Part shown: positions 1 through 30,778 of the stretch, piece by piece | How positions within the stretch are numbered: position 1 is the stretch's first letter | Layout of the letters: each line of letters starts with the position of its first letter | Source of the DNA: Dehalococcoidia bacterium | GTDB lineage: Bacteria; Chloroflexota; Dehalococcoidia; Lucifugimonadales; UBA3495 | Direction: 5' to 3' | DNA length: 30,778 nucleotides | Assembly (NCBI GenBank): GCA_030740155.1 | Contig: JASLXV010000081.1 | Location: forward strand, 1 to 30,778 | Position numbers and translations under genes: made by a program | Notes under the pieces: model-generated | What the model saw: only the letters and a program-made list of their open reading frames with translations | What the model was told of the DNA's origin: nothing | The model's database searches: none

Positions 1-110
1 ATTTGCTCCTTTCTGGAAGTAATGTACCTTCACTCCAGGAGCTCACGCCACTTCCACTCTCTCGGGTTTTCTTACACCCCAATGTGTCCCATTATCGCTG
101 ACGGTCTACA
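1..110 (-). mobile_element. Possible left end of an IS (TG-starting end, IS3-like) with RBS and start of a gene running off the window
   Basis: Minus strand begins TGTAGACCGTCAGCGATAATGGGACAC at 110, about where the IS481 similarity stops. AAAGGAG-CAAAT at the window edge looks like an RBS plus a truncated start codon. Confidence 0.3.
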
Positions 111-334
111 GACCGTCTCCTCGGAGTGAACCTTGGGAGTAGCCACCCGGCCGTAGGCGTCGATGAGCGTCTGCCGGTAAATCCTACCGACGCCTGTGAT
201 GGTGCCCACATAGTTGGTATCGTGTGCACCCAGATAGCAGAGATGCTCCGGGTCAATCTCCGCGTGAGCTTCCTGTTTCTCCGGGCCTTCTCAAACGCGG
301 CCAGTTGCCTGTTGGTGAGGATGACCCCGTTTTC
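111..334 (-). pseudogene. IS481-family transposase fragment, frameshifted and truncated at both ends
   Basis: Manual translation: ENGVILTNRQLAAFEKAR, then in another frame KQEAHAEIDPEHLCYLGAHDTNYVGTITGVGRIYRQTLIDAYGRVATPKVH. This matches the recalled IS481 core (GEIETxHPGYLGxQDTxYVGxxKGVGRIYQQTFxDTY). Confidence 0.8.
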
Positions 335-414
335 GGGTTGTGGCGTGTCGTTCCAAATATTGATGGTCAGAGCCAACCAGCTGTTGAGTTCCTCAATCTC
401 GCCTAGTCGGCCTG

Positions 415-466
415 TGTTTGTCAACCCAAAAGCCACCCACTGTGATGATCGAAAAGTCACCCACCC
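415..466 (+). mobile_element. Orphan IS21-family-like terminal sequence
   Basis: Starts TGTTTGTCAAC and carries two repeats AAAAG(C/T)CACCCAC at 428-440 and 452-464 (24-bp period), the multi-repeat architecture of IS21 ends. No istA/istB nearby. Confidence 0.5.
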
Positions 467-743
467 TTGGGTGCTGTGATGATGAGGTGGTTCTCCAGTG
501 AGAGACATATAATTTGTAGGTCTCGCAAGGGGTCCGTTCGTGGAGGCCTACTATGTACCTGGGACAGCAAAGCAAATTTGACCTTCCCCCCTAGACCAGT
601 AGCAGAGGCAAGTAGAATACTCAGCTAGAATGAAACGTGTGAGGAGGGCTAGTGGACAACGAGAGGACGATATCGAAGCTGCCAAGGATGGGGCAATGAG
701 ACCGTGTAAGCGGCAAATCGTCTGTATCTGAGCCAGCTATCGC

Positions 744-767
744 TTTTGACAGCAATTTTGACAGCAA
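744..767. repeat. Tandem 12-bp direct repeat TTTTGACAGCAA x2, candidate integrase arm-type binding sites
   Basis: Perfect duplication about 105 bp from the tRNA-derived att core. The function is inferred from position. Confidence 0.5.
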
Positions 768-871
768 CCTGGGCAAATATTGAAGAATGTTGATGGACAA
801 GGACGGACAAATCATGAGAATCTAGCTACACTACAAACCCTGGTGGACGTTCAAGGACGCAGGATATCGAA

Positions 872-916
872 CTCATAACCCGAAGGTCGTTGGTTCGAGT
901 CCAACCCCCGCTACCA
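872..916 (+). mobile_element. 3' half of initiator tRNA-Met(CAT): att-site duplication at a genomic island boundary
   Basis: CTCATAACCCGAAGGTCGTTGGTTCGAGTCCAACCCCCGCTACCA contains the anticodon loop, T-arm and 3' acceptor strand with CCA. Upstream sequence supplies no 5' acceptor strand or D-arm. Confidence 0.85.
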
Positions 917-936
917 AAAAACTAGATACAGAATTG

Positions 937-975
937 AGTCCCGATACCCTGAAAAGGGGTCGGGGCTTTTGTTTT
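937..975 (+). terminator. Intrinsic terminator downstream of the tRNA-Met 3' fragment
   Basis: AGTCCCGATACCCT-GAAA-AGGGGTCGGGGCT hairpin followed by TTTGTTTT. Confidence 0.7.
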
Positions 976-1292
976 GACTATTTCCCGGGCGAATTCAGGC
1001 CCGGAGCAGTTGGTCCGGGCTCATCGGAGCCTATTCCGGTAGTTGCGGGTGAAAGCGCCGGGAAAAGTATGCTAACCTGCTGGAATACCCGTCTGGCGAA
1101 CGGGCCGGCGGCGCCGTCTGGGCCGGATCGACTAGCTATAAACCCCGTTGGCGCTAAAAGCTGTCTGACTAAAGTCTTGAATTTTGCTCGTATATTATGT
1201 TAAGAGAATAGCAACGATTGCGAGAGCGGTTTCGGCCGGCGGTGACGAAAGCCGGCCGAGGCGCCGGGAGTCGCCGGAACGAGGTGAGCGAT

Positions 1293-2441
1293 GTGTTTGG
1301 TGCACTTAATCCCTTTAAGAAGAAATCCGTTGAGAACGAGAACAACGGTCAGGAAAGTGAAGTGTACGCGGTTGAGGCAGTCAACCTGACCAAGATGTTC
1401 CAGCGCCGCTGGATAGCAGTCAACAGCATCAATTTCAAAATTCCTCAGGGGTCCACCTTCGGCCTGGTGGGGCCCAACGGAGCCGGCAAGAGCACCACCC
1501 TGCGCCTTATCATGGGCCTGCAGCATCCCACCGCCGGAGAGGTAAAGGTGTTCGGCGAGCGGATGAGCATGTACACCGGTCACCTGCGCCGCCGCATTGG
1601 GTACCTGCCCCAGGGGGAGCACTACCCCCGGGAAATGACCCCCATCGCCTACTTGGAGTTGGTGGGCAAGCTGCGGAGCGTGCCCCGCAAAGAGTGCGCC
1701 CGCCGCCTCTCGTCGCTGCTCCACGCCGTTGACCTGTTGAGCGCTGCCTCCACCCGAATCGGCAAACTTTCGGCGGGCATGACCACTCGCATGGCCATCG
1801 CCGCCTCCATGGTCAACGATCCGGACCTTCTGATGTGGGATGAGCCCACGGCGGGACTGGACCCCACGGGCCGTAAGTACACCCTGGACCTGATTAAAGA
1901 ACTGAAGAGCCAGGGCAAAACCATGATCGTCTCCACCCACCTGCTGCCCGACGCCGACCAGGTATGCGACCAGATCGGGGTGTTGAACGAGGGGAAGATG
2001 GTTTTCTGTGGCTCAATCATGGAGATGAAGCAATTCGTGCGGGAAAACGTGGTCGACTTGGGGCTGGCCGGGGACCTGAATCACTTCCGCCAGTCCCTGT
2101 CCGCCGACAGCCAGGTCCTCCGGTGGGAGCAATTGAGCCCGGATGTAATCAGGGTCAACTTCAGCGACGAACGCGGCTTTTCTCAGCAACTCAGACGGAT
2201 GCTGGAGTTGGTCTGTCAGTCGCCGGTGGAGCTACTGTCCATCCGCTCCGGTGGAGAGATTGAGGACGCCTTCCTCAAGCGGCTGGAGGCCGACCGGCTC
2301 AAGGGATTCAACCGGGCTTTCGATGCTCAACGCTCCTCCGAGAATGAGGGGATGCGGCCCATGATGACCGACCCCGACCAGGTTCTACCCGAAGAGCGAG
2401 TGAATGGAGCACTCGGGGTGGCGGAGGAGCAGCAGGTATGA
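1293..2441 (+). CDS. ABC-2 type exporter ATP-binding protein
   Basis: Walker A GPNGAGKST, signature LSAGM, Walker B LLMWDEP, H-loop STH. Start set at GTG 1293 after RBS GAGGTG. Confidence 0.92.
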   Translation: MFGALNPFKKKSVENENNGQESEVYAVEAVNLTKMFQRRWIAVNSINFKIPQGSTFGLVGPNGAGKSTTLRLIMGLQHPTAGEVKVFGERMSMYTGHLRRRIGYLPQGEHYPREMTPIAYLELVGKLRSVPRKECARRLSSLLHAVDLLSAASTRIGKLSAGMTTRMAIAASMVNDPDLLMWDEPTAGLDPTGRKYTLDLIKELKSQGKTMIVSTHLLPDADQVCDQIGVLNEGKMVFCGSIMEMKQFVRENVVDLGLAGDLNHFRQSLSADSQVLRWEQLSPDVIRVNFSDERGFSQQLRRMLELVCQSPVELLSIRSGGEIEDAFLKRLEADRLKGFNRAFDAQRSSENEGMRPMMTDPDQVLPEERVNGALGVAEEQQV

Positions 2442-3157
2442 AAGCGTTCATGGCTTTGCTAGAAGAAGACCTGGCGGCCATGTCCCGCTCTGTGACGGTG
2501 TGGATGTGGCTGGCCATCAGCGGTTTGGGGGGCTTCTCGGGTGTAATCTTCTCGGGGACCTTCGACCAGGAGGGCACCTCCTTCCTGTTGGGCTGGTTCT
2601 TGGTGCTGTACGTGGCCCTGGGGAGCTTCATGGTCATGACGATCGGCTCCTCCTCGGGCGGCACCGACCCGAGGACCTTGGGAACCTCCATAATCAGCCA
2701 CGGGGTTACTCCCATCCAGTTTGTGATGGCCATGCTCTTCTCCCGCACTATCACCGTCCTGGGCATGGCCGTGCTCATCATCGCTCCGGTGGCCTTCGCC
2801 ATGATGGCCAACGGCGTCTCGAACGACCTGGACGCCAACGGCATCATGGTTGCCCTAGCCTATATCGGGCTGCTACTCACCGTGCTGGTGTTCCTGAGCG
2901 TTACCTTCAGCGCCGTGGTCACCAACACCCCCGGTTCGTTGGGGATGATTTACATCCTCTGGTACACCGCCATCAGCCTGCTGATGGCCTACCAGGCAGA
3001 AGAGTTCTCCCCGGTGGGGGTCCTGGGCCGGGTGCCGGCCGTGTTGCAAGGAGATTTCGAGTGGTCGCTCCAATGGCCCGTTATGGCGGCCCTGGTGATC
3101 CCGCTGGTGGTGCTGCCACCCCTGGGCATCCGCATGTTCGGCCAGCGAGACCTGTAG
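2438..3157 (+). CDS. ABC-2 type exporter permease
   Basis: About six hydrophobic segments; its ATG overlaps the ATPase stop (ATGA). Confidence 0.85.
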   Translation: MKAFMALLEEDLAAMSRSVTVWMWLAISGLGGFSGVIFSGTFDQEGTSFLLGWFLVLYVALGSFMVMTIGSSSGGTDPRTLGTSIISHGVTPIQFVMAMLFSRTITVLGMAVLIIAPVAFAMMANGVSNDLDANGIMVALAYIGLLLTVLVFLSVTFSAVVTNTPGSLGMIYILWYTAISLLMAYQAEEFSPVGVLGRVPAVLQGDFEWSLQWPVMAALVIPLVVLPPLGIRMFGQRDL

Positions 3158-3187
3158 CCTATAATCTCGGCTTTGCTCTGTGAAGCG

Positions 3188-3221
3188 GTAGCGCCCCGAC
3201 AGGTCGGGGCGCTGCTTTTTT
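3188..3221 (+). terminator. Intrinsic terminator of the ABC operon
   Basis: GTAGCGCCCCGAC-AG-GTCGGGGCGCTGC hairpin followed by a T6 run. Confidence 0.85.
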
Positions 3222-3335
3222 GTTCGTGCCCGTTCCCATCGTTATCGGCCTTGAGGCCGGGGCGCCTCGTTAGGCCGGTGAGCCGGGGCGAGGCGGGCAA
3301 GTCGAAATTACCGGCAGCCGGGGCCGGCCCCAGGC

Positions 3336-4565
3336 CTAGCCACAGGCGGCGACGCCGTCCCGGACCAAGCCCTGTACCTCCTCCGGCGAGTAACCCGCCA
3401 GACTCATGAGCACCTCTTCGGTGTGCTGACCCACCTCGGGGGCGGGACCTCCCACCCTTCCCGGGGTCCGGCTGAGGTTCACCATCACCCCCAGGGTCCG
3501 CATCGGCCCGTGCACCGGGTGGTCCACGGTGGTCACGTACCCGTTCTCCGTTACCTGAGGGTCCTCGGCCACCTCGGCATAAGACTGGACTTTGGCCGCG
3601 GGGCAGCCGTGCTCCTTGAAGGCCTGGTACCAATCCTCCCGGGTGCGGGTGAGGAAGACCCGGTCCAGGATGGCGATGAGTTCCCGGTTGTTCTCGGCCC
3701 GGCGGTCGCCATGGCTGAAGCGGGCGTTCTGGGCCAGGGCGGGCTCCCCGATGGCTTGGCAGAAGGCGCCCCAGAACAGGTCGCTCTCGGTCATCGCCAG
3801 GTATATCCACTTGCCGTCGCGGCAGCGGTACAGGCTTCGGGTGGGGTTTAAGATGCTGGCGCGCTCCGGTGGCTGAGGGTCCTTACCGGTGCTCAGGCAG
3901 CCCTCCAGGAGCAGCTCGCCGGCGGTGAGCATGGCCCCAATGAGGGAGACCTTTACCTCCTGGCCCAGCCCGGTGCGCTCTCGAGCCAGCAGCGCCACGC
4001 ATACGGCGTAGGCCACCTGGATGCTGGAGGTCATGTCGGCGGCGCCGTACACCCCGGCGGTGGCCGGGTCGCTTTCTACGCTGGTGCGCATCATGTTTAG
4101 GAACCCGCTTCGGGCCTGGGCGGCGACGTCAACCCCCGGCAGCTCGGCATCGTCCCCCAGGGGCCCGTAGGTGTTCAGGTGCACGTAGATAATGGTTGGG
4201 TTGTAGCGGGACACCGTGGCGTAGTCCAGGCCCATGCGCTTCAGAGACTGCATCCTCAGGCTCGTGACCAGAACATCGCAGTGGGGCACGAGGCGATAGA
4301 GAGCGTTCCGGCCCCCTTCCTCTCGCAGATTCAGGGCCACCGATCGCTTCCCCCGGTTGGCCGATTCGAAGAAGTAGCTGTAAGAGCAGGCTGGGAAGAA
4401 GTTGGCGTTGCTCGGTGTCGCGGTGTGCCGGGACCGGTCCCCGATGCCCGGGTCCTCGACCTTGATGACCTCGGCCCCCATGTCCGCTAGGTCCCGGACA
4501 CCATAGGGGACGGCGGCCATCATGGCGAGTTCCAGTATCCGGTAGCCCTCCAGGGGCAACGGCAT
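3336..4565 (-). CDS. Family III (CaiB/BaiF) CoA-transferase
   Basis: LADMGAEVIKVE, NRGKRSVALNL, putative catalytic Asp in GAADMTS, C-terminal APEVGQHTEEVL. Confidence 0.93.
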   Translation of the reverse strand: MPLPLEGYRILELAMMAAVPYGVRDLADMGAEVIKVEDPGIGDRSRHTATPSNANFFPACSYSYFFESANRGKRSVALNLREEGGRNALYRLVPHCDVLVTSLRMQSLKRMGLDYATVSRYNPTIIYVHLNTYGPLGDDAELPGVDVAAQARSGFLNMMRTSVESDPATAGVYGAADMTSSIQVAYAVCVALLARERTGLGQEVKVSLIGAMLTAGELLLEGCLSTGKDPQPPERASILNPTRSLYRCRDGKWIYLAMTESDLFWGAFCQAIGEPALAQNARFSHGDRRAENNRELIAILDRVFLTRTREDWYQAFKEHGCPAAKVQSYAEVAEDPQVTENGYVTTVDHPVHGPMRTLGVMVNLSRTPGRVGGPAPEVGQHTEEVLMSLAGYSPEEVQGLVRDGVAACG

Positions 4566-4628
4566 GGTGCACCTCCTGAGGTGGTTGGGATGCGGCGAAG
4601 TTCCTCGTTCGGAGAAACGGGCGAGCCG

Positions 4629-5867
4629 CTACTGTCCGTTCCCGCTCTCACCCAGGGAGACGATGCCCTGCCTCTGAAGCTGCTCGATCTTCTGCTGGGA
4701 GTATCCCAGTAACTCCTGCAGCACCTCGGCGGTGTGCTGCCCCGTCTGGGGCACGGGATCGTAGATGGGCTGGTGGCTGGAGAGGTTGACGGGGTTGCGC
4801 ACGATCGGGACGGGCTTGCCCTCGACGCCCTCCACGTTGACGACGCAGCCCAGGGCTTGGGCCTGAGGATCGGCCAGGGCGGCATCCAGGGTCTTCACCG
4901 GGGCCACCGGCACTCGGGCCTCCACCAGGCGCTCATACCAGTACTCGGTGGGCTGCTGGACCATGACCTCATGCACCAGTTCCAGGAGCAGCCGCTTGTT
5001 TCTCATCCGCTCCGTCTCGGTGGCGAAGCGAGGGTCATCCCCCCATTCCGGCCGGCCCAAGACCCGGCAGAGTGGGGGAAAGGAACGGTCTCCCAGCACA
5101 CCCAGGGTGATGTGGCCGTCCTTGGTCGGAAAGATGCCCGCCAGGCTGAGCATGCCCACCGACCAGCCAGGGGCGCGGGGGACCTTCCCGCTGAGGAGGT
5201 GCTGGGTCGCGAAGAAGGTGTGGGTGCTGAGCCCAACCTCAAAGAGGGAAACCTCCACGTTTTGCCCCACCCCGGTGTGCTCCCGGTGAAAGAGGGCCGC
5301 CAGGATTCCCTGGGAGGCCCACACCGCGGTGGAGTAGTCCACGAAGGCCTGCCCGGCGAGCATGGGCGGCCCATTGGGCTCCCCCGTCATGCTGAGCATC
5401 CCGGAGTGGGCCGCGGCCACGCTGTCGAAGGAACCCCGCTCCCGGTAGGGCCCCTTGTTGCCGTACCCGCTGATGGAGCAACTGATGATGCGGGGGTTGA
5501 TCTTGTTCAGTGTCTCGTAGTCCACTCCTATCCGCTCCGCCGCCCCCGGACGCCAGTTGTTCTGGACGATGTCCAGGTGCTCTACCATCTGCCGGAAGAT
5601 TTCCAGACCTTCGGGCTCGTTGATGTTCAGAATTATGCTCTTCTTGCCCCGGCACTCGTAGTTGCCCCGGGCGTCCACCCCGCCGGAGGTGGTGGCGGCC
5701 AGCCCGCTCTTCGCGATGCCCCGGGGGCCTCGGCTGGGGACCTCCACCATGATAATATCGGCGCCAAGGTCCGAGAGGATGTTGGCTGACAGGCTCCCGG
5801 CCAGGGTGCGGCTGAAGTCCACCCCCCGGATCCCGCTCAGAGGGGCCGCGTGGTTTCCTCCACTCAT
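4629..5867 (-). CDS. Family III (CaiB/BaiF) CoA-transferase
   Basis: DFSRTLAG..LSDLGADII, RGKKSIILN, NWRPG, Asp in AFVDYST, GQHTAEVL. Confidence 0.93.
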   Translation of the reverse strand: MSGGNHAAPLSGIRGVDFSRTLAGSLSANILSDLGADIIMVEVPSRGPRGIAKSGLAATTSGGVDARGNYECRGKKSIILNINEPEGLEIFRQMVEHLDIVQNNWRPGAAERIGVDYETLNKINPRIISCSISGYGNKGPYRERGSFDSVAAAHSGMLSMTGEPNGPPMLAGQAFVDYSTAVWASQGILAALFHREHTGVGQNVEVSLFEVGLSTHTFFATQHLLSGKVPRAPGWSVGMLSLAGIFPTKDGHITLGVLGDRSFPPLCRVLGRPEWGDDPRFATETERMRNKRLLLELVHEVMVQQPTEYWYERLVEARVPVAPVKTLDAALADPQAQALGCVVNVEGVEGKPVPIVRNPVNLSSHQPIYDPVPQTGQHTAEVLQELLGYSQQKIEQLQRQGIVSLGESGNGQ

Positions 5868-5906
5868 GGTGTTCCTCCTTGCCTACTATGGGCCCACGGA
5901 TAGACG

Positions 5907-5982
5907 GCTAGACTTGATTGAGGGGCCAAATCCCCCTTTATAAAGGGGGACTCAGGGGGATTTCCGCATCGCCGAGTCTAGC
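5907..5982. repeat. Small MITE/REP-like element with CTAG-containing inverted ends
   Basis: Ends GCTAGACTTG and CGAGTCTAGC (9/10 inverted match). Internal perfect palindrome TCCCCCTTTATAAAGGGGGA at 5931-5950. Confidence 0.6.
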
Positions 5983-6058
5983 AACTTGTACAAAGCTCGT
6001 AGGTTCCTCGTCGGGCGATCCTGCCCCAAGATGTAACGGATTGGCGCAAGTACGCCGG

Positions 6059-6907
6059 CTAGGCCCGCCGGGGCTTGATTCCCGTGAACTTCACGCTGGA
6101 CACCTTCCCCTGTACTTGGGCCAGCTCCTCCTGCGCCGGGGCCGGGGCCGGGGTGAACTCCTCTCCGGGACAACAGGCCATGGCTGCCAGTTCGTCCGGG
6201 GTGAGCAGGTGGCGGTTGACGATGCGGACCTCGTAGAAACCAGCTTCACTCACCGTTTGCCAGTAGTCGTCCTCGGTGATGGCCCCTCCCAAACACCCGG
6301 ACCAGGTTGAGCGGAACCGCTCTCGCAACTCGGGGCCGATGTCCTCGGTGAGGACGATGTCCGAAATGGCCAGCCGCCCGCCGGCTTTCAGGACACGGCA
6401 GGCTTCCCGGTATATCTCCGCTTTATCCGGGCACAGGTTAATGACACAGTTGGAAATTACCACGTCGGCGAAACCATCCACCAGGGGGGTGTTCGCCAGG
6501 TCGGCGACGTGCAGTTCAACGTTCCCGCCGGCCAGCCCGGCTTCGGTTACCGCGCGGTTGGCGCGCTCAATCATCTCGGGGGCGAAATCTACCCCGGCCA
6601 CCCTGCCGTCGAGGCCCACCTTGTGCGCCGCCAGAACCACGTCGATGCCCCCGCCGCAGCCGAAGTCCACCACGACTTCACCGCTCCGGAGACCGGCAAA
6701 GCCGGTGGGGTTGCCGCAACCCCGGGTGAGGTTGAGGGCGGCCTCCGGCACCAGGTCAAGCTCCTCCGGAGAGTAGAGCCCTTGATCGACCGCGTAGCCC
6801 GAACCGGGCTTCGCCTTGCTGGGTCAACAGGCTTCCTGATTGCCCCCTGACGCGGCGAACTTTCCGTAGCGAACCCTGATGGCTTGCTTGATCTCCTCGG
6901 TCAGCAT
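6059..6907 (-). CDS. ArsM-like (arsenite methyltransferase family) SAM-dependent methyltransferase, probable selenoprotein (Sec at codon 28)
   Basis: RBS GAGGTG + ATG 6907 gives MLTEEIKQAIRVRYGKFAASGGNQEAC-UGA-PSKAKPGSGYAVDQGLYSPEELDLVPEAA, in frame with the tracked ORF. ArsM motifs: GCGNP, VVDFGCGGGID, ISNCVINL, WSGCLGGA. SECIS-like hairpin after the UGA. 282 aa. Confidence 0.85.
6786..6826 (-). promoter_or_regulatory. Candidate bacterial SECIS element with the in-frame UGA (6826-6824)
   Basis: mRNA reads UGA-CCCAGCAAG-GCG-A-AGCCCG-GUU-CGGGCU-A-CGC-GGUCGA. The G-starting apical loop begins 19 nt after the UGA, and UUGACC can pair with GGUCGA as a lower stem. Confidence 0.7.
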
Positions 6908-6937
6908 CCCGCACCTCGTCCCTGATGCCGTTTCAGT

Positions 6938-7078
6938 TAGTGTACCGGGCTGTAAATAGCTTTACATCGGCGAGATTGGGCGACACTCTCTCCCCACGAT
7001 CGTCCCCGATTGCATCGGGGGCAGGCTCTTCGCCGGGATGACGGATTGGGTGTCATGCCATTTACGATACATCAGACC
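6938..7078. repeat. Degenerate dispersed MITE/REP-like repeat (homologous to 28630-28789)
   Basis: Shares AAATAGCTTTAC.TCGGCG....GGGCGACA..CTCTCCC.ACGATCGTC and TTC.CCGGGAT.ACG with the copy after nadC. Confidence 0.7.
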
Positions 7079-7081
7079 GGG

Positions 7082-7372
7082 TTAGAAGAGGTCCTCCTCC
7101 ACACCGTTGTACTCCGGCAGGTGGTGGCGTCGCCGGAGGTATTGCTGGAGAAGCTCGCTCTCGCGCATGGTGTACATGTGGGTGGTCTCGTACTGGAAGA
7201 ACCGGGCCGGGGGCACCTCTTCTCGGGCGGCCTTCAAGGCTTGCCGCAGGTCTGGGGCCCCGGCAATGCGGAGCACCTGCTCCTTTTCATCCAGGAGTTG
7301 GTACACGCCCTCCCTATCGGGGACATCCTCCAGAGCCGTGTCTTCCAGTGGAAACTTCGGGGGCCGGCGCAT
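7082..7372 (-). CDS. Small GIY-YIG/UvrC-N-like protein resembling the C-terminal domain of BzdV
   Basis: VPDREGVYQLLDE..VLRIAG..DLRQAL..MYTMRESELLQQY..LPEYN..EDLF, in a bzd gene context. Confidence 0.7.
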   Translation of the reverse strand: MRRPPKFPLEDTALEDVPDREGVYQLLDEKEQVLRIAGAPDLRQALKAAREEVPPARFFQYETTHMYTMRESELLQQYLRRRHHLPEYNGVEEDLF

Positions 7373-7419
7373 GATGCGTTCTCTTTCTCCCTTCCGGCAT
7401 TTGGGCGGCGGGCGGCGGG

Positions 7420-7701
7420 CTACCAGGAGTGGACGATGGCGTCGTGGGGGCAGGCCAGAACGCAGGGGAGCGGCGGAGGGCTATCCACCGGCTTGCAAGG
7501 GGCGCAACTGAACTTCAGATTCTTGCGGTGCTCTTCCGACACCGTTAACACCGTGTCGTCGTAGTCGTCGAGCATCATTTCCAGCACCCCCGCCGGGCAG
7601 GCCGGGACGCAGTCGCCGCAGCCGTCGCAGCGGCCGCTATCCACCCGGATGTACCAGTCACCCGACCCATCGGTGTACCCGTAGTGAGCGATGTATCCCA
7701 T
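7420..7701 (-). CDS. bzdM: Bzd-type 2[4Fe-4S] ferredoxin
   Basis: AHYGYTDGSGDWYI, CDGCGDCVPACP, CAPCKP..LPCVLACP..AIVHSW, directly after bzdQ. Confidence 0.85.
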   Translation of the reverse strand: MGYIAHYGYTDGSGDWYIRVDSGRCDGCGDCVPACPAGVLEMMLDDYDDTVLTVSEEHRKNLKFSCAPCKPVDSPPPLPCVLACPHDAIVHSW

Positions 7702-7830
7702 ACCTGCCTGCTGCCTCGTTACGCTACGGTTCGCGGCCTCCGCGCCAAAGCACCGTCTTGGTTCGCCCCTCCCCAGGGTAGGAGCGTGGGGCCGGCGCCC
7801 CGCTGCACGCCGGCGCGGGCGTCAGCCGCT

Positions 7831-8733
7831 TCATCCCTTGGCCTTCGCCCTCAGGGCCAAGCTGTTGGCGAAGAGAGCGGCGCCCAGGGCGCCGGCGGTC
7901 TGGGGGTCTGTACCCTCGGGCGGCGCCAGGGCCTTTACCCCCAGCTTCCGCTCGATGCGCTTGACGATGCCGGGGTTCTTGGCGATACCCCCGGTGATGG
8001 CGAACTCCGGCTCCAGGCCGATGCGCTCCAAGAGGGTGACCACCCGGCCCGCCATGGCTTCGCAGAAGGCGGCCAGGGCCAGCTCCCGGGAATAGCCGGT
8101 GCGCAGCAAACCCAGGACCTCCGACTTGGCGAAGACGACGCAGGTGCTGCTGACAGCGGGAGGGTCTTTCTCCACGTTCAGGGAGAGGGGGCCCATCTCC
8201 GTTACGGAGACCTTCATCAGCTCGGCCATGGTCTCCATGCCCCGCCCCGTGCCGGCGGCGCACTTGTCGTTCATGAGAAACTCTTCCAGCTTGCCCCTTT
8301 CGTCGCAGCGGATGGCCTTGCAGTCCTGCCCCCCCATGTCCAAGATTGTGCGGACGGTGGGACCGTAGATGAAGTTGGCCCCCCGGGCGTGGCAGCTGAT
8401 CTCGGTGATCTGGCGCTGGGCGAAGGGGATGTTCACTCGTCCGTAGCCGGTGCCCACCACGTAGGCCACGTCTTCGAGGGAGAGAGCCGCGGGCTCCAGG
8501 GCCCATTCCATGGCCTGCTGAGCTATTGAGGCGCTGTCGGCGGAGGTCCGGATGCTGGCGAAGGCGAAGGGTTGGCCGTCCCGCAGCACAACGGCTTGGG
8601 TGCTGACCGAACCGACGTCAATGCCGCCGGTCAGGAGGGCGCCATCGGTCCCGCCCGTGTCTTCGGCGTGCCAGCGGTACTCTTCCCACCGCCAGTATTC
8701 CCGATCTCCTCGCTCCAACACCTCGCGCACCAT
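7831..8733 (-). CDS. bzdQ: Bzd-type aryl-CoA reductase ATPase (activator) subunit Q
   Basis: EYWRWEEYRW N-terminus, GIDVGSVS, LDMGGQD, MNDKCAAGTG, STCVVFAKSE. Start at ATG 8733 after RBS GAGGAGG. Confidence 0.88.
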   Translation of the reverse strand: MVREVLERGDREYWRWEEYRWHAEDTGGTDGALLTGGIDVGSVSTQAVVLRDGQPFAFASIRTSADSASIAQQAMEWALEPAALSLEDVAYVVGTGYGRVNIPFAQRQITEISCHARGANFIYGPTVRTILDMGGQDCKAIRCDERGKLEEFLMNDKCAAGTGRGMETMAELMKVSVTEMGPLSLNVEKDPPAVSSTCVVFAKSEVLGLLRTGYSRELALAAFCEAMAGRVVTLLERIGLEPEFAITGGIAKNPGIVKRIERKLGVKALAPPEGTDPQTAGALGAALFANSLALRAKAKG

Positions 8734-8753
8734 GGAATGGTCCTCCTCTAAGG

Positions 8754-9554
8754 TTATAGGGCAGCCGTTCGATTCTCGCTTTGGGCGTTTCGCACCCCCA
8801 TGACCGCGGCGCCCACCGCCGCGACCATGTCCGGGGGATCGGGCACCTCCAGGTGGTCCACCTCGAGGGTTTGGCGCAGGGCCTCCACGAAACCCACGTC
8901 CCAGCCCATGCCGCCGCACACCATCATCGCCTCTTCCGCGCCCACCCGGTGGACCAGGGCGGCCAGCCGCCGGGCCATGGACACGTGGATGGCCAGCATG
9001 ATGTTCTCCCGGGGGGTCTTGGCGTGGATCTGGGAGATGATCTCAGTCTCGGCAAAAACAACACAGGTGGCGCTCATGTCCGCCGCCTCGGTAGCCGTGA
9101 GGGAGAGCCGGCCCGCCTCATCCAGGGGGACCTCCAGCATGCGGGCGGCGGTCCGGACGAAGGAGCCGGTACCGGCGGCGCACTGATCGTTGGTGGCGAA
9201 GCGCTCCATCTGACCCTGGGGGCCGACCCGGATGGCCCGGGCGTCCTCCGCTCCCACGTCCATTACGGTGCGGGCTTCCGGCGCCAGGAAATTGGCCCCC
9301 GCGGCGACGGCAACGATCTCCGTCACCGTGTGGTTGGCCCCGGACACCCAGGTAGAGCCGGTGCCCGTGGCCACCAGATAGCCTAGGTCGCCCCGCTCCA
9401 GGCCCCCGAGCTTCAATACCTCCTGGAGGACCTGCTGGGCCGTGGCATCGATGTCGAACTCGGTGGGGACCCGCGCGGTGGCCACCAGGCCCTGAGGGCC
9501 GACGATGGCCGCCTTGGTGACCTCTGATCCTACGTCAATTCCCACGACGTACAT
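8754..9554 (-). CDS. bzdP: Bzd-type aryl-CoA reductase ATPase (activator) subunit P
   Basis: GIDVGSE, DVGAEDAR, NDQCAAGTGSF, ATCVVFAETE (ASKHA fold with [4Fe-4S] Cys ligands). Confidence 0.85.
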   Translation of the reverse strand: MYVVGIDVGSEVTKAAIVGPQGLVATARVPTEFDIDATAQQVLQEVLKLGGLERGDLGYLVATGTGSTWVSGANHTVTEIVAVAAGANFLAPEARTVMDVGAEDARAIRVGPQGQMERFATNDQCAAGTGSFVRTAARMLEVPLDEAGRLSLTATEAADMSATCVVFAETEIISQIHAKTPRENIMLAIHVSMARRLAALVHRVGAEEAMMVCGGMGWDVGFVEALRQTLEVDHLEVPDPPDMVAAVGAAVMGVRNAQSENRTAAL

Positions 9555-9584
9555 GGTACGCTCCTTATCATCCGGGCCCGAGTT

Positions 9585-10715
9585 CTAGAAGAGGGCATTC
9601 TCTAGAAGGGTCTCCATGAAGGCCTCCACCCTGGTGCGGATGGGGCCGTATGGGGTAGGGAAGGTCATCTCCACCCGGAGGGTGGGGATGTCTTCCTCCT
9701 TCAGTTTGGCTTCCAGGACCGGCGTTTCCCAACCGTGGGGATCGCAGAACTTCTGGAGGGCGAAGATAACACCGCTGACGTTGTACTCGCGCGCCAGGTT
9801 CATGATGTGCGGGACGCGGGTGCGGCTAGTCCAGTCCCGCAGGGGGCATCGGGGCCGGTCGATGTAGCGCTGGGCCAGCGTCAGTATCCGGTCCTCGGCT
9901 GGAGTCACCTCGTTCCAGAAGTAGCGGGTGCCGGCGCATTCGTCGTCGGTGACGATGAGCATCCCTGCCTGCTCGATGGTGCGCACCAACTCCACGTCGT
10001 TCAGCTCGCTGCCCACCAGCATGCCCCTGAGTTCCGGAAGGTCGATCTGCCGGCCTTCCAACTCCCCTAGGAGCTGCTCCAGCAGCTGGTTGTGATCCGC
10101 CTTGTCCATGTAGAATCCGGCCAGCACCACCTCCAGGACCTCGGCTCCGGTGATGGGCGGGGTGGGGCTCTTGCGCGTCTCGTAGAGCCGATGCAGCAGC
10201 CGGCGGTTGGTGTTGTACACCTCGAAGGCGTGGTCCAGCGCCTCGTTGGTAATGGCCTCGCCCCGCCACTCCTCGACCTGTTTCCGGAAGGTTTCCATCT
10301 CCCGGCCCCAGTAAGCGGGGGCCGCCGGAGTCTGGAGGTTCCAGGGGGCGTCGATGAAGTGTTTCTTGGGGCCGGGGATCTCCCGCTGCCAGATCTCGTA
10401 CATCTGGGTCATGTGGATACAGGTGAGGGTGCTCACGAAGTAGCCCAGATAGTCGTAATGCCCGTCCAGCCCGGCGGAGACGCAGCTCCGCGAGAAGCCG
10501 CACCAGGTGGCGCCCATGGACCGGTCCGCCGATCCGGGGTATCCCAGGTCGCCGAAGATCCGCACCGGAAGGACCCCCGCCGCATAGGCGATCTCCTCAG
10601 GGACGTAGGTGCAGGTGTACCCCAAGACCTGTCCCCCGGTTCGCTCCTTCCAGGCTTTTGGGTAGGCGTGCCGGTCCCGGGTGATCTCCGCCAACTGTGC
10701 CAGCGCATTACTCAT
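9585..10715 (-). CDS. bzdN: Bzd-type aryl-CoA reductase subunit N (HgdAB/FldBC family)
   Basis: RHAYPKAWKERTGGQVLGYTCTYVPEE, DDECAGTRYFWN, RYIDRPRCP, QKFCDPH, GPIRTRVEAF. Alternative start at 10721. Confidence 0.88.
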   Translation of the reverse strand: MSNALAQLAEITRDRHAYPKAWKERTGGQVLGYTCTYVPEEIAYAAGVLPVRIFGDLGYPGSADRSMGATWCGFSRSCVSAGLDGHYDYLGYFVSTLTCIHMTQMYEIWQREIPGPKKHFIDAPWNLQTPAAPAYWGREMETFRKQVEEWRGEAITNEALDHAFEVYNTNRRLLHRLYETRKSPTPPITGAEVLEVVLAGFYMDKADHNQLLEQLLGELEGRQIDLPELRGMLVGSELNDVELVRTIEQAGMLIVTDDECAGTRYFWNEVTPAEDRILTLAQRYIDRPRCPLRDWTSRTRVPHIMNLAREYNVSGVIFALQKFCDPHGWETPVLEAKLKEEDIPTLRVEMTFPTPYGPIRTRVEAFMETLLENALF

Positions 10716-12075
10716 TGCCATCTCCCGCCGGAGCGGCGCCCGCCGACCGGCTTTCCCCGATGGGCCGGAGCCCCATCCCCTCCATGAAGGCGTCCAGGGT
10801 CTTCAGGGCGGCCGGGATGTTCAACTCCCGGGGATCGGCGGTACTGGGGTCGATATCCACCGCCGGGACTCCCGCCCGTTGGATCTCGGCCATGCGGGAC
10901 AACCCGCCCAGGGAGCTGGGCCGGCACCGCCGTTCCAATCCCAGGATGACCCCGTCGGCCTTCCAGTCCCGCACCTGGGCCAGGACCTCGTCGCCCTTGG
11001 ACATGGGCCGGCAGGTGACCTGGGTCGCCCGAATGACTCCTTCTCCCCCCAGATAGCGGTCGGCCATGGACCACAGCCCGTCTTCCCGGGTGCGCACGTC
11101 CCAGCCCCGCTCCTTGGGCGTCTTGGAGGGCACCCAACTCCCGTCGGGCGTCACGTCCCAGACCCCGAAGCTGACGAAGGGAAGGCTGCCCCCGACGAGG
11201 ACGGCCCCGTAGGCCTCGGGGTAGCGGAGGAGCTTCTGCCCCTCGGGGAAGAACGGGATGAAGTCGTCCCACAGGAGCCGGGCCGTCTCCACGCCCCGGG
11301 CGGAGATGCCCTCATCAACCCGCTGCTTCACCTCGTCGTACACCGTCCGGTAGAACTCCAGGATGTGGGGCTTGTCCCGGTCCAGGATGAGGGGAATACG
11401 CAGGGAGGTGAGCATACGGTAGTCCAGGGGTGCGGGAACGGCCTGGTTGAGAACGCAGATGCGGGACCAGAGGGCGCTGGTCTCCCAGTCCAGCTCCAGG
11501 GCGCGGAGGAACAGCTCGTCCTGAAACTTCTTGCCGGTGATCCCTTCGATCTCCTCGATGGCGATATGGAATTGGTCCACCATGTACTGGAGGTCCGGCG
11601 ACTGGTAGCCGTAGCGGAATGGCAGGTCCAGGGTGACTATGGGGACCCCTCCCAGGTGCTCCACCACCGACTGGACCATCTTCATCGTGAAGGGGCACAG
11701 CTCCCACTGGAAGACGAAGTCCGGCTTCCGGCCTTCCAGGGCCTCGGTCAGGTGGCCCCGGTACACGCCCCCCAGGTGCAGTTTGAGGGAGCTGCACAGG
11801 TCCTTCGGGTAGCCTCGGGTCTCCAACAGCTCCAGGTTGGCCACGTTCTCGTCGTAGGAGCGCACCATCTTGGTGAACCGGGGCTCGTATTGCCAGCTGG
11901 CATACTCCCCGAACCCGGCCATCAAGGGCTGGAACTCCTCGATGATGCCCACGGCCACCATTCCACCCGAATTGGCCGTCTGCTCGTTGTGGACGTGATG
12001 GGCGCGGCGTAACTCCTTCATCTTGGCCCAGCATTCCAGGGGCTTGATTGGGTAACGTTGGAGGGTCTGCACCAT
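10708..12075 (-). CDS. bzdO: Bzd-type aryl-CoA reductase subunit O, divergent
   Basis: YPIKPLECWAKMKELR, GYPKDLCS, KPDFVFQ, PAPLD, GVWDVTPDGSW, WKADGVIL. Overlaps the bzdN start. Confidence 0.82.
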   Translation of the reverse strand: MVQTLQRYPIKPLECWAKMKELRRAHHVHNEQTANSGGMVAVGIIEEFQPLMAGFGEYASWQYEPRFTKMVRSYDENVANLELLETRGYPKDLCSSLKLHLGGVYRGHLTEALEGRKPDFVFQWELCPFTMKMVQSVVEHLGGVPIVTLDLPFRYGYQSPDLQYMVDQFHIAIEEIEGITGKKFQDELFLRALELDWETSALWSRICVLNQAVPAPLDYRMLTSLRIPLILDRDKPHILEFYRTVYDEVKQRVDEGISARGVETARLLWDDFIPFFPEGQKLLRYPEAYGAVLVGGSLPFVSFGVWDVTPDGSWVPSKTPKERGWDVRTREDGLWSMADRYLGGEGVIRATQVTCRPMSKGDEVLAQVRDWKADGVILGLERRCRPSSLGGLSRMAEIQRAGVPAVDIDPSTADPRELNIPAALKTLDAFMEGMGLRPIGESRSAGAAPAGDGNE

Positions 12076-12179
12076 GTCGCTGCCTCCTCAACGGCACTGG
12101 GCCGTCATCTTCAATTTTCGAGCCCATCCGGGCTCTTCCGGGTGGCTGAGTCCTGGTCATTCGATTGGATCGGGTGATT

Positions 12180-12331
12180 AGTTGCTAGCCCAAAACCTTG
12201 AGTGCCGGTTTCAGCGGTCCTTCGACAGGCTCAGGACGAACGGGATGGGCGCTCCTGCTTCGTTCGCGGTGAGGCTCAGGACAATCGGAAAGGGCGCTCC
12301 TGCTCCGTTCGTGGTGAGCTTGTCGAACCAC
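12180..12331. repeat. MITE/REP-like element, degenerate copy of 19115-19238 in opposite orientation with an internal duplication
   Basis: CCCAAAACCTTGAGTGCCG..TCCTTCGACAGGCTCAGGACGAACGG..GGGCGCTCCT..CGTTCGTGGTGAGCTTGTCGAACCAC. Confidence 0.85.
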
Positions 12332-12348
12332 TTCATCTTTGTTCTTGC

Positions 12349-13572
12349 TCAGAGCACGCCCGAGTCCCTGACTTGGGCAATGCGCTCGGGGCTGTAGCCC
12401 AGGATGCCGCTCAACACCTCCTCGGTGTGCTCCCCCAGCCGGGGGGCCAGGCCCCTGGGCCGGGCCGGCGTCTTCTCGAAGTGGACTGGAGGCCCCACCA
12501 GCTTCCAGGGGGTCCCATCATCGTCCTCAAGGTCTACCACGTAGCCGCTCTCCACGGCCTGGGAATACTTGACCGCCTCCTCCGTGTTCAGCACGGGGGC
12601 GTAGCCAAACTGGCACCCGTTTACATCGAAGATGCAGATCCACTCGTCCCGGGGCCGGGTGGCGAAGGCCTCCTCTAGCCCCTGGATGGCCACTCCGTAG
12701 TGCTCCCGCCGCTTGACGGCGTTCTCCAGCCGGGGGTCCATGGCCAGGTCCTCCCGGTCCATCAGGAGGCACATCTCCTCCCAGTAACGGTCCGACTGGG
12801 GCTCCGCCAGAATGATCCACTTGTTGTCGGAGCACCGGTAGTGGTTGGACATGGGGTTGCGGGCGCGGGCGCGGGAGTGGCGTCCCATGGCCCGCCCTTG
12901 CATGAGGGCGGTATTTACGTTGACGGCTTGCATGTGAAGGGCCGTTCCGAGGAGAGACGCTTCCACCATCTGACCCTCCCCGGTTCGCTCCCGGTGCAGC
13001 AGGGCCGCCAGGATGCCCCAAGCGCTCATGGTCGCCCCCGACTGGTCGAAGAGTCCTCCCACCACCTGCCACGGCTCGTCGTGGTCCCGCTCCCCCATCA
13101 TCCACATCACCCCCGAGAGGGCCTGGGCCAGAGGGTCGAAGAAGCGCTTCGAGGTGATGGGTCCCCGGGGTCCGACGGGGGATGCCAGGGTGTAGATGAG
13201 CTTGGAATTAAACTTGCGCAGGGTTTCGTAGTCGGCGCCCATGCGGCAGAGGGTGGCCGGCCGGAAGTTGGTGAGGAACACGTCGGTCTTCGCCACCAGC
13301 TCGTGGAAGATCTGCCGGCCGGGTTCCTGCCTCAGGTCGAGGGTAATGCTCTTCTTGTCGCGGTTGGCGGTCTCCATGAAAAGGTTCCGGCCGCCGGGCA
13401 GGGCCATGCTGGAGCCCCACAGGTTATAGAAGTGGCGGGAGGCGTCACCCACTCCGGGCTCCTCCACCTTGATGACCTCAGCTCCCAGTTGCGCCAGCAT
13501 GTAACCCCCCGCGGTGCCATGCTGGAAGGTCGTGCATTCCAGAATCCGAATGCCCTCTAAGATATCGCCCAT
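12349..13572 (-). CDS. Family III (CaiB/BaiF) CoA-transferase
   Basis: LGAEVIKVEEPGVGD, NRDKKSITLDL, TNFRP, Asp in GLFDQSG, APRLGEHTEEVL. Confidence 0.93.
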   Translation of the reverse strand: MGDILEGIRILECTTFQHGTAGGYMLAQLGAEVIKVEEPGVGDASRHFYNLWGSSMALPGGRNLFMETANRDKKSITLDLRQEPGRQIFHELVAKTDVFLTNFRPATLCRMGADYETLRKFNSKLIYTLASPVGPRGPITSKRFFDPLAQALSGVMWMMGERDHDEPWQVVGGLFDQSGATMSAWGILAALLHRERTGEGQMVEASLLGTALHMQAVNVNTALMQGRAMGRHSRARARNPMSNHYRCSDNKWIILAEPQSDRYWEEMCLLMDREDLAMDPRLENAVKRREHYGVAIQGLEEAFATRPRDEWICIFDVNGCQFGYAPVLNTEEAVKYSQAVESGYVVDLEDDDGTPWKLVGPPVHFEKTPARPRGLAPRLGEHTEEVLSGILGYSPERIAQVRDSGVL

Positions 13573-13801
13573 GGTTCACCCCCGGCGTATTGCCACCGCC
13601 CCGGACGGCGCGACCGCCTTCCCGGTGTCTTGTGCCTCCGGTGGCTGAAGCGTGAACAGGGACGCCGGATCTTTGGTGAGGAGGCGGACCTGCTCCACGG
13701 AGGCTCACTTGTCCCTCTGATCGCTACTGGACCGCGCCCCACTGGGATACCCCATTTCAACGGGCGCGGAGGCAACCTGCGTGCCGTCTCAGAACAGAGC
13801 C

Positions 13802-13830
13802 ATAGTAGTATCAATCACGAATGCCGTCAA
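13802..13830 (-). promoter_or_regulatory. Putative sigma70 promoter of the CoA-transferase/bzd operon
   Basis: TTGACG-N17-TACTAT on the minus strand. Confidence 0.55.
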
Positions 13831-14153
13831 CCATCTCATCAAGCGCATCAGCCTGTCCGGCGGCGTCGTGAACTGGAGTTTGACGGGTAATGGCGGAGGC
13901 TTTCACTACATTCGCCCCGTGGAATGGCCAGGAGCATGAATATCGCGGAGGTCACCGAGATGGGGTGGAGCGGGAATGGATCAGAGCGGTTAGGTAGCGA
14001 AGTTGCTGGTAATGCTACTGTGTGCAAATCTCCCTCGCTCCGCTTCATGAAAGGGGGCTTTGCCTCAAAGCCGTATCTTTTTTCGAAAGTGCCATGCTGT
14101 GCCAGCCGTGGCGTCAAGGCATCTGGGGAAGGGCTTCTCCTCCACCTCCCCAG

Positions 14154-14185
14154 ATCCCGAGTCCTTCCCGCGAAGGACTCGGGAT
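14154..14185. repeat. Perfect 14-bp inverted repeat (REP-like hairpin or terminator downstream of the cyclase gene)
   Basis: ATCCCGAGTCCTTC-CCGC-GAAGGACTCGGGAT. Confidence 0.6.
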
Positions 14186-14261
14186 GACGATGCGGTGTCC
14201 ATTTCGTTCTCGTGGAGACCCTCTGCGGCGGGCCAGATGTTCAAGGGATTTTGCGGAATCC

Positions 14262-15209
14262 TCAGAAGGTCGCCAGCGGGGTCACCGGCGAGCCGGTGAC
14301 GGTGGGAAACCGGAGCGCCGCCATGGTGAACATAAAGTCCCACCGGCCGAGGGCCTCGCATTGAACCACCAGGTCGTCGAAGTTGGCGTTGTCGAGGAGC
14401 CACAACCCCATGGCAACGATACCCACCTGGTGAATCGGCATATCGAGGGCCTCGTAGCCGCTGGGGATAACGTCGTGGGCGGCGTCGGAGGCGATCAAGG
14501 ACACGCCTCGTTCCCTCAGCCAGGGCAGCGTCTCGGCGTGGAGGCCGGGCCTTCCGTCGACCCGGATCACCGGGCCGAGGGCCAGCCGCCGCTTGTACCA
14601 GCCCAGGCGGAGGCACAAGGCGTCCCCAACTCCGACCCGCACGCCCTGAGCCGCCTCGGCAGCCTCCAGGTCTTCCACGTACACCGCCTCGCCCGGCTCG
14701 AACCACTCTTTGCCCCGGACCTTGGTGATGTCCAGCAAGACGCCTCGGGTGATGACGCCGTCCTTGAGCACCGCGACGTCGTTCACCGTCGCCCCGCCCC
14801 TGGTGGTCACCATCTCGGCCGGCCGTCCCCCGTACATCTTCCCGTCCCAAAAAACGTGGCTGAGGGCGTCGATGTGGGTGCAGTAGAGGCCGTGGAAGGC
14901 CAGGGCGATGAGGTCCCCCACCGCCTGGCGGGGACCCCGGGCCCCGGCCGAAGCCAGGTTGTAGCCCTCGCCGCTTTCCAGCATGAAGTGCAACGGCGGG
15001 ATGGGCGTATCGATGGCCGGCGCGGTGGAGATGGGCCGGGCACAGCCGACGGTGATGCCGAGCTTGACCAGGGCGGCGGCCCGGATCCGAGTCTCGTTGT
15101 CGACCAGGTTCAAGGTCCCCAGCAGGTCGTCATCTCCCCAGCGGCCCCAGTTGCTCAGGGTGTTGAAATACTCCAGGACTTCTTCTTCTGACGGGATTCG
15201 TGGCGCCAT
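14262..15209 (-). CDS. Cyclase family metal-dependent hydrolase (kynurenine formamidase/isatin hydrolase-like)
   Basis: LSNWGRWGDDDLLGTLN, HGLYCTHIDALSH, TRGVLLD, LWLLDN, TGSPVTP. Start reset to ATG 15209 because the tracked extension runs through a repeat. Confidence 0.9.
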   Translation of the reverse strand: MAPRIPSEEEVLEYFNTLSNWGRWGDDDLLGTLNLVDNETRIRAAALVKLGITVGCARPISTAPAIDTPIPPLHFMLESGEGYNLASAGARGPRQAVGDLIALAFHGLYCTHIDALSHVFWDGKMYGGRPAEMVTTRGGATVNDVAVLKDGVITRGVLLDITKVRGKEWFEPGEAVYVEDLEAAEAAQGVRVGVGDALCLRLGWYKRRLALGPVIRVDGRPGLHAETLPWLRERGVSLIASDAAHDVIPSGYEALDMPIHQVGIVAMGLWLLDNANFDDLVVQCEALGRWDFMFTMAALRFPTVTGSPVTPLATF

Positions 15210-15278
15210 ATCGTTCGCCTTCTCCTCGTTGCAATTCGCTTGGTGTCTATCCAATAACTCCAAATGAGGCCGCTTTTG

Positions 15279-15339
15279 GTCCTTCGACAGGCTCAGGACG
15301 AACGGATTTTTCCTGTTTATGGTGAGCTTGTCGAACCAC
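15279..15339. repeat. REP-like hairpin core (same family as the 12180 and 19115 elements)
   Basis: GTCCTTCGACAGGCTCAGGACGAACGG..GGTGAGCTTGTCGAACCAC. Confidence 0.85.
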
Positions 15340-15363
15340 GGCGCCTGGTTGTTCGATGGGCTG

Positions 15364-16239
15364 TCAATGGCCGGGCGACGACCGGAGCCGCTGTTCCCGC
15401 TTTTCCAGGATGGAGTCGGCAATGCCCTGAACGATGCGCCACAGCATCTTGAAAAGATCGCTCCCGTCCCGGAAATCGGCCGCATACGGGCCGACGGTCA
15501 GCCTCTCGCCTTCGGCCAGCTCGTAGGGCTTCCTCAGTTCCGTGTCTTCCGGCGGCCACACCCCGATCGCCTTTCCCTTCAACCGGCGGATCATGGAGAA
15601 GCAAGGGATATCGCTGGGTCCGTCACCGATGTAGACCATGTGCTCGAAGGGCACCCGCCGGTCTTCATCCTTGATGGCGTCGTTCACCCGGAAGGGTCTT
15701 CGCCGCAGCTCCGTGCCCGACAATCCCTTACTTATCGCGTGAATGAATTTGGTTTTCTCCGTGAAGGTCACCGACCGTTTTACGGCCACGGCCCGGTCCG
15801 CATCATCGTAGGCAAAAGCGCAGGCAAAGATGTCGTTGGCCAGCCGGCCGAGAGGAGTGGCGCCCAGGACTCCCTCGATCCCGCTGCTGACGATGTACCA
15901 CTCGACCGTGACACCGGCCTCCCGGTACTCGGCTTGGCCGGACAGCTTGTCACGGAGCCGGTCGACAAAATCCAATGCGCCTGGATAGAACTCAACATCG
16001 CCGCCCACGCCTTCCAGTTTCGACTTCGTTAATGGGCCGGCTGGGCGGTCCTGGGTGGGTTCCAAAAGTTGGTTCAGATAGGCGAGGGTGTGGTCCCAAC
16101 CGTCCTCGACGAGGCCGACCACGTCTCTCTTCCAGAACCGGCCGGATTCAAGGCCCAGTTCCCGGACCAGCTTGTCGGTGGAGTCCGGGCACAGAGTGCC
16201 GTCACAGTCACAAATAATGGCGATGACGTCCTGGGCCAT
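15364..16239 (-). CDS. HAD-superfamily hydrolase
   Basis: Motif I CDCDGTL, motif II IVSSG, motif IV YIGDGPSD. Start at ATG 16239 after GGAGGG. Confidence 0.88.
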   Translation of the reverse strand: MAQDVIAIICDCDGTLCPDSTDKLVRELGLESGRFWKRDVVGLVEDGWDHTLAYLNQLLEPTQDRPAGPLTKSKLEGVGGDVEFYPGALDFVDRLRDKLSGQAEYREAGVTVEWYIVSSGIEGVLGATPLGRLANDIFACAFAYDDADRAVAVKRSVTFTEKTKFIHAISKGLSGTELRRRPFRVNDAIKDEDRRVPFEHMVYIGDGPSDIPCFSMIRRLKGKAIGVWPPEDTELRKPYELAEGERLTVGPYAADFRDGSDLFKMLWRIVQGIADSILEKREQRLRSSPGH

Positions 16240-16303
16240 CGGCCACCCTCCCGTGAAAGGCTGAAAAAGGGCGCTGCGCCCCAAACCCCCGGCGGCTGCC
16301 CGA

Positions 16304-17254
16304 CTATCCGGTGAGGACCAGCTTCTGGAGGGAGCGCGGCATGTGGGTCGGCACCTTGGTGTGGCTCAGGTGCGTGAAGGAAACCTCGGCCACGTAGATG
16401 TCGCCCCGGGAGTCAATGCAAATGCCGTGGGGCGCCAGGAAACTGCCGGGCTCCTCACTCTCGGGCACGTCCCCCAACTTGGCCAAGTAGTTGCCCTTGA
16501 TGTCCAGGATGCCGACCCGGGGGCCCAGCCCAACGGCCTTGGCGTTGGAGCCAATGCATACGCCCAGCTCACCCACGTAGACCCTCTGGTCCCCCGACTT
16601 GTCGATGTACAAACCACAGGGCCGGGCCATGTTGGTCCACTGGGTCTCGAACTTCCCCTTGGAGTCGAATATCTGGATGCGGTGATTCTCCCGGTCGGCC
16701 ACGTAGACCCAGCCATCCTTGTCGGTGGCGATGTTATGGGCGATGTTGAACTGGCTTGGACCGGTCCCCGACCCGCCCCACGAGAATAGCAGCTTCCCAT
16801 CCGGCGAGTACTTGTGCACCCGGGCGTTGCCGTAGCCGTCGGAGACGTAAAAATCCGCGGTCTTGGGGTCGATGGCCACGTGGGTGCAGCGGTTGAAGGG
16901 GTCGCCGCTCATGAAGGGGACGGGCTTGCCGCTGATGCCCAACTTGAACAACTCTTTCCCGTCCAGGGTGCACTTGCGGACCGTGTGGTCCCCGTCGTCG
17001 GTGCAGAAGATGGTGTCGTCGGGGCTCATGGTGATGCCGTGGGCCCTGGGGAAGACGCCCTCGCCCCAGGAGCGCAGGAAATTGCCCTCCCGGTCGAAGA
17101 TTATCATCGGGTGCTCCCCCCGGTTGAACACGTAGACGTTATCCTTGGAGTCCACCCCCACACCGCCGCACTCCTTGAAGGTCCAGCCGTCGGGCAGCTT
17201 GCCCCAGCCTTCGGCTACTTCGTAGGTGAATTTCGCGGTACCCAATGCCACCAT
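16304..17254 (-). CDS. NHL-repeat beta-propeller protein (PAL-like)
   Basis: YEVAEGWGKLP, repeated NHL units (VGVDSKDNVYVFNRG, YVSDGYGNARVHKY, VYVADRENHRIQIF, PHGICIDSRGDIYVAE). Start at ATG 17254. Confidence 0.9.
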   Translation of the reverse strand: MVALGTAKFTYEVAEGWGKLPDGWTFKECGGVGVDSKDNVYVFNRGEHPMIIFDREGNFLRSWGEGVFPRAHGITMSPDDTIFCTDDGDHTVRKCTLDGKELFKLGISGKPVPFMSGDPFNRCTHVAIDPKTADFYVSDGYGNARVHKYSPDGKLLFSWGGSGTGPSQFNIAHNIATDKDGWVYVADRENHRIQIFDSKGKFETQWTNMARPCGLYIDKSGDQRVYVGELGVCIGSNAKAVGLGPRVGILDIKGNYLAKLGDVPESEEPGSFLAPHGICIDSRGDIYVAEVSFTHLSHTKVPTHMPRSLQKLVLTG

Positions 17255-17444
17255 GGCGTCACCTCGTCCTTCATGTCCGGCCCCTCTCTGGCGCAGCCGG
17301 GGGCCGCTGCCGACGATTGTAACACCAACAGGCGGTATTTCAATGGACCGGCCCCCACGCCGCCTCAGCCGCCTCAGCCGTGCCATGGCGCCGGAGCAAT
17401 AGAACCTACTATACTAACGGTGGCGACAGCGCAGGAGGAGACCC

Positions 17445-17631
17445 ATGAAGTTTGAAACACTAGCGGTCCACGCGGGGCACCGGGTTGACCTCGAAACCGG
17501 CGCGGTCACTCCGCCTCTCCACTACCTTTGAACGAACCGGCGACGGCAGCTATCCCTGCGGGTACATTTACGCTCGCGGGGGCAATCCCAGCAGGGCAGC
17601 ATTGGAGGACCTGACACAAGCCCTGGCTTGA
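17445..17631 (+). pseudogene. Collapsed cystathionine gamma-synthase / methionine gamma-lyase family pseudogene
   Basis: RBS AGGAGGAG + MKFETLAVHAGHRVDLETGAVTPPLH, frameshift, then TTFERTGDGSYPCGYIYARGGNPSRAALEDLTQALA-stop. The PLP-binding core is missing. Confidence 0.85.
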
Positions 17632-17667
17632 GCGGGTCGTTGCGCCGCATTTCCGCTTATTTTGGAT

Positions 17668-18108
17668 TCACTCCACGAAGATGCGTACCTTTTCCTTGTC
17701 GCCCTGGGCATCGACCTCCAGGTCGTGCAACTCGTCGACGAGCTGTTCCAGGTCTTCGGTCTTCAAATTATGCAGGTCCACGTTGATCCCCTGATTCCCC
17801 AGGGCTTCGTTCACGCTCGTGGCGGCATTGTTGGGAATTAGGGCCGCCAGCTTGACTCCGGCGCGAATTAGGCCCATGGGGACCCGGATGTTCACCCGTT
17901 CACCGCCGGACTCCGAGTCCCCATTGGAGTCGGGCTCAACCACGATACGCAGGTACTTTGGCGACGGCCTGGGCGTATCTTTCGAGCCGGGCCGGTTCGG
18001 CTCGCCGGCGGACGGCCGGTCAACCAGGCCGAGCAATCGCTCGGCTTCTTCCACATTGATCTGGCCGTCGGCCAACATATCGAGGATTTGCCTTCGATTT
18101 TGAGTCAT
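17668..18108 (-). CDS. SHOCT-like/YvlB-like domain protein of the DUF2089 operon
   Basis: RRQILDMLADGQINVEEAERLL, PKYLRIVV, VNIRVPMGLIRAG, KVRIFVE. Confidence 0.8.
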   Translation of the reverse strand: MTQNRRQILDMLADGQINVEEAERLLGLVDRPSAGEPNRPGSKDTPRPSPKYLRIVVEPDSNGDSESGGERVNIRVPMGLIRAGVKLAALIPNNAATSVNEALGNQGINVDLHNLKTEDLEQLVDELHDLEVDAQGDKEKVRIFVE

Positions 18109-18134
18109 ATCAAAACCTCCGCAGGGCTATATCT

Positions 18135-18412
18135 CTACCTGATCGAGATGAACACCCGCTCGGAAGGCCCATCTACATCCAATCGAAACCCTCGAAGCGA
18201 GCAGAACAACCTGAAGAACGACGGTCCGGCCAGCAGCATCGGCCGGCCCCAACCCGTGGGCCACAGCAGGGCCGCCAGGACGATTACCAACGGGGATAGG
18301 GCAACTGCCAGCAAGGCGATGGGTGGCCGATGATGAAGAGCGGCAGCCACAGGCCAAAGCCCCGGCGTCGCCCTCGGATTCTCAGACGCAGGAACGACGG
18401 CGGCCAACTCAT
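18135..18412 (-). pseudogene. Small membrane protein of the DUF2089 operon with a 1-bp frameshift
   Basis: ATG 18412 overlaps the DUF2089 stop. MSWPPSFLRLRIRGRRRGFGLWLPLFII continues as (W)PPIALLAVALSPLVIVLAALLWPTGWG only if one base is restored at 18328/18329. Confidence 0.7.
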
Positions 18413-18771
18413 TCGGACAACCTCTCGATGGCTTCCGCGGCGGTAATGTCGCCGCGCTGAAGCTGGCTCAGGACCTCTGTTTGGGAGGGGACGGGATCCG
18501 TTTCCACGTACTCAAACTGGGCCGAGATGCGGTTGAGGCGGTTCTTTACCGTGGGGTAGCTGATCCCGAAAATCCGCTCCATCTCCTTGATCGAGCCGTG
18601 GCTGCGCACGAAAACCGTGACGAACACCTGGTCTTCGCCGGACAGCCGGGCCAGCGGCGGCAGCTCGAAGCTACCCTGGAGCGTTACGCCGCCGTCCGCC
18701 AAGCGCACTCGCTCGACGATGACCGGGGCGCCTCCGGTCAGTTTGGTCAACTCCTGCCAGCTCGCAGCCAT
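18409..18771 (-). CDS. DUF2089 family protein (putative HTH regulator)
   Basis: GSFELPPLARLSGEDQVFV..FVRSHGSIKEMERIFGISYPTVKNRL, and a C-terminal GDITAAEAIERL. Confidence 0.88.
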   Translation of the reverse strand: MAASWQELTKLTGGAPVIVERVRLADGGVTLQGSFELPPLARLSGEDQVFVTVFVRSHGSIKEMERIFGISYPTVKNRLNRISAQFEYVETDPVPSQTEVLSQLQRGDITAAEAIERLSE

Positions 18772-18792
18772 CACATCATCCTTAAGAATATA

Positions 18793-18825
18793 TATTCATG
18801 ATACATGAATACTTAAGAAAGTCAA
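18793..18825 (-). promoter_or_regulatory. Sigma70 promoter of the DUF2089 operon overlapped by a palindromic operator
   Basis: TTGACT-N16-TATCAT. Palindrome TATTCATG-ATA-CATGAATA at 18793-18811 spans the -10 box. Confidence 0.65.
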
Positions 18826-19114
18826 TAGCATACTTAATTTTATCACTAGACCCGGCACCCGGATGCCGCCCGTATTCACGAACATTCCGCCCCGGTCTTC
18901 GGCTGGTTCGATGAAAGGTCCGAAACGGCCGGCCGGAAAGATCCGGGCAATGTTCGAAGAGTTGCCCTGAACTTGGTATCATGAGGTATAGGTTCTTCGT
19001 TAACGGGATCGTTTGGCCCGGATACTTGGGGCCCCCTTTAGGTCCGATAGGCCGGGGAGCCACCCAATTCTCCGAAGGCGAACGGGCCGAGGGTCCGGTT
19101 GGAGACATATATCT

Positions 19115-19238
19115 AGTAACTATCTCAAAAGGTGGTTCGACAAGCTCACCACGAACGGGGGAGGAGCGCCCTATCCGTTCGTCCTGAGCCTGTCGAAGGA
19201 TCGCTGGAGTCGGCACTCAAGGTTTTGGGATAGTTACT
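19115..19238. mobile_element. 124-bp MITE-like element with 16-bp terminal inverted repeats and a REP-like core
   Basis: AGTAACTATCTCAAAA ... TTTTGGGATAGTTACT (15/16 inverted match), bounded by CTAG/TTAG. Related copies lie at 12180 and 15279. Confidence 0.75.
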
Positions 19239-19317
19239 TAGTGGACCGCCGGGCGGTGCTCCGGGAGGGGCCGGCCGGCGCGGTGCTAATGCGGAACAGG
19301 CGTGAGGTCGAGAATCG

Positions 19318-20013
19318 ATGGCCCAGGAAGGTAGAAGGGACTACGTCAAGCACAGCTTTCTCAAGGTATCCCCTGAGTGGCGGCGGCTACCGCCGGGGGA
19401 ACGGGACCACGGTAAGAAGCAGTTTGCCGAGGTGGTGGCCAAGTTCTCCGGCCGCCTGGCGACGGCCAGCTACAGCCTGGTGGGCACCCGGGGCAACGTG
19501 GACCTCTTGCTTTGGAAGGTCAGCCCCTCCTTGGAGGCCATCAACGAGCTGCTGGCCCAGCTGAACCGCACCGAGCTGGGCAAATTCCTCTCCATGCCCC
19601 ACTCTTACCTGTCGATGACCCGCCGGTCCCCCTACCTGGAGCACCACCAGCATGAAGGACAGGTAGGGACCGCCGCCACCATGCGGATCATCGGGCGCAA
19701 GTATCTGTTCGTCTACCCCTTCGTCAAAACCCCCGACTGGTACTTCCTTTCCCAAGAGGAGCGCCAGACCTTGATGGACGAGCATTTCACCATCGGGCAC
19801 CGCTACCCTTCGGTGAAAATAAGCACCGGTTACTCTTTCGGCATAGACGACCAGGAGTTCGTGCTGGGCTTCGAGACCGACGACCCGCCGAATTTTCTGG
19901 AGCTGATGACCGAGCTAAGAGAGGCGATAGGGCGTCGCTACACCCTGCGGGACACCCCCATTTTCACCTGCATTCACAAGCCCCTGAGGGAGTGCCTGGA
20001 CGACCTGGGGTAG
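19318..20013 (+). CDS. Chlorite dismutase family protein, probable coproheme decarboxylase (ChdC/HemQ-like)
   Basis: YSLVGTRGNVDLLLW, YLFVYPFVKTPDWY..ERQTLMDEH..G, YSFGIDDQEFV. Confidence 0.88.
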   Translation: MAQEGRRDYVKHSFLKVSPEWRRLPPGERDHGKKQFAEVVAKFSGRLATASYSLVGTRGNVDLLLWKVSPSLEAINELLAQLNRTELGKFLSMPHSYLSMTRRSPYLEHHQHEGQVGTAATMRIIGRKYLFVYPFVKTPDWYFLSQEERQTLMDEHFTIGHRYPSVKISTGYSFGIDDQEFVLGFETDDPPNFLELMTELREAIGRRYTLRDTPIFTCIHKPLRECLDDLG

Positions 20014-20022
20014 CCAAGCGTT

Positions 20023-20150
20023 GCACGGCATGCCGGAACGGGGTAGGGGCATAGCATGCTGGAATGGGGTAGGGATCCAGCATGCTGGAACCCGGGTAGG
20101 GGCACAGCACGCCGGAACTGGGGTAGGGGCACAGCATGCTGGACCCCTAC
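20023..20150. repeat. Tandem array of ~4.5 copies of a 26-27-bp GTAG-type REP-like unit
   Basis: Consensus GGGTAGGGGCACAGCATGCTGGAAC, units at 20041, 20067, 20094 and 20121. The last unit closes as GTAGGGG..CCCCTAC. Located between convergent genes. Confidence 0.85.
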
Positions 20151-20169
20151 GCAATGGGGGCGCGGCTGG

Positions 20170-22458
20170 CTAGCTTCCGGCTGCTTCCGTATTCTTTAGA
20201 TGGTTCATCGCCGAGCCCGCCTTGAACCATTCAATCTGGCCCTGATTCAGCGTGTGGTGCAGGTTCAGGGTCTCTTGGGTGCCGTCGGCGTGGTTGATGA
20301 CGCAGTTCACCGGCTTTCCCGGAGCCAGGCCGTTCAGGTCTAGGAGGCTGATCCGGTCGTCTTCCCGTATCCGGTCGTAGTCGCCAAGGTCCGGGAAGGT
20401 CAGAGGCAGCAGGCCCTGCTTTTTCAAGTTGGACTCGTGGATGCGGGCAAAGCTGCGGCTGATGATGGCGGCAGCGCCCAGCAGGCGGGGCGACATGGCG
20501 GCGTGCTCCCGGCTGCTTCCTTCACCGTAGTTGTGGTCACCGACGGCCACCCAGCGTAAGCCCTCGGCCTGGTAGTGCCTGGCAATCACCGCGATAGACT
20601 GCTCGCTCTCGCCGCTGAGGACATCCAGCCCTTTCCCGGCCTTCCCCGTGTGGGCGTTGATGGCGCCCATGAACATGTTGTCGCTGAATTTCCCCAAATG
20701 GCCCCGGTAGCGAAGCCAAACACCCGCTGGCGATATGTCGTCGGTGGTGGTCTTACCTTTCGTCTTTATCAGGACCGGCATATCCAGGAAATCGTTGCGA
20801 TCCCATTCCTGCCAAGGCTCCAACAGCTGGAGCCGCTCGCTTTTCGGGTCTACCGCCAACTCGATCTTGCTCCCGTCCTCCGGTGGCGCCTCAAAAGAGG
20901 AATGACCTGGATTGAAGCCCTGCTCCGGGACCTCGGGCGCGCGCTTGGGCGGGTCCAATTTGAACTGGGTACCATCGGCCGCGGTAAGGGTGTCGGTCAT
21001 CGGGTTGAAGGACAGCCGGCCGGCCAGGGCCAGGGCGGTGACCATTTCCGGGCTGCCGATGAGGTTCATGGTGGATGCTTGACCGTCGTTGCGTGCCGGA
21101 AAGTTCCGGTTGTAGGAGGTGACAATGGTATTGGGTGCGCCGGTTGCTTTATCGGCCCGACGCCACTGGCCGATGCACGGGCCACAGGCGTTGGCCAACA
21201 CGACGGCATCGATGTCTTTGAGGGACTGCATCTGCCCGTCTCTTTCGATGGTAGCCCGCACCTGCTCGGAGCCAGGGGTGACCATGAAGGGCACCGCAAA
21301 TTTTATGCCGTGGGCCTTGGCCTGCTCCGCCACGTCGGCGGAGCGGCTCATGTCTTCGTAAGACGAGTTGGTGCAGCTGCCGATCAAGGCCGATGAAATC
21401 TCGTCTACCAAATCGCTGCTCTGCCGAAGCTCACTAGCTAGCTGAGAGATAGGCCGCGCGCGGTCGGGAGAGTGGGGTCCCACCAGGTGAGGTTCCAGCT
21501 TGGACAGGTCGATCTCCACGATGCGGTCAAAGTATTGTTCCGGGTTTGCTTCGCATTCCGGGTCGGCCGCCAGCAGGTGCTTATTTTGCTCGGCCAAGTC
21601 GGCCAGAGCGCCTCGGCCAGTGGCCTGAAGGTACCGGGCCATACGCTCGTCGTAGGGAAAAAGAGACGTGGTAGCGCCAAGCTCGGCACCCATGTTGGTG
21701 ATGGTGGCCTTACCCGTGGCGCTGATGGACTTGGCCCCCGGGCCGAAGTATTCGATTATCGTGTTGGTTCCGCCGGAAACGGTCAACTCCCCTGCCAGGT
21801 AGAGTATTACGTCCTTGGGAGCGGTCCACCCGTGGAGTTCCCCGGTTAGGCGCACACCTATGACCTTGGGATAGAGCAGTTCCCAGGGCAGACCAGCCAT
21901 CACCTCCACGGCGTCGGCTCCGCCGACACCGACGGAAATGGATCCCAGGCCGCCACCCATGGGGGTATGGGAGTCGGTGCCGATCATCATCTCTCCGGGG
22001 AAGGCATAATTCTCGAACGCCACCTGGTGAATAATCCCGGCCCCCGGTCCCCAGAACCCAACTCCGAACTTGGCTGACGCCGTGCGTAAGAAGTTGTAGA
22101 CTTCATCGTTCTCTTGAAGGGACTCTTTGAGGTCGGCTGCTCCTTCCACCCTGGCCTGAATGAGGTGGTCGGTATGAACCGAGGTGGGAACAGCGGTGGT
22201 AGCCCGTTTGGTCTGCATGAAGTTGAGCATCACGGTTTGCCCCAAGACATCCTGCAGGATGACCCGGTCGGGGTTCAGCATAAGGTAACTGGTGCCCGGA
22301 ATCAGTTCGGCCCCGGCCGGGTCGTCCAAATGGCCCAGCAAGACCTTTTGGGCCAGGGTTAAGGGGCGGTTGAGCCGGGCCCGGACGACTTCCAGGTTGC
22401 GCGCCGTTTTCTGATACACGCCGGCTACGATTTCCGGGGTTAACTCGACTGCGCTCAT
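20170..22458 (-). CDS. Aconitate hydratase (mitochondrial-type)
   Basis: HTDHLIQA, GTDSHT, LIGSCTNSSYED, ANACGPCIGQW, SYNRNF, NYGEGSSREHAA. Start at ATG 22458 after AGGAG. Confidence 0.95.
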   Translation of the reverse strand: MSAVELTPEIVAGVYQKTARNLEVVRARLNRPLTLAQKVLLGHLDDPAGAELIPGTSYLMLNPDRVILQDVLGQTVMLNFMQTKRATTAVPTSVHTDHLIQARVEGAADLKESLQENDEVYNFLRTASAKFGVGFWGPGAGIIHQVAFENYAFPGEMMIGTDSHTPMGGGLGSISVGVGGADAVEVMAGLPWELLYPKVIGVRLTGELHGWTAPKDVILYLAGELTVSGGTNTIIEYFGPGAKSISATGKATITNMGAELGATTSLFPYDERMARYLQATGRGALADLAEQNKHLLAADPECEANPEQYFDRIVEIDLSKLEPHLVGPHSPDRARPISQLASELRQSSDLVDEISSALIGSCTNSSYEDMSRSADVAEQAKAHGIKFAVPFMVTPGSEQVRATIERDGQMQSLKDIDAVVLANACGPCIGQWRRADKATGAPNTIVTSYNRNFPARNDGQASTMNLIGSPEMVTALALAGRLSFNPMTDTLTAADGTQFKLDPPKRAPEVPEQGFNPGHSSFEAPPEDGSKIELAVDPKSERLQLLEPWQEWDRNDFLDMPVLIKTKGKTTTDDISPAGVWLRYRGHLGKFSDNMFMGAINAHTGKAGKGLDVLSGESEQSIAVIARHYQAEGLRWVAVGDHNYGEGSSREHAAMSPRLLGAAAIISRSFARIHESNLKKQGLLPLTFPDLGDYDRIREDDRISLLDLNGLAPGKPVNCVINHADGTQETLNLHHTLNQGQIEWFKAGSAMNHLKNTEAAGS

Positions 22459-22484
22459 CAGTAGACTCCTCTCAGACACAATAG

Positions 22485-22517
22485 AGAACCTTTAAAGGGT
22501 TCTCCTTTAAAGGTTCT
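22485..22517. promoter_or_regulatory. Perfect 14-bp inverted repeat with self-palindromic arms in the ferredoxin-aconitase intergenic region
   Basis: AGAACCTTTAAAGG-GTTCT-CCTTTAAAGGTTCT. Confidence 0.5.
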
Positions 22518-22564
22518 TCACATCCCCGGCCGGAAGGGGAAATAACAGGCCCGGAAAGGCCCTA

Positions 22565-22831
22565 TTACCGCTTCAGGTCGGCGGCGTCGTTGTTCTTGAA
22601 GTAGTCGTAGTTCATCGCGATGTAGGCGTTGAACTGGGGAGGGGTAGCGTCTTCGGCGAAGATGGCGGCCACCGGGCATACCGGCTCGCAAGCGGCGCAA
22701 TCGATGCACTCATCGGGGTTGATGTAGTACATATCGTCTTCGTCTCGGGTGTAAATGCAGTCAACCGGGCAAACATCAACACACGCCGAGTCTTTAACGC
22801 CGACACACGGCTCGGTAATTATGTAGGTCAT
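22565..22831 (-). CDS. Ferredoxin (FdxA-like, 7Fe type)
   Basis: YIITEPCVGVKDSACVDVCPVDCI and INPDECIDCAACEPVCP. Confidence 0.92.
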   Translation of the reverse strand: MTYIITEPCVGVKDSACVDVCPVDCIYTRDEDDMYYINPDECIDCAACEPVCPVAAIFAEDATPPQFNAYIAMNYDYFKNNDAADLKR

Positions 22832-22910
22832 TCCTCACGGCTCCTTGTGAAGTAGGTGGGGCGACACCAACCCCCGGCGCGCCTGCATATTTGCGAAGCG
22901 GCCAGAACGA

Positions 22911-22938
22911 ATTATAGCATAGCTCCACCGGGTTGCAA
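22911..22938 (-). promoter_or_regulatory. Putative sigma70 promoter for ferredoxin/aconitase
   Basis: TTGCAA-N16-TATAAT with an extended -10 TGC. Confidence 0.55.
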
Positions 22939-23130
22939 CAACGGGCCTGGCCGGATCGAGACCCGGCGCCGAAGCGGCTTAGTCCCACCGGCTTTGAGCT
23001 GCCTATCTATGCAAAAACCGGTCTACGCAAAAAACCGGCGACCGCGATTCGGAACTGAGGATGACTCCCCAGTGTTCCCATCAGCGGCCGCCATGCCGGG
23101 CATCCGGTGCGGGTTGCCGGCTGGTCTGAG

Positions 23131-23571
23131 TTACAGGACCAAGCCGTAGGTGCGCTTCTTGATCGCCAGGTTCACGAAGGTCTCAGTGCGCTGGACGCCC
23201 TCGATGACCCCGATCTTGGTCCTCAAGAAGGTTCCCAGACTTTCGGCCGACTCCAACCCAGCCCATATGAAAACGTCGTAGGCCCCGGTGGTGATAGCTA
23301 CATAGTGGGCTTCGTCCAAGCTGGCGATGGCCTCCGCCACCGCATCCGACCGGCCGGGGCCGGTCTGGAGGCCGATCAGGGCCGTGGTAGCGTATCCCAG
23401 CTTTTCCAGGTTGGGGACGGCAATCACCTTGACCACGTCGTCTTGAATCAACCGGCGCAACCGCCGCCTCACTGTACCTTCACTGACCCCAACTTCCCGC
23501 GCAATCTTTGCGTTTGAAGCTCGGCCGTCCAATTGCAAGAGGCCGATAATCTTGCGGTCCAATTCGTCCAT
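23131..23571 (-). CDS. Lrp/AsnC family transcriptional regulator
   Basis: MDELDRKIIGLLQLDGRASNAKIAREVGVSEGTVRRRL, and ITTGAYD. Confidence 0.93.
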   Translation of the reverse strand: MDELDRKIIGLLQLDGRASNAKIAREVGVSEGTVRRRLRRLIQDDVVKVIAVPNLEKLGYATTALIGLQTGPGRSDAVAEAIASLDEAHYVAITTGAYDVFIWAGLESAESLGTFLRTKIGVIEGVQRTETFVNLAIKKRTYGLVL

Positions 23572-23615
23572 TGGTGCCACTCCCCATAATTTCTTGGATC
23601 AGGTAGTCACAATCA

Positions 23616-23644
23616 ATCATAGGCTGGGGGTGATAAGTTGTCAA
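23616..23644 (-). promoter_or_regulatory. Sigma70 promoter of the Lrp/AsnC gene
   Basis: TTGACA-N17-TATGAT. Confidence 0.7.
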
Positions 23645-23894
23645 TACCGCTGTCGGATCGGCGAATGGCGTCTTGGTTTACGAATTGGCTCTAGTCGATT
23701 GGTTGACGTTAAGTTCCTCTTCGAACCTATGGAGTATCGAACATTCGTCGGCTTTGATAACGGTCATGCGTAGCGAGGGGCCTGCAGACCGCCTTTTGAG
23801 GGGCTTGCTAACCTGCAACTCCGCTATTTCTTGGGCTTCTTGCGTTTCGCACGCCTGCGGGACGGCTGGTTGCAGTGTGGCGCGAAAAATGGTA

Positions 23895-23923
23895 TTGCTG
23901 GGGTTGAGCCCATTTGATAACAT
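23895..23923 (+). promoter_or_regulatory. Putative promoter of tRNA-Ser-miaB-nadA
   Basis: TTGCTG-N17-TAACAT with an extended -10 TG, 12 bp before the tRNA. Confidence 0.55.
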
Positions 23924-23935
23924 GTATGCAAGCAG

Positions 23936-24024
23936 GGAGGGATCGCATAGTGGCCTAGTGCGGGCGCCTGCTAAGCGCTTAACCTGTGAAAGCGGGTTCA
24001 TGGGTTCGAATCCCATTCCCTCCG
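23936..24024 (+). tRNA. tRNA-Ser(GCT)
   Basis: Acceptor GGAGGGA/TCCCTCC, anticodon arm GGCGC-CTGCTAA-GCGCT, long variable arm, GGTTCGAATCC, discriminator G. CCA is not encoded. Confidence 0.95.
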
Positions 24025-24061
24025 CCGTCTCTTGTACCTACGGCCGCCTCGGCTAACAAAT

Positions 24062-25342
24062 ATGCACAGTTTTCACCTTTCGACTATCGGGTGCCAAATG
24101 AATGTGGCGGACTCCGAGCGTTTGGGTACGGCTTTGGAACAGCTGGGCTTGCACTCGGTGAGCGAAGCCAACGAGGCCGACGTAATCGTTGTTAACTCCT
24201 GCGTCGTGCGCCAGAGCGCCGAAGACAAGGTTACGGGCACCCTGGCGGCGATGCGGCCGCTGAAGCGACAGGAGCCCCGCCGGCTGGTCGCGCTCATGGG
24301 CTGTTTGGTGGGGTCCAAGACCGAGGAGCTTCGCCGGAGGTTCCCGCACGTCGACGTCTTCATGCGCCCCCAGCAATTCGGCCCCCTTCTGGACCTGGTG
24401 GGGGAGCGCCTGGGCTTGGATTGGGAAAGGTGTATCGCCTCACTGGCCCCGAACCGGCCCGGCGTGGCCTGCTACGTTCCCATCATCCACGGTTGCGACC
24501 TGATGTGCACTTTCTGCATAATACCTTACCGCCGGGGGCGCCAGGCCAGCCGGCCCCTGGATGAGATAGTTGGCGAGGTGGAATTGCTGGCTGCCCGAGG
24601 GGTTAAAGAAGTCACTCTGCTGGGTCAAACGGTTGACGCCTACGGCAACGACCTGCCGGACCAGCCGGACCTGGCCGACCTGTTGGAGCGGCTTGAGCCG
24701 GTCTCCGGGCTGGAACGGATCCGATTCCTCACCTCCCACCCTTCTTTCATGGGCGAAAGAATCATCGGCGCAGTGGCCCGGCTGCCCAAGGTGTGCGAGC
24801 ACATTAACCTACCGGTGCAGGCAGGGGATGATGAAGTCCTCCACCGCATGCGCCGCCCTTACACTCGCGCCGTTTACGCCGACTTGGTCCGGCGCGTGCG
24901 TGATGCCATCCCCAATGTCGCCCTGAGCACCGACGTGATCGTCGGGTTCCCCGGTGAGACCGACGAGCAGTACCGGCGCTCCCTGGACCTGGTTTCGGAG
25001 CTGCGTTTCGATAAAGTCCACTGCGCCGCTTACTCGCCTCGTCCCGGAACCGTTGCCGGCCGTACGATGAAGGACGACATCTCTCACGAAGAAAAGACGC
25101 GGCGCCGCCGTGGCGTGGAACAGTTACAAGAGAGTATCCTGGAGGAGATCAACGCCGCGTTGGTGGGCGGTGAAGAGGAAGTGCTGGTGGAGGGGCGCCA
25201 TAAAGGCAAGTGGCAGGGAAGGACCCGGAGCAACAAGCTCGTGTTCTTCCAGGATGAAGGAGACCATCTGGGACGTTTGGAAAACGTCAAGATTACCCGG
25301 GCCACCCCCTGGTCGCTCCAGGGGACGCTGGCTGGTGGTTGA
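24062..25342 (+). CDS. miaB: tRNA methylthiotransferase MiaB
   Basis: GCQMN, NSCVVRQSAE, radical SAM GCDLMCTFC, DVIVGFPGET, YSPRPGT, C-terminal TRAM domain. Confidence 0.92.
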   Translation: MHSFHLSTIGCQMNVADSERLGTALEQLGLHSVSEANEADVIVVNSCVVRQSAEDKVTGTLAAMRPLKRQEPRRLVALMGCLVGSKTEELRRRFPHVDVFMRPQQFGPLLDLVGERLGLDWERCIASLAPNRPGVACYVPIIHGCDLMCTFCIIPYRRGRQASRPLDEIVGEVELLAARGVKEVTLLGQTVDAYGNDLPDQPDLADLLERLEPVSGLERIRFLTSHPSFMGERIIGAVARLPKVCEHINLPVQAGDDEVLHRMRRPYTRAVYADLVRRVRDAIPNVALSTDVIVGFPGETDEQYRRSLDLVSELRFDKVHCAAYSPRPGTVAGRTMKDDISHEEKTRRRRGVEQLQESILEEINAALVGGEEEVLVEGRHKGKWQGRTRSNKLVFFQDEGDHLGRLENVKITRATPWSLQGTLAGG

Positions 25343-26580
25343 ACCGAATCACCCCTACGAGGATGTCGACCGTGGTCATCAAGACCCGTAAACCTGAAAT
25401 CCCGATAACCGAGATCGAGCACTCCGCCTTCTGCAAGTCGGAAGACGAACTGCCCGCCCGGCCGTTGGCCGAAGAACTGGCTGTAAACATACGCTGGCAG
25501 AAGATCCCCGGCCAGTACCTTGATTCCACGGCCGAGGAGCTGGACGAGCGTATCCGGCGCGTCCGGGAACGCCTGGGCAAATCGGTGACCGTACTGGGAC
25601 ACCACTACCAGAGGGAAGAGGTCATCAAGCATGCCGATTTCCAGGGTGACTCCTTCCTGTTGTCTCAAGAGGCAGCCTCCCTGCCGGACGCCAGCTATAT
25701 TGTCTTCTGTGGCGTCCACTTCATGGCGGAGACCGCGTGCATCCTATGCGCGCCCCACCAGAAAGTGGTCTTGCCCAACCTCACCGCCGGGTGTTCCATG
25801 GCTGACATGGCTCCCATGGACGATGTGGAGGACGCCTGGGAGGACCTGGAACAGGTGCTGGGAGGCTCCGGCGGTATCATTCCCGTCACTTACATGAACT
25901 CCATCGCCGGCATCAAAGCTCTGTGCGGCCGCAACGGAGGCGCCGTCTGCACCTCGTCCAACGCCGCAGCCGTGATGAAGTGGGGTTTCGGGCAGGCCGG
26001 GCGGATTCTCTTCCTGCCGGACCAACACCTGGGACGCAACACCGGGCTGAAGCTGGGCATCCCCCTAGAGGAGATGGTGGTTTGGAACCCGTTCCGGCGC
26101 TTGGGCGGTAACACACCGGACCAGCTGCGCCGGGCCAAGCTCATCCTCTGGCAAGGCCACTGCTCGGTCCATACCAGGTTCACGGTGGGACAGATTCAGG
26201 CAGCTCGGGAACGCTATCCGGACATCAACGTCATCGTGCACCCCGAGTGCACCATGGAGACGGCCCAGGCAGCCGACCTGGTCGGCTCCACCGAGTTCAT
26301 CCGAAAGGCCATCAACGAGGCCCCTCCCGGCAGCAGGTGGGCCGTGGGGACGGAGATCAGCCTGGTCCACCGGCTGGCGCTGAACAACCCGGACAAGGTG
26401 GTCTTCTGCCTCGACCCGGTGACCTGCCCTTGCTCCACCATGTACCGCATTCATCCCGCCTACGTCCTGTGGGTGCTGGAAGGCCTGGCCGAAGGTCAAG
26501 TGGTCAACCAGATCACCGTGCCTGAGGACATTAGGGTCGAGGCACAGGTCGCCCTGAACCGGATGCTCGCGCTCCGGTAG
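25339..26580 (+). CDS. nadA: Quinolinate synthase
   Basis: LGHHYQR, FCGVHFMAET, AGCSMADM, CTSSNA, PDQHLG, CSVH, HPEC, CSTM. Alternative start at 25363. Confidence 0.95.
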   Translation: MNRITPTRMSTVVIKTRKPEIPITEIEHSAFCKSEDELPARPLAEELAVNIRWQKIPGQYLDSTAEELDERIRRVRERLGKSVTVLGHHYQREEVIKHADFQGDSFLLSQEAASLPDASYIVFCGVHFMAETACILCAPHQKVVLPNLTAGCSMADMAPMDDVEDAWEDLEQVLGGSGGIIPVTYMNSIAGIKALCGRNGGAVCTSSNAAAVMKWGFGQAGRILFLPDQHLGRNTGLKLGIPLEEMVVWNPFRRLGGNTPDQLRRAKLILWQGHCSVHTRFTVGQIQAARERYPDINVIVHPECTMETAQAADLVGSTEFIRKAINEAPPGSRWAVGTEISLVHRLALNNPDKVVFCLDPVTCPCSTMYRIHPAYVLWVLEGLAEGQVVNQITVPEDIRVEAQVALNRMLALR

Positions 26581-26673
26581 GGGCCGCGCCGCACCCGGTG
26601 TCCTCCATCCGGATGGATTCGAGGCCGAATCCGGACCGGTGATTCGCTAGAGGCCGGCGGAGGCGGCGCCGGT

Positions 26674-27447
26674 CTACACGGCATCCACCACTCCTCTCAG
26701 CAGCATGCCGACCACGTAGGCCAGACCCGCGGCGGTGCCCCCAACCGCCAGGGTTTCCAACCCTCCCAGATACCAGCGTCCCTCGACGACCTTGCTCTTG
26801 AGGGCCCCGACGGCAAAGAAGGCGATGCCGGTCATCACGGCGCTCCAGATGAAGGGCTGAGGCAGGCCACCCGGGACCGCCGCCTGATACAGGAACGCCA
26901 GAAGCGGCAACGATCCGGCCAACAGGAAGGCGGCAAAGGTGACGAAGGCGGCGCGCCACGGCGACCCGCCGCCAAGGGCCAGGCCAAGCTCTTCTTTGAG
27001 CATAGTATCCACCCAACGGTCCCGGTCCGCGGTCAGGACCTCCACCACTCTCTCCAGGTCGTCCCCCGAGAACCCCTTGGCGGCGAATATCTGGCGTATC
27101 TCCTCCCTTTCTCCCTCCGGCACGGTGAGCACATGATGCTCTTCCGTGCGACGGGCCTTCTCTCGGATCTGAATCTCAGCCCGCCGGCCCAGAAGGTTGC
27201 TGATCGCCATGCTGAACCCGTCCGCGATGAGGTTCGCCAAGCCAAGTATGATGACCACGCCTGAGGACAGCTCCGCCCCCAGAACCCCGGAAACCACGGC
27301 AAACGTCGTCACCGTTCCGTCGATCGCGCCGTAGACGAAGTCGGGAAAGTAGCTGTGGGTCGGGCCGGCTCGGAGCCGGGCTTGAATGGAGCTCGTCGTG
27401 TGAGCGGCCGTGAGTTGGTCCATCGAGTCGGAGGCTTGCCGGCTCAT
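26674..27447 (-). CDS. VIT1/CCC1 family iron/manganese transporter
   Basis: [41 protein letters not shown]. Confidence 0.92.
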
Positions 27448-27614
27448 GCCGTCTCCCGCCATCGATGATGGCTATGCAATTGCAGTGGTCACTATAGCTA
27501 TCATACCCCACCCCAGGGTTAATTCCGCATATTCAGCAAGGCTAATTGCACCACCGGAAGGTGTGCTATGATCAACCTGGGCCGAGCAGCTTCGGCGGGT
27601 CTTGCCCCAATATC

Positions 27615-27711
27615 GTCATTCTGAGGAGCGAAATGACGAGGAATCTGGTGCGGGGTTCCCTTCGGCGGCCTGGACCCACAACCCCAGAATCCTCGTTTCG
27701 CTCGGGGTGAC
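27615..27711. repeat. Inverted pair of REP-like elements (GTCATT type)
   Basis: GTCATTCTGAGGAGCGAAATGACGAGGAATCT ... AGAATCCTCGTTTCGCTCGGGGTGAC. Confidence 0.7.
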
Positions 27712-27773
27712 AAATGCCAGGGTGCTTTTAAGGCCGAGCAGCTATGGCGTGTTGGCCTAGGAGGGATGTTTTC

Positions 27774-28628
27774 GTGAGCGAGTTGCCCCCCGAGGTTTAC
27801 CGGCTGATCGACGCCGCCCTCACTGAAGACCAGGCCTTCAACGACCCCACGACCGCGGCCCTGGTGCCGGCGGAGGTCACCGGCGTGGGAATGGTTCGCG
27901 CCAAGGACCACGGCTTCTTGGCGGGAGTGGACGTGGCGCTGGCCGTCTTCCGGCGAGTGGACCCCGGCCTGGACGCCCGGGTGTTACTTGCCGACGGTTC
28001 GGCCCTCTCCCCTGGGGACGGCATCGTCCGGGTGGAGGGCCCGGCAGCCGGCATCCTGCGGGCCGAACGCACCGCGCTGAACTTTTTGCAACGAATGAGC
28101 GGCATCGCCAGCGAGACCAATCGATACGTGAAGGCCATCGAGGGGTGCCCGGCCCGCATCGTGGACACCCGCAAGACGGCGCCGGGCCACCGCTTTCTGG
28201 ACAAGTACTCGGTGCGCATGGGAGGCGGTCACAACCACCGGCTGAATATGGCCGACGGCATCCTGATCAAGGACAATCACATTCAAGCCCTGCGTTCCGA
28301 GAGGATGGGCCTCAAGGAGGTCATCCACCTGGCCCTGTCCCGCGCTTCTCACACCATCAAGGTGGAGGTGGAGGTGGAAACCCTGGAGGAGGTGCGGGAA
28401 GCGGTGGAGGCCGGCGCCCATATCATCATGCTGGACAATATGCCGGCGCCGGTGATGAAGCAGGCGGTGGACATCATTGGGGGACGGGCGCTGGTGGAGG
28501 CTTCGGGCGGTATCACCATGGAGACCGTGCGCGCCGTTGCCGAGACGGGGGTGGACCTGATCTCCATCGGCGGGCTGACCCACTCACCCCGGGCATTGGA
28601 CATCAGCCTGGACCTCGAATTCAACTGA
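27774..28628 (+). CDS. nadC: Nicotinate-nucleotide diphosphorylase (quinolinate phosphoribosyltransferase)
   Basis: ERTALNFLQRMSGIA, DTRKTAPG, NHR, LIKDNH, EVEVE, IMLDN, EASGGI. Start at GTG 27774 after AGGAGG. Confidence 0.95.
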   Translation: MSELPPEVYRLIDAALTEDQAFNDPTTAALVPAEVTGVGMVRAKDHGFLAGVDVALAVFRRVDPGLDARVLLADGSALSPGDGIVRVEGPAAGILRAERTALNFLQRMSGIASETNRYVKAIEGCPARIVDTRKTAPGHRFLDKYSVRMGGGHNHRLNMADGILIKDNHIQALRSERMGLKEVIHLALSRASHTIKVEVEVETLEEVREAVEAGAHIIMLDNMPAPVMKQAVDIIGGRALVEASGGITMETVRAVAETGVDLISIGGLTHSPRALDISLDLEFN

Positions 28629-28629
28629 G

Positions 28630-28789
28630 TTCTCTCTTGCAAATAGCTTTACGTCGGCGGAGCCGGGCGACATCCTCTCCCGACGATCGTCTTTCCGGCG
28701 AAAGCCGGAACCCACGGAAGCATTACCTGGGTCCCGGCCTTCACCGGGATAACGAACGGGATCAAGCAATCTACGAGGCACTGGACTAG
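28630..28789. repeat. Dispersed MITE/REP-like repeat (homologous to 6938-7078), ending in CTAG
   Basis: Shared AAATAGCTTTAC..GGGCGACA..ACGATCGTC block and an inverted REP pair CGTCTTTCCGGCGAAAGCCGGAACCCA / TGGGTCCCGGCCTTCACCGGGATAACG. Confidence 0.7.
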
Positions 28790-28801
28790 AAGGAGGCCAC
28801 G

Positions 28802-29329
28802 ATGGCGGCTACCGAATCCATTGGCACCGCCTTGGAGCGGAACTGGGACATGATCGACCGGGCCCTGGAGAGCCTGGATGACGCCACTCTGGCCCGGCAG
28901 CCGTCGGACCAGTGCAACTCCATCGCCTGGCTTCTGTGGCATATGAGCCGGGTGGTGGACACCTTCATGACCACCCGGTTTCGAGGGAAGCCGCAGCTAT
29001 GGATATCGGAAGACTGGCACCGGAGGTTCGGCATGGCGGGTGACCCCGATGACCGGGGAGTGGGCTGGACCGCCGCTCAGGTGGCGGCGTGGTCGGCGCC
29101 GGCCAGTGACGTGCAGATAGGGTATTACCAGGCGGTGAGAGCCGCTGCCAGGGAGTTCCTATCCTCCGTCACACCTGCCGAGCTGGAGAACACGATCGTC
29201 TTCCCGCCTTCGAACGAGCCCCGGACCGTGGCCTCCGCCCTGGGGCAGATGACCTGGGACGCCGTCTCCCACGGCGGGCAAATCGCCTATCTACGAGGGT
29301 ACTTCCTGGGGATGGGCTGGCACCGTTAG
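28802..29329 (+). CDS. DinB family protein
   Basis: NSIAWLLWHMSR and SHGGQIAYLRG (DinB/YfiT His motifs). RBS AGGAGG. Confidence 0.88.
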   Translation: MAATESIGTALERNWDMIDRALESLDDATLARQPSDQCNSIAWLLWHMSRVVDTFMTTRFRGKPQLWISEDWHRRFGMAGDPDDRGVGWTAAQVAAWSAPASDVQIGYYQAVRAAAREFLSSVTPAELENTIVFPPSNEPRTVASALGQMTWDAVSHGGQIAYLRGYFLGMGWHR

Positions 29330-29790
29330 CCGCGCCGGGGCCGCTGGCGGTCGGCGCTGTCCAGGAGGATGGTCACCGGCCCGTCGTTCACCAGATGCAC
29401 CTGCATATACTCCTGGAACCGGCCCGTGGCCACCTTCAACCCAGATTGGCGGAAGAGGTCTGTCGCGTGCTCATAGAGCCGCCGCGCCTCCTCGGGCTGG
29501 GCCGCCTGGGTGAAATCGGGCCTCCGGCCTTTGCGGGTGCCCGCGTAGAGGGTAAACTGGCTGACCAATAAAAACTCCGCCCCTACATCCAGGGCGGAGC
29601 GGTTGAAGCGGTTCTCTTCGTCGGCGAAGATTCTCAGGTTGACTATCTTGTCTACCAGGTACTGGGCGTCGGACTCCTCGTCTTCCCTGCCGACCCCCAA
29701 GAAGATCACCAGGCCGGGGCCGATTCGCCCCACTTCCAGGTCCTCCACCAGCACCGTGGCGCTCGCCACTCGTTGGATTAACGCCCGCAA
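29326..29790 (-). CDS. dtd: D-aminoacyl-tRNA deacylase
   Basis: RALIQRV, VSQFTL, KGRRPDF, NDGPVT. Confidence 0.95.
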   Translation of the reverse strand: MRALIQRVASATVLVEDLEVGRIGPGLVIFLGVGREDEESDAQYLVDKIVNLRIFADEENRFNRSALDVGAEFLLVSQFTLYAGTRKGRRPDFTQAAQPEEARRLYEHATDLFRQSGLKVATGRFQEYMQVHLVNDGPVTILLDSADRQRPRRG

Positions 29791-29846
29791 TGGAGCCAGC
29801 TCCCTGGTGGCATCACGTCCCTGGAGGCCCTTGCCCGGAATCGCGC

Positions 29847-30203
29847 TTAGGTAGAAGCCTTGGTATCGCTGCCGGCCTTGGCCGATGACTTATCCGAAGA
29901 GGACGAACCGTTGGAGGAGCTTTCCTTGCCGGTTACTTTGCCGTTTTCGCTGGTCGATGCGCTTTCGCCGGATTCGGATTTCTTGGCCGGGCTATCCTTC
30001 GACCCGTTCTCAATTGGCGGCTTGGGGCGGCCGTAGTCGGTGGTGTAAAAGCCGGAGCCTTTGTAGATCACCGGCACGGCGTGGAACACGCGGCGGCCCG
30101 CCCCCGAGCACGCGGGGCAAGTGCCCGTACCGGCCTCAGCAAAACTCTGGACCAACTCAAATTCGTCATCACAACTGAGACATCGGTAATCGTAGCGAGG
30201 CAC
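29847..30203 (-). CDS. FmdB family zinc-ribbon protein
   Basis: PRYDYRCLSC..CPACSG..IYKGSGFYTTDY plus a Ser/Lys-rich tail. GTG start at 30203. Confidence 0.9.
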   Translation of the reverse strand: MPRYDYRCLSCDDEFELVQSFAEAGTGTCPACSGAGRRVFHAVPVIYKGSGFYTTDYGRPKPPIENGSKDSPAKKSESGESASTSENGKVTGKESSSNGSSSSDKSSAKAGSDTKAST

Positions 30204-30268
30204 CAGGACCCTCCGGGGAAACTCCAATTAGCGCTCGGGTCGCCCGAGCGCCAAGTAACAACTAATAT

Positions 30269-30297
30269 AATTTACCAGTGGACAATCTTGCTGTCAA
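30269..30297 (-). promoter_or_regulatory. Sigma70 promoter of the FmdB-dtd genes
   Basis: TTGACA-N17-TAAATT. A leader hairpin GCGCTCGGG-TCG-CCCGAGCGC lies at 30231-30251. Confidence 0.6.
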
Positions 30298-30580
30298 ATC
30301 GAAAAACGCCGGCGGGTAGCTCGTTTCACCCAGGCCCCACCCAGCGGACCGTCGACTTGGGCGATGGCGCCGGCGTTTCCAACTGCCGGGTACCGACCGA
30401 ACACCGCGAGTCCCTCGAACCCCACGCCAGGGGCCAATGGGCACAGCCCTACGATGGCGAAAGCGGCTTGCCGGGACCGCCGGTATTTTGGGAAATCCTC
30501 CGGCGTGAGGCCACCAGCTTTGCCATCCAGGCCTCATCGGAGTATCCTAATCCGCATCAGTCTACCCGGAGGGCAAATGT

Positions 30581-30778
30581 ATGGCGGAAATTTACGTGCT
30601 GGGAGCGGGCACGCCGACCCCAACGGCAACCCGGTTTGGCAGCGCTCACGTGCTGAGCGTGGCCGGCGAGTTGCTGATGTTCGATTGCGGCCCGGCCGCC
30701 ACCCACAAGCTGGTCAAGGCCGGCCTGTTTCCCACCAAGGTTGATCACCTCTTTTTCACCCACCACCATTTCGATCAC
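30581..30778 (+). CDS. MBL-fold metallohydrolase, RNase Z/AtsA-like (truncated by the window end)
   Basis: MAEIYVLGAGTPTP..LLMFDCG..LFFTHHHFDH. Confidence 0.85.
   Translation, partial: MAEIYVLGAGTPTPTATRFGSAHVLSVAGELLMFDCGPAATHKLVKAGLFPTKVDHLFFTHHHFDH

Follow-up and report, generated by a model that had tools for sequence, protein, structure and literature searches.

A divergent Bzd-type reductase-like locus adjoined by family III CoA-transferase genes in a marine Dehalococcoidia bacterium

The HadABC-I and FldABC-I systems share a layout of transferase, HGD-D subunits and activator, and coupling to a family III CoA-transferase is a hallmark of HadA/FldA dehydratase systems. For the Bzd branch of the BCR/HAD family, the solved BzdNO structure shows which residues contact the thioester and the benzoyl ring, names His131 of BzdO as one of the acid/base pair at the water ligand, and assigns Cys36/73/100/263/293/327 of BzdN as ligands of the double-cubane [8Fe-9S] cluster (PMC11971306). 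One study reports Bzd-type benzoyl-CoA reductases (BCRs) with complete pathways in marine Chloroflexi (PMC5736913). The present locus, in a marine Dehalococcoidia bacterium, encodes an enzyme related to the oxygen-sensitive and ATP-driven benzoyl-CoA reductase; if the reading favored below is correct, it acts on a different acid.

Organization of the locus

The window analyzed is the whole contig C81 (30,778 nt), and the locus studied runs from 13572 to 3336 on its minus strand (Table 1). Pfam and NCBIfam profiles recovered all the genes named in an earlier note on this DNA, co-oriented and in the order it gave, and the strength of the HMM matches argues that these ORFs are not chance. The order is CoAT1, O, N, P, Q, ferredoxin, DUF7508, ArsM-like methyltransferase, CoAT2 and CoAT3. 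The Q reading frame is open from 8919 to 7831, with the start probably at the ATG at 8733, since the copy in a same-genus genome aligns from that Met (93%). Gaps of 129-273 nt separate CoAT1 from O, Q from the ferredoxin gene, DUF7508 from the methyltransferase and the methyltransferase from CoAT2; given these gaps and the methyltransferase in the middle, the locus may comprise more than one transcription unit. Two independent metagenome contigs (L020, L021) show the same gene order, and the same-genus genome (L017/L019) keeps the order from the cyclase to the ferredoxin at 87-94% protein identity, its contig ending inside the ferredoxin gene.

Table 1. Features of the locus and its upstream flank.
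Feature	Position	Strand	Evidence
CoAT1, family III (CaiB/Frc-type) CoA-transferase, 407 aa	12349..13572	-	PF02515 E 2.9e-95
O, BzdO-like catalytic subunit (HGD-D), 455 aa	10708..12075	-	TIGR03191 214.6 bits
N, BzdN-like electron-storage subunit (HGD-D), 378 aa	9585..10721	-	TIGR03190 312 bits
P, BzdP-like ATPase (BcrAD_BadFG), 266 aa	8754..9554	-	PF01869 E 1e-44; TIGR00241 191.7 bits
Q, BzdQ-like ATPase (BcrAD_BadFG), ~300 aa	7831..8733	-	TIGR03192 389.3 bits
Ferredoxin, 93 aa, 8 Cys, 2x[4Fe-4S], BzdM position	7420..7701	-	Fer4 families
Stand-alone DUF7508 protein, 96 aa	7082..7372	-	PF24348 E 4.4e-07
ArsM-like SAM methyltransferase, 282 aa with TGA read-through	6059..6907	-	PRK11873
CoAT2, family III CoA-transferase, 412 aa, Asp177	4629..5867	-	PF02515 E 1.2e-101
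CoAT3, family III CoA-transferase, 409 aa, Asp177	3336..4565	-	PF02515 E 4e-104
Upstream co-oriented 'putative cyclase', kynurenine-formamidase-like hydrolase family	14262..15485	-	PF04199 E 5.8e-18
Short repeated intergenic element	12216..12331	.	repeat families D9, D14, D19

Subunits and substrate pocket

The O subunit scores far below the TIGR03191 equivalog cut-off (448.6 bits) and N far below that of TIGR03190 (453.8 bits), while Q passes TIGR03192 (380.2 bits). In comparisons to the PDB, O matches BzdO (8S02_A) at E 3.6e-63 and 217 bits against 5e-17 and 65 bits for HadB, and N matches 8S02_B at E 4.1e-91. The AF2 model of O (pLDDT 92.2) likewise has its best fold match in BzdO 8S02 (TMq 0.85-0.87; HadB 0.75). 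In the O tree the subunit belongs to a five-row clade (SH-aLRT 100) nested in non-canonical clades of 18, 26 and 31 rows, apart from a canonical 11-row clade to which all four proteins over the TIGR03191 cut-off belong (support for the separation 99-100). In the N tree all canonical N proteins fall into a 27-row group, and N is not part of it. These trees thus place neither subunit within canonical BzdNO, and the earlier note's description of a divergent Bzd-type enzyme agrees with the scores, the trees and the fold. In other Dehalococcoidia there are canonical N-O-P-Q loci whose N exceeds the cut-off (L046, L047, L052, L055), so that the divergence is not a trait of the class.

The metal-cluster sites are retained. 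All six double-cubane [8Fe-9S] cysteines are present in N (37, 74, 101, 262, 292, 326), a complete set which HadC lacks (PMC11971306), together with Arg54, Arg266, Arg289 and His329. The [4Fe-4S] ligands of O (C94/C127/C384) are invariant in all 42 aligned family members. Cys125 and Cys164 of P occupy the sites expected for a bridging cluster, a role which we assume from the HgdC/BCR literature. Ferredoxin homologues (53-58%) adjoin Q in L026 and L045, and five 2-oxoacid:ferredoxin oxidoreductase hits in the genome are candidate reductants of the ferredoxin.

The substrate pocket is different. When scored by six residues of solved BzdNO (Trp46, Glu65, Tyr97, His131, Gln274, Tyr298), five or six are retained in eight of the 42 aligned proteins, and Glu65 alone (Glu64 in the numbering of O itself) in O and its four clade mates. 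The residues which contact the ring and the thioester in BzdO, that is Trp46, Tyr97, Gln274, Tyr298, Leu302 and Leu383, are all missing from O, the Gln274 position adjoining an indel and being uncertain by 1-2 residues, with no Gln nearby. The pocket for benzoate has thus been replaced, and the substrate is probably a different acid. The clade-invariant Glu46 and Arg385, found in place of Trp46 and Glu381, point to a polar or charged substrate. Glu65, which is proposed to donate the proton in the Birch-like mechanism, is Gly or Thr in the nearest non-canonical neighbors of the clade. As to orientation, Arg385 may point to the cluster instead of the substrate. Position 131 is Thr in O and Ala, Ala, Ser and Tyr in its clade mates; HadB carries Ala here (PMC11971306). 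The loss of His131 and of the three thioester hydrogen-bond donors is compatible both with a reductase and with a dehydratase-like site whose iron binds the carbonyl.

Proposed reaction and alternative explanations

The locus is predicted to encode a four-subunit, ferredoxin-fed and ATP-dependent iron-sulfur radical enzyme of the Bzd branch. The family III CoA-transferases, CoAT1 above all, would make the substrate without ATP, moving CoA from a donor thioester to a free acid. The P/Q ATPase pair would receive an electron from the 2x[4Fe-4S] ferredoxin encoded alongside; ATP hydrolysis would lower the potential of this electron, which would then pass by way of the double-cubane cluster of N to the three-cysteine [4Fe-4S] site of O, at which the acyl-CoA would be reduced. 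This acyl-CoA would not be benzoyl-CoA, as every BzdO residue that clamps the ring or the thioester oxygen is replaced in O; the odds that it is aromatic at all are roughly even, and dearomatization of an aryl- or heteroaryl-CoA ester, as the earlier note proposed, is one possible reaction. The gene content is of the reductase type (two different ATPase genes, two HGD-D genes, one ferredoxin), and a two-electron reduction appears more plausible than a redox-neutral radical reaction. To the whole of this reading, a Bzd-branch reductase acting on a non-benzoyl acyl-CoA made by a transferase, we assign a probability of about 0.55.

A rather unlikely alternative is that the Bzd scaffold carries out a redox-neutral ketyl-radical reaction (a dehydration, or an isomerase- or lyase-like step). 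Here a transferase would make a 2-hydroxyacyl-CoA, or another CoA ester activated in a similar way; the O cluster would bind the thioester carbonyl at its open iron, and the elimination would be driven by a single recycled electron. The coupling to family III CoA-transferases, with a layout like that of HadABC-I and FldABC-I, counts against a reductase; Tyr97, Gln274 and Tyr298, which in BzdO keep the thioester oxygen off the cluster, are lost, and the residues at position 131 recall HadB. The genome also holds a second HGD-D/ATPase locus (C32), where four transferases are adjacent, a fifth lies past the neighboring FAD-oxidoreductase gene, and a D-2-hydroxyacid dehydrogenase is encoded at a distance of about 5 kb. 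However, the window itself is without a 2-hydroxyacid dehydrogenase gene, the two different ATPase genes and the dedicated ferredoxin resemble stoichiometric reductases, and the double-cubane set, the retained Glu65 and the far greater closeness of O to BzdO than to HadB in sequence, fold and tree all speak for the reductase. An ordinary benzoyl-CoA reductase, divergent owing to its Chloroflexota origin, fed by a succinyl-CoA:benzoate-type CoA-transferase and followed by unrecognized crotonase paralogues, appears very improbable. The score of Q, the retained cluster ligands and Glu65 and the pathways reported in marine Chloroflexi are in its favor, and 38 crotonase-type hits in the genome might conceal a divergent Dch or Oah. 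Yet none of the six ring and thioester contacts is kept, His131 is lost, O stands outside the canonical clade at SH-aLRT 99-100, canonical loci exist in other Dehalococcoidia, and the genome (93.7% complete) has no Dch, Had, Oah or benzoate-CoA ligase near its cut-off, the best scores being 89 bits for Dch (cut-off 292), 121 for Had (339), 89 for Oah (464) and 263 for the ligase (375). In the same genome-wide profile searches contig C81 gave no match of the crotonase (Dch, Oah), Had or benzoate-CoA-ligase type, in line with the cluster lacking these genes as first described. Nesting in canonical BzdNO along with a full benzoyl-CoA pathway elsewhere in the genome, the outcome that the earlier note saw as contrary to its proposal, was not found.

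Whether the transferases belong with the enzyme is a separate matter, since with about 100 family III CoA-transferase genes (102 PF02515 hits in 3.6 Mb) adjacency by itself is weak and conserved synteny becomes the main argument. They could be chance neighbors, the substrate coming from an unlinked ligase or pathway, as they are set apart from the core genes by a repeat element and by gaps of 191-273 nt, and for the O relatives L056-L059 (35-40% identity) the 0.5-1.5 kb of downstream sequence available contains no transferase. This is improbable, however: a CoAT1-like gene (44-50% identity) directly adjoins O relatives only 37-53% identical to O, upstream in L022 and L023 and downstream in L027-L033; these are nearer to CoAT1 than its best in-genome paralogue (39.7%), and a transferase is retained in the same-genus genome. 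A CoAT2 homologue (42% identical) follows N-O in L037-L039, as does a second transferase nearest to CoAT3 (36-38%) in L028-L033. The proposed link to family III CoA-transferases is thus conserved beside distant relatives, which suggests that the transferases supply the substrate of the predicted reductase. CoAT1 (catalytic Asp at 176) scores far below the cut-off of every NCBIfam equivalog and has SUGCT as its best solved relative (149 bits, Asp aligned); among solved structures CoAT2 most resembles a formyl-CoA transferase (231 bits) and SUGCT. The more distant transferase-linked relatives adjoin MmgE/PrpD, PGA_cap and ABC-transporter genes, with no aromatic-pathway genes.

Accessory genes and flanking elements

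The gene previously labeled BzdV-CTD-like does resemble the C-terminal domain of a larger flavoprotein, but is in fact a stand-alone DUF7508 gene. Its product matches 57 longer proteins and aligns at 52% identity with the C-terminal 92 residues (751-842) of the GltD-like Fe-S flavoprotein P0305 (842 aa), an architecture which we take to be BzdV-like; homologues occur upstream of O in L025 and, in L026, between O and the ferredoxin gene. The methyltransferase ORF (6751-6059) extends to 6907 if an in-frame TGA (6826-6824) is read as selenocysteine, yielding Cys27-Sec28. Read-through raises the PRK11873 score from 215.4 bits for the truncated ORF to 241.1 (profile 4-269; cut-off 263 not reached), and the protein matches NCBIfam ArsM selenoprotein 'exception' models; the hairpin downstream was no better than those of shuffled sequences.

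Four RNA libraries, each from a different study, contain contigs with perfect matches to CoAT1, O, N, Q, ferredoxin/DUF7508, CoAT2, CoAT3 and the 5' end of P, a weak hint of expression, as DNA carry-over is possible. The repeat element between CoAT1 and the bzdO-like gene consists of two 45-nt tandem units with flanks and has a second copy at 15278-15339; the gap it occupies measures 273 nt, against about 130 nt in the same-genus locus. The putative cyclase gene adjoins CoAT1 in that genome too (L017; 93% identity over residues 85-407), and may be part of the reductase system.

Gene content and genomic background

The genes of the locus are encoded on the minus strand, and Pfam and NCBIfam scans of the window returned the same gene list and gene order that the earlier note had read from the sequence alone. 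Q exceeds its equivalog cut-off, while N and O fall below theirs.

Genes of the locus and the profile match behind each call (O, N, P and Q denote the BzdO-, BzdN-, BzdP- and BzdQ-like genes or proteins, CoAT1-3 the three CoA-transferases)
Gene	Position	Strand	Profile match
CoAT1, family III CoA-transferase	13572-12349	minus	PF02515
O, BzdO-like (HGD-D)	12075-10708	minus	TIGR03191, 214.6 bits (cut-off 448.6)
N, BzdN-like (HGD-D)	10721-9585	minus	TIGR03190, 312 bits (cut-off 453.8)
P, BzdP-like BcrAD ATPase	9554-8754	minus	PF01869
Q, BzdQ-like BcrAD ATPase	8733-7831	minus	TIGR03192, 389.3 bits (above cut-off 380.2)
Ferredoxin, eight Cys	7701-7420	minus	Fer4 families
DUF7508 protein, 96 aa	7372-7082	minus	PF24348
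ArsM-like methyltransferase	6907-6059	minus	PRK11873
CoAT2, family III CoA-transferase	5867-4629	minus	PF02515
CoAT3, family III CoA-transferase	4565-3336	minus	PF02515

An identical arrangement is present in two independent metagenome contigs (L020 and L021, both from the same organism), and a genome of the same genus (L017/L019) keeps the order cyclase gene-CoAT1-O-N-P-Q-ferredoxin up to its contig end, at 87-94% protein identity. The remaining genes of the window are of a housekeeping kind (aconitase, MiaB-like, NadA, NadC, a chlorite-dismutase-family protein, D-Tyr-tRNA deacylase and a tRNA). Across the whole window, Rfam at gathering thresholds returned the tRNA only and no riboswitch that could name a ligand, and promoter and terminator scans were not above shuffled sequence (2 versus 1.5 and 10 versus 8.6, respectively) and so give no borders of transcription units. 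Between a converging plus-strand gene (2404-3183) and CoAT3, at 3187-3216, a strong GC-rich hairpin of 13 bp with a T-run may be a terminator common to both. An intergenic repeat at 12216-12331 holds two 45-nt tandem units (12227-12316, 87% alike), with further copies of the flanking sequence at 15278-15305 (100% over 28 nt) and 15315-15339 (92%). The PF04199 'putative cyclase' ORF (14262-15485, minus strand, 407 aa) probably starts near 15230, as the same-genus copy aligns from residue 85 only and the repeat element occupies 15278-15339. An amino-aryl substrate linked to this PF04199 hydrolase was considered and then dropped.

Synteny indicates that the ferredoxin and the DUF7508 protein belong to the system: in two related loci (L025 and L026, O 55-60% identical) DUF7508 is located directly upstream of O, and in L026 the order is Q-ferredoxin-DUF7508-O. 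The DUF7508 sequence is matched by 57 longer proteins, most of about 840 aa with 2Fe-2S, 4Fe-4S and GltD-like flavin domains, and shares 52% identity with residues 751-842 of one of 842 residues (P0305). For BzdV, PMC5658619 gives the putative role of an NADPH:ferredoxin oxidoreductase. The earlier labelling of the small protein as resembling the BzdV C-terminal domain is plausible by the architecture of the DUF7508-bearing proteins. The methyltransferase ORF as called from 6751 is probably truncated; with the in-frame TGA at 6826-6824 read as selenocysteine, a 282-aa protein from 6907 is obtained, which contains a Cys27-Sec28 pair and matches PRK11873 over profile positions 4-269 (241 bits, cut-off 263). 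The hairpin following this TGA folds like shuffled sequences (z = -0.2).

The absence of a ligase and of downstream ring-degrading enzymes, noted earlier for the cluster, extends at the level of profile cut-offs to the genome (3.6 Mb in 108 contigs, 93.7% complete, 7.65% contaminated). No bzdWXY-type gene was found over cut-off in this 93.7%-complete assembly, the best matches being 89 bits against 292 for dienoyl-CoA hydratase (Dch), 121 against 339 for Had and 89 against 464 for Oah, nor any benzoate-CoA ligase (263 against 375), and none of these sub-cut-off matches lies on C81, the contig that the window spans in full. As the models are largely built on proteobacterial enzymes, divergent Dch and Oah orthologues are possible among the 38 crotonase-type matches in the 3.6-Mb genome. 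A haem-copper oxidase and five matches to 2-oxoacid:ferredoxin oxidoreductases are also present; a facultatively aerobic life, with the capacity for ferredoxin reduction, is probable for the organism.

Phylogenetic position and active site of the O and N subunits

Close relatives of O are few. When 1.84 billion cluster representatives were searched exhaustively with HMMER, 645 matched at E <= 0.001, two of them close (the fragment of its own cluster at 88% and P0124 at 53%) and the next at 39%, and a word-indexed search gave three further relatives at 47-51%. For N, one near-identical cluster (98%) was found, the next-best relative being 49% identical among the best 120 listed of 1103 matches. 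A scan of a genome collection with an alignment of the 5-sequence O clade found one relative among 130 pattern matches, in the same-genus genome; this was also the only one of 60 family- or order-level genomes searched to carry an O protein at E <= 1e-20 (0 of the 59 others). In total, 100 full-length O-like proteins were scored with NCBIfam together with the O-like protein of a second locus in the same genome. Four of these pass the BzdO equivalog cut-off (P0132, P0152, P0169 and P0175), while the window's O and four relatives reach 209-257 bits on this model. Canonical proteins in the trees are those labelled so by NCBIfam score, and both trees are quick IQ-TREE searches with SH-aLRT support only. 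In the maximum likelihood tree of O (65 rows chosen from the 101, with seven HadB- or BcrB-like outgroup rows) the window's protein falls in a 5-row clade (SH-aLRT 100) nested within non-canonical clades of 18 (100), 26 (99) and 31 rows (100), and all four canonical proteins are located in a separate 11-row clade (99). In the N tree (31 rows) the window's N groups with P0002 and P0003, outside a 27-row group (84) containing all 13 proteins over the BzdN cut-off, although this basal position is uncertain as the outgroup is one very long branch. The divergence from canonical Bzd proposed in the earlier note is therefore upheld for both subunits, by equivalog score and by tree position. The AlphaFold model of O (pLDDT 92.2) is nonetheless most similar to BzdO in the solved BzdNO structure 8S02 (TMq 0.85-0.87, 30% identity), compared to TMq values of 0.75 for HadB, 0.72-0.75 for MbdO and 0.66-0.71 for DCCP.

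In the structure described in PMC11971306, three cysteines of BzdO (Cys95, Cys128 and Cys380) bind the [4Fe-4S] cluster, whose water ligand is kept in place by Glu65 and His131; Trp46, Tyr97, Leu302 and Leu383 surround the benzoyl ring, and Tyr97, Tyr298 and Gln274 form hydrogen bonds to the thioester oxygen. The same source gives Cys36, 73, 100, 263, 293 and 327 as ligands of the [8Fe-9S] double cubane in BzdN. These residues were mapped by HMMER alignment to 8S02 and checked on two multiple alignments whose canonical proteins show the published residues. All six [8Fe-9S] cysteines are present in the window's N (37, 74, 101, 262, 292 and 326), as are the surrounding Arg54, Arg266, Arg289 and His329, and O retains the cluster cysteines (C94, C127 and C384, the same in all 42 aligned proteins) and Glu64, equivalent to Glu65 of BzdO. 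By contrast, none of the six contacts to the benzoyl ring and thioester is retained (BzdO numbering): Trp46 is replaced by Glu, Tyr97 by Ser, Gln274 by Phe (in a column beside a two-residue indel, with no Gln nearby), Tyr298 by Leu, Leu302 by Ser and Leu383 by Ser. Further replacements are Ser44 by Ile, Glu381 by Arg, Gly382 by Pro and His131 by Thr (Thr130 in the window's own numbering), so that of the acid/base pair at the cluster-bound water Glu65 is retained and His131 lost. Out of Trp46, Glu65, Tyr97, His131, Gln274 and Tyr298, only one is kept by the window's O and its four clade mates; five or six are kept by eight of the 42 aligned proteins. Within the 5-row clade Glu46, Glu65, Phe274 and Arg381 are invariant and position 131 is variable (Thr, Ala, Ala, Ser, Tyr), while Glu65 is lost in the nearest non-canonical neighbours of the clade. 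Judged from the aligned residues, the parts of the Bzd machine that handle electrons are intact, unlike the site for benzoyl-CoA.

Coupling to CoA-transferases and the proposed reaction

The adjacency of a transferase means little by itself, since the 3.6-Mb genome holds about 100 family III paralogues (102 PF02515 matches at E <= 1e-10), an expansion similar to that described for SAR202 (PMC5395668). CoAT1-3 match PF02515 in full length (profile positions 1-366, E 3e-95 to 4e-104), and their catalytic Asp176, Asp177 and Asp177, respectively, align with that of SUGCT. Their nearest solved relatives are of the dicarboxylate type (SUGCT, formyl-CoA transferase and BbsF of the benzylsuccinate CoA-transferase BbsEF), but at only 149-231 bits, and all NCBIfam equivalogs are far under cut-off. 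Among the 17 metagenome loci found with the 5-sequence O clade alignment, a transferase adjoins O in 11, a count that includes dependent loci (one organism accounts for both L020 and L021, and L027-L033 form a single lineage). Directly upstream of O in L022 and L023, where O is 51-53% identical, there is a CoAT1-like gene (44-47%), and L023 has another one downstream as well. Along L027-L033 (O 37-39%), N is followed by O and a CoAT1-like gene (44-50%); the contigs that extend beyond this (L028-L033) carry one more transferase, which in L028-L029 and L031-L033 is nearest to CoAT3 (36-38%). As the best paralogue of CoAT1 in its own genome is only 39.7% identical, these syntenic CoAT1-like genes are likely orthologues. 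In the class sample, an O-like match at E <= 1e-50 was found in 20 of 401 genomes including this one (best 42% identity). The three best loci, all of one genus, have N-O followed by a CoAT2-like gene (42%); other loci at 35-40% O identity showed no transferase in the short flanks available, and more distant loci with N over cut-off have N-O-P-Q without a transferase. The link to CoA transfer that the earlier note read from gene order is thus conserved beside O in other lineages. The more distant transferase-linked relatives adjoin MmgE/PrpD, PGA_cap, URO-D-like and ABC-transporter genes, neighbours which do not suggest an aromatic pathway.

Compared to known systems, the best match in sequence and fold is the CIB Bzd reductase (PDB 8S02/8S1T/8S2R; PMC11971306), which is described with the same four subunit types and ferredoxin and shares the [4Fe-4S] ligands and Glu65 of O and the [8Fe-9S] ligands and surrounding Arg/His residues of N. 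The window differs in the low identity of O (about 30%), in its gene order O-N-P-Q and in having family III CoA-transferases instead of the bzdA ligase and bzdWXY. MbdONPQ (3-methylbenzoyl-CoA reductase, PDB 9G87/9GAI) and the Thauera-type BcrCBAD are ATP-dependent aryl-CoA reductases of the same superfamily, described as permanent heterotetramers of another subfamily (PMC11971306). MbdO is much more distant from the window's O (E 4.7e-05; TMq 0.72-0.75). A class I-type enzyme with a non-benzoyl substrate has a precedent, likened here by description rather than by sequence, in the tetrahydro-2-naphthoyl-CoA reductase of sulfate-reducing naphthalene degraders, an aryl-CoA reductase of type I whose genes are reported amid hydratase, dehydrogenase, hydrolase, CoA-transferase and thiolase genes (PMC11659651). 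The transferase characterised there is of family I and the substrate is activated by a ligase (PMC11659651), whereas those of the window belong to family III. Compared to DCCP, a homodimer with [8Fe-9S] in each subunit, the window has two different subunits, O with the three-cysteine site only, and both score low on the DCCP model NF040772 (N 181 and O 28 bits, cut-off 350).

In systems of the Had/Fld type the substrate is made by an adjacent family III CoA-transferase, which is the defining feature of their layout. Adjacent transferases are present here too, with three PF02515 genes in the locus and a linkage conserved in relatives, and HadA/HadBC/HadI and FldA/FldBC/FldI (PDB 3O3M) likewise combine an HGD-D heterodimer bearing a three-cysteine [4Fe-4S] site with a BcrAD-family activator that depends on ATP. 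The main rival explanation is a dehydratase-like, redox-neutral reaction by way of a ketyl radical; in its favour are the transferase coupling, the loss of the residues that clamp the thioester and a residue at position 131 that resembles the one in HadB. Yet the two ATPase genes of the window are distinct (36% identity between them), where these systems have a single activator gene with a homodimeric product; N has a double-cubane ligand set of six cysteines, which their beta subunit lacks, and there is a dedicated ferredoxin; the window's subunits score far below the HadB and HadC models (81 bits against 750 on NF052455 and 180.8 against 700 on NF052456), and the fold of O is nearer to BzdO (TMq 0.87) than to HadB (0.75). 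We consider a dehydratase rather unlikely and give a probability of roughly 0.55 to a stoichiometric ATP-driven reductase of a non-benzoyl acyl-CoA made by the transferases. In favour of this reading are the presence of two different ATPases and of a dedicated ferredoxin, the completeness of the double-cubane 'electron store' and the retention of Glu65; the adjacent transferases would form the acyl-CoA, and two electrons would be passed to it at the O cluster, driven by ATP. That the transferases are unrelated to the enzyme, as their abundance in the genome might allow, is improbable in view of the conserved synteny, and an ordinary benzoyl-CoA reductase, the name under which homologues of the subunits appear in source databases, is the least probable of the alternatives, with the pocket, the trees and the lack of pathway matches over cut-off all contrary to it.

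Occurrence and wider meaning

The organism is common: 14 DNA runs from at least eight seawater/marine metagenome studies contain at least 95% of the words sampled from 7000-13600, and some of these runs may be the source of the assembly. Contigs from RNA libraries (four libraries, four studies) map to CoAT1, O, N, Q, ferredoxin/DUF7508, CoAT2, CoAT3 and the 5' end of P without mismatches, and one crosses the N/P junction; none was found on the methyltransferase or on 13850-14283, such contigs showing presence only. They give a weak hint of transcription, as they carry neither strand nor level and DNA in the libraries is possible. Apparent joints in these contigs between 12331 and 15281 were rejected as other copies of the repeat element, contigs that join or end at repeat borders being expected of a multi-copy element.

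To our knowledge, class I benzoyl-CoA reductases, which convert benzoyl-CoA to cyclohexa-1,5-diene-1-carbonyl-CoA, are the only ATP-driven Birch reductions in biology. The first structure of the catalytic dimer of such an enzyme dates from 2025 (PMC11971306). The enzyme family and the machine are already known. For the pocket, the position in the trees and, within the Bzd branch, the conserved link to family III transferases, no description was found in the open-access papers searched; nor was a paper found there linking Dehalococcoidia or a double cubane with benzoyl-CoA reductase and CoA transferase. The locus combines every electron-handling feature of the class I machine with a different substrate pocket and with a predicted activation by CoA transfer, without ATP, in place of a ligase. 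If active, the enzyme would extend the Bzd scaffold to further substrates and perhaps to another type of reaction. Genes of this kind have been used to infer anaerobic aromatic degradation in Chloroflexi, as described in PMC5736913, an inference that the active site does not justify for the branch to which the window's O belongs. Tentatively, and with more doubt than confidence, ATP-driven Birch-type reductases may have a branch coupled to CoA-transferases, of which the locus would be the founding example. A seawater Dehalococcoidia bacterium with a SAR202-like CoA-transferase expansion and a haem-copper oxidase would use it to reduce acids of refractory marine dissolved organic matter that are polar or charged and aromatic (or unsaturated alicyclic), activated without ATP. 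In that case genes annotated as 'benzoyl-CoA reductase' in marine Chloroflexota metagenomes would, where they belong to this branch, stand for a different, unknown chemistry. An oxygen-sensitive radical enzyme in a common seawater organism with a haem-copper oxidase is a question in itself.

The genome has another locus of this design, much more divergent, on a different contig (C32, about 34000-47200; L018 1-13196). It encodes two BcrAD ATPases, a DCCP/BzdN-like subunit (NF040772, 154 bits), an O-like subunit with no NCBIfam match at E <= 1e-60, and four family III CoA-transferases in a row, with a fifth just past an FAD-dependent oxidoreductase gene and a D-2-hydroxyacid dehydrogenase about 5 kb away. 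Six further Dehalococcoidia genomes (G172, G190, G207, G130, G153 and G224; 1.6-3.3 Mb) contain 34-56 first-look BzdO-like candidates, four of which were scored in each, and this hints at large paralogue families of BzdO-like radical-enzyme subunits in some members of the class.

Follow-up and report, generated by a model that had tools for sequence, protein, structure and literature searches.

An ArsM/AS3MT-type methyltransferase gene from a Dehalococcoidia bacterium with a predicted selenocysteine at the N-terminal cysteine site

The window, that is, the whole stretch of 30,778 nucleotides of Dehalococcoidia DNA that was analysed, carries on its minus strand a methyltransferase gene of the ArsM/AS3MT type in which a TGA at 6826-6824 almost certainly encodes selenocysteine (Sec) and whose product is almost certainly a full-length ArsM-type enzyme. 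The gene is real, its UGA is conserved and followed by a hairpin, the genome contains the Sec machinery, and the protein has the fold and the cysteine pattern of the family. We consider it very probable that the gene is intact and codes for a methyltransferase of 282 residues, that the UGA is decoded as Sec via the hairpin, and that the Sec residue, U28, would have a redox role. The features of the gene are the following:

6059..6907, minus strand: complete predicted selenoprotein gene for an ArsM/AS3MT-type SAM methyltransferase, 282 codons plus a TAG stop
6912..6917, minus strand: Shine-Dalgarno-like GAGGTG, 4 nt upstream of the ATG at 6907-6905
6907-6905, minus strand: start codon ATG, read from the sequence
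6829-6827, minus strand: Cys27 codon TGT, directly preceding the in-frame TGA
6824..6826, minus strand: in-frame TGA (U28), read as selenocysteine from the conservation of the aligned codons and from other assemblies
6792..6814, minus strand: bSECIS-type hairpin GCGA-AGCCCG-GUU-CGGGCU-ACGC, from its fold and its pairing in orthologues
6716..6718, minus strand: Cys64 codon in GCGNP, aligned with CmArsM Cys72 and invariant in the family alignment
6446..6448, minus strand: Cys154 codon in SNCVINL, aligned with CmArsM Cys174 (metalloid ligand) and invariant in the family alignment
6293..6295, minus strand: Cys205 codon TGT in WSG-C-LGG, aligned with CmArsM Cys224; this site is Sec (UxxG) in catalogued ArsM selenoproteins
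6170..6175, minus strand: Cys245-Cys246 in MACCPG; C246-P247-G248 is invariant in the subfamily
6061-6059, minus strand: stop codon TAG, read from the sequence

Between 6907 and 6059 the frame is interrupted only by the TGA at 6826-6824, as seen both in the sequence and in its translation, and the read-through product has the sequence ...NQEAC-U-PSKAKPGSGYAVDQGLYSPEELDLVP... around this codon. ORF calling with translation table 11 yields an ORF of 230 codons whose GTG start, at 6751, lies 52 codons past the ATG. The first-pass annotation, which had been made from the sequence alone, had proposed that this ORF extends upstream by 52 codons to an ATG preceded by a GAGGTG ribosome-binding site, and that the extension is broken by a lone TGA right after a Cys codon (NQEAC-U-PS). 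The extension, with its ATG and ribosome-binding site, is present as proposed, and the TGA can be read directly in the sequence. The cysteines of GCGNP, NCVINL and WSGC had also been described as intact, with an extra CC near the C-terminus, and the codons agree with this description: C64, C154, C205 and C245/C246 are specified by ordinary Cys codons throughout.

When C was substituted for U, the best NCBIfam model was NF008823 (arsenite methyltransferase), which aligned over residues 3-280 of the read-through protein with a score of 241.1 bits, below the curated cut-off of 263. Pfam assigned class I SAM methyltransferase domains (Methyltransf_31/11/25), and comparison of the family profile with CmArsM gave an E value of 4.5e-30. 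The AlphaFold model had a mean pLDDT of 83.1, and nine of the ten top Foldseek matches were ArsM/AS3MT structures, with TMq values of 0.64-0.67. The four conserved ArsM cysteine sites (residues 44, 72, 174 and 224 of CmArsM) are filled by C27-U28, C64, C154 and C205, respectively; the last three are Cys, and only at the first site does a Sec stand beside a Cys. In the alignment with CrArsM (5EVJ), the N-terminal dyad falls on the first conserved Cys of the CrArsM chain, which places U28 at the site equivalent to Cys44 of CmArsM. Residues 20-37 are coil in the model and pLDDT drops below 50 at residues 31-36, and the N-terminal segment with U28 is consistent, in the model, with a mobile arm. 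Toward the C-terminus, C246-P247-G248 was invariant in all 31 aligned sequences. C246 lies 41 residues after C205, and Cys250 of human AS3MT (hAS3MT) lies 44 residues after Cys206; judging from this spacing, the C245-C246 region is a possible counterpart of hAS3MT Cys250.

Conservation of the TGA codon was assessed in the best 80 of 530 confirmed relatives from species-representative genomes, a sample of the closest relatives and not a census, with each of the 80 loci aligned to the read-through protein of the window. The codons aligned to C27-U28 were Cys-TGA, within the motif C-U-P-S-K, in 57 of the 80 loci, and Cys-Cys in 17; five loci had a shifted or other arrangement (S-C, C-G or C-A), and one (L106) was unaligned at this position, its 5' end being cut by a transposase remnant with the hairpin still present. 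The TGA-bearing loci were drawn from several phyla. Upstream constraint was examined in the window together with 56 TGA loci (n = 57). In all 57 sequences the frame ahead of the TGA was free of stops, and 49 had an ATG at codon 1. Over the 24 codons before the TGA, variation was 0.219, 0.175 and 0.508 at codon positions 1, 2 and 3, respectively (n = 57); as read from the alignment, such third-position-biased variation is a signature of purifying selection on that frame. The first-pass annotation had linked the Sec reading to alignment of the UGA with Cys or UGA codons and to conservation on both sides of it, and in the homologues the codon is indeed one for Cys or a TGA, with the upstream frame under constraint. 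The recurrence of the TGA at one and the same position in 57 of the 80 loci, together with the pairing of the hairpin, exceeds what would be expected by chance.

The core stem-loop AGCCCG-GUU-CGGGCU, which had been noticed at the outset as starting its loop 19 nt past the UGA, was found exactly so: it occupies 6810-6796, and its apical loop GUU, at 6804-6802, begins at that distance. When the lower stem is included (6814-6792), the hairpin has a folding energy of -13.7 kcal/mol; the surrounding 66 nt fold with -28 kcal/mol (z = -2.49), and one of 200 shuffles folded equally well. Section 5 of PMC13188914 gives as limits for bSECIS elements an apical loop of 3-9 nt, a stem of 4-16 bp, a G in the first two loop positions, a distance of 16-37 nt from the UGA and an MFE of <= -7.5 kcal/mol. 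The hairpin of the window, with its GUU loop, 6-bp stem, 19-nt spacing and the folding energy given above, lies within the limits set out in that section. In an alignment of 58 sequences (the window and 57 TGA loci), the six hairpin pairs were formed in 91.7% of cells, versus 7-44% when the 3' partners were slid, and RNAalifold independently gave five core pairs. Four sequences that break the columns (L088, L095, L100 and L105) keep the hairpin with the register shifted by one base. Because the element is nearly invariant, covariation was weak: changes of both partners were limited to 2 of 9 pairs and 3 cells, and the observed values were reached in 15-49 of 500 shuffles. The hairpin also codes for a conserved peptide, P-G-S-G-Y, so that the constraints on RNA and on protein are inseparable there. 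Loci without the TGA (n = 23, the truncated L106 included) had a weaker local hairpin than those with it (median -7.3 versus -8.6 kcal/mol; Mann-Whitney p 8e-4). At gathering thresholds, Rfam reported one tRNA only in the window and no SECIS family, which is uninformative.

The genome (108 contigs, 93.7% complete) carries selA (548.6 bits), selB (322.8 bits) and selD (376.8 bits), the selD gene itself having one in-frame TGA, as well as a tRNA-Sec (69.4 bits) with the anticodon TCA as assigned by ARAGORN. The set of selA, selB, selC and selD on which the first-pass annotation had made the Sec reading depend is thus present, and we infer from the sequence that Sec is actually inserted at the UGA. 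An 89-nt tRNA at 23936-24026 of the window was considered as selC and rejected, being tRNA-Ser(GCT). In a comparison of ten hand-chosen genomes whose completeness was not established, selA was found in five of five Sec-clade genomes (four TGA-bearing and the one with the 5'-truncated L106) versus one of five Cys-form genomes. Near-identical DNA was present in marine or seawater metagenome runs from about nine studies. Contigs from three runs that are not marked as a possible source, and that belong to three different studies, span 6824-6826 with no listed difference. Since the TGA is kept in these independent contigs, the possibility raised earlier that it is an assembly error is excluded. A single metatranscriptome contig of 219 nt matched 6160-6370; it may be DNA carry-over and is not taken as expression.

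Other genes of the window code for three family III CoA-transferases, two HGD-D subunits, two BcrAD/BadFG ATPases, a ferredoxin and a DUF7508 protein; no arsenic-resistance genes were found in the window. Among the 82 nearest neighbours scanned, drawn from 57 Sec loci, none matched an ars family and no conserved gene neighbourhood was seen. No orthologue was found in genomes of the same family or the same order, where the best match had 47% identity, and the three TGA-bearing relatives examined have a TGA at the C205 column and none at the U28 codon. In a quick LG+G4 tree of 80 rows (all columns used, with the N-terminal arm included, L106 left out and a midpoint root only), phyla were mixed within the Sec group and the Sec/Cys label changed 3 times, versus 19.4 in shuffles. 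This pattern is compatible with a stand-alone gene that has spread horizontally.

If the TGA were a true stop, the 27 N-terminal codons would be a dead remnant or a small ORF, and the product would be the 230 residues encoded from the GTG at 6751. Table-11 ORF calling gives exactly this ORF, and databases hold many entries of 228-249 residues that begin just after the TGA, which is the truncation by annotation pipelines that had been foreseen for the gene. Such a product would, however, lack the first conserved ArsM cysteine. Moreover, the TGA recurs in 57 loci of the best 80 of 530, from several phyla, behind a frame that is open and varies mainly at third positions, and a stop would give no reason for the hairpin or for the presence of the Sec machinery; we regard a true stop as highly improbable. 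It is also very unlikely that a standard residue (Trp, Cys or Gly) is inserted at the UGA through genome-wide recoding or near-cognate suppression. Homologues in the databases with the motif 'CWP' would suggest a Trp at the Sec site, but this candidate was rejected: the W is a TGA at the DNA level, translated as W by gene callers, and TGG does not occur there in any of the 80 best-ranking loci out of 530. Three of the 'CWP' entries also read their own terminal TGA as W. In addition, TGA terminates 7 of the 20 confident genes in the window, so there is no genome-wide reassignment of TGA, and homologues without the TGA have Cys, the usual Sec/Cys pattern, with selA tracking the TGA forms.

The protein could also be a real selenoprotein that acts on something other than arsenite, such as another soft metalloid, a selenium or tellurium species, or a thiol compound. 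The gene contexts, without ars genes in the window or among the scanned neighbours of the Sec loci and without conservation of the neighbourhoods, would agree with another substrate, as would the NF008823 score below the cut-off. Relatives fused to MerT-like membrane domains (P0076, with PF02411) likewise suggest soft metals generally. Conversely, none of the four ArsM cysteine sites has been lost, the PRK11873-type architecture is complete, and ArsM/AS3MT structures are the best matches in both sequence and fold; many characterised arsM genes, too, sit outside ars operons. We consider a substrate other than arsenite rather unlikely. The first-pass annotation had read the gene as coding for a Sec-containing metalloid methyltransferase; the conserved TGA or Cys codon, the hairpin and the Sec genes support a Sec-containing methyltransferase, and arsenite is the presumed substrate by homology.

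For an ArsM-type selenoprotein, SelB and tRNA-Sec would decode the UGA at 6826-6824, directed by the hairpin at 6814-6792, and U28 would form with C27 a vicinal Cys-Sec dyad in a flexible loop that joins the N-terminal helix to the Rossmann core, at the position of CmArsM Cys44 and hAS3MT Cys32. In the model for CmArsM described in section 4 of PMC6138428, the arsenical sits on Cys174 and Cys224, and Cys44 acts as the reductant of the transient methyl-As(V) bound to the enzyme; Cys44 and Cys72 then become linked by a disulfide that thioredoxin reduces. In human AS3MT, PMC4211708 describes a Cys32-Cys250 disulfide whose reduction is required before catalysis. By analogy, C154 and C205 would hold the metalloid in the window protein, and U28, as a selenolate, would do the job of Cys44 and reduce the enzyme-bound methyl-As(V). 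U28 may then form a selenenylsulfide with C64; alternatively, its partner could be C27 or C246. We infer a redox role for U28. Since Sec normally replaces redox-active cysteines, a Sec at the position equivalent to Cys44 would provide independent evolutionary support for the redox role of that site.

Tentatively, we suggest that the gene belongs to a widespread, cross-phylum clade of four-cysteine ArsM proteins in which the N-terminal Sec arm acts as a selenenylsulfide shuttle, comparable to the tail of thioredoxin reductase, that speeds the reductive step of metalloid methylation, and that this clade is missing from catalogues and from arsM surveys. If this is correct, the Cys-Sec shuttle clade would be a natural experiment favouring the disulfide-cascade model of arsenic methylation, and Sec and Cys variants would be predicted to differ in the reduction step and not in metalloid binding. 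Annotation shortens the protein to about 230-250 residues and thereby removes one of the four catalytic residues, with the result that surveys of arsM diversity and selenoproteome counts would miss or misjudge the clade in many uncultured lineages, including the marine host. It also seems possible that selenium availability is tied to the capacity for metalloid methylation in these organisms. The gene is, in our view, of moderate interest to the cataloguing of selenoproteomes, to surveys of arsM and to the study of how arsenic is methylated.

The window protein shares its fold, its SAM motif and the four cysteine sites with the canonical ArsM/AS3MT enzymes (CmArsM, 4FS8/4KW7/6CX6; CrArsM, 5EVJ; human AS3MT, 8XT7). 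The canonical enzymes are all-Cys, whereas in the window protein a predicted Sec takes the place of the redox cysteine near the N-terminus, and the Cys beside it is kept. At about 280 residues it is also of the short bacterial type and lacks the long C-terminal domain found in the enzymes of algae and humans. In mammalian thioredoxin reductase, a Cys-Sec dyad is found in the C-terminal motif GCUG. A 'CU' motif is described for MbdU in PMC13188914. As may be the case for C27-U28, these are adjacent Cys-Sec residues on a mobile segment that could form a selenenylsulfide; the proteins are unrelated, and the resemblance would be one of design only.

Three NCBIfam families, NF041537 (ArsM/AhpD), NF041536 (ArsM/DUF2284) and NF047649 (methyltransferase/UXPK-star), are attributed by PMC13188914 to Haft & Tolstoy 2025. 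Like the window protein they have an ArsM-like core and an anaerobe-rich distribution, but they carry multiple selenocysteines. The window protein scored 167.9, 161.3 and 157.8 bits with these models, respectively, against cut-offs of 510, 575 and 460, and, unlike the families, it has neither an AhpD nor a DUF2284 domain (Pfam) and no C-terminal UXPK. True NF041537 members (590.6 and 512.3 bits) have Sec at R/Q-U-EGG, that is, at the UxxG site, and in the CxxU of the AhpD domain; an N-terminal Cys dyad is missing from them, and they have V and G in place of C64 and C154. That 'UU' in the NCBIfam names stands for an N-terminal Sec-Sec dyad was considered and rejected, because the Sec residues of NF041537 lie at UxxG and in AhpD. 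No NF041536 match above the cut-off was found in 301 genomes of the phylum of the window. The catalogues inspected, a set that does not include Haft & Tolstoy 2025, list no canonical ArsM whose only Sec is at the N-terminal cysteine and whose other catalytic sites are all Cys. Literature on Sec at the N-terminal ArsM cysteine yielded only listings of the UxxG family, and the main text of BSepDB and the examined part of one supplement name no methyltransferase.

An 'arsenite methyltransferase' of the PRK11873/NF008823 type with a UxxG motif and one Sec is listed among prokaryotic selenoproteins in PMC13188914 and PMC9312934, whose tables credit it to Fomenko et al. 2007 (Science 315:387), and supplement 3 of PMC2398784 contains eight GOS ArsM selenoprotein sequences. 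All eight of these have U in ...AC-U-VSG or LWT[A/G]-U-IAG, which corresponds to the Cys205 column. Sec at the Cys205 column was also found in three paralogues from relatives and in 11 of the 12 top loci from the 301 genomes of the phylum of the window. The catalogued UxxG proteins resemble the window gene in belonging to the same methyltransferase family, in the Sec/Cys logic, in having a SECIS element directly after the UGA and in being routinely truncated by annotation. In contrast, their Sec is at the position of CmArsM Cys224, where the window protein has Cys, its own predicted Sec lying 177 residues upstream. Moreover, the bacterial UxxG forms are mostly without the cysteines of GCGNP and SNC (C64 and C154), both of which the window protein keeps; C64 and C154 were missing from all the bacterial forms examined among the paralogues, the loci of the phylum and the NF041537 members. 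On whether the subfamily had already been catalogued, which the first-pass annotation had left undecided, the answer is divided: ArsM selenoproteins as a family are catalogued, at the UxxG site, whereas the N-terminal Sec site was absent from the catalogues inspected. What sets the window gene apart from the catalogued forms inspected is the predicted position of the Sec, at the first, N-terminal catalytic cysteine site.

The methyltransferase gene lies within a cluster of genes encoded on the same strand, and a short intergenic element is found on each of its flanks:

Window 3336-13572, minus strand: gene cluster around the methyltransferase gene
Window 5929-5965: short intergenic element containing the palindrome TCCCCCTTTATAAAGGGGGA
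Window 6957-7020: short intergenic element on the other flank of the methyltransferase gene

The cluster codes for three family III CoA-transferases, two HGD-D subunits (2-hydroxyacyl-CoA dehydratase/benzoyl-CoA reductase-like), two BcrAD/BadFG ATPases, one 4Fe-4S ferredoxin and one DUF7508 protein. Among the metagenome contigs, summed depth at both intergenic elements was several-fold above that of the methyltransferase gene, and numerous contigs break at them, leaving loose ends. Both elements look like multi-copy repeats.

Variation was also seen in the SECIS region itself. In a low-depth variant contig from run X13, one nucleotide is deleted and, 3 bases away, one is inserted; both changes lie at window 6811-6814, in the spacer and the lower stem, and the contig has several substitutions as well. 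This contig probably represents a related strain.

Some of the orthologues may be damaged. At L106 (2800-3200), the 5'-end of the orthologue is cut off upstream of the part coding for the hairpin, by what resembles the terminal part of a transposase of the IS3 type; this orthologue is probably a dead copy. Two TGA-bearing orthologues, L105 and L073, have a second in-frame stop within the match, and the frame of L105 closes about 126 codons in. Such a stop would mean that the gene is broken or that a further codon is recoded.

Two other genes of the source genome bear on the subject:

Contig C32, 19124-20044: selD, with one in-frame TGA
Contig C23, 82555-83244: second ArsM-like paralogue, 39% identical

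Given the in-frame TGA in its gene, SelD of this organism is probably a selenoprotein itself. The stretch of the paralogue that was matched contains no TGA and belongs to an open frame of 422 codons.

Membrane-domain fusions were found among Cys-form relatives in the protein database: P0076 has a MerT-like domain (PF02411) at its C-terminal end, and P0029 is extended at its N-terminus by a transmembrane part that contains a CC motif. Finally, a different ArsM-like selenoprotein occurs in relatives of the same family or order (L125-L127) and in many genomes of the same phylum (L128-L137 and L139). In this protein, the TGA is at the UxxG site, DLWT[A/G]-U-I[A/G]GAL, which corresponds to the Cys205 column of the window protein, and the GCGNP and SNC cysteines (Cys64 and Cys154 of the window protein) are absent.
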